This document shows positions 1 through 64,000 of a DNA stretch of 64,000 nt, piece after piece. Under the pieces are notes generated by a model, which was given only the letters and a program-made list of their open reading frames with translations, was not told the origin of the DNA and made no database searches. The stretch is from Raillietiella orientalis (lineage: Eukaryota): contig JAYWIR010000012.1 in NCBI GenBank assembly GCA_036172245.1, positions 4,216,001 through 4,280,000 of the forward strand, written 5' to 3'. Numbering within the stretch: position 1 is the stretch's first letter; the number at the start of each line of letters is the position of its first letter. The translations under genes and the position numbers were made by a program.

Positions 1-59
1 CACTAGAAAAGGATCGTCCCTTATTCATTTGATACTACAGGTGATCTCCTATCGATCCA

Positions 60-1400
60 AACTTTGTCGTTGCATCTTGAAAGCCGGGAGATGGCTGCAG
101 AACGAGACCGAATGCTCCACCACCCCAGTCCTCTGTTTTCTAGTAAACACAGAAGACAGCTAGCAGCTGCGTTTCCGTCGATGAAGCTATCATAGATCTA
201 CTATCTTCTGCTCAATCACGGAAGAGGCTTCCGTTCGTGTCCCAAATCGAAATTCTATGCGAAAAGTTCCACCAGTCACTTTCTCCTCGTACTCGCAGCA
301 GCTGCAGCAGCGTATGATCCAAAGAACAAAAGAAGTGCATGAACATCACAAGCTGAGAGTATTTCTCAGTGGGAGCGCATATCTGTCCAGCCAAACGCAA
401 ATTTCACCGTTCTCGAGGTGACGGGAGTTTCGAACTGAAACCCGAAATCGGAAAGTCACGTTTCCTGTTGGAAAAGGGAAGCTTTGGGAACGCGCGCGAA
501 TCCTTTTTCCTCCAGAAAGGAAACAAACCAAACCTTCAAAAGCACGCAAAAGATCGTGACTGTGTCCAAAGTCAGAGAAGCTCCCTCCTGAAAACCTGAC
601 TGCTGTGATCGCCACCCGTGGAATGGGCCCCCGAGGGCCGCTTCCGCCTGCAAAGGCGAGGCGGAAGCGAAAGGAAATTTGGAAAGATTCCGCATTTTCC
701 ACAACGGACAGTCCGTTCAGTTTGTACGATTTTTATATGCAGTGGTTGTTTGCTTTGGCTGAACTTACTAAAAAATAAATGCATTGCTGTGATCAGGAGA
801 TTTCTGCTAGCCTCCCCTCTTTGTACTCCGAGATGGTCGCAATTCTACGTGCAGTCGTCTCGACTCGTTTCAGTTTCACATCTCCACTCTCCATGTATGC
901 TGCATGGATGCAGCAGGGAAATTTTACCTTGTTCTTAACACTGCACAATTGAAATACAAATCAAACGCATTAGGCACATCCCCTCCACATTTACAAAGAT
1001 GTATTCCAGAAGTTTCCAGAATCACTAGAAAAGCAAACAGACATGAAAGAAGACTTTTTGGATTCCTAAGAGCTTACCCTGCACTCCACAATACTCGCCT
1101 TGTTACACTTACACACTTTTCTTTTCTTTTCTTTTTTTTTCTTTTTTTTTTTTTTTTTTTTACCAAGGGTCCTTATCCCTGACAAAAGAATTGCACCACC
1201 TCTTTTACTGGAGTTAAGGTGCCGCCGTCTGCCAGATGAGATGCGATTTATTAGCATTCCAGCTCGTGGACCACGGATACTTGAAATGTTTACCTTCAGA
1301 GATTTCTCGAGGTTTGCTGCACTCTGTTTCAAACATTCCAGAGCCACGCTGACCAATGCCGTCCTGACGTTCCAAATGGACTGACAAAACGGACATTCGA
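60..1400 (-). mobile_element. Decayed RTE-like non-LTR retrotransposon, AP-endonuclease (APE) region, fragmented
   Basis: Minus-strand translations give APE motifs in the expected order: IWNVRT (~1380-1363; family TWNVRTL), RGGAILL (~1203-1183; GVAILL), then QICAPT...FFCSL (~385-320; QVYAPT...FY..L). Interrupted by frameshifts, stops and a T-run. Boundaries approximate. Confidence 0.55.
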
Positions 1401-2591
1401 TCCTCAGCGTGAAAGAGAGTCCCAAATCGAGAATGAAATATCAAGTTCTTTGACTCGTGTGCAGATTTTTCTTTTCGGGTGAACGAATAGCTCATAGGAC
1501 GGCCAACTCGGTTTTCCCGAAATGTGGAATTTTCTACGTTTGTAAAAAAAAAAAAAAAAAAAAAAAAATTGCTCCATGGATCTTTCAAGGGAAGCCATTT
1601 CATAGCTATCAGTTGGGGACAGTGGAAACGGAAGTATTTTACGGATGGAACAAACCGAAAAATGGTGATCCGTACTTTTTTTTTTTTTGGTTTTACTTGC
1701 GTATTTTACCCTTACGTTGGTTGAGCCATAAGTACCACTCGCTTATTTTGCTTTTGTTTTTACACAAGTATACACTGAGAAGGAGAAATACCCTCCTCCA
1801 TGAAGAGATTTCCGACACAAGAATGGGGGGTCAGCATTTTGTAAAGTCCTGATTTGCCGCATTTGCCTTTTCGCCAGAGGCGGTCCTCGACACGGAGGTG
1901 GGATATGGCTCGACGGAACACAAAATTTGGGGTTCGGCAGCAAAGTCCAATCTGACGCAGCTCCAACATTCTAATCATTCAAAACGCTGAACGGAAACTT
2001 CTTGAACAAAATCGAGCTTTTCGAATTTTCTTAAAAACAGAACCTGTAAGATAAACTTTTACTTTCAAGCATATAAAATGAAATTACCTTCAGGGACAGT
2101 CAGTCTTCTGTTTGCAAATTAAATTCGAATAATACGAATTCTCAGAGTGACTGACTGTTGATTTGCGTCAAACTATGAGGTTTCCGACCAATTTTTATGC
2201 GTATACAGTTTTTAAAGACACTGTAGGGTCAAACCACCTGTTCTGTGACAGTTCCTGAATGCAAAGAACACAATGGTGCATTGCAACCAGCACAAAAAAA
2301 GTCCAAAATGGCTCAAAATGTGACAAAAAAAATTGCCCCGCACTCTCAGCAGCCGACAGATAAAACTCATCAACTTAATTCAAGATCCATAATGCAACTT
2401 TCCCAAGAAAAATAGTATCCGCATGCAAACACCATATTCTTATCAGCGTAAAAGAAATATTGTGTTGCACAAGAAATGAATCGAAAAAAATCTGCAACCC
2501 TGAGATTATAATATAAACCACTGCTACAAAACATACTATTTTCAGTCTAAAAACCATTTAATGCATCATATCCAAAAAAAAAAAAAAAAAC

Positions 2592-5500
2592 TCATCCGCT
2601 CTTCTTTTCTTCTGTAGTAGCAGCTTCACTTTTACTTGGGTGATCTTCATAACTAGAACGACTTGTGATCATGACATATTTTTTGTCTTTTTACCTGATT
2701 AACTGTTTGAGATCACCTTTTATAAGGGCAAGAGAAAGTGGGGTTGCAATACACAGTGGAACCAGGTACAAAAGGGCTGGCTGAGCATGCCGGAATATAT
2801 GCATCACGCTGATGGTCAGCAGCAATCCAACAATATATGCCAAGAAAGTGGCATGAAAATAGTATTTTGAATCTTTTTTCAAACTACAAGACGCATGATA
2901 ATGATTGACAGAAATGGTAGTTACCTGCAATCAAAGCGAAGAAGCAATGCAATGAAGATTCCAGGAATGACAATATCACCTAAGCCTAACATGGCAAAAT
3001 TATTGGCAAGGAAGCCATTTTCGAGAAGATCCTGAGGAAAGACCACTGGAACACAATACAACATGCTAACAACAGCTGACTTACACTTGATAGGAGCCTC
3101 AAAAGACTTTGCTACACTGATCATTACATTTGTGCCAAAAACCCAGAATACATCATACACAAACAGACCACCCAACAAAATGCATCCAATAATGATACTA
3201 TTCAAATGAAGCATCTCAATGCCTGTCAAGGCAAAGGCCAATCCAAAAACATTGTTAGCAATCCAATGCTACAAGACACCATTAGCATATTCTGGCAAAA
3301 CAAAAATTTAATACTTTTTTCAGCAAATACCAGACACCAAACAATGCTGAGAGCAAGGTACAGTACACATATAAACCATCGAATTTCTGATCTATAATTG
3401 GTGTATTAAGATCCTTCTGTCTCTGCATTAGTGTCAGATGGAAATTGCTATCCAAGAAAGGAATGTTAACCACATGGGCTAAAGGAGATATACACTTCTG
3501 TAACACAGGACTACAACAGAAAAGCATTAACACATGGATCAGTAAAAACACTCATTTATGTAAACATGAACTCATACACTGGTAATCACACACTCTTCAC
3601 CAGGAGTAAATGTTCTTACCTGAATAAATTTGATACGGCTAATACACCTAACATGAAGAAATAGAAGGCCAACAGCATGTTCACATACTCCTTTGAGAAG
3701 ATCTAAGAACGGAAAACTCGACAGCTATAATTACGCAACAGAAAATGTTCTTAAATTTGACAGTAAGTCAGTTATTGTGAAAATACATACTATGCTTGCA
3801 TTTATTCACAAAATAACATCTAAAAAACATGTACAAACACGATTCCTAAAGAATTCTTATCTAATCAAAGTTTGTGTCAAAAAAAAAGTCAAAGGTAAAA
3901 AGTCACATCAAACATAAAAACTGTACAATTATAAGCATTCGAGTATAATAACATACAAATCTGATTGTTTTTAGCATTGAAGTGCCAAAGTTTGTTTACA
4001 AATAGGCTCTTGCACATTAAAATTCTGGATTACAGAAACAGTTTGTTATTAATTCTCTTTTTTGCCAAACTGCTGATTGATCACTAATTTCAATCCTAAA
4101 GTAGAGTAAAATGCAAATGAATGTACACAGTGAAGACGAGTTAACTTTATTTTGTACATCTGTATATGTGGAAAGAGTACATTTACATACTGGCACTACT
4201 TTATCAATACCTCAATGAGTGCAAACAATGGCATAGAATTGGAAAAAACTACAATTAATCAGAAGACCTTATTTCGATTTAAAATAAAAAATAGGTCATA
4301 TACATTTGGCATAGAAGATACAACAAAATGGCAAACAATATGAACAGTTTGCTTAGTAGAACTTACTGCACAATAGTGAATAAATTATTGTTCAAATTTT
4401 AACACCTTCATTTCGTGTGAATAGAAACCAAACATGATTTAGTTTTGTTGAGATACAACGTCAACATTTGTTAGAAATATTATTAACTGATGTCATGACT
4501 ACAAAGCACATGGACTTCCTTTTAATTACTTTACAACTAGCTGTAAGCAAATTCTGTGTGTACGAAAGTTTCGAATTGCTTGCAGAATAATTTTTGCAAC
4601 ATGTTTAATCTCTTAGATCTATCCTCCATTAAACAATAGGCCAACATTCACATTTTATTCAGGATCCATGGCTTCAACTGTTATTTAAATTTACACAAAT
4701 TCTAGTTATCAAACACTTTATAACATATTCTGCTATATACCTTTTTCTTTAACACAAAAAATAAGATGGGACACAAGCAGAAATAAATGAATTTTTGGAT
4801 GGAATAAGTTTGACTGAGCAATCATTACATACTACAGCTGTTAAAAATGGAAAAATGCAAAAAAACAATCTTTATGATCAATTTCCAATAGTTGCAATAG
4901 GCAATGTACTTACGATAAAGAATGAAAAAAGTAACTCACATGGAAAAAATGTTTAAAAACATTATGGAAAATAGAGCTGAGGGTGAAAGAACCCTGAATA
5001 CAGTACAATTAAAAAGCAGGTCATTTGAACTTACTGTATTAATTTTTTCATTTCTATGTGTGTCACAATTACAATTGAACTGAACAACATGGATGAAATG
5101 TAAACGAAAGGGCTTAAAGATTCCTGCTGAAAATAAGTAAACACTGTTTTCTTTTACTTCTCATGTTGTATGCATGCAAAACTTGCTGCAAACATAAAGA
5201 CCACATGAAACTTTAACTTTCCGACTTACACTGGCAACTACAGATATTACGTTTTAACACACCATATATATCTACAACTACAATGACGATGCAGAAAAAT
5301 TATGGCAAACAATCACACAATTTAGCAAAATGTGGAAAGCAAGAAAGACCACATATTTGTGCTTGTAACAGAACACACAAATTGAGCAACATGGGCAAAA
5401 ACAAATCATATTCGAAATAACTTCTACATAATCACTTCTAATTTTTTTAATTCTTCGCTCTTCAAGTAATTTTTAACTTTTTACTCAAAACAAATCACGA

Positions 5501-6141
5501 GTTGTTTCAGTGAATCTTTGTCTGATCAGTGGGCTGTTGATAATATAAACATACCTAGAAACCGCTACTAATGATTACCAACTGCATGTTGCATAATGAA
5601 TTAGCTAATGTATCTACCAATAAAAAAAGCAAACTCTCTATCAATGTCGGTGTACTGTATGTTGTTTCCTGAAGTATTAATAACCGATGCATACCTGAAA
5701 AACCACATAAATGGTGAATAGGCCGCAACTTGCATAAATGGGAAACATTGCTGCATCTTTTTTAGTGATACTATCCAGGACTTCACCAGAATTCTAGGAT
5801 AAGACATCATAATTACATTTACTTCCCAATAATATGACAAATTACTTTGTCTTTTTATGCAACGAATGCACATGATAATACATACTGCTACCATTACCAA
5901 CAATAATAATACAATTGCCAATTGCAACAAAATGAATAAACGTCAACCTACTACAATCAACGGATCAGAAGGCACAACAAACCTTTTGTCTTTGATGGTA
6001 CTTTACGGACCGGAAAGCACCAAAATATATGGGTAACAGAGACATAATTAGTAAACTGCTATATGCAACAAACATTCCTTGAGTGGTGGCAACAGGTTTC
6101 ACTGTTGCATTAGTAGAAGTAAAATTTTCCATATGCTCCAT
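2592..6141 (-). CDS. HM13: Signal peptide peptidase (minor histocompatibility antigen H13, GxGD intramembrane aspartyl protease), 8 exons
   Basis: Exons 6141-5983, 5793-5695, 3702-3620, 3510-3315, 3268-3085, 3045-2925, 2883-2695, 2652-2592; all GT-AG and phase-compatible. Protein has catalytic YD (LFVYDVFWVFGT), LGLGD, QPALLYLVP and a C-terminal KKxx ER-retrieval motif (EEKKSG*). Confidence 0.97.
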
Positions 6142-8359
6142 TATCAAACACGATCCTCAATCCATTCTACTAGCGGCTTACGCTCCGCTCAACTGTACAC
6201 ATGGCATGTGAATTATCGTAAACAATTACGAGGTACCAACTCAAGCATATTTCATCCCCGCATATTACAATACGAAAATAAACAAACGAAGTGTTAACCA
6301 AAAATAGATTAGTCGGCCCCATTTAACTATAATGGATATGAACAGTGAAGTTGAAATTTGAAAATGCTTTTCTAAAAGCATAAAATATCTCGCTTAGACA
6401 AAGCATATGCGACATATTATTACAGTAAGAGTATGCTTGATATTCTAGATATATTGGGTATTACAGTATAGGCTTTTAGCTGTTGAACATAAGTTTCATA
6501 AATGAATTGGGATGCTTATGACATTTCAGGGGCGTGGGGCATAAAAAGCCATCAATTGTTATATCACAAGCCAGTATTCGGCTTGCCATCCTAGGAATGC
6601 AGTTTATTTCACATACTTCTAAATGATTAAAATAGGAGTTGGGACTCATTAGAAACACGATAGCATTACATTACACTGATTATGATGAATTTAATTATAT
6701 TTTAAACAATCATATTTATTATATTTTAACGCTCTGCATTGCCATTCCATTTTATTCCAAGTTGATTCGGGATGAAAATGCTCTAAATTTGATAGAATTC
6801 ATTAGGAATTACATTTTAAGAGTATCACATGAGGAATACAGGAACGTTTCCTCGCTGCACCACTTCTTTCGATATGAACGAACAGAGAAAATCGACAACC
6901 TCCGTGCTGCGCAGTCGCTGCAGGAACCTAACTTGCGGTTTAGAGCTACTAAACATGGACATACAACTATGGTAATATTCAGGATAGTTTCCTCACTCTC
7001 AATAAAATCAATTTTATTGCAGGAGGATACAATAGTGTGAAAATGGTCATTGGAACAAAGAAATTAATTTTCTACTGTTTATTCCTTCAATGAAGCAGTT
7101 TCTTTAAATCGTGCACAGCATACACAACTCTTGAAATACTTTTTGTCGTTGCCTTTGTCCGTGGAAGCTGCATAGGACTTCAAAAATGCATAGGATTTTT
7201 TAACGAATTAATGAGTCTCCAAAGTCTCTTGTATTTGTTGCCTTTCGCTTCTTCCCCCCCCCCCCTCTCTCTCTCTCTCCGGCTTAAGAATTTTCCCTTC
7301 TTACCATACTCACCATCAAAGTTAAATCTGCACTTGGCTAACTGTCTCCGTTTCCAGAGATGCCTTAATCGTTAGCGAAAAAGTTCGCATTCTGGAGCTC
7401 CATCCTTCTTCACAAAGTCACGATTAGCTGCAGCAGCTTTAGGTCTTACCGACCTGAATAGAAATAGTCAGATTCCATAGAACCCAAATCTGCAGATCCT
7501 GAATAATGGAATCAGTTACCAGTTGCTTTTTCGGCTGATTTTCCATTTAATTCTTATTTATTTTCTTTGTTCTTCTTCATTATTCCGAACTGTGTCTACA
7601 TGGCAAGACAACATCATCGTATTTTTTTGACAATGTATTGCGTAGATTGCAGTGATTCTTACCTGCCAACTTGAAAACATGTCTTCATTCGTTGTATGCT
7701 GTAGAGCTGCACAACGTCTGGAAAGGGACACGAGGTTCAGGCGTTCTCCTACGAGGTGATAGATGGCTCTCTCTCTAAGAGTAGAAGCCACTGCACATCT
7801 GCTTCGATTCTCCATTCTGATGTCATCCCCGCGCCTCCCCCTCCTTTATTTCTTCGGAACAGTTCCGAGCTCCCAATTCATCCAAAAATTTTCCCCGCTC
7901 CCGTTTCGAGCAAGGACACGTTCGTACATCAGAGTTCTGATGTACGCAGAACTTATGCTTCTGTTTGATTGTGGGAGCCGCATCTCTGAGCCACTCAGGC
8001 AGCAGCGTCCTTTGCCAATGATACGTTTCTTCCTGTGGAAATTCCAATTTTTTCTTGGAGCGGAGCTGGAGAACACAATAGAATTTAGCAACGGAATTCA
8101 ATTCATCTAAGCCTCTTCTTCGTAATCTCAGTGCTGCCGTATGTTCTCTCAACACGGAGACTGTCACGTGGTTGAAACCGCTGAATTCTATCAAGAGAGC
8201 ACACCAATTACTTGTCAAACAGTGTAGAATGTTCTTTCACTTTAGCCATGAAAACAGCATTCACGACATGAAATCTGTCTCATCATGTGCTCCGTCTGAT
8301 TGATAAGCCCGAGTTTTTGCGAGCGCTTGGTCCTAGATCCATACCGATCCACACCATAG

Positions 8360-8947
8360 AGATGGGGGCAGCAGCGTGTGGGACCAAAAGGGTGTGCTTT
8401 TGAAGGGTGGACCTCATGGAGCCTGGAACAACCATCACTTCGCAAGTCCACTGTGAAACGCTTTCACAGTGGACCTCCTTCCAGACTGCGGCGTGCCATT
8501 CAGAACCGACGACGTGGAATGCTGAGATCAGGAACGGTTGTTCTCCTCCACGGCAACGCGCGCCTTGGCAACACATGCTGTCCCCACATTTCAGACAATC
8601 CAGAAATCCGAAATGGGAATTTTTTAATATCACCCATTTTACAGTCCCGACCTCGCGCCCAGTGGCTACCACGTCTTCCTTCCTGCACCTCCAGCGATTC
8701 GAGGGGGAAATGGAGGACTTGGAAACTCCAGTGCTGCTGGATTGACTGAACTCCCAGGCGGCGGAATTTCATGCAGAAGCTTTAAAAGACCTCGTTCCAC
8801 GGTATCAAAAATGTTTGGAAAAAAAATGGTGACTACGTGGAAAAATGACGTGGGGATGTATGTGTTTAGAACCAAGAATACATTCTTGTTTCTCTTATTC
8901 GTTCTTTCTTTACACCCTATCGGCCCTCACTTTTGAAATGCACCTCG
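8360..8947 (+). mobile_element. Mariner (Tc1/mariner) transposon remnant: 3' half of transposase plus right TIR; inactive
   Basis: Frameshifted pieces read WDQKGV, MEPGTTITS..CETL, RLRRAIQNRRRGML..G.VLLHGNAR (HDNA to HGNA), YSPDLAPSG (third catalytic D to G), LNSQAAEF...LVPRYQKCLE and GDYVEK* (stop ~8846-8848). A TIR-like end follows: cggccctcacttttgaaatgcacctcg. Confidence 0.92.
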
Positions 8948-8999
8948 CACGATGAGGAATTTCTGAAATAAAATCCTCTGGAAGCAGCAGTTTTCCTTC

Positions 9000-9374
9000 T
9001 TGGCTTTTAATTTCTATGGACATTTCTATGGTTCACGTAACCTTCGAACCTTGGAATTTGTTTTAATCATGCATTATGGCCACGCGCGGGAAAACGTTGG
9101 ACTCCCAATACAGCACTTGTGTGACGGCAGGACTACCCAATCTTCGAATCATTAGGTCCCATCTTCTCTGAGAGTTATGGGAGGACCATTATTTCACATC
9201 TCTTAGAATGACTGAGGACGGATGGTGGACGGAGTGGATGTATTTCGAAGAGCACATCACTGGGAATATCGAATGAACTTTAAATGAAATCAAGACGTTT
9301 GTGATTCTTCATGCTCTTTTTGTAGAGCTGTTGCTCCGTACGACTAGTCGCTTTTTAGACGATGCATACAAGAA
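9000..9374 (-). mobile_element. Decayed non-LTR reverse transcriptase fragment, apparently interrupted by the piggyBac insertion (continues ~10283-10520)
   Basis: Minus-strand remnants resembling DFxKAFD (LDFI*SSFDIP) and QGxxLSPxLF (KCCIGSPTF) lie left of the piggyBac. IYLFCQERGIFTFCGTQFMLL lies to the right and resembles the KG...NYRxIxLL region. Weak and degenerate. Confidence 0.35.
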
Positions 9375-10282
9375 TTATCCTTAGAAGGGTAAGGTGACGA
9401 TTTTGTGCATAAATGGTTGCGTGGTGTCATATGGAACACCAATTAAAATGATAAAAATTGAATCATTTTTCACGAACACTTTATTTTGCTAATGAAGTGC
9501 AATCCTGTTTCCAAATTATATTACCTTGACCACATAAAGGCGCTGGGCAGACGTGACTTTTCTGCAACGGTCACATACGCTTTTCCCTTCCTTCCCGGCT
9601 GGCGGCACGTGGAGGAACCTTTTCGCGGCGCTTACGGGCTTTCGGAACACCTTGGAACATCTTTATTTCGTGCAGATAAGGTCAAATTTCGCAACGGACG
9701 AGGCAAACTTGTGCGTTGCAGCCGGCTTTCCCTACGAGGTGCTACAAGTTGGTCCCCTCAATTTCGAAGGAACATTTTCCCGGAAATAGCTTTATACTTT
9801 GGATTTCCGGGGTTGTTGGCAATGAACACCACATACGAATTGATCCCGGCCCCGTCTAACATTCCATGAAAAAACTCTCAAAGGCCATCCGCATCACTGT
9901 CATCAGCTGCAAATTCGTCGTCTTGTACGCCCTCTGCTTCCGACTTTCCGTCATCCACGTCTTGGTCTTCCGTTTCTCCTCTTTCATAGCGTCCAATCAA
10001 CCCTTCCCGTTCATTTCGTGTGAAAATTCCAGTAGGAGAGGCCACGGGTGCAAATTTTTCCGTGTCACGCAAGAGGTGACGGACGTGGTGTCGTACACCA
10101 CACAACGGGCACGAAATGAAACGGAAGCAGCCGACGTGCACGCAGTTGCGGCTGCATGCATAATGGAGGCTTCGTAAGAGGAAGCTGCAACGGCATGCTC
10201 GCAACACTCACCATGGCAGAGAGTCTGCACACTTTCGTTCCTGTGTGCCGTATGTGACGCCACGTTATCCTTCTAGGGTTAG
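9375..10282 (-). mobile_element. Non-autonomous, internally deleted piggyBac element (~900 bp)
   Basis: Inverted termini ccttagaagggtaa (9379-9392) and ttatccttctaggg (10265-10278, reverse complement ccctagaaggataa), flanked by TTAA-like TTAT (9375-9378) and TTAG (10279-10282). Subterminal repeats at ~9421-9440 and ~10243-10263. The minus strand has an acidic N-terminal piece joined to the transposase C-terminal motif FFHGMLDGAGINSYVVFIANNP...FLRN*GDQLVAP. Confidence 0.85.
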
Positions 10283-11739
10283 GCAGCAAACATTTAAGCA
10301 TGGGAGGACGCAGTGTTTCCAGCGTACACCAGAATAGAAACCTTAACAGCATAAATTGCGTTCCACAGAAGGTAAAAATCCCCCTTTCCTGGCAAAATAA
10401 ATAAATACCGTTAGTTACATGTGCATTTACCAATACCTTTTGTGTCCCATTTCGTTGTCGTAACTTTCTAAATACGCTCGAAGGAATTCTCTGGAAACGA
10501 TGAGGATTGAGCGATGCCATTCCCAGGCCACCTCGAGAGAGAACGTAGGAATTGAACGCGTTCCTTCAGAACCTTTAATGATAGCTGGCTGGCGCCAGTG
10601 CCTCTGCGCACCCACACCGATCCGGGGACGCACCAGTCGGGGTGCAGAGCGCCACACGAAACTCGTCTCTACGGAGGCTATCTAGCGTTTGCGCGAAGCG
10701 TCTGATAAGAGATGCTCTGCATCATGAATGCATCAACTTCAAGCTGAAAGCTCTTTCCATAGAGACGGCCTCTCTACTCACCCGTGCGATTGAGCGAAAA
10801 AACGTCACCACAGAACCGCCTTCCATATCTGAGCGAACGTTCGAAACTCCTCCCTTAGGAACCGCTGGCTCAGAAGGGTTTCCGCTGTTCCCAGCAGCCA
10901 TCGAGGGTTCCTTGCGTTACTCAGTTTTATCGAACAGAAACAGAAGAAGAAGTTATAAATTATCTGAGATTTTCGACGGAGATTCCACCTGCTGTTCGAC
11001 CTCAAGATGGCCTGCATATGATCTGCTGGCAGCCTTTTTCTCATAATAAAGCTCGCTGAAAAAATCACTGAACCGTCCTTGTTTGATGAGGTGACGAGAG
11101 CCAGGAGCGACGAGCATTCATCTGTACGAACTGTCAAAGATAGTACCGAATTTAGCAAACGCTAGATCGGCAAGCCCAGCTTGCGCCAGCTCTGCTTCCA
11201 GCTCCTCTCGCAGTTCCGCTTGCCCAGGCTCCACACAGGGAACCTTCATTTCAACCTCCTCCGTTCCTCTAACGCCTGGACCCTTTGGAGACAATCAGTT
11301 TGTCTCCTAAGGGAACCTCGAAGGAAACCACCTCTTCCTTATTCTCCCCAGAGGGATTCCTAAAAGGGGATTGCTCCATTTTTTCTTCTCCAAGGGGAAC
11401 CCACAAGGGAACTGCTCCTTGTTTCCTTCCCTGAAGAGCACCCCGAAAGGAAGCTTCCCGAATTCCTCTGAAAGTCACACCCCGAAGGGAGCAGCACTCT
11501 TCTTTGCACTCTGGAGAGGTATCATCAATCCCCCAGCTTCATGGTAGGAGACGGAAGTTCCCCCCGAAGGAAGGGAGGGTGGCTGCTCCTTTGCATAACC
11601 GGAGGGGAATCCCAAAGAGAACTCCTTGATTCTGTTTCCTGGAAGGACCATGGAAAGTCGACTCTCGATCCGGGCCACTCATCGTGGGCATAGGGTTTTG
11701 ACCGCCACCAGCGCGGCACCCGAATAAATGTAAACCAGC

Positions 11740-11850
11740 CAGCGTCATCTCGCGCCAACTCGAACCCACGACGCACCCCCATCTCTCGGCGTCGATTCTT
11801 TCCGCGTATTCGAACCCGCGAACGCCTGGCGCCACGCGCGGAGACCGCAA
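11740..11850 (-). repeat. tRNA-like (B-box-bearing) SINE-type repeat, copy 1
   Basis: Shares ctcggcgtcgat (11785-11796), ttcgaacccgc (11809-11819; minus strand GCGGGTTCGAA, Pol III B-box-like) and ggagaccgc (11840-11848) with copy 2. Confidence 0.45.
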
Positions 11851-12049
11851 CTACGTGGACTCCGACAAGGGCTCATTTCTTCTCGCAAACTTCTGTTTTT
11901 TCCCCTTCCTCCTGAGACCTCCCACCTTCGGGGAAATAACCACCGCCGCTCTTATTTCTACCGCGACTTCTCGGAGGCTGCATCTGGGATGCTCACCTCG
12001 AGGCTCGGGAGTTTTTTTTTCCATCAGGTTCAGAGGACGGCCAACACAG

Positions 12050-12195
12050 CCGGCGCCATCCTGCAGAGGGGCACGAAACCCGCTACGCACCTACCGTTCT
12101 CGGCGTCGATCGTTCCTTGGGAGGCATCCAGCGTTCGAACCCGCAACGCTGGATGCCACAGGCGGGGAGACCGCGCAGACACACGGCCGCCAAAG
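12050..12195 (-). repeat. tRNA-like (B-box-bearing) SINE-type repeat, copy 2
   Basis: Same three blocks at 12099-12110, 12134-12144 and 12166-12174, in the same orientation as copy 1. No cloverleaf could be built. Confidence 0.45.
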
Positions 12196-13599
12196 CGAGT
12201 TCCCCGGGGTTACCAGCAGTTGAGCGGCTACCCGACCCTTGCTCGGTTAGTCTTCCTTCAGGTCAAAAAGTGGGGGCGGACGAACTAGTCTTGCGACCTC
12301 CTTATTTGGTTCCGCCCTCTGAGGATCCAGGTCCGAGGCTCTCTTGGACACTTCAGCGCAACGCCACCAACCTCCGGCAGCATGCTGCCGACGATGTGGT
12401 AAGGGGGAGGGAGGAGAGAACCCGAGCATGGACCCTGGCATCTGGTCTGGAGCAAGCTCAAGGGACGTTGCACGGAGATACGGGAATTCACCTGAGGACT
12501 TTGCTGCTCTTAGCCTTGCACTTGACCTTCGGGCTCGGAAGTCTTCACGTACTCGGACGGAAGTGTGGCCAGCGATGAACTCGGAGAGATCAGTCTCAAG
12601 AGCTCACTGGATGGTGGGCGAGGTAGTCGAAGAGGTCTTGGAGGAGGAAAGCGTGCCAGGGTTTGACCCATCTGGGACAAACGTCCCTCTGAGCCCAACG
12701 AAAAGAGCGGTCAACCAAAAGAGCAGCTGCCTGCCGAGCACACCATCCGCTCTAGCATTGGGAGGACAAGACCACCTGTCCCGACGTGGAGCGTGTAAGT
12801 CGTTCGAGCTGACGTGGGACCTCCGGGTGCCCCAGAAGGCTTCGCGCAGGAGCTCCCTCCGTTCGTTTTTTTAATTCTCTGGGCGGGGTGCAGAGGAAAA
12901 GCAGGGGCCGCAATAGAGGAACTGTTTCAAACCGCATCCCCTTCTTGGGACAGTCGAGAGTCGGCTCGGCCTTATGAAGACAGCTGGACTGCGCCTTCCT
13001 CTGGAGAGAAAGAGGGAATAAGGGATACTGCCTCCGCGTCGTCGCCACAGCCTGCTACCGAAGTCTACAGCTGGCATTTCAGCTGTCCAACTCACATGGT
13101 TGCATGGCCCTTTCTCATCAGCTAGAATACAGATGAAGGACAAACGGCTTGTTTGTTTGCATCTGCAAGTTTTCTCGTTTTTATCCTGCAAAAACAAACC
13201 CCCTCATAATGCATTCCGTTCCTGCATAGGCACGCGAAGACTTTCGAGCGGCGTTCAAGGTGAGAAATGCGACCACGCTGACAACCGCGCTTCTTCAGGA
13301 GACGTATCTCCTCCTTCTTGCAGCATCAGTCAACGGGAAATTCCCTTCCCCTGCTCTTAATTTTCGACTGTCGCTGCATTCCTAGGAGACTTTCTCGCTC
13401 TGAGGTCAAAGGAAGCGACCTGGGTACAGAAGGAGGAATGCAGAAAAGAGAAATCAGAAAAACAAGAACTCCATCTCTGCAGAAAATGGCAGCAGGTACA
13501 ACATGTCTACAAGACAAACAGAGGCGAGCCCCTGTCCCAGAAGCAGCCAGCGGGAACTCTCTAGAATGTGCTTAGACGGACTCTCACCAGGATAAAGAA

Positions 13600-14400
13600 C
13601 GGACTCTATTAACTAGTCAACGTGTTTTTCAATCTGAGCTGAGAGAAGGACAGACTCTGACACATGGAAAGTCCTTGCAATCACGTTAGAAAACTATCAA
13701 CAGAAGAGAAACCACGAAATCCCTGCTTTCCTCACGAGGGGATGAGCATGTTCGATGGCCAAGGTGAACATGGATACCTTTGACGATGTGGGCAATATTC
13801 GCGAAAGAGATGCACTCTTCCGAGAGCAAATTCCCGGAAGGAAAGAGAGAGCGTGAAATTGAAAGGATGAGTTGTATTTGTTTGTTGAAACGCACCATCC
13901 CTCTGCTCCTGGAAAAAGTATAGGAAGCAGAGAAGGAAGACCAGGTCCATCAAGGAGTATTCATTCTGTTAATGGAGTGGCCTTTTGATGCACCAAGCAA
14001 ACACAGCAGCTGATGAAACACTGCAAGGGAACATAGTCAACGCTGGAAAAGAAGAAGAATTTTTGTTTTGGATCCTAGAGACAGTTTCTGGGAAACAGAG
14101 AAGGATGGCAGTACCTGGTGGAGCCTACCCGGACGCTGAAGCAGAATCCGACGTGGAGTTAGAAACCGGGAATCATCCAAAGGAGAAAGGAGGTGTGGAT
14201 ACAAGAAGTAGCGCGAGTACGTTTGCATTTGATACAGTTTCCACCATTGACGACTGCCGAATCGTTCCTGAATGGAATGCAGCGATTCGGGAGACCTGGC
14301 ACCGGGAATATCCACACACCAGGAGATTCCCTACGGAAGAGCAGAGGAGATCCAGGAAAGATGGTTGGACAAAAATAAAGAGTCGATGCAGGACAAGTGA
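13600..14400 (+). mobile_element. Decayed RTE-like LINE reverse transcriptase fragment
   Basis: Remnant GVFILLMEW (~13954-13980; family SPxLFxLxM) and a 3' segment WHREYPHTRRFPTEEQRRSRKDGWTKIK resembling the RTE C-terminal W.P...R..GRP..RW.D.I. Heavily frameshifted. Confidence 0.35.
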
Positions 14401-16092
14401 GAGCAAGGAATCGGAAAAATACCCTTTCTTCCGTTGCGTCTTCCACTCTCACCCACATTGCCAATTTCTCGTGAATAAGGTAAACACCTTTTATGGGAAA
14501 TAAAACAAACCGGATGTGTGTTCCTAGGAAAGGAATAAAGAGGAAAAAAAAGAGCATTTCTGCTTTCAAATCTTTGCGTGAGATGGAATCCTTTAGACAA
14601 AATGCAATGCCTCGTCTGGATGAGTAGCAGTTCCAGTACCATTGTAAGCTGCTGTTGCATGTTATAACCTTTTGAACGAGTTCAGTATCATTTTGTGGGC
14701 TGTAACGCATTCCAGGAACTTTCTGTGAGCATTCAAACAGGGAAACGGAGGCTTTTGTAACCCGCAGTTATTACGGACATCAATTCATTATTTGTAGCAC
14801 TGGAAATCGGTGGGCACTGGAAATCGGCGATTGCGGCGCGCGGCGGCAGCGTACGAACTGCGGGTCCGACTTTCACTTTTGCAAACCCAAAAAGTGGTAT
14901 GTAATCAGGAAAAGTTTCCATTTCTTTTTCGCAAAGACGAGAAACATTCCTCGCAATGCCTCGAAAAATGGGGAAAGAAACGAATTTACCAAGTAAGAAC
15001 GAAAGTGAAACGTCTTGCAGAATTCTTCCATTTGAAAAATTGATCATTCCTCAAAAGTTTGTTGAGAATCAACCTTTAGTTTTGTGGAATTCCGATAGGT
15101 TTGACAGTTTTCGGTTTTGCATGGCTGCTTTGAGTAACGTGAATGCTTTGCTTCTTTGATGATCTGAAGCAGCTGTGCATGGGATGCTATGTTTGTGTGG
15201 CCATGGTGTGTGCAAGTCTTTGACACACTTCTGAATGCAGCCAACGAATCGACGAGTTTGTTGTCAGGACCTTTACAGCCCAGATTTCGAAATTACTGCG
15301 TACATTCGTCACAGACTGTTCTCATTCCTGTTTCCTGTGCTGTCGTTTTATCCGTGTTTCTTATGTATTTTTGAGAATGTGCTCTATAATGTTAGATAAT
15401 TATCATTGTAGATGATGTTTAACGAGTAGGTAAGTTGGACAAAGTCCATCGGCATTGGAATAATTTATGAGTAATTGGTATGTGTATTACATTTAGTGCT
15501 TCAACATAGACAGTAATTGAATTTGCTATCTTTCAACAGTAGTTCCTTCCACATACAGGGGCTGTACTTTTTCCAGCTGCAGCTTTCAGTGTGTATTATG
15601 TATTTAAGTGGATGTACGTATTGTTTTATTTGTGGTGATTTTAGTTAAGCAATGTTTTCTGTGCTTAATTTCATCCATGGAAATTATGGGTTTCTTCATG
15701 TCCTGCATTGTGTTTGTTTCTTAACCCATTCAGAAAGTACCAGCAACATTTCCTTTCACTGCGCATGCCATTCTTGTGTTACTACTCCAGGAGTACCTTG
15801 CATTTCTTTCTTTCTTTTAGTGAAGAGGATCTTCATATTTTATTTCATTGCCCTGGCAAAAAAGACACCAATCAGATTGACACGTTTAGTATTGCCAGCT
15901 TGTCAGCTTCAGAACATTTAGAAGATTTGAACATGGAAACTGCTAATCAATCACATCATTCTTTCTTTTGCTGCAAACCAGTAGTTTCAAAGACGAGCTG
16001 TTGTCTGTTGTGATTGTTTTGTATTGCAGTCGTTTTGTGTATCCCAGGTTTTCTTTTGCATACTATGTTTTTGGTATCCTCATATTGGAAGC

Positions 16093-17217
16093 ATGAATAA
16101 TCCTGGTAAGCAAGTTGTTCCAATTATTCTTACTGCTACTACATGTTGCATTTCAGCCGATTGTCATTCATCGCAAAATGCTGATGCAGCTGCAGATAGA
16201 TGCAAATTACCTCTGGAAATTGTAGAGTTCTGCAAAACGCTTCCCAAGGCAGAATTGCATGCCCATTTGAGTGGTTCCGTATCTTTGGATACCAGACAAA
16301 AATTCGTTCGTCAGCAGGGTGTTTTGTTGGAGTCTCCTGTGTTTTCAACATTTCAGTCTCTGAATGCTTGCTTGCAATCGTTTCATTCCATCCATGAACT
16401 ACTTAATTGTTTTGAACGTGTTTTCACTGCTACATTTGATGTGATACAAGAATTTTTTGATGATGGTGTCCGGTATTTGGAGTTGCGTACAACTCCCCGG
16501 GCGTTGTCTCCTACTGTTGACAAGCAGCAGTATTTAGAAGCTGTTGTACAGGGCATACAAGCCCAGAAGGTGCGCCTACCGCAAATGGATGTTTTTCTGT
16601 TGGTGTCCATTGATCGTAAAGCTGGTACGGAAGATGCTTGGGATACGCTTGCTGTTACTTTGCGCCTGCATAGTCTCTATCCTGAGACCATAGTGGGCAT
16701 GGATTTGAGTGGTGACCCCCGAGCAGGAAAGGGAGCTGACTTTGCTCCTATTTTGCTGAAAGCTCGTGCTGAGGGATTAAAATTGGCACTTCACATAGCA
16801 GAAGTGGAAGACTTTGAGGATAGCCTGCGTTTACTTGAGTTGCAACCGGATCGTATAGGTCATGGGACTTTTTTGCATTCGATACCAGGTCCCACTGACT
16901 GGAGTCACATTCCTGTTGAACTTTGTCTGACTTCTAATGTACTTTGTGGTACAGTTGCTGCATACGAGCATCATCACTTTAACGCCTTGTGGAAGGAGAA
17001 TCGTCCAGTAGTATTGTGTACTGATGACAAAGGAGTCTTTGGTACCCAGTTGAGCCGCGAATATGCCTTGGCTGCTCATTTCTTTCATTTACTGCCGTCT
17101 GATCTCGTCCTACTCGCCGAACACAGTTTCGAGTATGCTTTCGGAAAGACAAAATCATTTGATTCCCGGGGTTTTGAGTCACGCATACCAAAACGGTGGA
17201 ATACAATGTCTTCATGA
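16093..17217 (+). CDS. ADAL: Adenosine deaminase-like protein (ADAL/MAPDA, N6-methyl-AMP deaminase family)
   Basis: Motifs LPKAELHAHLSGS, DGVRYLELRTTPR, GMDLSGDP, LALHIAE, DRIGHGTFL, ELCLTSN, CTDDKGVF. Likely ATG at 16093 with a probable 51-nt intron 16106-16156 (gtaagc...tttcag); the rest is one exon ending at TGA 17215-17217. Confidence 0.95.
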   Translation: MNNPGKQVVPIILTATTCCISADCHSSQNADAAADRCKLPLEIVEFCKTLPKAELHAHLSGSVSLDTRQKFVRQQGVLLESPVFSTFQSLNACLQSFHSIHELLNCFERVFTATFDVIQEFFDDGVRYLELRTTPRALSPTVDKQQYLEAVVQGIQAQKVRLPQMDVFLLVSIDRKAGTEDAWDTLAVTLRLHSLYPETIVGMDLSGDPRAGKGADFAPILLKARAEGLKLALHIAEVEDFEDSLRLLELQPDRIGHGTFLHSIPGPTDWSHIPVELCLTSNVLCGTVAAYEHHHFNALWKENRPVVLCTDDKGVFGTQLSREYALAAHFFHLLPSDLVLLAEHSFEYAFGKTKSFDSRGFESRIPKRWNTMSS

Positions 17218-20200
17218 TGTCGTAGCAGACGGAGGGAAAGTTTCTCCACATTTCTGCCAACCCGCCATCTTTGCGTTCCATTCTAATGGGATCCGAAAAA
17301 TGTGTCCTCGGTGACTCGGCTCCGATTCCCGTGTGCCTTCAATATCGGTTTATTGCTGCCAAGTTGCCTGTCCGAAATACAATTAACGACTGCCCGTGGT
17401 AATGGTGCAATCAAAAGCCTTCCAGAAATTGGATCGCATCGAGCCTTCATTAGGTCGTCATGATCGAAGGGTGGCTTTATGACGGCTCTTTGCTTTGACG
17501 GTGGTGGTGGTACAGAATTTCGAATCCGTACGTGGATGCAGCGTTTTGCCCTGCAGCTGCTGATCAGCATCTGAAAGAGTGGACTTGCATCGAATGCATC
17601 TGCGAAGGAGGTGAAGCAGGAAGAAATGAATTGCACTGCAAGTATGGTCAAGAAAGTGGAAAGAATCCCATATCTTGGACCCGTTTTTTCCGAAAAATTC
17701 AAGGATCCTGCATAATAAATCTCAAAATTGAATGGCATCATTGAGATGTGATTTTTGCGGATGGATGCACGTTGGTTTATCGTGCTCTTACGACCCGAGG
17801 TGTATGGATAAACGATTGATGGGGAGATCACTTTCAAAAAGTGGTACACGGCTCGGAAAAGGGTTGAAAGCAACGGAATTTCTACTTGTACTTTCGACAG
17901 TTTGGCGAAAAAGCGCTATACATTACAGGACGTGTCGTGGGTACTTCCCCACACGTAGTGGGGGTGGAATCCTCGTGGATTTCCTTCCAGACGAAAGATG
18001 AAGGTGACGGTAGAGAAGCTGAGAGATCCGGGAATGGGGAGCCTTTATGTGGTATTCTCGGCTATTCGAAGCTGGGGCCGCGGTGATCGATCAGGTCCCG
18101 ACGTGCTTTTCTGGGAATAGTGGTCAGGTATCTGTAGGTAGAATGATGGAGGGAGAAAAGAACTGAGTCAAGGTGAGTGCCGTGTTTGTCAAGCTGCGGG
18201 AACAAATTGCATAATTTAAATCGCCAACACCTCGTTGTGTGAATACAATTAATTTGGGGATGTTCTCTTGCATTTTTGTTCGTACCCGTCCCAGAAAATT
18301 GATTTCTGATGTACGATTACCAGCAACACACCAGGTGCTGACATTTGATGACCTTCCACATCAAAAATGTAAGCTTTCCTTGGACTTCTTGATGCCGAAT
18401 AGGGATTGAATTGATGCATTTCTTAGTACGTTGGCAGCACGGAGCACTGCAATTTGTGAAAGAATTCTGAGCTTGCAAAGTCAGCAAACAAAAAGAAAAA
18501 ACCCCAAGGGGAGGAAATCATCAGCAGAGTGTTGCGTTAATGGGACAGGTGGTTGGTTGGGTTGGTAGAGCCAGAACGGTTGTACCGACTCTTGCGGAGT
18601 GCGATGGCGAATGAACGGCAACGGTGAGGTTTTCTCAAGATAATTTTGAACTGCCGAACACGAGTGATTGGTGTCACTGTCAACAGGAGGTACGCCAAAA
18701 GTGTACAAGCCCCTCGGTACACCTTGTCCCAAAGTTTCCAGTTTCGTTTGAAGCAGTCAAGCAGTAGACTTTGCTTTCGAGTCGACAATTGCTACCGGCC
18801 AACTGGCTTCTGGAGTGGATGGAGGCTTCCTGACAGGATGCGGAAACTTTCACTTTTCATCTGTTGCAGAAGGTTCAGCGTTCGATTGCACTGCGCTTCC
18901 ACTCGCATTCTCTCTCTCTTACGACTTTGAGAAGCGTCGGTCAAGCATGGAGCATCCAACTCGTGCCCACCGCTGGCCACCCCACGGAAGCTCCGAGTAG
19001 CGCAAGGCGAGCGCGGGAGTTCAGCCGGCTGGGGCTGCCCCAGTGCAAGTAATCGAGGTGCAAGGGTGCAGGGGGAAAGGGACTCCTCGGAGGCATTCGC
19101 CAAACGGCCAGCTCTCTTCCTGTAGTCCTCTATCTTCTTTAGCTTGGGCAGGAGCACCGCGTCAGGCGTCACAAGGAGTGGGTCGTAGTAGGAGCACCAC
19201 ACCACACGAACGCTTCCTCACGCGAGCTGTTCGGATGGTCTTCGAGGCGAGAAGGACGCTGTGGTATAGGGCAGCAATCCACTTGCCTTCGTTCATGAAG
19301 AGGTCCCCCTCCCCTTTTTCCCCTCGGAACTCGGTCTACGTCTTCTCTACCACTTGCTCCTGCATCTCCCTTCACCTCCAATCAGATTCCAGGAGCACCT
19401 CTTCGAAGCATCACGGGCGAGATGCCCTTGCAAGCGACGGTGGGAGTTTCTCAGATATGGGAGCGGGAGGGGGGGACACCGCAGGCACGCGACTCCGCCG
19501 TCGCAGGTAGGGATGGGCCAGCGGGGATGGGCGATGCAGCTGACAGGGAAGCTGCGCGTGTTGGGTGGACCGAGTCCCGAAGGAGCGGGGGCGAAGGTCT
19601 CGGCATCACCCATGCGATTTCTCTTCAACTTGGCTTCGCCGGACATCCAGCTCGTCTAGGGAAGAGGGAAGGAAATCCCGTAAAGGAGGGAAGTGGGGAG
19701 GAGACGGGGGAAAGATGCAATCGAGGAGAAATGAGGAAGCTAAGGACGCAGAAGAGATGCGAGGGAGGAGTGGAATCTGCGGATCTCGAGAAGGCTCTGC
19801 CGGGAGGCGGCGTTGCCTCTGGACGGACGGACGAAGTCCTCGGAAGTCCCAGGGAGGAAGAAGAGGAGAAGGAAGGGTGGACACGGGGAAGGACGGTGCT
19901 CGCAGACGCGGAGCTGGAGAGCCTTCTTTCTCCTTCCGTTCCCTAGCATGGTGCCGACCACGGGTGGCCGTTGAAGCCGCCCCTGTTTCCTGACTACAGC
20001 TCTTTTTTTGTTGTTGCTGTTTCTTGCGTGAAGGTGTTTGATTTTCTTCCTGTGCCTTGTCGAGAGAAGGGGGAGGGGGGAGAATGGGGAAAGTCGGACG
20101 CGATCGCAATCTCGGTGGAGGAGATGCTGCTGCTTCTCAAACGCTGCTGCATCCCATCCATAATGTCGAGAGATGACGGCATCTTTTTTTCAGGAAGATG

Positions 20201-21249
20201 AGAGTCAGGGAGGCGTCGTTAAGGAAAACAAATGATGGGGGAGCGGCGGCGATTCCATCAAGCGTTCCGCGTGGCACATCCTCTCTCCGCGCTCTCTCCT
20301 CCCTCCCCCCATCATCAGTTCGCGTTGCTGCCGCATAGCCGGGAACGCGCGCCGCCGGTCAGGCGGGTTCGATGCGCGCGCAGGCGCGGTCCCCGTCCGC
20401 CCTCCGCGCGCGGAGGAGGATGGGGCCGCGAGGAGAACCGTGAGGGCCGCGAGGAGAGCGGCCCCGCTTTCCTGGCGAGCACACCCCTTTCTCTCTCCTA
20501 TTCGGGAATTCCGAGGAGCTCCTGCCAGGATCCCGGCCGCGAGGGTCGTCCAAACAGTTTCCCCGGCAACCCCGTCCGTCTTCCCGGTCCCTAATGGTCA
20601 CGAAAAGTCATTTGCGGCGAAGGACGTGCGCGGAACACATTGTGCGGAGGGAAGGAGAGAGTAGGCGGCAGGGCCCGCCGAGGGCACGGAGATGCGTTGG
20701 GGGCGGGGGAGCCTCTAGCTCGGCTTTCCTGGGATTTCCTCCCGTCAGACCGGGAGGAGGCGGGGACTGCCCTCTTCCTGCCTAGGTACGGGGGCCGCAG
20801 GATTCACACCGTGACCCCGGATCGGGCAGCGGACGGCCAGGGACGGAAGGGGAGGGCAGGTAGAAGTCGCGGAAGAGGAAGAGAGCTGAGCGGGTGGGCT
20901 GTGGCTGACGGTGCCCCGGGGGGGCAAACAACTTTGCTGGCCGGTCCCTCTGTTAGGTATAAAGCCCCTGGCTCTGTGAGCTCGCGAACAGCATGACCTC
21001 CCGACTCTGGGAACCACCTGCGTCATTGCTTCAAGCCCTCAACGTCTTCCTGGCGACGAGGAAACGCCGGTAGCAGCGGTTGCAAGGAGGAGAGGAGGGG
21101 GTAACTTTTCGCACGATGGGGGGAGGGGAATATGCAATGTGGGTGAGAGGGGAGTGAGGGTGGATCTCGAGCTCGCGAGGTTTCTTTTCCTCGTATCCCC
21201 GCTGTAGAAGCAAGGATTCCTCGTGCTGCCATCTGCGGGGATAGCACGG

Positions 21250-22100
21250 GGCCGTCCCGATGGAGGAGTGCGTTCTCCTGCGTTTTCCGTGGGAGGAATG
21301 ATCGCACGTTCCCCGCCCTGCGGGGGCTGTCCTTTGGAGCGGGGCGTCGCCGCGTTAGCCGGCAGTTCCGCCCGATGAAAATCCCCAGTCACAGAGGTCC
21401 TGGATCTCCCACTCTGCCTGCCGGCAACCGCGGTCACTCCCTTCTTGGGAGGATAGCGCTGCGGTTCTCTGAGAGAGCTAGCTGGGAGAGCCATCCTCCA
21501 CCGGAGCAGCTGTCCTGAAATCTCTACCTCACGTGCTGGAGGTTGCCAGGAAAGGGGAGTGGAGGGGGGCACGCTCATGTAGTGTCAAAAATCCATCGTA
21601 AAGGGGGGGGGGAGGGTGCGATCTATCTGCAACCGTTAGCGCTAGGGCTCTTACTGCAGACCTGAACGATAAGCCTTCGAAAAATTCCGCAGCTCATAAT
21701 GAGGAGCCGCTGGGTCCTAGTAAAGTCCTAATTTTCCTGGAGTATCAGGAGAAGAAGTAGCCAGTGAGGTCCACATCGGGAAATGTGGGCTAAGTAAAGA
21801 GATTTCATGATGATAATAATAATATCTATGTGTTGGGGGAGGAGTAAGGAAAAGTAAGGAAAGTCACAGGTATTCCCGTGCGATCGTCCCAATGCCCTAT
21901 GGAATTCTGGAAAGTTCTTCAATTCCAGCATCCCGCTGCTCTCCCCAGGAGAGGTTCGTCGAGTGATGTCCCTTTCGTTCTGTCCTCTTTCTGCGGCGCG
22001 TGGTACTGCGGAAGCGGGGCGGAGACTTACGATCTTCGCGGCAGGTGGCACTGCTCTGCACACGGGGAAGAGCTTCAGGGCGACTCCGGGAATGCTAGCC
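21250..22100 (-). mobile_element. Decayed RTE-like LINE APE fragment, split by an AT-rich insert (~21600-21880)
   Basis: Minus strand reads PRAAERGQNERD (compare TRLAEEGQLKE) and LKNFPEFHRALGRS, then TLHERAP (compare ISAYAPT) and VTGDFH (GDFN). Confidence 0.4.
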
Positions 22101-23299
22101 GGGAGCTGCAGATCCGCCTAGAGACGCTCCTCACGCGCGCGCCGGAAGACCCCCCACCTCTCCCAGTATCGTGATCCTCCGGCAGTGGCGGAGGGGCTGC
22201 GCATCGTGCCGCTTCCCTGGATTCCAGAGTTGCGCTCGACCGCGCGGAGTTTCCGCGCCCTCCTCGGGGCGCGGGCAAGGGAGTAAAGGGAGCCACCTCC
22301 AGGGCACAAAGCCAGGAAGGAGGCGCTTCCTCTTGCTTCCCGTCGACCGTTCCCGGGAGAGGAACCCGCGCCGCGTCCCGTCCGCTTGTCGACTCCTCGC
22401 TCTGACTTCTTGCGGTGCGACGGTACCTTCGGTGGTACCTGCGGGAACCGGAATCGTCCGCGGAGAAGGAACGGGGAGCTCCTGGCATACCCAAGACGTG
22501 CACTTCATCCCTACCCCTTTTTCTTGTTTCCTACGGGGGAGGGAGGACAGGAAGGATGGAGGCTGGGAAGGAGAGGCGATCCAATCCGGAATCCCCGTTG
22601 GCTGCTGGCAGCCTTGTGAGCACGGGTGGGACAGCTCCCCCGTCCCCGTGGTTCGCCCCACGAACCCCTAAGAGGACGGCTTTCCGGCATCAGGGCAGCA
22701 TCGCGACCCCGCGCGTGCGTGGACTGGGAGCAGGACGCATGGGCGCCATCTTGAACGGGTAGTGGCGCTGGTGGTACGGGCCGAACGGGTGAGCCGGTCC
22801 TTACGGTGCAGACAGCAGACGTTGGCGGCCCCGCAGCCGGGAGCCTTGCAGGTCTTCGCCGTGGGATCCCTGCGCGGGTGGAAGCTGCCTAAGGGTCGTG
22901 TGTGGATTCTCCGCCGGAACTCGAGCCACGCAGTGGCGAATCCTCCGGAAGAGTTCCGCGCCGCCACCGCCCGCTGCGCTTCGAGGTAGTCGTCATCCCG
23001 AGGTTGGCGGCGACAGTGGGAGGGGGGAGGGGGGCACGGAACGAGACCCTCGCAAACCGTGGACCCCGAAGATGACTCATCTATGGCGGCAGCCATTGTC
23101 GGCAGTTCAGCGGCCATGGAAGAAGAAGTAGACGCGGACCTTTCCGTCCACGTGACCACGCGTCTGCGGGCGCCGTCCTTCCCCGTGACCACTCTTCCTT
23201 CTTCCACTCTTCTCGCCCTTCCTTTTTCTCCGCTCCCTTTCCTCGCCGTTTCAGGGGGACACGTCACGTGATGCCGGCGTCTTCGCAAGCCACGTGCTC

Positions 23300-23820
23300 A
23301 GCGAGGGCTCGGAACCGCCATAGGGGCACACACCATCCTCCAGAAGCCGGGCAGGGAGGAGTGCTAGAGACCGGAACTTCGTCCAAGACGACGAGAATGT
23401 GCCTTCCTGTACCTTCTCCTCGTCTTGGAGACGGCGAAGGGGACTTCAGAGGAAGGAAGGGAGGGGGAGGTGCTACTACGAGGGAAAGGGGAGGAAAGGA
23501 GGCAGTCCTTGGACCACCACTATTCCCTCCTGGGCAGCGACCTGGACACAGCACGACTGTAGACGGAGACGAAGGGCAGCGCGGAGGCGAAGTGTCGGAG
23601 GAAGGCACATCTGTTCCAGGAGGAAGGCTCCATGGACCAGATCGCCGTGGGCTACTGTTATGGAGCTGCGGAGGAGGCGAAGGGGAACCTCGCCACGTCC
23701 TCCCCTTAGGATCGGCCGAACCACGAGCCCGGAGGCTGCTTTCGGATGGGCCCCCGGCATTTCCCCGACACCCTTACCCGTGCCCCGGCGCAAGCCTTGG
23801 ACTAGCCCTCCGACTCGATC
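23300..23820 (+). mobile_element. Decayed RTE-like LINE, RT C-terminal region
   Basis: Remnants WAATWTQHDCRRRR (compare GSETWT...RRL), HVL..GSAEPRARRLL and FGWAP...PRRKPW (compare GHVLRM..R.PKRLL.W.P...GRP..W). Confidence 0.4.
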
Positions 23821-23872
23821 CCTTCCGCGCGCGAACGCCCCCGCCGCGGTGACCGGACGCCCCTCAGACGAC

Positions 23873-24190
23873 GGCGGCAGCGGCGGCTCCGTCCGGGTGA
23901 GCGCGCCACCGCTTGCCGCCTCTGGAACCGGTCGGTCGCCTCCGCGTGCGAGCCGCTTCAGCGCGCGCTGCACGACCCCCCCGCGCCTGGACGCTGCTTG
24001 TGGCAACCGGCGACGCCTTCCACGGCGTCCGCTGAGTGTCGCGTCGGGAGCTCGCAGGCCCTTCCCGCCCGAACACGCCCTTCGGCGGCGGCGCCCTCCG
24101 GCAGTGAGAGAACGGATCGAGGTCGATCGACCTCAAGGCTTCTTTTGGCAACGCTTAGCCCGAGGGAGGGGAGTCCTTCCGCTTCGACGG
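23873..24190 (+). repeat. GC-rich dispersed repeat, copy A (~310 bp)
   Basis: Aligns by eye end to end with 33891-34196. Shared blocks include ggctccgtccgg, accggtcggtcgcctccgcg, gcaaccggcgacgccttccacggcgt, cggcggcggcgccctccgg, tcgaggtcgatcgacc and cgcttcgacgg. Confidence 0.9.
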
Positions 24191-26047
24191 GAGCACCCCG
24201 AGGGAAACTTTGCCTCCGCTTCTGGTGAGGCCGGCTGGCAGTGGCGTTCCCCGCCGCGAAACCGAGGGCGGCGGAAGGAGAAGGCGGGAGTTCTTTCAGG
24301 AAGGGTCTCCGTGACGATGGATGGGCGATGAGCGTACGTGGGAGGATCGCTTCCTCTCCCCTCCTCCTCCTCCACCCTTCGTTCATCTCCTCAGGAGCGT
24401 ATCCCTTCCTTTCCCCTCCACCTTCCCTATCCCCGCCTCCTTCCGAGCGCGCTGGCGAAGGACGCTGCACCAACCATCCAGTGGGGGAGGAGGTCCTGTC
24501 CCTGCCTCCCCGGCGTACTCCAGGGACGTTTCTCGTGGTCCGGATCCCGGGATACCTCGAGGAGGAGGAGTGACGTCACGATGTGCGTCTCGTGTAGAGG
24601 CGGGGACGGGTCTCTGCGCGCACACCGTGGAATCCGAGAGGGAGCGGGGACGGCGGTCCAGAGATGTTCCGCCCCTCATCATCGAAGCGAAGGGGTCTGC
24701 CCCAGATTCAGTGGAAAGAAGGGCGCCCCTCCCGAGGCTCCTGGGAGGAAGGGGAGACGTACGAGAGAGAGAAGGGCCGGGGGCCCCTGCGAGCGACCGG
24801 AGGCGGGGGTGGACGAGGGGACCGATCCGGAAGGGCTATCGACGGGGCCGGCCCGGGACCGCGAGTCACGGGCGACTCGCCGCTACGTGTCGAAGAAACG
24901 GCCCGGACGAGGGGTGGCCGCCGACTGCGAGATTTGCTGCCCGATGCCAGCGGGAGGGCCCGGGGACCGGCGCTCTCTGCGAAAGGGTAAGAGCTGACCG
25001 CTCTCCTGTGGCGCCTCCACCGTGCCGGAAACCTCCTCCATGGATCGCCTCCCTTCCAAGGAAGCATCCGCGGTGCCCCACGCCCAGGGATCGCCCCTCC
25101 GCGTGCGAGACGACGCGTCGACCCCATCCTATCCTCCCCTCTCCCGTTCCCCTCGAGTCCCCCCGTCCCTCGCCCCTCCGGGGAGTCAGCGTCCGCGGCT
25201 CCGTCGGTTCCCGGACCTGACTTCAGAAGGGAGGGGAAACCACCGCCGCCGTTGCCCGGAGCAACGAAGGCCGGAACGCAAGCGGCTGCAGCCGTTTTCC
25301 GGAAAGCGCGAGCGCAGGATGCTGGGGTGGAGGGCGGGTCAGACCCTCCCTCCTGCGCGCGCGTTCTCGCTGGTTGCCCTGGTAGCCTCCGGACGCGCCC
25401 GACCATGGGCTTCTGGATGCTTCGGGCGCCGCCGACCCTCAGGGATGCGAAGGGCTCGCATGTGCAAGGAGGAGCCTCGGCTGACTCAGGAAGGGGGGGG
25501 GGGGACAGGCTGTTCCATCTCCTCTTTCCTCCCGCGGGATCCTTCTCGAAGTGCGGACGATTCCGCGAGCTCCCCCCCTTCCCAGACGGAGACGAGGAAG
25601 GCTGAGGGTTGGACCCGGTAGTCAAGGAAACAGTTCCGCACGCTGCGAACAGGCGATGGGGCCATCGGGTCTTCCTCGCTGCATCCATCGAGAGAGCCTC
25701 GCAAACGGGCGACGGTCGTTCTTCCATCCCACGCTCTTCAGAGTACCCCACCACGTCTCCATGGCTACGCAGGAATCCGGATAAGCAGCCCCGCCTCCCC
25801 TCTTCCACCCGCCCCACCCGGAGTTCGAGCGCATCTCCCGCCGCTCGCGAAGGGAGGATGCAGGGAGAGGAATCTGGAGGCTAAAGTCTCCCACGGCAAC
25901 CGAACAGGGAGCGAAAATTCGGTCGCGACTTGGCGTGCTGCACAGCAACGAGAATCCATCCTCCTCCTCCTCCTCCCTCCCTCCTTCCCCTGCTGCTCCT
26001 TCGGCAGCGGCAGCGACGAAGAGCGGGAGGGCGTCTTCGGTTACGCG

Positions 26048-26178
26048 GTCACGTGACTTCCGCAGAAACCCTCTGCTCCCCCTTCCCCGAAAATCGATAT
26101 GCTGTCCAGATGGCCCCCGGGACGGGAGAGGCTTCTGCGCCTCCGACAGGCTCCCGCGGCGGAAAGTGCACCTCAGTC
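26048..26178 (+). promoter_or_regulatory. Putative annexin core promoter: palindromic E-box GTCACGTGAC, DRE-like AATCGATA, initiator TCAGTC
   Basis: gtcacgtgac at 26048-26057, aatcgata at 26092-26099, tcagtc at 26173-26178; the ATG at 26217 is ~40 nt downstream of the initiator. Confidence 0.5.
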
Positions 26179-26216
26179 TCCACACAGCCGCGACACCCTC
26201 AGGAAGCGCCTTCGTC

Positions 26217-29200
26217 ATGGACCACGGAAGAAGATCCAGGAGCGCCGCGCCTCTCTGCCTACTGCCGCCGCCAGCCCTCGCCCTTCTGGCGGCGCTCCTC
26301 GCTGCCGCCCTGCACGGCGCTTCTGCCGCCCGTAACGTCAGCAGCCTCGCCAACGACGCTGCCAAGGTAACGTGGAGGCGCCGGCGTCAGCGTCCGTCCG
26401 CGCCTCCCGCACGGCGCAGGGGGGCTTGCTGTACTCGCAGGGAGGGAATGGGGTGCGCCACGTCCGCCGGGAGCGTCTGGCCCTCTGGTTCCTCATCCTT
26501 CCTGTTCCCCTCATCCCTCCCACCCCCTCTTCCCCGTCGCCCCAACCAGTGTGGGTGCACGCGGCCGCGGGATTGGCGGGGAAGCCGAGCTGCTGCGGCC
26601 GCTCCTCCAAGCAGGATACGCGTCATGGGGAGGGAAGGAGGGAGTGCAGAAGGATGGACGGACGCGCCCTCCTGACACGTTCGTCCCGGCCTGAGAGAAC
26701 TGAAGCGGAAAGTACTGGAGCCGACCCACGAGTTCCTACGGCAACGGGAGGCGGACGCCTTTAGAAGTCGGAGGACCCCTGCGGCCCCTCTCCCAGCCCT
26801 CTCCTTTTCCACCCAAAAGACGGGAGGGAACAACAACAGAACGAGCAACTCACCCTTCCCCACCGCAGGACGTGCAGGAAGGAGGAGGCAAGGGTCCGGC
26901 GGCGGTCTCCTGAGCCCGCGGGCTCCCAATCCCTTCCGGCCGAACAAGCAAGGACAGCGCGTGCCTTCCCCTCCCATGGATCTTTCCCGAGTGGCACGAG
27001 GCCCTTTTCTGGCGGCGGCCCAGAGGTCCCCGAGTGCACGCAGGACCTCAGCGGATCAGGAGAAGGTGGCCGAAACAGCCGTGGCAACGCGAGTGAACGG
27101 CCTCCGCTGAGGATTCTCCTGTCCCTCCTCTTTCCTTCCTCCTCCTCCTCGTTTCTTCCACTGCGGCGGCGTGGAAGGGCCGCAACGCGCACCTGAAAGA
27201 AGGAAGCAGGGGCAACGGCACCCCTTTCTCCTCGTAGGCGTCAACGACCCGGAAGGTCGAGTTCGACCCTGGAGTTGCGGCCGACCAGCTGTACTACGCC
27301 ATGAAGGGTTGGGGAACCAACGAGGAGGTCATCGTCGCCGTGACCACGGCTCACACGCTGACCCAGAGGCTGCAGATCGCCGCCACGTACCAAGCGAGCT
27401 ACGGAAGGGTGAGTATCTGCTTCTCGGGAACTTCCGGGGGGACGGGACGGAAGGGGGCGCCGCGGCTACGAGCGACGATGTCCTTCCTCCCTTCCCCTCC
27501 CGGGAGGCGCTCGAGTTCCCGGATCTCCTCCCCCCTTTCAGAGTCTCGTGGAGCACCTCAAGTCGGAGACCAGCGGCAACCTGCAGTCCCTCCTGAAGAG
27601 CGTGTACATCCCGTACAACGAGTTCCTAGCGAGGTGTCTGCATAACGCCGTCAAGGTGAGCTCATTCTCCTCCGGGGCATCCACCTCACCCCGCTTTTCC
27701 TTCCTCCCAGGGGTTCGGGACTGACGAGAGAGCCATCATCGAGGTCTTGGTTGGGCGCACCAACTTTGAGATCAACGCCATCAAGGCCACCTACAAGGAA
27801 AGTGAGTAGAGGGGGTGAGGGGCAGACACCCCCTCACGCGCCAAACGTCCTCATTTTTGCAGAGTACGGCGTCGAACTGGAGAAGGACCTGAAGAGCGAT
27901 CTCAGCGGCAACTTCAAGCGGCTGGTGCGCGCCGTGCTGGCCGGCAGCAGGAACGAGCTGGGAGCGCCCACCGCGCACCAGACGGAGGCTGATGTCAGGG
28001 TGGGTCCGAGGCGAGAGGGAGCATAGGGGAGAAAAGGGGGACAGGACAGTGGCAGCAGAGAAAATTCAGTCGTCCCCCTCCGTCTCTTTCGTGCCCTCTT
28101 GTCCCCTGCGCTTCCTTCCTTCCCCTCCACACACACTCCTTCCTACCCCTTTGGATACTTCGGAGACGTCGGCGACCGCGTACTGGAGAAGGGGGGAAGA
28201 GGGTAGGGTAAGGGAAAATATCCTTTGGAAGCCACCCCTCCCCCGGTGTGGGGACCCTCGCTGCCGCCTCGGTATGCTTCCCTCCTTCCCTCCCTCGCAC
28301 GTGGAGGACGAAGAGAGAAGGGGAAGGTCTTTTCCTCCCCTCACCGACCAACCTTTTTCGTGAGGACGCTATTGGCTGTCGGAGGGGGGAGGGTGAACCG
28401 CTTGGGTTAAACTTCCTCCTCCCTTCCTCTTTCTTTCGTCTTCCTCCCTCCCTCCTCCTCGAAGAGGCCCTCTCCTCGACCCCATCTCCACGGAAACGAG
28501 TTCACTTAGGCAAGCGAGGGAGAAGGGAAGGAAGCTGACGCCAATCGAGCGTTGGGGGGGGGGGGGGGGAGTCGAACTCCCCGAACGGGTCCGTCTTCCT
28601 CAGTCCGGCTCCCGGGGAACCGGACGTGCCCCGCATCCTAGAGATGGGTGGGGTTCTAGAAAAGGCGAGTCTGGAAGGTCCTCTTGCTGCGGAACGCCAG
28701 CATCCCGCTCTGAGTCCGGCTCCTGCAGGGGTCGCCACGGTCCCTGAGCTGCATCCTAGGCCAGCAGAGTGCCTCGCGGGAGGGTAAAGGAAGGGAAGAA
28801 GGGTGGGGAGCGGTGGACTTGCTGTCGGGACGGCCTGAGCGCTGCTGCCTGCGTCCACTCCGGCCCGGGAGGGTCGCTGAGCGCCCCGGTCCCGGGGTTC
28901 TCAGAGACCGCGGTGGAAGGGACGCCAGATGGCACTCGCGAGGGCCCGCCAGACTTCTCGCGCGTTTTCGAGATGCAGCTCTCCCCCTCTCTTCCCCTTG
29001 GGAACCTCCGGGAGTACCTCATGGCCGCTCCCTGATCCGGTCTTCCCCTCAGGGTGTGGAGCGGGCTGCCGCCGCCTCTTCCGTCGAGAGCGCCGTCGAT
29101 ACCACCACTCCATGCTGAGGAAGGGCTCCCTCAGCCGCGCCCCCTGTGGTTTAGGGCGCACCGTCCTCAGTGGGCGGCACGTGAACCTGACGCCCCCCTC

Positions 29201-32137
29201 CGAAAAGTCGTAGAGGGCAACCCGAACTTGATCTACCGCACCGCGTTCTCCATGGCGACCGCGGGTTTGCGGCAGGAGACTTTGCCCCCCCCCCCACCCT
29301 TTCCTCCCGTCCTACTCACCCCGGGATCCGGGAGCCGTACCCTGGAAAGCAGGGTCGCGACTCCTCCGGCGAACAGAGAGGATGTGGCGAGGTCTCCCGT
29401 GGCAATGGCTCAGGGCTAGAAAAGCCGACACGGCACAGCAGCAACCAAATCTCCCCCTAATGCGAGGAGACGCGATGCTGCTGCTTTCCCTCCCCCCTTT
29501 CCCTGCCCCCAGAGGAGGGATGGGTGGAGGCGGATCGCCTCTTCGCCGGGGGGTCACGCGGGTGCCGTGGTGGAAGGCGCTCTCTGTGGGCTGGGAGCAG
29601 TCCTTCCCGGGTATGCAGGGGGAGAGGGAGGAGGAGGAAGATGGCACCGCCCCAACCCCTTCGTGACCTCGCGTGTGCACCCTGACCGCATTTCCGTTGC
29701 AGGACCTGCTGTCGGCAGGGGTCGGCCAATTCGGCACGGACGAGTCCATCTTCTTCAAGGTCCTCAACACGAGGAGCTACCCGCAGCTAAGGGCCCTCTT
29801 TGACCTCTACGACCGGACCAGCGAGAAGGACATTGAGAAGACGATCAAGTCGGAGTTCAGCGGGAACCTCCAAGAAGGACTTCTGGCCATAGGTGACCAC
29901 CAACCACTTGCCCCTGTTTTCGGCGAGACGACGCCTCTCTTCCCCCAGTGAGGATCTGCCGGGACCCAGCCCAGTTCTACGCGAAGGAGATGCACAAGGC
30001 GATGGAGGGATTGGGGACGGACGACCAGGCTCTGATTCGGATCGTCGTTTCCAGGCAACCGGTGAGAACCGGCTGCTCCGCAGCACCCGTCCTCTCAGCT
30101 CTGGCTGCGGCGGCAGGAGCAGGCAGGGGGAGGGAAGGGTCGCGCGATCCGGGACGGCTCTTCGACCGCCGCTCCCGCCGAAAAGAGGCGGGCATGAGGA
30201 AGCGCTCGGTGCGAGATGGCTGGCAGGAGGGCAGGAGGGGTGCTGCTGCGAGCAGGGGCAAGAGATGGGGAGGAGGTGCACCGGGAGCGAAGGGCGAGAG
30301 CCTGTCCCACTTCTCCGAAAGCCAGGAAGTAGTAGCCCCCGCACCCGCGCTTCCTGAACCCACGGAGTATCCGACCGGACGGGAAGAGCATCATCGCGAG
30401 TGCACGGGATGCAGGCAAAAGAGCAACTTCGTTGGGAAAGCGGAAAACCCACCGCTGCTCGCACGGAGCCCCCCCCCCCCCGGATGCGTCTCCAGCTTTA
30501 ACGCTGGAAGCCGAACCACCGGCGAGCCCCGCGCGCGCTTCGGGAACCGAAGACAAGAGAGGAAGGAAACTCGAGGAGGCCTCTGGGACCGTAGAGCCTG
30601 AGGGTGCTGCAGCAGCCAGCCCTCCTGACCGCCTTCTCCTTGTGGTTGGTGACGCGAGCGTCGGCGCCGCGACCATCCCGAGCCGATCCCATTCCTCTCC
30701 CCCGCCCGAACGTTCGTGACGTCGACGAAGAGACTCCGTCGAGGCGAGCGGCCGAGCCAAAGGAGCGAGGAATTCCCGGTCGTCGAAAACGTTTGGCCAG
30801 TTCCCCGGGGGAGGGCTGGCGTCGAAGGACGACCATCGCGGCGAGGGTACGTCCGCTCGGTCACGCGACGGGAAAACCGCGTCGCGGCGCATCCCGTTGC
30901 AGAGAAAAAAAAAAAAGCGACGAGGTCGCGGTTTCCGCTGCCCTCCTTCCAAAGCTCTCGGGGCGCGCGGCCAGCAGAACCGCAGCCATTCGTACGACCA
31001 TCAGCATCACTTGCGCCCATCTCACGGTGCGCAGCGCGCGCGTACTTTTGTTTTGCGTTTTTTTTTTTCCCCTCCGCCGTCGTTTGGTGCCGCGTCGGTG
31101 TTGCCGCGACGGCGTTTCGAAAGTGGCAACACTGCAACGGCCAGCGAAGAAAAAAATGAGAAACGCCTCTTAGGTATTATCGACTAATGAGTCTGTGTTC
31201 ATGATAGTTGGGATGACTTATAATTACGATGGTGTCCGTTATTTGGTCCTGAGATTAATAGATTGGAGAGCGCTGAAGACTTTGGGTGCGGTTCCCACCT
31301 AAGAGCAGTTGACGGTTTTCTCAGTTATTACGCTGGAGATCCAAGCATACGTTCTATAAATTGTGATTAGGCGACACTCCATAATTAGCAGCGTGGACGC
31401 TTCTGAAGTGTAAGATTCCAAACAATTTTTACCAAAGAGGTCATTTCCTTTTCACGAGATCCACTTCGTTTCCCAGTTGCGTAAACATCGTGAGGAGGAT
31501 TCTCACCATGATGGGTGTACTTTCTGCGGTGAGGTATATCCCGGTGGCTGTTGTTCGAACGTACGTAGGAAGTGCGTGGTCGTGATGGTCTGAAGCTCAT
31601 ATGCGAGCTGCCCCTAACCGCAAAAAAGGGAAAAGTGAATTGGAACAGATCTGCCGCACTGCTTCTCGGTAAGTTGGTCAGTTGTGCTTGTCGTGCAGCC
31701 GGGAATCCCTGGAGCATCATCTGCAGCCGACTTCAGAGAGTTCGTGCGCTGCCGCGAACGTTATGGCAGATTGAGAAAACTTTAGGCGTTTGCCGCGCCG
31801 GTCGTGGATGAATTCCGCTGGATTTTCCCGACCTTCTTGTGTACTGTAAACGTGTGCCCCGGCTGGAACGATTCTCTCTGGGTTTTTTTTTTTTTTTTGT
31901 TGTTGTTCCGCCTTTCAGTTTTAACCGTCCGCTGGTCCGCCAGCGCTGTTTTTGCGCAAGAAAATGCCAATTGCAAAATTCTCTCCATTTCAGGATGTCG
32001 TTGGTCCCTTTCAAACCAATATAAGAGACATCAGGCGCGCATACGAAAGCAAGTACCACATTTCTCTGGCAGATGCAGTGTACAGCGAAACCAGTGGCAA
32101 TTACCGCACGCTCCTATTGGCTCTCATAAATAAATGA
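26217..32137 (+). CDS. Annexin (four repeats) with N-terminal signal peptide-like exon, 8 exons, 369 aa
   Basis: Exons 26217-26366, 27238-27408, 27542-27655, 27711-27801, 27863-27999, 29703-29892, 29949-30061, 31994-32137; all GT-AG and in phase. Repeats: MKGWGTNE..KSETSG, VKGFGTDE..KSDLSG, GVGQFGTDE..KSEFSG, MEGLGTDD..YSETSGNYRTLLLAL. Exon 1 is less certain than exons 2-8. Confidence 0.93.
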
Positions 32138-33890
32138 AAAGCCGGCTGTTCCACCGTGTTGGACTGTCATGCTTTCGTATTTTGAATAAAGCAGTTCCCG
32201 AATTCGGGAGAGTTGCCTGTAGGAATAAAAAAAAAAAAAAAAACACGCGCACGCACGCACACCTACTCTTTGCGTCTTCCACTTCCCAACTGCTAGCGAC
32301 GGGAAGGACAGGGAAACGGCGTCTGATCCGCCTCGGTTGCAGGACAGAAGTTCTTTCGCGATCGTACAAAGCATTTCGGCGAAAAGTGGACACCCCTGTC
32401 GTCCTTTGAAAGCGGCCACACGGAATCGTTCCCCTGACCACCGTCGCTGCCGCCCTCGGGAACACCTAAGGAAGGTCCTTTTCGACTTAGCAACGAGCCC
32501 AAAGCAACCCTTTCTGCGAGCGCGTGCTGTTCGGAGGAGCAGATCGATTTCAGAGCGACGTGCACGGAAGACCCACTTCCCGCAACGTGAGGTGTTGGAC
32601 ACCAGCTTTCCTTTGCTCTGCATTCAGGAACAGCTCTTGGTTTTCAGAATCGGCTTCGTGATCCTTCGGTGGATGCCGCTTGTCGATGTGTTTGAGGTGT
32701 TCCCATCGATGCACCTCTTCGAGTGTGGCAACGGACTACTGCTAGCATCGCGGGAGCATTGCTTGGATTCCACGAACCCCCGTCTTCTGCCTAGAGCAGC
32801 ATGATTAAGGGATTATCATGCTAAAGCTCTCCAGTGCTCTTTCTGGAGACAAAGCATGCCTTTAATTTCAGGAACCATTGTGGATCCATTATGGTAATTG
32901 CTCACTGATCCATCCACGTCTTCCCAGATTGTCGAAATCAAAAGAGGTGATCTCATAGATCAGGCACGAAAATGACAGTTAAACATTAACGACAATATTG
33001 CATACCAAAGACTGAAAGGGAAGGAGCATCACCGATTCCTTGTGGAATAGTTCATCTGCCATTGGGAATCGAATAGAACAAGGGAAAGCTCAGTCATCAA
33101 ATGACTTTTGTAACAAGACGTCCAGTCGTTCCTGCAGCCCTTCTTTATGCATTTCTTCAGCAGGCTTGTGCTTTTTTCCTTTTTTCCTTTGCTGCTTTCC
33201 GTTCCAAACGAAGATGCTGATGAAAAAACGAGTGGTGCACGCGATAGTCTTATGTCTCATGACGAATCCCGAGTACCTGCAACCGAGTTTTATTTCAGGA
33301 ATTCAAGCTACGTTCCCATGACAAAAGGAAAAAGGAAAGACCAGTTCATTCGCAAAGATAATGCTAAAAAAGTTTCGTTGCAGAGCATAAAGATCTTCAA
33401 GCTACCGACAGGTATAATGCAAAGATTGATAACGTAGAAAAAGATGTTTTGCTCGACAGAGGAAACGTTCCGTCATGACCTCATCATCTGCGTACAAAGT
33501 GAAATACACACAAAAAAAAAAACAAATTTCAGGTTAACACCGTTTCAATTAATTCCAATTAATTAACACTGACGAAACGGCAGCTTCGTTCCACATAATA
33601 ACCTTCCGGAAAGAAAGACAACGTCGAGTGAGGATGGGCTTTTCACTTTAGAAGAGCACGCGGAAGTCGAGGCACTTCTTTCCGCCACCCGCGTCGCACG
33701 ACGGAACGCTTGGCGTCTGCTCCCGTGCCCCCCTGCTACGTGTCAGACCTCCAGCGTCCTCCACGGAAGGGAACTGCGCTCACCCCGGCGCCTCGGCGCC
33801 GGCTCACTCGCAAAACGCCCACACCCTTTCCTCCCGATCGCCGACGCCGGCGGCAGAAAGGCGCCGGGAGGAGGAGGAAGTGGCGGCGGC

Positions 33891-34196
33891 GGCGGCGGCG
33901 GTGGCTCCGTCCGGATGCGCGCGCCACCGCTCGCCGCCTCCGGGACCGGTCGGTCGCCTCCGCGGGCGAGCCGCTTCGGCGCGCGCGGCACGACCCCCCC
34001 GCGCCGCCCGTAGCAACCGGCGACGCCTTCCACGGCGTTCGCTGAGCGTCGCGTCGGGCGCTCGCCGACCCCTCCCGCCCGAACGCGCCCCTCGGCGGCG
34101 GCGCCCTCCGGAAGTGGGAGAACGGGTCGAGGTCGATCGACCCCAAGGCTTCTCCTGGCAACCCTTAGCCTGATGAGACTCCTCCCGCTTCGACGG
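33891..34196 (+). repeat. GC-rich dispersed repeat, copy B (direct repeat of 23873-24190)
   Basis: Aligns with copy A in the same orientation, ~10.0 kb downstream; differs mainly by transitions and one short indel. Confidence 0.9.
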
Positions 34197-34249
34197 ACCA
34201 ACCACAGCCACTGGGTGGTCCTCTTTGTCCTTCCAAAAGCAAAGCAGTC

Positions 34250-34915
34250 CCCTCACGATCAGTTTGCAGGTGGTCCTCCTCCAATTCTCCCTGGCTTAGT
34301 CCTGGTCGGGAATAGGTCCCTCGGGAGAGCTAGAAATGGATGACCCAAAGGCCGAAAATGAGGAGACGCGACTGCGAACAGTTCGCCACGAGTGGCAGCT
34401 GCCACAGAACGCGACCGTATCGCTGCATCACGAAAATGCAGCACACGCGAGCTCTGGAAGCATCGAGCGACCAAAGCGTAGCGTCTGATCATCAGAGCCC
34501 ACATCCGCGCGGAAATGAAGAGGGACATTAACGAAGACAACGCACTGGACAACCGCTGTGGTATACGCAACCTGAACCTGCCAGCGGTAATAGAGTATTC
34601 AGGATACTCAGATGACCTCAGGATAACCTCGGAGGTATCCTGAGTGGTTCCCGAATCGGACAGGAAGCAGCCAAGACGATCTCTGCCGTGGAGAGAGGGA
34701 AATTCCCCAGTTCCATGTGTTCACCTCTCCGACGACGCTGCGCCAGGGTTGGTCAACGCTGAAGGAAAGACGACGATGGGGATCTTGGCGGGAACGTTTC
34801 CCCGATACAATCCCATGGTCCGGGCCACCATCTCCCTCTTCCTCACGAGAGTCGTGATAAGAAGGGCGGGGTTGCGGAATACCAACGTTCAAGTGCCTGC
34901 TATCAGCATTTTAAA
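34250..34915 (-). mobile_element. Decayed RTE-like LINE APE fragment
   Basis: The minus strand starts with an IAGT*NV-like stretch (compare IGTWNV, needs a frameshift), followed by IPIVVFPSALTNPG and FRLRIP...SLFISA (compare DIAALSETR and RLMxLR...IISAYAP). Degenerate. Confidence 0.35.
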
Positions 34916-37900
34916 AGGGATTCTACACAGAGATTGGAATCAGGAACTGCGGCAGAGTGTTGCCTCCCTGGACCTACCGTTAAATCTTGAACAAGATGGC
35001 GGATGTTGCCCAAGCGAGTGGACTGTCCATCAGACTCTGGTGACTCCCCCCCCGTCCCCTCCCCAATAGAGGGAAAAAAACGAAAAAGCAAAAGAAAGTG
35101 AATTCAGTGCGATTTGTGTGCAGGGACACTTGACAAAGTGTCTGCGGAAATGTGCCATCGCAGTTAGTTTGTTTGAAAGTCCTTCAACAGATCCACCCCT
35201 CCGCATGGCGGACTGGGGACAACCCTTGTCAGGCGTACCTCACCATCTTTCGGGGCTACTGTTCCTAAAAGTGACTGCTCGAACAGGGAGGCAAGCGGGG
35301 GAGAGTCTCGAGTGTTTTCATCTCGAGGGAGAGTCTGAAGAAGTTGCGATCGCTTCCAAGGCACATGGCGAAGAATAAGGTGCCCGCCTGGGAAGGAAGC
35401 CACGCTGTCCACAGAACAGAGTGGATGTCACGGCAGAAAGCAAGAGCTCGAGTTTTCAACGAACAGTATCTCCGTTTCCGTCCTCGATTAGACTACTGCT
35501 CTCGGGCCCAAGTAACAAACGTAGGCTCGTAAAGATGGGTCCATCGAGAGTCCTCCTTGATTTTATGCTGCAGGCGAGTAGCCGAAGTCACGGGTCCGGA
35601 GAAGAACTTCAGAACGATCAGAAAATGAACTTGAGTGAGCACGAGGAAGAGTCCTTGGGCACGGAGGCAATAGACAGGGCAGAGCGGATGATGGTGGCGG
35701 CGGTGCTCTCCAGCTCGCGCCCGCACCGATGAGGGAAGGCATCTGCGTTTCTCTCCACCACGGATCCAAGTCATGGAGTAGACAGAGAAGAAGAAAACCG
35801 TGGCATTTGTGAAGTCTTCGGTCTTCCGCTTATTTTCTGATTGAAAGGCAGCCAACGTCAGCACATCGTCGAGGCCGCAAAGCATTCGCCAGGGATGGAA
35901 TGGGACCGCTTCGTGCTGAGGAATGCGCGGGAAAGCAGGCATTCTGCTTGCTTGTCAAACCTCGGCCCCCCGCATCGTGGAATCGATGGTTAACAGAAGG
36001 CCGATGGGCTTCGACCTCTGGTTTCCATATGAGCAATCATAGCAAGGATTCAGTATCCCCATGTCCTGAGTTTTAGTAGGGTGGAATTTTTGCATAGACG
36101 CATGAACCCCCCCCCCCCCAAAAAAAAAATCATGATTCGACTGATTGGAAGACGTGAATTTGCGAAAACAAGTAAAAAAAACGAAGCGAAACGAAACGAA
36201 AGAGCGTGCAAAATCAGATCAGGTCGCGAATCCTAGAGGAAAAAGCGGGAACTTTCGAGAACGACTGCAAAGAGAGAACAGGACATCTGGATACACATAC
36301 TACGTTTCCTTATGATCACCTTCTGCCCTTAATTTCCTCGATAAGTCTTCAGTTTTTTTACAGTTGTTCGGTATGACAGTCAGTACGGAACTAATTCTAA
36401 ATGAATCTTTATGCTGTCTCAATATTTTTACATATTCAGACCCCCCCCCCCCTGTCAAAAAAAAAAAAAACACATCGTACTGTGCTCAAAACAAGAATTT
36501 CATAAATAAGTAGAAAAACACGCTGCTCCCAACCCTGTCATTCCATATCTCTAGACTCATCCCGCAATTTTTCACCCAGTAACACTTAGCTACTGCGTGT
36601 TCCAGAAGAAAGGGGGGGTTCTTTCCTGTCAGCAACCATGGCTTACGTTGTTGCCAGAGGGAACTGTAGCTCTGCATCCATGCAGAGCTTCCCCGGAATG
36701 ACCGGGTGGTACCAGAAACTGTAGCATGGGGCGGGACTGAATGAGCTCCACAGTAACGTCATATCTAATACTCCCCTTGGTATATCCTCGTATGCATGTA
36801 TAAAGCGACTAAACATTATGTTCAAAATGATGTGATCATCGCCATGGAGTACTTTTTTCATCTGCCCGCACAAAGTGTATTGCTATTGAAATCCAGTCTG
36901 TGGGAATGACAAATCAGGTAAAATAACCACAATCTATTTTTGTAAAAACTATTTGTGAAACAGTGTAATAGAATTCAGTTGATATTGTAACACAAGCACA
37001 ATACTTGGATTTATTTCTGTCTATAATCATTCATTTTATTTTATTTTATTTTTACTAAAAACATACATTTGTATCCTGGAAAAAAAAACACGCACACACA
37101 CAGTTCATATTCATTGTCAAACGGGAATTGGCGCAGCTTCTCACTCTCAGAGCAGGAAAGCATGTAAATACATAGCTACATAAGTGGAACACTGTGAATG
37201 GTGAGCACATTTGATTCTTTTTGAACTCAATCATATACTTTCCTGAAACGGAAGTTGTAATGCTCAATGCGTGAGTCACGCATCAGTCTTCAAGATTGAA
37301 ATGAATTTTAAACACGAAATCTCAGCATGTTGACTTTACTTCGTCCTACTATTTCAAACGCATCCATCATATTCATTTCATGTAACTTTCTAATAAATAT
37401 TTTGTATGTATTGGCTACTTTCTTACTCGTGAGCTTTCGGGAGAGAGAAAAAAAAGGGTGTATTTCTTTTGACCATTTCAATGTCTAAATTCATTTCGTT
37501 TCCATTTGCTCACTTTCCTTTCAATCGTGGCTTGATGTAGAAAGAAATGTGAATCTTAAATATCTTGTTGAAACGTTCAGAGTGCGCTCAAATACTCATC
37601 AGGCATCGAAAAGAAAAGCAATGAAAAAATCGAACCTGCAGATCTGTGAGAATAAGATGGGAAAACCAACACAAAGAAACATTATTCTAAATATGTCTTG
37701 CTGTATTTCGGTTCATGGGTGTAAATGATCCAAGTTGTTATCTAACGCCGATAAATTTTACAAATTCTAAAACACATTGGGCTATTCACTTTAGGGCAAA
37801 TGTGATTTCATGTGGCAATAAAAACGCGACTTTTACAATCTTGTTTACGTTTGCGAAATACTTCTCGTTATAACAGAAGATAATTAAAATAGCTAAAAGG

Positions 37901-38611
37901 GCTTTTGCGAAAGTTCTATCTCGAGAAAAACGAATGAAAACGAAACTAGCAACGGATTACATTTGCTTGCTGGAGAGTACTATGTCAAAAGAGAAGACAC
38001 GCTCAATAGCTGAACATATCTGGATAAACCTCAAGAAAAGCAATACATGGGAAATACACATCATTAGGGACGTGAAAGTGTACATTTTCAGCAGCACAAT
38101 CTTTCCATAAAATGATTGAATGAAATTATCGAACATATCGTAGATGTAGTATATGTGCCTGTAGACCGTGAGATTCTTGTGGAAATGTGCCCGTTAAACA
38201 ATTGCAATTTCCATAGAATATGTTGTGGTATTCCTGATCAAGGTTTTGATATTGTGAATGGTTTAAGTAATACGAATTTTTATTCAGTTTTTTGCGAATC
38301 GCGGTCTGCAAAATACGAATGCATGCTTGATCGAATTTTAAAAAGTGTTGTGTATCACTGTACTCGTTTATCAATATGGCAAGTCTACTGCTGCTTCCAT
38401 TGCAAAATAATGAATGAAAATAAGCTAGCAGTTTAAGAGCACGTACTCGTCGTAGGAATGTGATAGGAGCATCACAGGAAGTTTACGTTGAGCAAGTCTC
38501 CAAAGGTATATATTTACTCGGAGTAAATATTAGGGATCTGAAGTTTCATTGTATTGCAGTTTTATTTTAATCTACATATTCGGATCAACAGTGGCTCGTA
38601 ACGGTTAAAGA

Positions 38612-40239
38612 ATGCCAGGCATTGTATTTGAAAAGCAAGTAAATAATCCAGTATGGAAAGCTCTGAAGGCCCATATACTTCGTGAGCGACAAAGAAAAAA
38701 ACAAGGTAACGGTCGTAAATTCTACAGAAGATGTGTAAGAATGTTCTGAAAATATTTTATCCCTTTTTGCATTGCATTGAAGACCAGTATGTCCGTTTTT
38801 GTTTTTGATGATGTATTGTAATCCATTTTTAGAGCAAGAGGCAAATGCGGAAGAAGAGAGATTAAGGAAAGAACGAGAAAAAAAGCATAAAGAAAATGCT
38901 ATGACATTAGAAGAAACTAAAGAACAAATAACCAACCTGGAGTCTCGTTTAGCTCAGCTGAAGGAAGAGAAACATCAGTTATTTTTGCAATTGAAGAAAG
39001 TATTGAATGAAGATGAAAACCGGAAGAGGCAGTTGTTGATTAAAGAGAGCAGGTTATATATTCCCTTATTTTATTGAAATTTAGTCTGATTTAGGTAGTG
39101 CAAAAGTAACAAATTTCGATTCCCAAAATGCATTTTTTTTCAAGTTAAAGAAAGTTTTGCATTTAAAAGAACTGATTGTATTCAGTTGCCATGTATAATG
39201 CCTTTCACGAATGTTTTGTGTTTCCTGCTGTTTCACAAGAAAAGGAAGGGAAGTAAAATAGATTTTGTGCTAGTGCATTCTTTTGATCAAATGGTTTGTG
39301 TTCACATCACTCGAAAGTTGTGTATTTGGAAACTCAACATTTACTGAAGTATTCAATAACCACATTTCATGCATTCTGTTCTAACAAATGATTTCCTCTT
39401 TATTATTTTAGTGAAATGGCGATGGCCGGATATCAGCAAGATCCCTGGTCCTGTACTCCTCATCCTCCAGTTGTTCTGCAGACTTACCCTGGAGTATCCC
39501 CCAAGCCACCAGTGTCCTTCAAAATTCCCCTCTCTAACACTCATCAAGCTGGCTTTCCAACGGTACAACCAAGCTCTGATCCATTGCATTTTTTTGCATT
39601 CTTTCTATGCCAGACACTGATCAGACACCAGGATCCCAGTCCATCACCTCCTGCTTCAGCATATCAGTCACCATTTCAATTCAAGGCAAACCAGGGCCTA
39701 GTTGCATTTACACCATCTACCCAGAGTGAGTTTTTTAGTTTCAAGCAAGTGTTGACTGATCTTCCAATCTGCAGAATCAGGAAGCAGCATGTATTATGGG
39801 GTGCCTAGTACTCCAAGTAGCATAGTTGGCTCTGGCATGTCACAGCCTGCATATAGCTACAATAATCCTGGCCCTTATGTCATTGAATCCAAGCCACTCC
39901 TTGGCACGTTTCTGGCACCTCGTACTTACATGACTGGCTCCTTGCATCCTCAGCTGGAACCTGCTTCCCACAAGGCCAGCTATGTTGCAGCAGATTATGC
40001 TGGAAATCTGCAAACCCGACATGCATTACCAGTGGGTACTGTGGTAACATTGCAGCCTCGTAGTGATCCCAAAAGTGGAAGTATAACTCATGGTTTTCCA
40101 ATGAGACCTGTGCCTACCAACACCATTGGGGTAAGCTGAAAGTTCTCAAGAAGCATTTGTGATTTGCAATTAGACAAGCTATTCAGGGGTAGTGCCTCAG
40201 CGCATCACGTACTCCCAGCCAATGACACGATTTTATTAA
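38612..40239 (+). CDS. GPS2: G protein pathway suppressor 2 (NCoR/SMRT-HDAC3 corepressor subunit), 6 exons, 332 aa
   Basis: Exons 38612-38705, 38833-39052, 39412-39562, 39614-39725, 39775-40130, 40174-40239. The N-terminal coiled coil ALKAHILRERQRKKQE...MTLEETKEQI..LE..L..LKEEKHQLFLQLKKVLNEDE matches GPS2. It has a P/S/Q-rich tail ending RFY*, like the GPS2 C-terminus. Confidence 0.93.
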
Positions 40240-40240
40240 A
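40231..40240. terminator. Shared bidirectional stop/polyadenylation element TTTTATTAAA
   Basis: + strand: GPS2 TAA 40237-40239 and ATTAAA 40235-40240. - strand: SOD-repeat gene TAA 40238-40236 and AATAAA 40237-40232. Confidence 0.7.
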
Positions 40241-43200
40241 TGATGTGAATCACCAGATTAAAAAAGCCAAATTGCAGAGCTATCGGTAGTGCAATTCGAA
40301 ACCACGTAATGCTTTGAGAACTGGACTTGTTCGTCGAATAGCATGATTTATAAGGCAGTCTCTGTGGCCGATCTTTTCTAGGTGGTAAACCAGGAATGGA
40401 AAGACTGGGTGAGCGGAGGTCTTCACCTGCCAGCACAACATTCAAGTCCTGTTCCAGCTTTTCTGCTATGTGGCCTAAAACAGCATTAGCTTTGTGTTTT
40501 TAGACGTTGCGGCGCCGATTTTTACCCATGAAGTGGACTCTGATCTGTAAACAACGGTCTTCGGCGATTGATCGTAAACTTTGCCTTTCGATATTAAACA
40601 TCCACGCTGGCACACCTAGGGTTTCCTGAACGTCCCTCTCAAACCGCCATCTTGTCTTGCAATAACAAAATTTCGAAAAAGGGGAAACGCCTTTGAACAT
40701 ACGGATCGAAGGCTGGAGGTTTCAGAATGGTAGCCCATTTCGCCAGATGCTTATCCACAACGATATTGGCACAAGCCATGCGTTCGCCTCTTCCAGCCCT
40801 CTCCATAATGACGATTGATTTGCCAATGATAGACGTGCGGAAATCTCCCGCTGCCAGAAGTGCGTTATTCATTCAGACGAGCACACTTACATAGTGGAAG
40901 GTTAGCGTCGTTGTACACTGCCCGCCGACTTCCAATGGTCAGCATGCCTAACCGGCCACTGAGATCGCCAACCTCGCAGCGTAAAGGGGTATCCTTGGAG
41001 CATTCCCTGGTGTACTGGGCCGTCTGCAAGGAGCCCATCGTCCAGACGTGTGAACAAGTGCGACCCCGTGCCAGCTTACATTGCCTTGTTTCAGGAGATT
41101 GACGAAGTGTGGGTTCCAACGGTAACCGGCAGCCACGCATCTTGCAGCATAAAATTTCTCTACGCTGTCGTGCCCCACAGGGTTTACGTATACCGCCCAT
41201 TTGTGCCCGTTGGTCTATGCAAATTATAGGTTGACATTAACCGATGACGGGAATACCATGTTCTTATTGTTTTTCCCTGGATACTTCAAGTCAACTTCGA
41301 TGGTTGTATCCGTTGTGCCTCCATCTACGTACACTACTTGTTTCTGAAATGGTGTGTCGTAAGTAGATATTGCGACATGAAAAAAAGGTGCTCACAAATT
41401 TGATGTATCCGTATACAAATCCGGCGGGGTTGTGAAAAGAAGCGATCGCACTGTACTGTCTCGCTTCTTGAGGAGAAAATCCCCACGTGATAGAACTACA
41501 AAACCACCTGGAAAAACAACAACGAATTGGCCCGGAATCGCCCCTGTGGGTTCGGTTCCTTGGTGATTTTTTGTGCCCTTGTTCCGAGCACTTTCCAAAC
41601 ACTCGACACGCAAAATTAGCGTGCGTCCACCGTGAAATCAATCTCAGTTCTAATTTACGGTGAAGTACTTCGGGAGCCACAGCTTTGGTTCGGGGAGAGA
41701 TTTTCTGGGGAATAGTGGTGTGAAAAAATTGCCCTAAACGTAGTGGCAGTTGCAGAAATCTTTGTTTTGCGATCGGTTCCAGAAGTGAAATTTTTCCCTT
41801 TCGATAGATTCACACTCTTTTGTTGGACATGGAACCACCCAGGAAAAGGTTTGTACTTCAAGCGGCAGAGATGGGTCCATCGCGAGTTCATAAAAGGTGT
41901 CTTCCATCATCGCTTTCCGAAATCTCGATACATTGTGGTTCCTTAATGAACGTTATTTGCTGACATAATCGTCATGAAAAGTCTTCAAAGGACGGTTCTC
42001 GGTTTTAAATGACCATACTAGCAAACTCGGAAAATGGCATTAAAAAAAAACGAATGTAACGTGGGTTGACGCAGTAAATCTGTGAAGCATTTCGTCTTGC
42101 ACTGGTGATTGATGAGACAATGCAAGCGTTTGCGCCATTAAATCAAATAGAAGCTTCCGTGCTACTCTGGTGGACTTGCGAACGAGGTCGCAAATGCAAC
42201 CGAAAACTGCTGTACGAAACATAAGCGTGTTGCATTAGCGGATACAAAGGAACACTTCAGAGGGTTCCAAGCAATGGTACCGTTCGCGAGCGGGAAAACC
42301 GACAAGAGTCCACCGGCCGCTTTGCTAGAAACGGCAGTGCGAACGTGGATGGTTGTTTTGGGAACATTCGTGACTCACCTCGAGTTGTTCTTGCCGTAAG
42401 CGACCACGCTCCGTCCGACGATGCTGTATTCCCCGAAAAGCAAAAGGTTCGTGTCCACAAAAGACTCCTTCATGTCTTCCTTGAAAACGGGAGTACCAAT
42501 TTTGCCGCTGATGTCTCCCATGGCGTACTGGTCTTGACTCCTCCCCGACTCTTCCCCTGGTTTCCTGGACACATTCAATGGATTGTACATTTCGTACAAA
42601 ACGCTCGAATCGCAAGGGAACGCAGCATCGAGTCGCACGGAAACCATATGGACGGCATAGAGGAGCGAGAGTTCCCTTGGGTCCCGGAACTCGAACTGCA
42701 CCTGAGCTTCCTCTTCGGGAAGGTTCTGGTAGAACGCCAGCTTCGCGTGAACTTCTCCCAGGCATGTAGCTTCGTTCTTCAGGAACATCGTGGCTTCCGC
42801 CTTGTGGCGATGCTTCCGTATTATGCTGGAAGGGGAGAGATGGAATCCCCGGCAAGCAGTTTCCGCCGCTGGGGGGAAGACAGCGTCGGTTTCTCAGGAA
42901 TGGGCGGAGTCCCTCCCCTTCCTCTGAAAGCGAGCATGCTCTTCTTCCCCTTGGCTCACGACGAACTGCACCCCACAGACGTCTTTCCGGTTCCCCTTCT
43001 TGAGGTGGACGCGCCTACGCTCCAGAAAACCCGCGCAGGAGCCATCGGAGAGTGGCTGTCCTGGGAGAGCTGGGAAAGACCTTTCCGCACAGCTACTGTC
43101 ATCCCCAAAACTGTTGGTTGTGAGGTGAAGAGGGAAGGACGAAGTGAACGCTTAAGCTCAGCGTCCCGAGTCCGCGCCGGAAAAAGCGGAGGAAGGTGCG

Positions 43201-46200
43201 TTTATTCGGGCGGGGGTTGGAGACCTGAAGCGTTCGATTCTGCGTGCTTCCCGCCGTCTTTTCGGAACCCCTCCGTCCGGCTGCAAACCACGTGAAGGCC
43301 CTTGGTGTTCGCCGAGAGCGCCCCATCGCGTCCTCCCCTTCCAAACGTGTGCTCGGAGGACGTCAGGAGATCTGGGAGAGGCTGACGCTCCGCTTGATGG
43401 GGGACGGAAAGGGGGAATTTTCGACCTCCTTCCCACGGCGGGAAATCAAACTGAGTGGGGAAGTGCACCGCTAATAGCGACTGTGAACGCCTGGAAAAAA
43501 CGGAGGAACTTTCCGAGAGTTTGTGGGAAGATCCTGCACGGCGACGACGCGTGGGGAAGGGGGAAACCCTGGAACTGTAGGAGAGAGAAGGAGTCTTACG
43601 CCGGCTTCCCGGCCGCTTGACTGGGAGACTACAGCGTCCCGCTGGGAAGATGGAAAGGAGCAACTCCAGAAGGTGGGAAGCTGGCAGACACGGAAAGGTG
43701 GGGGAGATTCTCTCCACGTTTCAGCGCTTGGATAGGGGCTGTTTCCATGCTCCTGGGGAGTGTCTGAGGAAAATACTGGAAAGAACCAGATCCCTTCGTT
43801 CCCTGGGTGATTCACTCGCACATCATTTCCTGAACGGGAAGAATCGCCGCAAGGCGCAAAAGCAACCCGTGAGAAAGGAAACAGCTTCCTCTTCCCGTCC
43901 CGGAATAGGAAGCGGGCAGAGAAGTGAGAATAGGGGAGTTGGCACTCCTCGCGCTTCTGAAGCAACGCGAGGAATTCTTGGAGGCGAGAAAGTGCGTCCG
44001 CAATCCCGGCAAGGAAGAACGAAGTTCTCTCTCCTTCCCTTCTTCCGGGCGGGCACATTCGGTGCGACCATTCCTCTTCCCGAACGCGGGCGGTCGTGCC
44101 CACGGCACGCAGCGAAGCCGGGGCCAAACAGAAGAGGGTCGGAAGGAGGAACTCCATCGCCTCCCTGCCGAGGATTAGCACGCCGAACGAATGGGGTCGC
44201 GAGCTTCCCTTCTCAGGAGGAGCGCAAATGCGTACATCTCCCCGTCAGTCGGGAAGGAAATCAGGGAGGTGGCGGAGGGCAGGAAAAGGTGAGGCACAGC
44301 CCCCTCCTCGAATTTTAGCGATCTGGAAACACGCGCACGCCAGTCTCGGTCCCCACATCAATGGTGAGACCCCTCCTGGTCGGAAAATGAGGACGCACGT
44401 TCTCCCCAAGAACGCTCCTCCTCTCATCTCCTGAATGGGAAGGGAGGACAGGGAAGGAAATGTTCAGACGTTCACAATGACCGCGGATGCGCTGCGTCGT
44501 CTTCAACGGTAAGAGATGGTCGGTGAAGGCGGACTGCGTGCTTGCCCTGCTCGCTCCAAGAAGAACCAGCAAAAGGCGAAAGAGAGGAGATTGGTTGACG
44601 TAGTAACATCTGGTGCTGCACACCTCGCTCGAAAAAAAGAAGGGAGGACGAGGAACTCTGAGCTTCCGGGAATCAGATCCCCGATGTTCCCCTCCCACAA
44701 AGGAGGCGGTAAGCTCCCGGTGGAGGCGGGAGCAAGAGGAGGGGAGGTCTTCGCCACAGCCGTCCTCTCCCTCCTCCCCCGGGGAAAGTGTCCTCCTCTG
44801 CTGCTTCCCGCTGGGCAACAAACCCGCGTCCGTGCGACGGAGCAGGGCTGCAAATTTGCGCTGCTGGAGCGCCGGCCACATTGGCGACACGTAGCGACCT
44901 CGGTGCCAGGGATTCCATCTTCTTTGCAACGCCAATAGAAGAGATTTCTCCCTCGAAGGGATCCTCAGCCAGCGGAGGCAGCGGAAAAACAAGGAGATGG
45001 CGCGCTGTCCATTCCTTCAACTGGTTAGGGACCGGCAGACACACCAAGCAGATGCAGGCTGGCGTGCCCGAGGGTCCGTTGGGAAAAGAGGGCTCCACAG
45101 GTTCTCAGAACCGACCGTAGTCCTCCCCTTCCGTGGAGGACAGAGAGGTGTCCGGCAGAGGGGTACGGGGAGGAAGAGAGAAGAGAGGTCTACATGCCAT
45201 GTAAGGTTACCGGCGTCTCGAAGGAAGGAAGGCAGTCCCTCCGTCGCCAAGAGGTAAAGGAGACCCGTCAGACCGGGTGCTTGGTGAAGACAACCGCGGA
45301 GGAAGGAGGCAGAGGCGGAAGCAATAAGGAAGAGGGGAAGAAACGCTGGGCACCTTGCCTCAGTCTCCCCTGTCCCCTGCCCTCTCGGTATTCAGATCGT
45401 CCCAGCCTCCCAGCAGATGCAGTTCGCCACGGGAAGAGCACTTCAGAGCTGGAAGGGACTCCTACCAACAACTTCTGTGGGTAAGGATATCCCCACCTTT
45501 TTTGCCAATCCCCGAAGCGGGTTTCGGTCGTTCAGGGGACGCCAACGGATTTCTTCACGGTTTTAGACGTCCGAAATGGCACTGGTGCCTGCAAAGCCAC
45601 CGAAACTGGACAACTGACGGACACGCACGCCAGGGACACTCCCTTCCCCCTACACCTACTCCCTTCTTGTCTTGGAGCGAAGAGCCACGCGTAAGACACC
45701 AGCACCTTCTCCCGAAACGCGCACAGAAGAAAGAACGAAGTCTCCGGAGTCAGGAAAGAGGGGGGACGTACCTGGTACAGGACAGGCGGTCACCCCTGAG
45801 CTTGGAGCGGCCGTCGTCGAAGAGAACCAGTGACCTGCCGATGATGGAATGGGACCCTGACAGGGGCAACTTCTGGACCGTGAAGAGCCTCCGGGAACGG
45901 TGAAGGTCGCTCCGGCGACCGGCGACGATCAGCTCTCCCGTCCAGGGCAAAAGGTCGCCGAGAGGTGACGAAGAGCCCGGCATAGATGTGTCCTCCTCCT
46001 GAGGAAGAGAAAGAGAGAGCGGAGGTCGGGGGACGAAAGCGAAGGAGGATGGGGAGGAACGCACGTGGAAAGGGTCGAACACCCTTCCGGCGCTGAGGCA
46101 CCTGCCCGTCCAGTTGATGCGGTCCTCGCCAGGAGCAATCTCGTGCACAGCGAGCCGGTGTCCACCTGTGGTGTCCTCGCTCCCGTCGCTGTAAAGGAGG

Positions 46201-49200
46201 AACTCCACGGAGACGGTGGTGTCCGCGTCAGGTTCTCCGGGAGCCTGCCGGAAAGTCACAACACCCACGAGGGGGTACCGAAAGATCGCCTGAGCGACAA
46301 CGACAGTGCCCTCCTTCCCTCGCTCCTGCAGGTTGGCGCAGATCCACGAAGAGTCGTCCACAGCGTCGAACAACACGACGGCCCTGCCGACGACGCTGTG
46401 CTGCCCGAAGAGTGGCAGGTTGGTGTCGTAGCGCAGGCCGTCCGCCGACGGCGCGCCCTCCAGGGAGCTGTGTTTGCCACTCAGGTCACCCACCGCGTAC
46501 TGGTCGTGGGTGCCGTTGCCTCCCGCGAGGTCCGGTCGGCGCCCCGCCTCCGCTCCGAAAGGGTCGTACAGGAGGAAGGGCTCGCCTCCGCAGTCCTTCC
46601 TCCCGTCGAAGGACGTGGGCAGCTGCCGGATTTGCATCCTGCCGGCCAGACCCCGCAGGCCGCGCAAGGTCACCCTCAGCACGGACGGGTCGAACGGGGA
46701 CGCTTGTGTCACCGCGACCTCCCCTTGCACGCCGTCCGCTTGAATGACTGCCGCCGCCGACTTGTTCCGGGAGACCAGGATCTCCGCGCAACCCAGCGCC
46801 CCTTTCTTGGGATCCGCGGGGTCCCGGACCAGCAGGAAGAACCGGCGGCTCGAGTTGAGGACATCCGGGGGAAACGTGAGGTCGGTCACGAGGAAGCCCG
46901 GAGAGGCGCTTCCCAGGGGCACAGGACCGTGCTTCCCGGTCAGGTCCCCTATTTTGCACTCGTTCTGCGATGTCCGGGAGCACAACTCGTCGCTGCGGTC
47001 GTCTGGATCGTAGAGGATTTGCAATGCCTCGCAGTGCTTCCCATCTGGTGGTCACAAAAAAGGAATTGAGGAGAAGGAACAGGAAGAGGAGAAGGAGAAT
47101 CGAAGCAGAGTCGACCCCCCTCCCTCCCACTTATAGCGGCTCACCTCTCTGGAGGACGTCCGTGACGAGGATCTGCCATGGGCCGTACTCGGGCGCCGCC
47201 GCCGCGGAGGAAGGTGATGGATGGCTGCGCAACCTGCCAAGGATGCTGGTGAGGAATGCGTCTCTTCTCCTCTTCCTCCGGGAAGTTTTCACGGTCCGGA
47301 AGAACACATCTCCCCGGATGCCGCCGTGGAAGGTGGCCTTGGCCAGGACCTCCTCCTGATCCACCGCCTGCGAAGTGAGGGGAATGGGGGAAAGGGAGAA
47401 AGTAACATCCGGTCGAGCGGCGACGAGAGGGGGAAGGTAAGAAAGAGAAGGGGTGTGGGGAAGGGGGGCGTACCTGGATAGTGGCGCAGGCCAGCTTCGT
47501 CCCCTTGACCACCACGCTTCTCCGGAAGATGGAGCGCGTACCCAGGAGAGACACGGCTTCCGTCTGAAGATCGCCCCTGGCCGGGACGACGAGGGCTCCC
47601 ACTTCCTGGGTCAGCGCGACGTACGGGCTGCGGGGAGATGAAGAGGGGAAGCCCTCGGAAGGAGCGGCAAGAGGCAAGTGGAGGGAAGAGTGGGGGGGGG
47701 GGGGAGGATGAGACATCGTCACCATCCACGCTTCGTTTCCGTTTCCAGGGGTAAGGGGGACTTCGGAGGGAAAGAAAAAAAGAGCGTCGTGCCCTGTGGG
47801 AGGGTCCCATCCTTTCCTGTTCCTCTTCTCTCACCTTGACCTCGGGAATGGAGGGAAAGAGGGAGCTCGTCCTCTGGGAGGACTTGCCGTAGGCCAAGAG
47901 ATGGAGGATGGGAACCGTTCCAAACGAGGAAGACTTGCCCCTTCGCTCCCTTTGTTTCTATCCCATCCTCCTCCGTCCTGCCGAAGGCGCCGTCGTTGCC
48001 TTTAAGCGTTTCCAGCCACAGAGTCTCTCCGGCTTCCCTCCTCCTTCCCTCCGTCCCCCAACAGGAGGCGACTAGGAGAGGGACCAAATGGAGAACAGCT
48101 GGCTGGAAGCAGGATGGATGATGGGGAAGCCGAACCAGGCCGTTTTCTCCCTTACGTCAGGAGTGGAGGGAAGTCAACCGAAAGAAAACCCTCTCCTTGA
48201 GCACCCTTCCTTCCTCCCCACGAATACCCCCTTCTCTGTTGCCTTTCGCGGGAGAGAGCACAGGGAGGGATGAGGAGAGAGGATCTGCTGCTCCGATAGG
48301 ACACCAAAGCGCGCCGCTCCCTCTTCAAGAGGGGAGTCCCGGCGCTCTGCTCACCTTAGACCCAGGTGCTGCTCGCTGCATGGATTCTTCTTCGTGTAGT
48401 CAACGGAGAGAGGGTAGATGCTCCACTGGTAATCCTCTCCCGCGGAATCCTCGCCCGTGTTCCCGGCAAGCTGTATGTCCACAGCGATCGTGACGGGTTC
48501 GGACGAACTGTTCTGGGAAAAGGATATCTCTCCGGAGAGCCCGTCCATCGAGATGAGCGCCACCATCTTCAGAGCGGAAACGAGATGATCTGGAAATCGA
48601 TACGATAACAGTCAGTGGGGGCGGATTCGGAGATGGAGAAAACGAGTGGGGAGGGACACGGCAACCGATATATCCCCTTTCCCCTCCCCCTCTCCCCCCC
48701 TTTCCTTTCCCATCCACGACTTCCGCGCAACGGGCTGGCACCTCAACCGGAGCGTCACCCGGAAGCCCCAGCATTTGAAAGGGAGCATCTTTGGGAAGGA
48801 AAAATAAAAGGGGGGGGGGAGACCCCTCGATTCGGATGAGAACTTGATACCCTTGGATATTCCGGAACGTTCCGCCGTTCAGGGAGGTCCGCATGCCGCT
48901 GCGGAGCTGAGAGCATTTGCAGAACGTGGCTGCCCAGCTATCACCGCGCTGCGGGAAAGATTCCGTGCACTTCCGGACCCCCGAGAGAACGGCACCGGGA
49001 GCATGCTTTCGCGTTACAAATCTCATAACGAAGTTAGCAGTTTGGTACATATGAAGGGGGAAGAAGAAAGCAAAAAGAAAAAGGAAAATCACCTTTCTGG
49101 AAAAGAAAAAAAGGAAACGCCAGACTTCATTCCCAGCTCCCCGTCCCATCGCAGATGGAACCGCTCTTGAGCAGGCAGCAGAATAGGGCTGCCTTTCTGG

Positions 49201-52200
49201 AACCGTCCTTTTCCGTCGGCTTTCCCGGCTGCCGGAATGCAGCAAGAACGTCGAATCGCACAAAGCAGGAAAACGCAATGAACGACACCGCACTAATGTT
49301 CCAGGGTTTGGCCCAATTTCCGTTTCGTCGTGCTCACTGAGGAATTCGGCCGGTGGTGAATGATGAACACGAATTTGCCTGACTTTAATTGCATGAAATT
49401 GCAGATGGAGCACCCATCGTGCCCTAACAAAGGACGGTTAGCCTAACGTACGAACAATCAACGCGGGTAGCCAACTGCTTTCTTGTTTTCGATTTGCATT
49501 TTCCAAAAAAAAGAAAAATTTGAATAATGGGAAGAGCTGGGAGAGAGAGAGCGAGGAAGAGGAATACATTCTTATGATAATTTGTGTACCACTGTTGCCT
49601 TCCATGTACAGTTTTTAAAAAAAAATTTTTTTTAAAAAAATGGCGTTTCCATCTTGAACTGAGGGTGCGTTTTTTGCTATTAAGACTCTGTGCTGATCCG
49701 CTGCCTTGAATTTTTGTAGCTGGAATTGCATGCTGTTAAGCTTAGTGTCTTCGTTTTCTTTGATGCATATTCCTGCAATATCCCTACTGCTGCTCAAGTT
49801 TTTCGTTTGGACGGAGAGTGTATACTGGACTCATTTTACCAGCGCCCTCCTCCTCCCTCGCATGACCATCGGGAGTCGAATGTACTGAAAATCACCAAGT
49901 TGTTCATTCTGTTAAGACACGGCTTGTTTTCGACAGAGGCCTTTGGCTTTGGAATCGGAAGAAGAAGAAGAAGAAGAAAAAAAGATTTCTGATTGCGTCA
50001 TAACTTTTCATACGGAGAAATCAACACGTCAGAATCAAATCTAGCGTACGACTGATTCGTTGGACCTAAGAGAATACATGCAAATAAACTGTAAATATTA
50101 AAGTACAAGGAAATTAATTTTTCGTGATCTAAACAGGTTTCGTGAACTAGAAGCATTCTAAATCACACAAACTATGAATCAGCATGCCGCACATATTGAA
50201 CTGTTAAGTGTGGTGCGTTGCTCCCGCGAATTCATGAAGTTCGAAGAACACGTGATGTAAAGCTGTGAAGAATCTTGTTTTTCCAGAAAGCTGCAAGAAC
50301 CGCGCGCTAAACGCAAAGACGTAGGGTGTGACTCATTAGAACAGGATAACCTCTGTTGTGGGCTCGAAGTGCGTCTGTAAATTCTGATGATTGCCTGATC
50401 CGTTTAGCTTTGCCCAGACTTCAAGTTAGTTGAAGTTTTTGATGGTGGCCAAATTTTGGCGAGCCCTTTCATGTTTTGAAAGCTTTCCTAGAGCACAACA
50501 CGACTTCTGCGCCGACCAAAGTTTTCCCTCGGAAAAGAAAAAAATGAAGCCAAAACACTAGAAAGTTTTCAGGTCTTCATGCTCTTCGTGAAAGGAGAAG
50601 CACGGAGCAGCCGGCCGTGCGCAAGCACTTGCGTGCATTGGGTATCCTGTGATAAAAATGGAGATCCTCACGCATGAAGCATTCACTGAAATTCGATTGG
50701 GTGGGCAGGCCTAATGCCTGCTTTTCGTGGAGGTTGGTATGCAACTCGTGAAAACTAACAGGAAAACTGGGCATTTCCTTGCTTCCAGCTCCACTTTAAT
50801 TAAGGAATGGAAACAAGTCTATCGATACCGGTGAGAAGGAGTTCCATTATATTAACAAGTGGCTCGGAAATTCAGAGACTAGTTATTGGGGCTGTTGCTT
50901 CTTTAGAGCGCTGTGAAGAAAACCAGCAGACAACACAATAGCGTAAAAATGGCAGCTCCTGACGGAATCAGTAAATGAGAATATCTGCATCTGCGCATGA
51001 TGAGATAATCAAATTAAGGTGATTAATCTGAAAAATGATAATCGCGTGACCAGTGATCACCGGTGAACAAACTTTAGAACGCCATCCGCCTGGATCCCAT
51101 ATGTCTGCATTGAGTAGTTTCTCTTCTGATTGCGTTTCAAGTCATTGGTTACGCGGAGGTAGTAGCCACCTTGCTGGGGGAATCGCCTGCTTGGAATCAG
51201 GCAACCGGCGAAACTGAGACAAAGCGGAAACCAATGTTCGCATCTTCCCGGTGAACAAGAACGAACCGACTAGTCTTCGTACTTGACGTGCACCTTTCTC
51301 GAACAACGCACTCTCTTTCAGTCTGGAAAGTCAACGTACTGATAACCGCAACCATCCGGCGAATATATTCAAATATTCCTAGCAGGTTCCCAAGGCCCAG
51401 AACGGACCGCACAGACACTACGGAATGCCCAAACCGAAAACGCAGGGTTGGTTATCGACTCGAAACGCACGGTTATTACGATTACTTAGGCGCGTTATTA
51501 GATATTAGCATAAATCGCATTTTTTCCTCTGCAACTGCAAGCGGCCGCTGGATTTCTCCCGGGTGCCACTCGGGGCGGATGCGGACGGGGGAAGAAGAAG
51601 AAAAAAAAAAAAAACGCGTGGCAACAATGCGGCGATTTCCGAGAGCGCGGGCGGACGCGCTTCCGCGAAGCGGCGTTCGCATTCCAGAGAGTTTACGCAG
51701 CTTTCCCAGATTCGAAAAGAGAGAGAGAGAGAGCGAGAGGGAGAGAGAGGAGAAGAGAGAAGAAAAAAAAAAAAGAGGAGGAGGGGGGGGGGGAGAAACA
51801 GAAAAAAAAAAACAAAGCGAGAAAAGCTTTTGCGAGAATCATGGGATTAGTTGACCCGAGCAGAAAACCAAAAAAAATTCTACAGGAGAGAGAGGGAGAG
51901 ATCGTAGCGTAAAGTATTACAAATTTCCAAGTAACGGAGCCAATTGAGGTTCCCACTTTCCAAGGTGATGGCGTCATATCACGGAATGTGTTCATTTCGG
52001 CTTCGCGGACCTGACACGCGGCTCGTAATTTAAAGGAGAAAGAAGAAGAAGAGGCAAGCAAGCAACGAAGGCGGCGGCGGCAGTACCGAAACCACAAGGA
52101 GCCTCCCCCGGACAGATGAGGATGCTGATCCCTCCTCCGCGCCGGATCCCAAATGCGCGCGCGGTGGTGGTGGCGGTGCGTCGTCAGGGAGGCGGCGGTT

Positions 52201-52309
52201 CGCATCCTCCTTGCAGATCGCGCGCGAGCTGAGGGCATGAAGCAGAAGAAAATGTGCAACACTTACTGGACAAAGCCGAAACGAGGATGCAGAAGGGGAT
52301 GCAGGTCAT
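40236..52309 (-). CDS. Cu/Zn-SOD-like repeat protein (Rsod/CSRP family), six SOD-fold domains, signal peptide and GPI-like hydrophobic tail, 14 exons, ~1095 aa
   Basis: Exons 52309-52267 (inferred signal exon), 48589-48355, 47627-47474, 47367-47145, 47044-46065, 45998-45772, 42825-42379, 41507-41396, 41343-41257, 41214-41080, 41023-40891, 40850-40703, 40650-40526, 40474-40236; all in phase. Repeated SOD-fold motifs GDLSGKH/GDLTGKHG/GDISGK/GDLSGR, DTNLPLFG.HSVVGRAVV, SIIGRSLV and RMACANI. Confidence 0.92.
51714..51826 (+). repeat. Polypurine (GA/A/G-run) low-complexity tract in intron 1 of the SOD-repeat gene
   Basis: About 110 nt of almost only G and A: (GA)n, A-runs and a G-run. Confidence 0.85.
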
Positions 52310-53399
52310 TTGTGGGTGCCGTTCAGCGGGTTCGCCTCCGCTCTCGAGCCGTTTCCATTGCTGACGACGTGAGATCACACGACTTTTCCGCGCAAAAAGT
52401 GGAACAATTTCTGAAGCGGAGAGGGGGAGGAGGAGGGGGGCGGCGGGCGGGCGACGAGGAGCAGGCGAGTTCCAGGACGTGATTCTATGGAATCATTCTA
52501 GGATGACATTTTTTGTGTGTGTTGTTGTTTCGCCACAAAACCACCTGTCATTACACAAAACGCGGGAGGGGGGGGGGGCAGACAATGGAGCAAAATCGAG
52601 TGAAGTTCTTCCGGCGAGCGCTCTTTTTCCGTCAGCACCCATCCGGAGAGTGGAGGAAGGCAGAGCTGCCAAACAAAGGTCAGATGGCTAGCACGAGAGC
52701 ACAACGCGAGGGCGCTCGCCAGGTACGGCCCTCCGGCGAGCACGGAATGGTACTTTCGTGTGTTTTGCTCCTTCCTTTCAGCGATTCGGCCTTTTTCTTC
52801 CTTCCTCCTCGCTTTCTCTTTTTTCTTTTCTTTTTTTAATTCTGCTTTTGGCCTTCCTCCCCCCTCTCCGCCGCCTGCAGGGGACTCGAATTCCGTCGTG
52901 ACGTGCCGGGAGTTTCGTGTCTCTTATGGGGAGGGCCTTCGGGGGGGGGGGGGAAATGCCGTTATGTGCGCTGGTGACGAAGGACGGAAGTGCGCGCAAG
53001 CGGCTGGCAGCGGGACTGCTTCGACGGGGGCGCGAGCAGGTGGGCGAAGGAGGCGCGCGCAAGTCCTCCTGGCTCGAGGGACTCCCGTGTTCTTCTTCCC
53101 CCTTGTCGGGACGGCCTTCCGCCGGCGGAGTCGAGTGGCAGCGGCGGAGCGATGCGGCACGTTTGCGTGCGGGTCCCTGCCTCCTGGGCCAATCCCGCCC
53201 GTCCGTCCCGGCCGGGTGTGTCCCGACGAACAGAAGGGCGAAGCTGCAGAGACGCAAAGGACGGGATGCTGCCACTGCCGCCGCCGCCCTTGGAGACAGA
53301 CGCAGCTCCTCGCCGCCTCTTCCCCCACCCGCACGGCGAGGTCCCTCTCTTCGCGGCAGACTCAAGGAAGACGCGCTCCCTCGGGGATGGAGAAAGAGG

Positions 53400-54300
53400 A
53401 AGAAAGAGAGGGAAACCGAGAACCTGCAGGACCCCCCGCCCCCTTCCGAGAGTGATGGGAGCCTCGCTCGGCTTCCCGAGCTCTTCCTGCGAACGGATCC
53501 TGGGGTGGACTCCCGCGGGGCGCCCGCGGCAGGGAACTCCGCAGCAGTAGGAATGAAAACCCCCTCACAAGATTCCTCGCCTCTGCAGGCGTCTTCAAGA
53601 GGCTTCACATCAGGACGGAGCGCTCGGGACGGTTCGCTGGCAAGCACGGCAACCGCTTCGGGAGGAGGGGAAAAGGCAGTCTCCTGTAGCGTGTTCCTCT
53701 TCTTCGAGTGGACCCGGAAGTGAAAATATCCCAAGTGCGCCCTGGAAACGGCCTCTGAGGATGTCCTCGTTCTCGCATCCGAATGACTCCTGTCAGGCAC
53801 TGGGATGTGGGCGTCCTGAACACATCGTCCCCACCTTTCCCTCCCCGAGTTGGTATCCTGGAAACGGGAGCGACGCTTGACCTCCTCCGGCAGCGAGGTC
53901 CCCGCGTCCTACCTCGCTCCTCCTCCCGGTGTGCTACCAGCTCGAATGGGACAGGAGATCAGCGTCAATCTGCTGGATCAAGGGGTGAGGTGAACCTCAG
54001 AGGGTCGGTCTGTCCGCTGATGTCTCCGGGGGAGACCCTCCAGTGCCCCGAAAGAGTTCTGGAAGAGCCTCCCCCGCTTATCCAAAAGTCCCCTGCCCTG
54101 TGCCCTTCTTCATCCAAGACGCTCCTGGATGCCGCCGGCGCCTTCGCAGCCGGAGCGTGGAAGAAGCTTACCCTCTCGGGAAGGATCCCCTTCCCGGAGG
54201 AGAGCTCTCTGAGAGGCGCGGGTGCATCCGGCGGCATCAAAGAGCGCGGCCGCTTCTTCCTGGTGCGAGCGTCGATCCCTCTGGAAAGGGTGCGTGCCCC
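53400..54300 (-). mobile_element. Possible decayed non-LTR RT fragment
   Basis: Minus-strand remnants KAPAAS (compare KAPGxDG) and RRRGTRYRRLPFPLLP (compare KKG...NYRPISLLP) occur in the expected order; very degenerate. Confidence 0.3.
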
Positions 54301-55699
54301 CTTCCGGCGGTCGGGGTCCGAGCAGCTCCTCCTCGAACGGGAACAGCGGGGAGGAGCGCTCTCCTTCCGGCGCTTCGGGTACGACGGGAGAGCGGACCCT
54401 CCTCCCCGTTCTTCTCCTTTCCAGGAGGAGGTAACCCCGCCCACGGTCCTCGCGAGGTAGTTTTTTTGGCGGCGGCCTTCCAAAGGGGGGCGTCCCCCAG
54501 GGGAGGAGAGAATGAGAGTCCGCGAGCGCTCGGATGCCCAACGCGTGCGGGGCGAGAGGGCAGGGTGCAGCGAGGAGGGGCCTCGCGGAACTTTCATCCG
54601 GGATGCACTGAAGTTCATGGACGAGGCAGATGGCGCCACCTGCCGCCGCCGCCGCCGCGCTCATCCGCGGCTGCAAGAGAATGCACCTCTTTACCGCTCA
54701 CGCCTGTTCTTTTTTTTTATACATGGCAAAGCGTGCGGAACTGTCGACGATTGGATCCCCAATTCCACTCAGTCGCGTGCTGTGGACCGCTGATGAGCTT
54801 TCGAGCTTCGTGTTCTTGGAACGAATCGGCTTCCCCCCCCTCCCCCCGTTGCGGCGGAGGGAAGGGCATTTCGAGAGATAACAGGGGACGGGGGTCATCG
54901 TGCAGCATTCGAAACATCCCCTTCTGCTGGTTCTTATTTCTTCCTGCCTACCGGTTCCTGGTTCTCCGGATTGGATGGCGCCTGACGCAAGCAAGAAGTG
55001 CCTGTGCGTTTCGTGCGTGCGTGCGTTCTGCAGCCGGCGGCGTTTCGACGGTCTGCGCGACCCCCTCCGCGGGACAATCAGAATGAAATGCAAAGGGCAA
55101 AGAGAGAACACACAAAAAACAAAACAGGGCAGCCGCCGCCTGTGCACGACATCGTTCCGGAACGCGAGCGCGCGCTTCCAGGTCACTGTGTACCAACCAT
55201 GCTGTGTGAGGTCAGGCGCTTCCCACCGGCAGCCTGCACTCGATCCATCGTGTGCAAGTGTCGTTTCTATGCCGACTCCGCTTCCCAGTTGCGCATCTGG
55301 TAAGGAAGCGCGATGTGATCGGATTCCTGCAGCCAGGAAGTAGCGGGTGCGGAGGAATCCCAGCGCTGGCAAGAGGAAACAGCTGACCAGGCTCCGAGGA
55401 AACGGTCGCGCAGGTATCGTTTCTTCCGCTCGCGGGAGAAACAGAGAGGTCCTCCTGCGGGCTGGCCTGCGTGTCCACCGCACACGCCATGCACATCTGC
55501 TGGAGTGTAGTGAGGCTTGTGATCACTCTGCTGCAAATCGCCGACCGGTGCCGACGGATGGACACAAACAAACGGCGCTCGAAAATTCGGACGCAGCGTT
55601 CGCAACGTGTCACAGTGAAAGAGGAGCGCCACTGCTGCGGACAGACGTCTTCCGCAAGGGGAACCACTGGAAAGGATGAACCGGGGAAGTCGCAGGGCG

Positions 55700-56495
55700 T
55701 TCAGTGAAATCTTGCGTCATCCCCTCACTCGCAGAACCCGTGCGTCGCCTTCCAGCAGTCGTTCTGACACCACTCCGGCACTCGGAGGAAGGCCGCGCTC
55801 TCGAGCGGAATCAGGTATTTGGAGATACTGTTGTTGCCATGACTGCCAGTGGTGCTGCGCCATGCTGGAAGGGAGAATTCGACCCGCCGCTGACGATGCG
55901 GAACGCGGACGTTTTGTTTCCGAAAAGTGCTCTCTGACGATGCCCGACTTGGTGGAGCGGATGTTACGGGAAGGACTGGAAGGATCGGTTCGGGATGGTC
56001 CCCGACCACCGCAGTATTGCGAACTCCCTCCTGCCGACCATCCTGACCTCCACTCCGTGCCGCGGAAGACGTCTGCGTCTTCCGAGGAATGCAGCGCTGT
56101 GAGCGCGGCCCGAACGGACGGCAACGGGAAGCACCTCCTTGGATGGCACTGAGGATTTCGCGAGAGACGGCCCCGGGGGCAGCTGCGACGGAAGCGTGCG
56201 GGAAGCCTCACTCGCTGATTTTCCGCTTTACTCCCGCGCGGTGCACGGAGCAGTGGGTTCTGAGGTTGTGGATCGGACTTTTAGCCTCACGTGCACGGAG
56301 GTGCACGGAACGCTGCTTGGCAATCCACAGAGCCGAGTGATTTCACCCTTTCAGCATCGACACCAAGGATGGTGTGATGTGCTGCTCGTCCCCTTTTCTT
56401 CGGGAGGATGTTTTCAGCTGTCGGTTCAGGAGACTGGGAAATTCGTTATGGATTGCCGTCGTCATCTTGAGCGTACAAATCTCATTCGGAATTAA
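55700..56495 (+). mobile_element. Decayed RTE-like LINE reverse transcriptase (thumb and C-terminal region)
   Basis: Ordered remnants AADDA...SE...DLVERM..EGLEGS (compare FADD...SE..LQ.LV...GL.IS), HLLG (YLG), VREASLADFPLYSRAV (RI.KAS.AF..L..RVW) and KFVMDCRRHLERTNLIRN (F.M.CLR.IL....IRN). Confidence 0.55.
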
Positions 56496-57334
56496 ATTCC
56501 ATTAGCATGGAAGTTCTGAGTGTGTGTGTGGGGGGGGGGGAGAGGGAGGGAACGGGAAGAAAAAAAAAAAAAAAGGCAAAGCAAACGGAATTTCATTTGG
56601 TTCACAGGCGTCTGTTTCCCAAAGCATTTGTTTCTGTAGTCCTTTGGCGATCGGTGTTCCTTTTTTTTTTTTTTCTCCTTCCTTCCTCTCCTTCTTGCAA
56701 GAACCATGCATTATCTCTGTTAATCATTCTGCATCGTCGTCGTAGGTATCATTACACCATGCAGAATTTCAGGATCCTGGAAGGTGAGAAGTGAGCTTTG
56801 TCGATTTATTATTCTTTTACCTGACATGTGAGAGCCGAATCCTCGGAACGAACAGCTGATGGCAACGAATCAGCTGTTCACTAATGGATTCTTTTATCGC
56901 CTTGAGGAGGGCATCACGGACCTGCATGCCCCGATAGACGGCACTTGAAACACGCCCGAGCATCTTCCGGAGATAAGGTGTTTTCGAAAGATATCAGACC
57001 AAATTACGTGGACACTTGTGCGAACTGGTATAAGAGTGCCCCCCCCACATCTTCCCTCCTCTCACCCCTCTTCCCTGCACAACGGTCGCACGTAGGAAAC
57101 GCGTGAAGGTACACACACACACACATTGCTTGAAGGTCACTAACCTAAATGATTGCTGCGAGCATAATAACTGTCTCTCTGACCCATTTATCAGTGAAAG
57201 ACCCACTAAGAAAGCCGAGTATGCGGCGGGATCCGTAGTCATGGAGAGATGTGGTGGTGGAACACAGCACTGGTCGTGAGGTGTTTGAGTTCCTGAAGTA
57301 CCGACGTATCTGTGATATTGGACAATGTGTCACC

Positions 57335-58469
57335 ATGTCGGTGTATTGGTTCTCATGGCCGGTATTCGCGGATTTTTTCAAAAAAATTGTGAGCTCCCCA
57401 AGCAAAAGAAGGTCAAGAAATGCCACATGCTTTGAAAACATCATAACATATGTAGTAGAAGATCACATACAGCCCTTTTCAAAGGTGAAGGCTGAAGATA
57501 AAAACTTCAGCGTGCAGCACATTGTAGAATACCATGATATTAATTTCAACATCAAGAAGGGACTCCCAACGACGAGGAAAAATATTAGCTTTATTTTCAA
57601 GTTTCAGTACATTGTTTGGGTGTTTGCACTGCTCATAGTGATTGGGACGATTTTTTGCTACCAGGATAGTGTCAGAAAAATACTCCTTACCTTAGAAAAC
57701 AGAGATCCTCTTGAAACGTTTGTGATATTTCTTGTCCTGTACACCATAGTGTCGTTTCCACTTGCATGGGGTTATATTGTGCTGAATTTGGTGTGTGGTT
57801 ATATATATGGGTTTTTATGTGGTACCCTAATCACATCATTAGCATCCAACATGGGTATTTTCACTTCTCATATCATGATGCAAAAGTGCATGAAGAACTT
57901 TATAACCAAGCATATCATGACCAAAAATTTAAAAGTGCTCACTGAGATTCTGTCAAAGTCAGAGGGTTTTAAAATTGTCATGCTTGCAAGATTATCTCCA
58001 GTGCCCCTTGGCTTGCAAAATGGAATTTTTGCTGTAAGTTAGGGTTTTTTTTTTTCTCTAAAGAAAATATACCAAAATTTCCAGATTAGTGATATATCTA
58101 AACAGGTGTACTTTACAGCAACTTTCATTGGTTTGCTACCCACTCAACTCATTAATTCCTATGTTGGTTCCACTGTTAGATCAGTTGATGAAGTAGTAGT
58201 GCAAACTGGAAAAGTCAAGCATCATTTGATTGTCCTTTTCATTCAGGTTGGGAATATTCGTATTTTGAGTAATCATTGGAATTGTGTGTTTTATATGGAT
58301 GAACTGAAAATGTGCTTAAGTTTTGCTTACTTGATGGCAATTTATTATTTTACAGGTGGCATTCGGTGCAGCCTTATTGCAATTAACGTTGAAAAAAGCT
58401 CGAGTGGAATTGAATGGTATAATTAATGCTAAAAGATATTGCATACCCAGGAGTGTGTTGCAAATATGA
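57335..58469 (+). CDS. TMEM64: Transmembrane protein 64 (DedA/VTT, SNARE-associated Golgi domain family), 3 exons, ~324 aa
   Basis: Exons 57335-58033, 58085-58246, 58356-58469. Motifs VSFPLAWGYIVLNLVCGYIYGF, ARLSPVPLGLQNGIFA, GLLPTQLINSYVGSTVRS and KARVELN match TMEM64. Start assigned to caccATG at 57335. Confidence 0.93.
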
Positions 58470-61249
58470 GGTGCCTTATTTTGCATGAATAGTTGCCGCC
58501 AATGGTAGTTATGAGGCGTTTTACATGACCAGACAATATTTGGATATGTAAAAAAAAATTATGGAAATGGTTGTAAAATACTTGATAGAGAAAGTACTTA
58601 TATTGATACATATAAAATATATATATATATATTATCTCTACAGTTCATTGGAAGAAGCTTACATGGGTTTACACAGCTTGCACCCTTTTAAGTTAGAAAT
58701 TGCCTGAAATGGTCTCCATCCTAGCATCGAGCAAGAATCTGAAAATGCTTCTGTTTTGAAACATGATGGAGGTGAAGGTGTTAAGTTCCTTGTATATTTG
58801 AATATACAAAAGTGCCAGGTCTGCATTTGTGCAGGTGTACAACGTTGTTCCAATTGCCGGTTGATTGTGGCTGCCCGCCTGAATCGGATTTTCATTTCCA
58901 CTTGAGAAACGGTGGATCGTACCGCCGTTTACAACTGCCATTTCAGTGTTTGATTTCTTCCTTTTTTCCCTTCTTTCCTTCCACTTACCACTGCGAAAAT
59001 TTGGGGAGCCCGAGCCGCAGGACCAGGCGGACTCATCATCACGGATGGGGAATTACCTTAAACAAAAGGGAACCCCAATGCACATCTCATGAAGAGAATA
59101 ATAAGGGCCGCTTTCCAAATGAAATTACTCTCTTAGAATAACGAGTCCGTTAATAGTGAAGAGCCAGAAGAAAATAATTGACACCGAGAAATTAGGCAAA
59201 TTAGGAAGGAGTTCCAAGGAGTTCACTAGCAGTAAACAGTCGTAGCATTACAGTGCAGTGACGGCTGGTTCATTAAGTAGCCGTTTCCAAATCCTGCTGC
59301 CAGGTATGCCGATGGGAAACGATGGGTCCATCAACAGAATTCAGGTGGATCCCCGTGTCTGCAGCAGTTCGAGGTATTCTGTGCTGATAAGCCATCGCTG
59401 TTGATGAGCAAGTGATTGCTACTCATGACAGAAAATAACAATAATAATAATATGAGAAAAAGAGGAAAAATCCAAGGTACCTATGCTTAGATCGCAAAAT
59501 GGAAAAGTAAACAGTAACAAGAAGGTGAAAGTTTGAGGCTTTGGGTGTCTCCGTCGTACGCAGCTTGTCTTCCGGGTTTCGCTGCAGCTGCACTGCATCC
59601 TCGCGGAGAGGCTCTTCACCCACTGATTCGAAAACACAGGACGAAGTTCCTTCAAAGGACCGGGTCGGAAGACGAAAGAGGGGGGGGGGAGGGGGGTGGA
59701 AACAAAAAAACAAACTCCACACCCTACAAATACCACCAACACCTTTCCATAAAGCTTTTAAAAACACACAACCGGCAAACTGTGTACACTCGCGATTGAC
59801 AAACAGTGCGGCAAGTATCTGTGGAAAGTGCCTAATGTACTGTGCAGAAAAAAGCAAGCCAGGGATAAAACGACCTGTGGTGCAGAAGGAAAACGGTTAT
59901 CTGTGGAAACGGGAATAAGAAAATAAATTGCAATTGCAATTGCCTCGTTCTGCTGGCTCATTCCTTTTCCCCTCATCCGAATTCTGTGTTGGTGTGGACG
60001 GGCTTTGGGTGGCCGGAGCGTGGGGATGCAGGTCGGGTGGATGCGTTCTGGGAAGAGGGTGGTAACAGATAGTACTTGCGGTCCTCGGATCGCCGCCGCC
60101 GAGGGGTGCGCGCACCATTCTAGAAGAACGTCCGTGTCCTTCTTGGCCAGGTTTCGGCCAAATTTCCCAAAAGTCACTTCGACACAAACCGAAGCAATGG
60201 CTGTTACACAACGTCTGCAAGATAATAGGAAACAGTTGCATCATCTTACCAAAGTCGACAGATATCATATTTGCTTTTCGAAAATTCGATAGGTTGCGAG
60301 CGTCCACACGAATGAGGCAATGGAAGGAATTGTGTACGAAAGACTCTCTCAGAGCCGTGCTCCATGCTCGCTTGGGAAATACTTGTGGTTACATCAAGGA
60401 AACGTAATCTTCCGTTTCCAAGAGTCGTTACTAAAGGTTTATTTGGATTTCTTCCCATTTTTGCATATCTCGTACCGCTAAAGCACCCCGCCGCCCGTGT
60501 GTGACTCCATGTGCAACTGCAGCTTCAACTCCTGAAATCGAATCATCTTGAAGCAGTCGATTGCCTCCTCGTAACTCCTCTTGTTTAGACGTAACGGATT
60601 CCGGGAGATCATTGGCAAACTGGGAGCGTGGTTTTTTTTTAAAAATGTCGGGGACCAGTTACGCTTTTGGATGCCAGTTGTACACTTTTGCAGGTGTCCT
60701 GTTTCCGCTTTGGAACTCCTCCCTTCACAATCCTTCTGCGTCCTTCCCGCTTATCTCATTCCATCTGCTCCTCCTATTTGAGATCAATCACAGTGTACAG
60801 TCGCTGCCATCATGGGGACCATCGAAAAAGTGAAAAAGGCTGATTAAATTGCATCCATTCTGGGTGTCCGTTTCCGACGCGCTTTGCCGTTGTCACGAAA
60901 TTTAGCAGGAATACCGGTAAAGACCACGTGGGCACTCTACCAAATAGATGAGAAGAGAGCAGCATCCTTGCATTCCAGCTCGCCATTCAGTTTTACAATT
61001 CAGCGAACACTTCATCTTCCCCAGGTCGGTTTCATTAGCTCATTCATACAAAGTGATACCCAAAAAAAAAAGGAAAAGGCTCACTCGCTTTCCAAAGTTG
61101 GCCTTTGCACCGGCCGTATCCTAAACTTCTCTCTTTCTCGCTTAAGTTTGTTTCCGAGTCCAGTGGATATTTCGCAAGCGGTCGTGAGGTCTGTGGCTTG
61201 GGAATTTTATTCCCGATAAAGCTCGGAACGAAAAGCGGCACGTGGGAAT

Positions 61250-61900
61250 CCCTGGTACGATTCCAGACGGTTTTTACATCCCCCGAAGGGACTGAAGGGA
61301 GACTTTCTGAAACGAGGCTTTTCGTTCCAGCAGCTGTTTTTGCTGCTTCAAGGGAACCCAAGATTTTCCATGCTCAGACGCGGCGGCTTCTTGTGTGAAA
61401 CGGAAGCGGCCCTCTTGAGTGAGGCACTTTGTAGCAGAATCTGATTCCTCCTCCGCGAGAGATGATGCCGACGGAGCGATGGGCAGCGGTGCATCCTGCT
61501 GGGGCTGCTATCCCTTCTTGAGCCGCTTGCAAACGGGGTGGGGTGGGGTTCGGATGGGCAACTTTCAACCGGCAACGAAAGACTGGACGTGGGCGAGCGA
61601 TTCGGAAAGCGTGAGCAGACAAATGCGCTGCTGGCGGGGCTCGCAAGCCAACGGAGCTTGTGCTCCCGCGATTGCTTTTCCGCATCGTATCCTCGACGAT
61701 CCTTTCGCAGGATCCCCAAGTTTCAACCGCGTTACAGATGCTGGGACGGTACACACACTTAAAAACGGCAATGGACTGCACCGAGTTTCGGGAGATGACA
61801 GAACATTAGCGCTCCATGCTTGCTCCTGGTCGCGGGAGCCTCGTTCCAGGAAGGAAGAGGAATGGAAATCCTGACAGCATTGATACTGTGCAGAAAGTAC
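61250..61900 (+). mobile_element. Decayed RTE-like LINE RT C-terminal fragment
   Basis: Remnants ATKDWTW (compare GSETWT) and HRILDDP....NRVTDAGTV (compare RRIL.I.W.DRVTN.EV). Confidence 0.35.
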
Positions 61901-64000
61901 TTGCATTTGCTGTTTTCCGCGCGATGCTGCTGACTAGTTGTACGCAAACAAGTGCATAGGAGAGACGCTCTCCAATCGTTCCTCACTTTTGGGAACAAAG
62001 GAAAAGCAGGCTGCAGGAGCTTCCAGAGCTTCTTGCTTTCATCAGTCGAGAGTTCGTCTGGGGGTCCTCGCTGTCTTCTGTATGGCTGCAAAGTGATCCA
62101 TTATTGTGCTGCTGCGCACAATATCCGAGAATCCCACCATCCTTTTTTTCCCTCTTTTTGTGGAATCATAACTGCTGCGTAAGAAAACTCGCTCCAGCCC
62201 ACTCCAGGTTTCGTGGACCAGTTTTCGACTGCCTGTGCGGTGGCATGTGCCTCACTGGATGCTCTTTGTCGATCCAAACAATTTATCTTGCAGAAGAGAT
62301 AAAAAAGAGGCGAGGGTCCAAAAATTCCAAAAATCTTCTTGGAGCAAATACACAACAGCAAGCTTTGCAGCTGGCGAACAGTTCGGCAGAACACCGTGTC
62401 CTGAGGAGCACGGTGTTCTTAGGCAACAGAACGCGACCCGCGTAATGCCAACACCGAAGGGAAAGAGCAAACGCAACGGGCATCTCTTTAATTCTGTCAA
62501 GAACGAATTTCGTTCCTCATCCGTGCGATAGATGTCCGGCACTTCGCTCGGGGAGCAGCCGATCCGCAAAGAAGAGCACGTACCGCGGCTCTTTGGGAAG
62601 TGCGTTGGCGCGTGCTTGGCGATCTGCAGTCAATAAAAACTGCGGCCGCCGCTCTCGAGGAGCCGCCGAACGCACTGCGGGTTTTCGATGGCCCCGGAAG
62701 GGGAGGAGGGAACTCGAAACACCGACGCGGCTGCCTTGCGCGGGGGTTGGATTTTCACTCGCGGTCTTGACGCTGCCGTGTTTGCTGGGCGGCTTGCCGG
62801 GATGGGCGAGGTGGAAAGCGCTCTTCTGGCGGTTTCCTTTTCTCCCCAATCCCCACCTCCCTTCTCCCGGCAAAGCCGGCTGCGCAACGACCATGCATCC
62901 CCCCAACCCGCTTGGGATTCCCCCCTTCGGGGCAGTGTGCTCCCGCTTTGCGTGTTCGCCTCCCTCCTCACGCTCCTCTGGGGTGAATCAGCTCAGGAGT
63001 GCCGCCGCCGCCGCCGCCGCCACTTTTCCCGCCCCCCCTTCCTTTTTTTTTTCTCTTCCCTTCTTTTGCTTTTGTCCTTCCTTTCCTCCGTTTCCTTCGT
63101 CACAGCTGCTTCACTGAGCCAGCGCGAGCAGCCGCCGGTGCACTACGCGCTGCACTCCTGTGAGGAAGAGACGAGGGAGCCTTCGGGAACGGCTCTTCCC
63201 ATGTACGAACACAAGGGGGCTCACTCAGGCTCGCGTGCTGGGAGGGGGCCCTCGCTGGGGCTCGCGTGCGACGGCGCGCGCGCGTGCACGTGCACCTCCA
63301 GCACCCTATTCCCTGGGACCCGCGCCCTCCCGCGGAGAATGGCGCCCCCACCTGAGAGGTGAGCAGGCGGGGATGCGTTTCCTCCCTCCCATGACCCTTC
63401 CCTTGCCCTTCGCGAGCAAGGGAGTGTGCCGCTTCGCCCTTCACTCCCAGGCCCACCCTCCGAGCAGCTTCAACCGGAGGACGGCCGCCGCCGCAGCCTG
63501 GGCGCGCGAAAGCACAGGCGGGGCGTCTGCTCCTCCTCTCTACCCCCCTCCCCTGGGGGTGAGGGAGGGATGGCGGGGCGGCGCCGGCACCTTCACGAGC
63601 GGAAGCGCCAGGAGAAATTCCCCCGTCCGTCCCCGATGAGCCCTTCCGCCATCAGCGCCTGCGAAAGGGCAAAAAAATCGGGGCGCTACCGCCAGCAGCG
63701 AGAGTCCCGGGGGAATTCGGGCTCTCCCAAGGGGCAACTTCCCTGTGGCCGCAGGAAGGAAGGGGGAGTCCCGCCCTCCGGGAAGAGAGTGGGAGTGCGT
63801 AATGCAGCCTCTTCTCCCACCCTCCTGACAGCGGCGGTTCCCCCTTCCCGGACGCTGACCGGGCGGAAGCGGCACCACCTGCATCCCATCCTTCCCCGTC
63901 TCCCGGATAGCGGATCCCGGTGCGCGCGCTCCTGCTTTGCGATCCCGCCGAATCATCGATTCTCCCCTCGCGGCCTGGTTCGTGGGAAACCGATGATCCC

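What the first reader, a model, noticed from the sequence alone, without database searches (positions are those of the whole stretch)
26217..27408. Annexin with a classical signal peptide: candidate secreted or lumenal Ca2+/phospholipid-binding annexin
Seen: exon 26217-26366 encodes MDHGRRSRSAAPLCLLPPPALALLAALLAAALHGASA|ARNVSSLANDAAK. It has a basic n-region, a Leu/Ala h-region, an A-S-A cleavage motif and an N-V-S glycosylation sequon just after the predicted cut. It ends at a good donor (AAG|gtaacg) in phase 0, matching the acceptor of the first core exon, and follows an Inr/DRE-like promoter. All four GxGT...D/E calcium motifs are present. Established: annexins are cytosolic and normally lack signal peptides; the exception I recall is the secreted annexin-like effector class of cyst nematodes. 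Inference: an annexin rerouted into the secretory pathway, where it would be constitutively Ca2+-loaded and could act as an extracellular phosphatidylserine shield, anticoagulant, or cuticle or gland component.
Basis: partly seen in the sequence, partly recalled or inferred. Interest (0 to 1): 0.8.

Follow-up and report, generated by a model that had tools for sequence, protein, structure and literature searches.

The report
Export-tagged annexin of a tongue worm
This animal, probably a tongue worm (a parasitic crustacean of vertebrate airways), has two related genes for a calcium- and membrane-binding protein that normally stays inside cells, and one copy appears to have gained an export tag, which makes it a candidate component of the parasite's secretions, although no RNA or protein evidence confirms the tag yet.

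Summary
Window 26217-32137 is an intact 8-exon, 369-aa four-repeat annexin gene, and exon 26217-26366 encodes a signal-peptide-like leader. The genome is probably a pentastomid's (COX1 groups with Armillifer and Linguatula). Only one other annexin locus was found. That paralogue has the same intron positions and is 157/319 identical, but its first exon is modelled as ATG only, and its transcript-like orthologue P0141 is leaderless. The leader therefore looks like a gain after a lineage-specific duplication. Support for exon 1: it is unique DNA, it is the only hydrophobic one of 24 candidate first exons, and it has coding-type codon bias confined to the exon (0 of 93 null windows reach it). Against: no RNA run was listed, no orthologue was found, no trained predictor was available, and a chance pseudo-leader sits upstream of the paralogue. 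Best reading: a secretory-pathway, Ca2+-loaded phospholipid-binding annexin (0.65). Its most likely role is in the parasite's surfactant-like surface secretion, which is inferred only. Signal-peptide annexins have a precedent in Heterodera 4F01, so this is a new variant, probably an independent gain.

The parts
26048..26057 (.). Palindromic E-box GTCACGTGAC (the CLEAR element sequence), about 160 nt upstream of the ATG; candidate promoter element
   Evidence: 1 match in the window, 0.02 expected; the 12-mer around it occurs 71 times in the genome against 24 for the reversed control; motif named from PMC7815692; motif chosen after seeing it; function untested
26093..26178 (+). DRE-like ATCGATA (26093) and Inr-like TCAGTC (26173); weak candidates for a core promoter
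   Evidence: TCAGTY is common (36 sites on + strand); first ATG after the Inr-like site is 26217; DRE and Inr consensus recalled
26217..26366 (+). Exon 1 (predicted): 50-aa leader with n-, h- and c-regions, cleavage most likely after residue 37 or 38, sequon at N40, phase-0 donor
   Evidence: unique DNA; junction not confirmed by RNA
27238..27408 (+). Exon 2: start of core, repeat 1 helices A-C; contains the internal Met at 27301
   Evidence: Pfam PF00191 E 4e-11; same size and phase as in the paralogue
27542..27655 (+). Exon 3: repeat 1 D-E with acidic cap, start of repeat 2
27711..27801 (+). Exon 4: repeat 2 loop and helices B-C
27863..27999 (+). Exon 5: repeat 2 D-E, linker, start of repeat 3
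29703..29892 (+). Exon 6: repeat 3
   Evidence: Pfam E 5e-18; PDB annexin matches
29949..30061 (+). Exon 7: repeat 4 helices A-B
31994..32137 (+). Exon 8: lineage-specific 7-aa insertion region, repeat 4 C-E, stop
   Evidence: insertion also in P0141
32185..32229 (+). Two AATAAA polyadenylation-like signals (32185, 32224)

Best explanation
An annexin gene duplicated in this lineage (shown by tree and shared gene structure). One copy (C19) kept a Met-only first exon and stays cytosolic. The window copy gained a 50-codon first exon that encodes a cleavable signal peptide plus a short linker with an N-glycosylation site (exon shown in DNA, splicing and cleavage inferred). The leader would take the protein into the ER. 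In the Ca2+-rich lumen and outside the cell its four intact calcium sites would be loaded constantly, so it would act as a constitutive binder of anionic phospholipid rather than a calcium-switched one (follows from annexin biochemistry; not tested). In a probable pentastomid the most likely use is in gland secretion: binding or stacking the surfactant-like lipid coat on the cuticle, or masking phosphatidylserine at the blood-feeding site (inferred only; about 0.3 and 0.15 of the total, the rest being lumenal or other extracellular roles).
For: Exon 2 has an in-frame stop at its acceptor and conserved residues before its first Met, so an upstream coding exon is needed; no ATG|GT exon like the paralogue's exists between 20600 and 27237. 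The leader exon is the only one of 24 phase-0 candidates with a hydrophobic segment (2.80; next best 1.21) and has the best donor of those within 2 kb. Synonymous codon score +0.12 in frame, negative in both other frames and in the same frame on both flanks; 0 of 93 non-overlapping null windows reach it, 1 of 93 when Ala is left out; the paralogue's chance pseudo-leader scores -0.30 and four rival exons -0.01 to -0.19. DNA is single-copy. Paralogue: same exon sizes and phases, 157/319 identical without gaps; its 91% orthologue P0141 from a 1129-nt contig starts at the equivalent Met. Tree: window + paralogue + P0141 97 SH-aLRT, sister to an ostracod annexin 95 (quick tree). Core keeps 68 of 80 conserved columns, the paralogue 70. 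Precedent for a natural gain: Heterodera 4F01 (PMC2791119); an engineered signal-peptide annexin V is secreted and used to label phosphatidylserine-exposing cells (PMC7205869). Pentastomids feed on blood and coat the cuticle with a self-made surfactant (PMC4681768, PMC12130985; both cite Riley and Henderson 1999, which I did not read).
Against: No transcript evidence for the junction and no orthologue with the leader was found, although a relative's leaderless paralogue is in the database. Signal-like spliceable leaders do arise by chance here, one directly upstream of the paralogue. Seven of the 24 candidate first exons have higher donor scores, all more than 2 kb upstream. The leader is long (37-38 residues) with four prolines before the hydrophobic core; no trained predictor was run. 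The codon model rests on two genes and misses a true exon (the last 50-codon piece of the core scored -0.40). Faster evolution of the window copy is only weakly supported: branch 1.08 against 0.50 in the quick tree but significant with only 2 of 7 outgroups. Fewer cysteines (2 against 6) and no core sequons (0 against 3) fit but are common among other annexins (7 of 59 have <=2 Cys; 28 of 59 have no sequon). Nothing ties the protein to glands or cuticle.
Confidence: 0.65

Rival explanations
1. The exon is real but the hydrophobic segment is an uncleaved signal anchor, giving a type II membrane protein with the annexin core tethered on the cell surface or in an organelle lumen (for example lysosome-related, given the CLEAR-type motif).
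For: 19-residue hydropathy mean 2.14 with a basic N-terminal flank; long leader; CLEAR-type palindrome upstream.
Against: The proline-free hydrophobic core is only about 13 residues and is followed by a His-Gly break and several valid small-residue cleavage sites. A scan of 30 of the 71 motif loci found no lysosomal gene (2 loci had any Pfam hit), which is uninformative.
Confidence: 0.12
2. The leader is a chance feature of GC-rich upstream DNA; the true mRNA uses another first exon (or starts at Met 27301) and the protein is an ordinary cytosolic annexin.
For: Chance leaders at 3 loci in 49 real-DNA tiles, one upstream of the paralogue; stronger donors exist further upstream, e.g. at 24987; annexins are normally leaderless: only 5 of 285 other fetched proteins had a hydrophobic N-terminus, and at least 3 look like model errors.
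Against: Coding-type codon bias exactly over the exon, absent from the rival exons and the chance leader; a start at 27301 would delete helix A of repeat 1, whose residues are conserved with the paralogue; the rival at 21116-21142 lies in a duplicated element.
Confidence: 0.17
3. The leader is a mitochondrial presequence or a plain cytosolic N-terminal tail (annexin tails vary freely).
For: Residues 3-46 have no acidic residue and are rich in R, S, A and L; annexin N-termini are divergent (PMC3795353).
Against: Arginines are confined to the ends with an unbroken hydrophobic stretch between them, which is typical of SRP-type signals rather than amphipathic presequences (established knowledge; not tested with a predictor).
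Confidence: 0.06

Closest known systems
Heterodera 4F01 annexin-like effectors (Hs4F01, Hg4F01; PMC2791119)
   Same: Four annexin repeats plus a predicted cleavable signal peptide, gained in a parasite while relatives lack it.
   Different: Nematode plant parasite; 21-aa signal, 340 aa; gland expression shown; thought to act in host cytosol. Here a probable crustacean parasite of vertebrates, 37-38-aa signal plus sequon, no expression data; 4F01 was not in my tree, independence is inferred from the window gene's grouping with its own leaderless paralogue.
Leaderless paralogue on G000:C19 and its orthologue P0141
   Same: Identical exon sizes 2-8 and intron phases, 49-50% identity, the same 7-aa insertion in repeat 4, same first-intron position.
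   Different: First exon is modelled as ATG only; 320 aa; 6 Cys and 2-3 core sequons.
Invertebrate B-family annexins (insect B9/B11, ostracod Darwinula annexin) and vertebrate A4/A7/A11/A13
   Same: 41-46% identity over the core, conserved calcium-site pattern; the P0141 model matches solved annexins at TM 0.95.
   Different: No signal peptide; no repeat-4 insertion (spacing 48 in 3 of 176 scorable sequences, all from this lineage; 41 in 143).
Non-classically secreted parasite annexins (Echinococcus B3/B38, Taenia B1, Giardia alpha-giardins) and planthopper salivary NlANX5
   Same: Annexins acting outside the parasite cell at the host interface (PMC7869467, PMC12249911, PMC12541338).
   Different: The cestode and Giardia proteins lack signal peptides; NlANX5 has two annexin domains and the passages I saw do not state whether it has a signal peptide.
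P0068 (unnamed JGI/IMG protein) and P0081 (Microcaecilia 'annexin A8', XP_030059015.1)
   Same: Four-repeat annexins whose predicted N-termini look like signal peptides.
   Different: Long branches far from the window gene; predictions only, P0081 may be a mis-set start. They suggest further, separate gains.

Membership tests
Annexin (PF00191) | Four ~70-aa annexin repeats | tested here: met
   7 of 7 core exons hit PF00191; 4 domains by HMM
Annexin (PF00191) | Type II Ca2+ sites: GxGT loop plus distal D/E cap | tested here: met
   Caps present in all 4 repeats; loops canonical in repeats 1, 2, 4, repeat 3 has the usual longer variant
Annexin (PF00191) | Four five-helix bundles (annexin fold) | tested here: inconclusive
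   Folded only for the sister protein P0141: pLDDT 93, 20 helices, TM 0.95 to annexin IV; the window protein aligns to it without gaps but was not folded itself
Annexin (PF00191) | Ca2+-dependent binding of anionic phospholipid | not testable with these tools
   needs a liposome assay
Classical (Sec/SPI) secreted protein | n-, h-, c-region and small residues at -3/-1 | tested here: met
   hydropathy and rule-based scan only
Classical (Sec/SPI) secreted protein | Call by a trained predictor (SignalP, Phobius) | not testable with these tools
   none available; ESM Atlas gave no usable hit for the 50-aa exon
Classical (Sec/SPI) secreted protein | Leader exon is spliced to the core in mRNA | tested here: inconclusive
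   indirect support from codon bias and paralogue structure; no reads could be laid
Heterodera 4F01 effector class | Cyst-nematode gene | tested here: not met
   COX1 of the genome groups with pentastomids; annexin groups with an ostracod sequence
Heterodera 4F01 effector class | Orthology to 4F01 | not tested
   no 4F01 sequence was fetched
Heterodera 4F01 effector class | Expression in a secretory gland and delivery to the host | not testable with these tools
   no expression data

The most novel reading that the evidence does not exclude
A pentastomid annexin duplicate was converted into a classically secreted, constitutively Ca2+-loaded lipid binder that builds or anchors the surfactant-like coat with which tongue worms evade immunity in the vertebrate lung. 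It would be a first named protein candidate for that coat and an independent parallel to the cyst-nematode 4F01 gain. The last codon of exon 1 (AAG) sits where the paralogue has its ATG, so the old start may have been lost by a single base change, closing off a cytosolic isoform (AAG is also simply the preferred donor context).
Probability: 0.25. Interest if true: 0.75.

Novelty: new variant of a known kind. Interest (0 to 1): 0.55.

Why it matters
Annexins are a textbook case of proteins that reach the outside of cells without a signal peptide; natural signal-peptide versions are rare (5 of 285 other proteins fetched here had a hydrophobic N-terminus, most doubtful). A cytosolic and an export-tagged paralogue in one genome, with identical gene structure, is a clean natural pair for asking how a cytosolic calcium sensor becomes a secreted lipid binder. 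If the host is a pentastomid, it gives a specific, testable protein for a surface coat that the papers I read describe only as a surfactant, and a candidate antigen for diagnosis in a neglected parasite group.

Tried and rejected
RNA evidence: no RNA holder was listed for 26100-32300, so no reads were laid; this is no evidence either way. Orthologue searches: exon 6 against longer proteins, 6 hits among 36 candidates, best 60%; exon 2 against the 50% representatives, 150 of 633 hits listed, none above 47%; alignment A2, 120 of 5595 hits listed, where the window model itself would score 420 bits against a listing floor of 265 and 80%-identical stand-ins 243-311, so a close full-length orthologue is probably absent; metagenome contigs, 0 of 597 pattern matches confirmed. 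Origin of the leader by exon shuffling: two weak own-genome matches (E 0.07 and 0.9) are non-coding-looking GC-rich frames; rejected. Leader derived from a repeat: rejected. More annexin genes: three queries found only two loci (lower bound). CLEAR regulon idea: 150 ORFs from 30 of 71 motif loci, 2 loci with a Pfam hit, none lysosomal; uninformative. ESM Atlas: nothing for exon 1, no useful taxon for the ADAL gene. MAFFT stacked the exon rows on one repeat in A1 and A2, so these are repeat profiles, not full-length ones. A frame error for the paralogue's upstream ORF and an exon-4 boundary error were corrected. The careful annexin tree did not finish; the quick tree is quoted. CpG density does not single out exon 1. 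Earlier findings were not open.

Full report
What is there. Reading 24500-33600 and testing boundaries gives eight exons: 26217-26366, 27238-27408, 27542-27655, 27711-27801, 27863-27999, 29703-29892, 29949-30061, 31994-32137. All seven introns are GT-AG and the product is a stop-free 369-aa ORF, followed by two AATAAA signals. All seven core exons match Pfam Annexin, exon 1 matches nothing. The four acidic cap residues are in place; repeat 3 has the longer loop variant and repeat 1 has Asn after GT. The core keeps 68 of 80 columns that are at least 85% conserved in 59 other annexins, so it is an intact gene.

Source. The genome has 210 Mb in 491 contigs. Its COX1 has Armillifer (77%, 76%) and Linguatula (75%) among its four best hits, with a beetle at 74% between them. 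It groups with the three pentastomids at 100 SH-aLRT and shares 16 residues with them against 16 other arthropods (long-branch warning; no branchiuran in the set). The mitochondrial contig has A 34.5, C 28.4, G 8.7, T 28.4%, close to the range given for pentastomids (PMC12202648, passages and tables). I treat the animal as probably a pentastomid, not as identified.

The paralogue. Three queries found annexin exons at only two loci (a lower bound). The second, on C19, has identical sizes for exons 2-8 and identical phases, and aligns without gaps at 157/319 identity; its first exon is best modelled as a bare ATG before a strong donor. A database protein, P0141, is 91% identical to it, comes from a 1129-nt contig and starts at that Met, which supports the model. 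Window gene, paralogue and P0141 share a 7-aa insertion in repeat 4, seen in 3 of 176 scorable sequences (111 of 287 could not be scored); an AlphaFold model of P0141 puts it in the loop between helices B and C, in an otherwise standard annexin fold. In a quick tree of 47 rows the three form a clade (97) next to an ostracod annexin (95). So the duplication is lineage-specific and the leader is most simply a gain in one copy.

Is exon 1 real? An upstream coding exon is required, because exon 2 has an in-frame stop at its acceptor and conserved residues before Met 27301. No ATG|GT exon lies between 20600 and 27237. Of 24 phase-0 ATG-to-donor candidates between the upstream ADAL gene and exon 2, the leader exon ranks eighth by donor score, first within 2 kb, and is the only hydrophobic one. 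Its DNA is single-copy. Markov nulls give such a leader in 0-2 of 1500 samples, but real GC-rich DNA gave three loci in 49 overlapping tiles, one of them an in-frame pseudo-leader upstream of the paralogue's Met; that is the main warning. A test independent of amino-acid content separates the cases: synonymous codon choice in exon 1 resembles the annexin cores (+0.12 bits per codon), while the other frames, both in-frame flanks, four rival exons and the paralogue's pseudo-leader are negative; 0 of 93 null windows reach the score, 1 of 93 without Ala. The model is small and failed on one true piece of core. A CLEAR-type palindrome lies 160 nt upstream, but its meaning here is untested. I put the exon at about 0.8 real.

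What could not be shown. No orthologue carrying the leader was found, no reads could be laid, and no trained signal-peptide predictor was available. Evidence for adaptation of the core to a secretory life is weak.

How it most likely works. Shown: gene structure, intact calcium-site residues, leader anatomy, leaderless sister gene. Inferred: splicing, ER import, cleavage after residue 37 or 38, glycosylation at N40, constant Ca2+ loading and binding of anionic phospholipid. That an annexin tolerates this route is shown by engineered secreted annexin V (PMC7205869, passages). Speculative: the target. Pentastomids feed on blood and coat the cuticle with a self-made surfactant thought to hide them from immunity (PMC4681768 and PMC12130985, passages; the primary source, Riley and Henderson 1999, not read); head glands are mentioned in PMC11532890 (passages). 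A secreted lipid-binding annexin fits that coat best, then the feeding site. Rivals are an uncleaved anchor, a chance leader on a cytosolic annexin, and a mitochondrial or plain tail.

Comparison with what is known. Annexins found outside cells generally lack signal peptides (PMC12249911, PMC7869467, passages); a survey of parasite and vector annexins does not contain the words 'signal' or 'secret' (PMC3795353, term counts and two passages). The exception is Heterodera 4F01, with a 21-aa signal and gland expression (PMC2791119, passages). Planthopper salivary annexin-like proteins are secreted, signal status not stated in the passages seen (PMC12541338, PMC10940699); their supplements were not opened and may hold more cases. 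Among 285 other fetched proteins of at least 250 aa, five had a hydrophobic N-terminus; two (P0068, P0081) look like possible signal peptides, three like model errors. Searches for a pentastomid or other signal-peptide annexin in the held library (listings) gave no further case; 'annexin' with 'pentastom' gave one paper, on reindeer plasma. The library lacks most subscription papers.

Verdict. A real annexin with a probably real signal peptide; it works like the 4F01 type in principle but is not a member of that class. New variant of a known kind, interest 0.55; higher if the junction and a place in the surface coat are confirmed.

Noticed in passing
window 30061/31994 and L012 577/2248: Both annexin paralogues and P0141 carry a 7-aa insertion at intron 7 that removes the conserved Glu and Asp of the repeat-4 B-C segment; seen in no other fetched annexin.
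   Followed up: partly
   Followed up: partly
L011:6564-6974: A 137-codon in-frame ORF with a hydrophobic start runs into the paralogue's Met; it has non-coding codon usage and begins beside an ATC-rich tract; a useful false-positive control.
   Followed up: yes
window 19800-23202: 19800-21161 is duplicated at 96% on C12 about 170 kb away, and 44-bp inverted repeats lie at 19867-19910 and 23159-23202; possibly a DNA-transposon-like element. It contains a TATA-like site at 20958.
   Followed up: partly
window 23869-24190 and about 33887-34196: A 310-bp repeat at 86% identity flanks the annexin gene on both sides.
   Followed up: no
window 15985-17217 (+): Long single-frame adenosine deaminase-like ORF in AT-richer DNA, apparently without introns over 400 codons.
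   Followed up: partly
window 2694-3268 (-), 38781-39074 (+), 57239-58039 (+): Exons of a signal peptide peptidase, a G-protein pathway suppressor and a VTT-domain protein.
   Followed up: no
window 1-64000: GC content swings between 30% and 68% over a few kb, an isochore-like patchwork.
   Followed up: no
L011:3256-3474: Frame ending in a hydrophobic segment and a PPPx stop, resembling a KASH domain (motif recalled; Pfam gave no hit at E 0.001).
   Followed up: partly
G000 C282, C285, C33, C50 and others (L016-L019): 54 COX1 matches, many broken, on nuclear-sized contigs (probable NUMTs); on C282 cox1 and cox2 are separated by about 550 bp with a repeated tRNA-like start.
   Followed up: partly
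P0068, P0081: Two unrelated four-repeat annexins with signal-peptide-like N-termini, one unnamed (JGI/IMG), one from a caecilian; possible further independent gains.
   Followed up: partly

Follow-up and report, generated by a model that had tools for sequence, protein, structure and literature searches.

Stop codons that double as poly(A) signals, together with ultrashort 3'UTRs, are known from compact protist genomes such as those of Giardia and Trichomonas, and bidirectional poly(A) signals are known from DNA viruses. Convergent sense and antisense transcripts that end in a common short region are described in Arabidopsis and yeast (PMC3032780; bioRxiv 10.1101/2022.11.02.514956). Among overlapping genes of fly, human and mouse, convergent 3' overlap is described as the most frequent class (PMC2330155; PMC4079977). 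Known 3' overlaps are reported to be mostly UTR on UTR, with selection against overlaps of coding sequence (PMC2330155). In Drosophila, such 3' cis-natural antisense transcripts (3'-cis-NATs) are reported to yield 21-nt endo-siRNAs, and 371 loci come from 3' convergent pairs (PMC4079977).

In the 64,000-nucleotide stretch of Raillietiella orientalis DNA analyzed here (the window), a GPS2 homologue on the plus strand and a Cu-only SOD repeat protein gene (CSRP) on the minus strand meet at their stop codons. GPS2 and CSRP are a real, extreme tail-to-tail pair of conserved animal genes on opposite strands. The pair resembles animal 3' cis-NAT pairs in that two opposite-strand protein-coding genes overlap at their 3' ends. 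It differs from them in that DNA serving only as UTR is absent, the two stops share two bases, and the UTRs lie on the coding exons of the partner. The overlap of a poly(A) hexamer-like signal with the stop codon is similar to the design in Giardia and Trichomonas; however, those gene-dense genomes use it throughout, whereas here it is a single junction with candidate signals in a sparse animal window. One short candidate region would end both transcripts, as in the bidirectional polyadenylation regions of Arabidopsis, yeast and DNA viruses; however, those regions are non-coding and lie between the coding sequences or past them, while the candidate region here consists of the stop codons themselves. 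The original prediction regarded the arrangement as one to be expected in viruses or strongly reduced genomes rather than here. This description is fair for designs in which the stop lies in the signal. It does not fit convergent overlap as such, given the rank of this class in fly, human and mouse (PMC2330155). By sequence, the two products are ordinary members of their families, GPS2 (PF15991) and CSRP / Rsod / cusr (tandem PF00080). Only their genomic juxtaposition is unusual, and it is absent at the loci of relatives that were examined.

The features of the plus-strand gene are as follows.

38612..40239, plus strand: GPS2 homologue, identified by Pfam PF15991, colinear tblastn matches and GT-AG introns
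40131..40173, plus strand: GPS2 intron 5, 43 nt, GT..AG, within the size range (40-56 nt) of the short introns elsewhere in the two genes
40174..40239, plus strand: GPS2 last exon, 21 codons (TSYSGVVPQRITYSQPMTRFY) followed by TAA

The coding sequence is 999 nt in six exons (38612-38705, 38833-39052, 39412-39562, 39614-39725, 39775-40130 and 40174-40239). It encodes 332 amino acids, and its C-terminal end, ...TRFY, resembles that of tick GPS2. The splice check found that the introns (127, 359, 51, 49 and 43 nt) are all GT-AG and that there are no internal stops. The N-terminal coiled coil of the family was found in exon 2, where Pfam PF15991 scored 101 bits (cut-off 34.3, E 1.8e-28). In the library, 115 proteins reached E <= 1e-10, and the identity of exon 2 to those aligned was 61-76%. 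The tblastn matches of 14 GPS2 homologues were colinear with the exon model.

In the last exon of GPS2 there is an R-I-x-Y-S-Q motif, and the protein ends in R-F-Y; both features are found in homologues; two named tick GPS2 proteins end in ...RFY. Among the 53 homologues of at least 270 amino acids, R[FY]Y was terminal in 7, R[FY][YFMI] lay within the last 12 residues in 16, and R[LI]xY[ST]Q lay within the last 45 residues in 8. The motif G-S-I-T-x-G-[FY]-P, located in exon 5, is present in 25 of 159 GPS2 family proteins, in which 19-79 residues follow it. In the GPS2 model 30 residues follow this motif, compared with 10-11 in the alternative endings. A C-terminus with this motif, followed by a tail that finishes close to R-[FY]-Y, was thus found, at the motif level only. 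Homologue searches by tblastn aligned one query of 14 to the last exon (RLVYSQPVT/RITYSQPMT), and the other 13 had no match there. A hidden Markov model of the 53 unselected homologue tails ranked the last exon first among 2382 ORFs of the window, with an E value of 1.8 and a lead of only 0.4 bits over the second-ranked ORF. When compared with a tick GPS2 by BLASTP, exon 6 gave no alignment and the best E value for exon 5 was 0.13; none of 418 candidates scored when exon 5 was used as the query against longer proteins. The identity, last exon and stop originally assigned to GPS2 agree with the homologues, as judged by Pfam, colinear tblastn and the C-terminal motif counts.

The features of the minus-strand gene are as follows.

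40236..40474, minus strand: last exon of CSRP, with 78 complete codons, a split Gly codon and the stop, and the hydrophobic tail ...NLVIHII
40475..40525, minus strand: CSRP last intron, 51 nt, GT..AG
40526..40650, minus strand: CSRP penultimate exon, matching residues 1005-1043 of homologue P0014 by BLASTP (E 9e-10), in frame with its neighbours
40703-40850, 40891-41023 and 41080-41214 or beyond, minus strand: exons of the last SOD-like repeat of CSRP, with introns of 52, 40 and 56 nt
42390-42851, a large exon in the ORF 45753-47051, and 48354-48575, minus strand: upstream CSRP exons, from colinear tblastn

Pfam Sod_Cu (PF00080) scored 34.6 bits on the 433-aa CSRP exon (cut-off 28.9). There are 92 CSRP homologues, and the best show 37-38% identity over 98% of this exon. 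Orthologues of 1000-1150 amino acids are colinear over 48575-40275, and tandem SOD-like domains were found. Residues 834-999 of homologue P0001 aligned by tblastn to 41340-40705, the last SOD-like repeat, and the splice check agrees. The last exon aligned by BLASTP to residues 1047-1111 of the 1124 in P0014 (E 5e-10), and 12 residues lie beyond the alignment here compared with 13 in P0014. The last two exons correspond to the final 120 residues of arthropod CSRPs. These matches bear out the SOD-repeat gene, its last exon and its stop as first proposed. The hydropathy of CSRP climbs through the last ~25 residues, and a Ser/Asn-rich stretch precedes the hydrophobic tail, as in the orthologues; by eye and without a count, a hydrophobic C-terminus is present in most of 45 CSRP orthologues. 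CSRPs are described as either GPI-anchored or secreted (review PMC13017621), and the CSRP here is a putative extracellular, probably GPI-anchored protein. The splice junctions of both genes are GT-AG and in frame, and both genes have short introns. These include the two junctions named in the original prediction, 40130/40174 in GPS2 (43-nt intron) and 40526/40474 in CSRP (51-nt intron).

At the junction, two features are located on both strands.

40236-40239, both strands: TTAA with both stops, TAA at 40237-40239 on the plus strand and TAA at 40238-40236 on the minus strand
40231-40240, both strands: decamer TTTTATTAAA, reading ATTAAA on the plus strand (40235-40240) and AATAAA on the minus strand (40237-40232)

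Positions 40228-40247, read directly, are CGATTTTATTAAATGATGTG. The plus strand reads CGA TTT TAT TAA (R F Y stop) across the junction, and the minus strand reads CAC ATC ATT TAA (H I I stop), with a second in-frame TAA at 40235-40233 directly past the first. The two stops therefore have 40237-40238 in common inside TTAA, and there are zero intergenic bases. The convergent orientation was also found by tblastn and the splice check. The interlocked stops and the placing of two hexamers in one decamer, both claimed at the outset, are confirmed in the letters, and each gene has a canonical hexamer overlapping its own stop codon. The window contains a single copy of the decamer, and at least one copy was found in 10 of 100 whole-window shuffles. 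If TTAA is taken as given, the probability of the six further decamer bases at this fixed site is ~5e-4 under local base composition, which is a post hoc estimate. The ~100 nt that surround the junction showed no folding advantage over shuffled sequence on either strand (z +0.93 and +0.90), and a reading of the junction as a hairpin terminator was dropped on these values. An Rfam scan of 36000-44000 gave nothing at E <= 0.1.

Further candidates for poly(A) signals and downstream elements lie on both sides of the junction.

40257..40262, plus strand: second ATTAAA, 18 nt past the GPS2 stop
40593..40598, plus strand: third ATTAAA, within the CSRP penultimate exon, a candidate distal GPS2 site
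40202..40231, minus strand: G+U-rich stretch (G+U 0.65-0.70 in 20-nt windows), directly past AATAAA and antisense to GPS2 codons

On the plus strand, ATTAAA starts at 40235, 40257 and 40593; the second copy had been placed near 40256. The stretch past the first hexamer is A-rich (G+U 0.2-0.5), which makes the second ATTAAA or a distant site at least as likely for GPS2. On the minus strand, AATAAA at 40237-40232 is the sole canonical hexamer for more than 440 nt downstream, and 40202..40231 may serve as the downstream element and cleavage zone of CSRP. The one other gene end examined in the window is that of an adenosine deaminase ORF, and its first AATAAA lies ~500 nt downstream. Stop-embedded signals are therefore, at most, a putative habit of this genome.

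Conservation was analyzed at 29 metagenome GPS2 loci, which were obtained from a scan with the GPS2 alignment. CSRP was found near GPS2 at none of the 29 (tblastn, 14 CSRP queries). The flanks are mostly short, and just 3 of the 29 loci extend at least 3 kb past the GPS2 C-terminal motif, so the comparison of the junction is a purely negative one, made mostly on short flanks. The downstream neighbours identified were Golgin A5 (locus L002) and Sec10 (locus L028), and each is encoded on the GPS2 strand. When metagenomes were scanned with the 433-aa exon of CSRP, none of the 329 pattern matches was confirmed. The comparison with relatives that the original prediction called for thus turned out against a shared arrangement: the GPS2-CSRP arrangement is not conserved at these loci and is, on this sequence comparison, lineage-specific. 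Hexamer distance was measured in six GPS2 relatives from other animals (five cDNA-like contigs and one genomic locus). Canonical hexamers were absent from the 35 nt next to the stop in all six, and the first lay at 39-329 nt. A non-exhaustive literature search found no paper on the GPS2-CSRP junction.

The window holds six recognisable genes in 64 kb, about one per 10 kb, and ~8 kb separate the last annexin-matching ORF from the GPS2 ATG. The surrounding DNA is therefore loose, as first described, and the junction is exceptional against an otherwise gene-sparse window. The DNA had also been called repeat-rich, which was not seen in the window, where only ten short tandem-repeat rows and one 322-bp dispersed pair were found. 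There are no N bases in the window and no repeats at the junction.

The locus is probably a genuine convergent nuclear pair of an arthropod-like animal genome, with abutting coding sequences, UTRs within the partner's last exon, and the nearest hexamers as the likeliest signals. It is possible, though somewhat unlikely, that the gene pair is the same while the hexamers at the stops are incidental, and that one or both transcripts run hundreds of bases into the partner. GPS2 would then extend to ATTAAA at 40593 or beyond and CSRP to weak variants at ~39795/39739 or further, which would make an ordinary long 3' cis-NAT spanning exons and introns of the partner. Hexamers are cheap in A+T-rich stop contexts, and the distances in the six relatives, the A-rich stretch past the first plus-strand hexamer and the frequency of long convergent 3'UTR overlaps reported in Drosophila (PMC4079977) all fit such transcripts. 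They are opposed by the two ATTAAA within 26 nt of the GPS2 stop, by the lack of another canonical minus-strand hexamer near AATAAA with its adjoining G+U-rich stretch, and by the post hoc probability of the six remaining decamer bases.

The interlocking of the stops in the main mRNAs depends on both terminal exons. It is improbable that one of them is unused in vivo, for example through retention of GPS2 intron 5, use of the 40187 acceptor, or another CSRP 3' exon that would yield a secreted protein. The shortness of the last GPS2 exon, the pairwise searches below significance and the two forms described for CSRPs (PMC13017621) would allow it. However, the alternative GPS2 endings lack R-F-Y and stop 10-11 residues past the exon 5 motif, a length outside the range in all 25 motif-bearing homologues, and the last CSRP exon fits the C-termini of its orthologues to within one residue. 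There is a still smaller chance that an inter-gene spacer is missing from the assembly, either as an artefact or as an individual-specific deletion; the window has no N and the junction no repeat, and frames ending exactly at family-typical positions would be a rare outcome of a random deletion.

The preferred reading, the genuine abutting pair, also has consequences for its origin. Both genes stop at the end positions of their relatives, which indicates that this lineage either lost the spacer and the ancestral 3'UTRs or brought the two genes together. An overlap arising from a lost stop codon and a run-on frame was dropped, since both proteins finish at family-typical positions. With no intergenic DNA, each 3'UTR and its cleavage and termination zone must lie antisense in the partner's last exon, and the original point that any 3'UTR crosses the partner's last codons follows necessarily. 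The abutting coding sequences imply a 3' overlap of mature transcripts, provided that both genes are transcribed, and on this reading of the sequence the GPS2 and CSRP mRNAs are an obligatory 3' cis-natural-antisense pair. For CSRP, AAUAAA on the stop and the G+U-rich stretch would give a 3'UTR of ~15-35 nt. For GPS2, AUUAAA at 40235 or 40257 would give ~15-55 nt. The complementarity of the mature mRNAs would then be only ~30-90 nt.

It is doubtful that the decamer itself is a working bidirectional module, with both mRNAs cleaved a few tens of bases past their stops. If it is, the 3'UTRs would be under ~55 nt and built wholly of the partner's last codons, with no room for conventional 3'UTR regulation. 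A corepressor subunit would be tied to a SOD-like protein via polymerase collision or a 30-90-bp duplex feeding siRNAs, and the junction would have arisen in the lineage through precise loss of both ancestral UTRs.

Whichever signals are used, annotation pipelines often bar overlap between the coding sequences of neighbours and could truncate one of the two models. If the shared signals are unused, the locus would be merely an extreme entry among many convergent overlapping pairs. If they are used, the possible outcomes include loss of space for microRNA sites, forced antisense pairing, and siRNA production or transcriptional interference. The junction would then be a natural minimal animal test case for the least sequence that can end two convergent transcripts, and it would show the fate of unrelated conserved genes that lack independent 3'UTRs.

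The sequence at the meeting point of the GPS2 gene (+ strand) and its convergent neighbor, a Cu-only SOD repeat protein (CSRP) gene (- strand), was read directly on both strands. Positions 40228-40247 on the + strand are CGATTTTATTAAATGATGTG. The GPS2 frame ends in R-F-Y-stop with its TAA at 40237-40239, and the CSRP frame ends in H-I-I-stop with its TAA at 40238-40236. The two stops have two bases in common within TTAA (40236-40239), as the original prediction of interlocked stop codons had claimed. The + strand hexamer ATTAAA starts at 40235, 40257, and 40593, and AATAAA lies at 40237-40232 on the - strand. The decamer holding both stop-overlapping hexamers (40231-40240) occurs once in the window and was present somewhere in 10 of 100 window shuffles; with TTAA given at the fixed site, the remaining six bases have a post-hoc p of about 5e-4 under the local base composition. 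The observation was confirmed, and its interpretation was partly supported. The CSRP frame also carries tandem stops, TAA TAA (40233-40238, - strand), and the second in-frame TAA is part of the AATAAA hexamer.

Six genes were recognised in the window:
2924-3268, - strand: signal peptide peptidase (Pfam)
15985-17214, + strand: adenosine deaminase, a single 410-codon ORF (Pfam)
27238-30598, + strand: annexin, several exons (Pfam)
57239-58039, + strand: VTT-domain match (Pfam, 30.8 bits, under the cut-off of 33.9)
Either side of the junction at 40236-40239, + and - strand: GPS2 and CSRP (Pfam and homologues)

The annexin matches lie about 8 kb from GPS2, so the zero spacer at the junction stands out locally. 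The surroundings had been described as repeat-rich, which neither the tandem-repeat listing nor a self-comparison of the window bore out. The only dispersed repeat pair in the self-comparison (23869-24190 and 33887-34196, 322 bp, 87% identical) flanks the annexin region. The G+C content is strongly patchy, ranging between 0.31 and 0.67 across 2-kb windows, as noted at 20000-32000, 42000-48000, and 52000-56000; ORF lists are inflated because the blocks rich in G+C lack stops in many frames.

The + strand gene was identified as GPS2 by its N-terminal domain, which scores 101 bits with Pfam PF15991 (cut-off 34.3). The model has six exons in an uninterrupted 332-codon frame, with GT-AG introns of 127, 359, 51, 49, and 43 nt. 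A scan of 1.84 billion representative proteins with exon 2 returned 356 proteins at E <= 0.001, the named ones being arthropod GPS2 proteins from ticks, a leafhopper, and a mayfly; exons 1 to 5 were colinear in tblastn with 14 of these homologues.

The GPS2 last exon was examined against two other endings, retention of intron 5 and use of an acceptor at 40187. Exon 5 ends in the motif K-S-G-S-I-T-H-G-F-P-M, which is present in 25 of 159 GPS2 family proteins, and all 25 run on for 19-79 residues past it. The model runs on for 30 residues, compared with 11 under intron retention and 10 with the 40187 acceptor. The 21-codon last exon reads ...QRITYSQPMTRFY. Among 53 GPS2 homologues of at least 270 aa, R[LI]xY[ST]Q was found within the last 45 residues in 8, R[FY][YFMI] within the last 12 residues in 16, and an exact R[FY]Y C-terminus in 7; two tick proteins end in RFY. 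One of the 14 tblastn queries aligned RLVYSQPVT with RITYSQPMT at 40201-40227. All 53 homologues, without selection, contributed their final 40 residues to an HMM; against it the 21-codon ORF came first among 2382 window ORFs, with an E of 1.8 and only 0.4 bits above the next ORF. Pairwise BLASTP of the GPS2 end against a tick GPS2 gave nothing significant. The predicted last exon held at the level of motifs and not at that of pairwise significance, and it is probably correct as modelled.

The - strand gene is identified by homology as a CSRP. Its 433-aa exon (45753-47051) matches Pfam Sod_Cu and has 92 long homologues, the best at 37-38% identity over 98% of the exon; those named come from mites, crustaceans, and insects. 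Colinearity with orthologues of about 1100 aa extends from 48575 down to 40275. The two gene identities mark the source of the DNA as an arthropod-like animal. CSRPs are described as extracellular proteins of 4-12 repeats, GPI-anchored or secreted, and are reported missing from amniotes, flatworms, nematodes, and rotifers (PMC13017621). The penultimate exon (40526-40650) aligned with residues 1005-1043 of a 1124-aa orthologue (E 9e-10), and the last exon (40236-40474) with residues 1047-1111 (E 5e-10), leaving 12 residues here and 13 in the orthologue. The tail is hydrophobic, as are most of 45 orthologue C-termini judged by eye and uncounted; the exceptions include a few that are plainly truncated or mis-modelled. 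The last intron is a 51-nt GT-AG intron in frame. The CSRP last exon, as originally predicted, is almost certainly correct.

Very short GT-AG introns occur in both genes (40, 43, 49, 51, 51, 52, and 56 nt within 38706-41079). CSRP also has kb-scale introns, for example of about 1 kb (41340-42390) and about 2.9 kb (42851-45774). Its large exon lies in a block whose G+C is about 0.63, and its 3' exons are at about 0.47.

Both GPS2 and CSRP terminate at family-typical positions. Since both proteins end like their relatives, a lost stop codon with a run-on frame was ruled out as the cause of the abutment; either spacer and UTR DNA was lost, or the genes were juxtaposed precisely. With zero intergenic bases, any 3'UTR of either gene is antisense to the last exon of its partner. 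Transcription of both would make them a 3' cis-natural-antisense pair, by logic rather than by measurement.

Past the AATAAA on the - strand, more than 440 nt contain no other canonical hexamer, and the next candidates, at distances of about 440 and 500 nt, are only weak variants. The 30 nt that follow it are G+U-rich (0.65-0.70), a pattern consistent with a usable site and a candidate 3'UTR of some 15-35 nt for CSRP. On the + strand, an A-rich stretch (G+U 0.2-0.5) comes after the stop hexamer; a second ATTAAA lies at 40257, and G+U climbs to 0.55-0.65 beyond. The stop hexamer of GPS2 is thus no more likely a signal than the second ATTAAA or a distal one (40593, for instance). Neither an Rfam family nor an unusual RNA fold was found at the junction. 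The decamer as a two-way stop-plus-poly(A) module is plausible for CSRP; as regards GPS2 it is a candidate.

The orthologous junction, a comparison proposed with the original prediction, was sought in a metagenome scan with a GPS2 alignment. The arrangement was not found: none of the 29 GPS2 loci showed CSRP similarity (14 CSRP queries, E <= 1e-4) within flanks mostly under 3 kb, with 3 loci reaching at least 3 kb past the GPS2 C-terminal motif. Two loci have a nameable downstream neighbor, on the same strand as GPS2 and at least 1.7 kb away:
Locus L002, 9551-10433, same strand as GPS2: Golgin A5
Locus L028, 7935-10968, same strand as GPS2: Sec10 (exocyst)
These differing neighbors indicate that the GPS2 neighborhood varies among these animals. 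The distance from the GPS2 stop to the start of the first canonical hexamer was 39-329 nt in five cDNA-like GPS2 contigs and one genomic locus, and a hexamer on the stop was seen in none of the six. Together, these comparisons indicate that the GPS2-CSRP junction is lineage-specific and that the putative signal embedded in the stop is not a trait of the GPS2 family.

In some compact protists, such as Trichomonas and Giardia, it is reported to be routine for stop codons to lie within poly(A) signals, with convergent genes abutting. Among overlapping genes of human, mouse, and fly, convergent partial overlap is reported to be the most frequent class, with UTR-on-UTR overlaps preferentially kept and overlaps sharing coding sequence selected against (PMC2330155). 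The cis-NAT siRNA loci of Drosophila are described as chiefly convergent 3'UTR overlaps (PMC4079977), sense and antisense transcripts with shared polyadenylation regions are reported for Arabidopsis pairs (PMC3032780), and bidirectional termination zones are reported in yeast (bioRxiv 10.1101/2022.11.02.514956). GPS2-CSRP stands apart by its zero spacer, stops that share bases, and each UTR on coding sequence. The pair unites these known features at a single locus, in an animal genome where genes are sparse, and differs from the known cases in degree, not in kind; the interest of the locus rests on the claimed two-way stop-plus-poly(A) role of the decamer.
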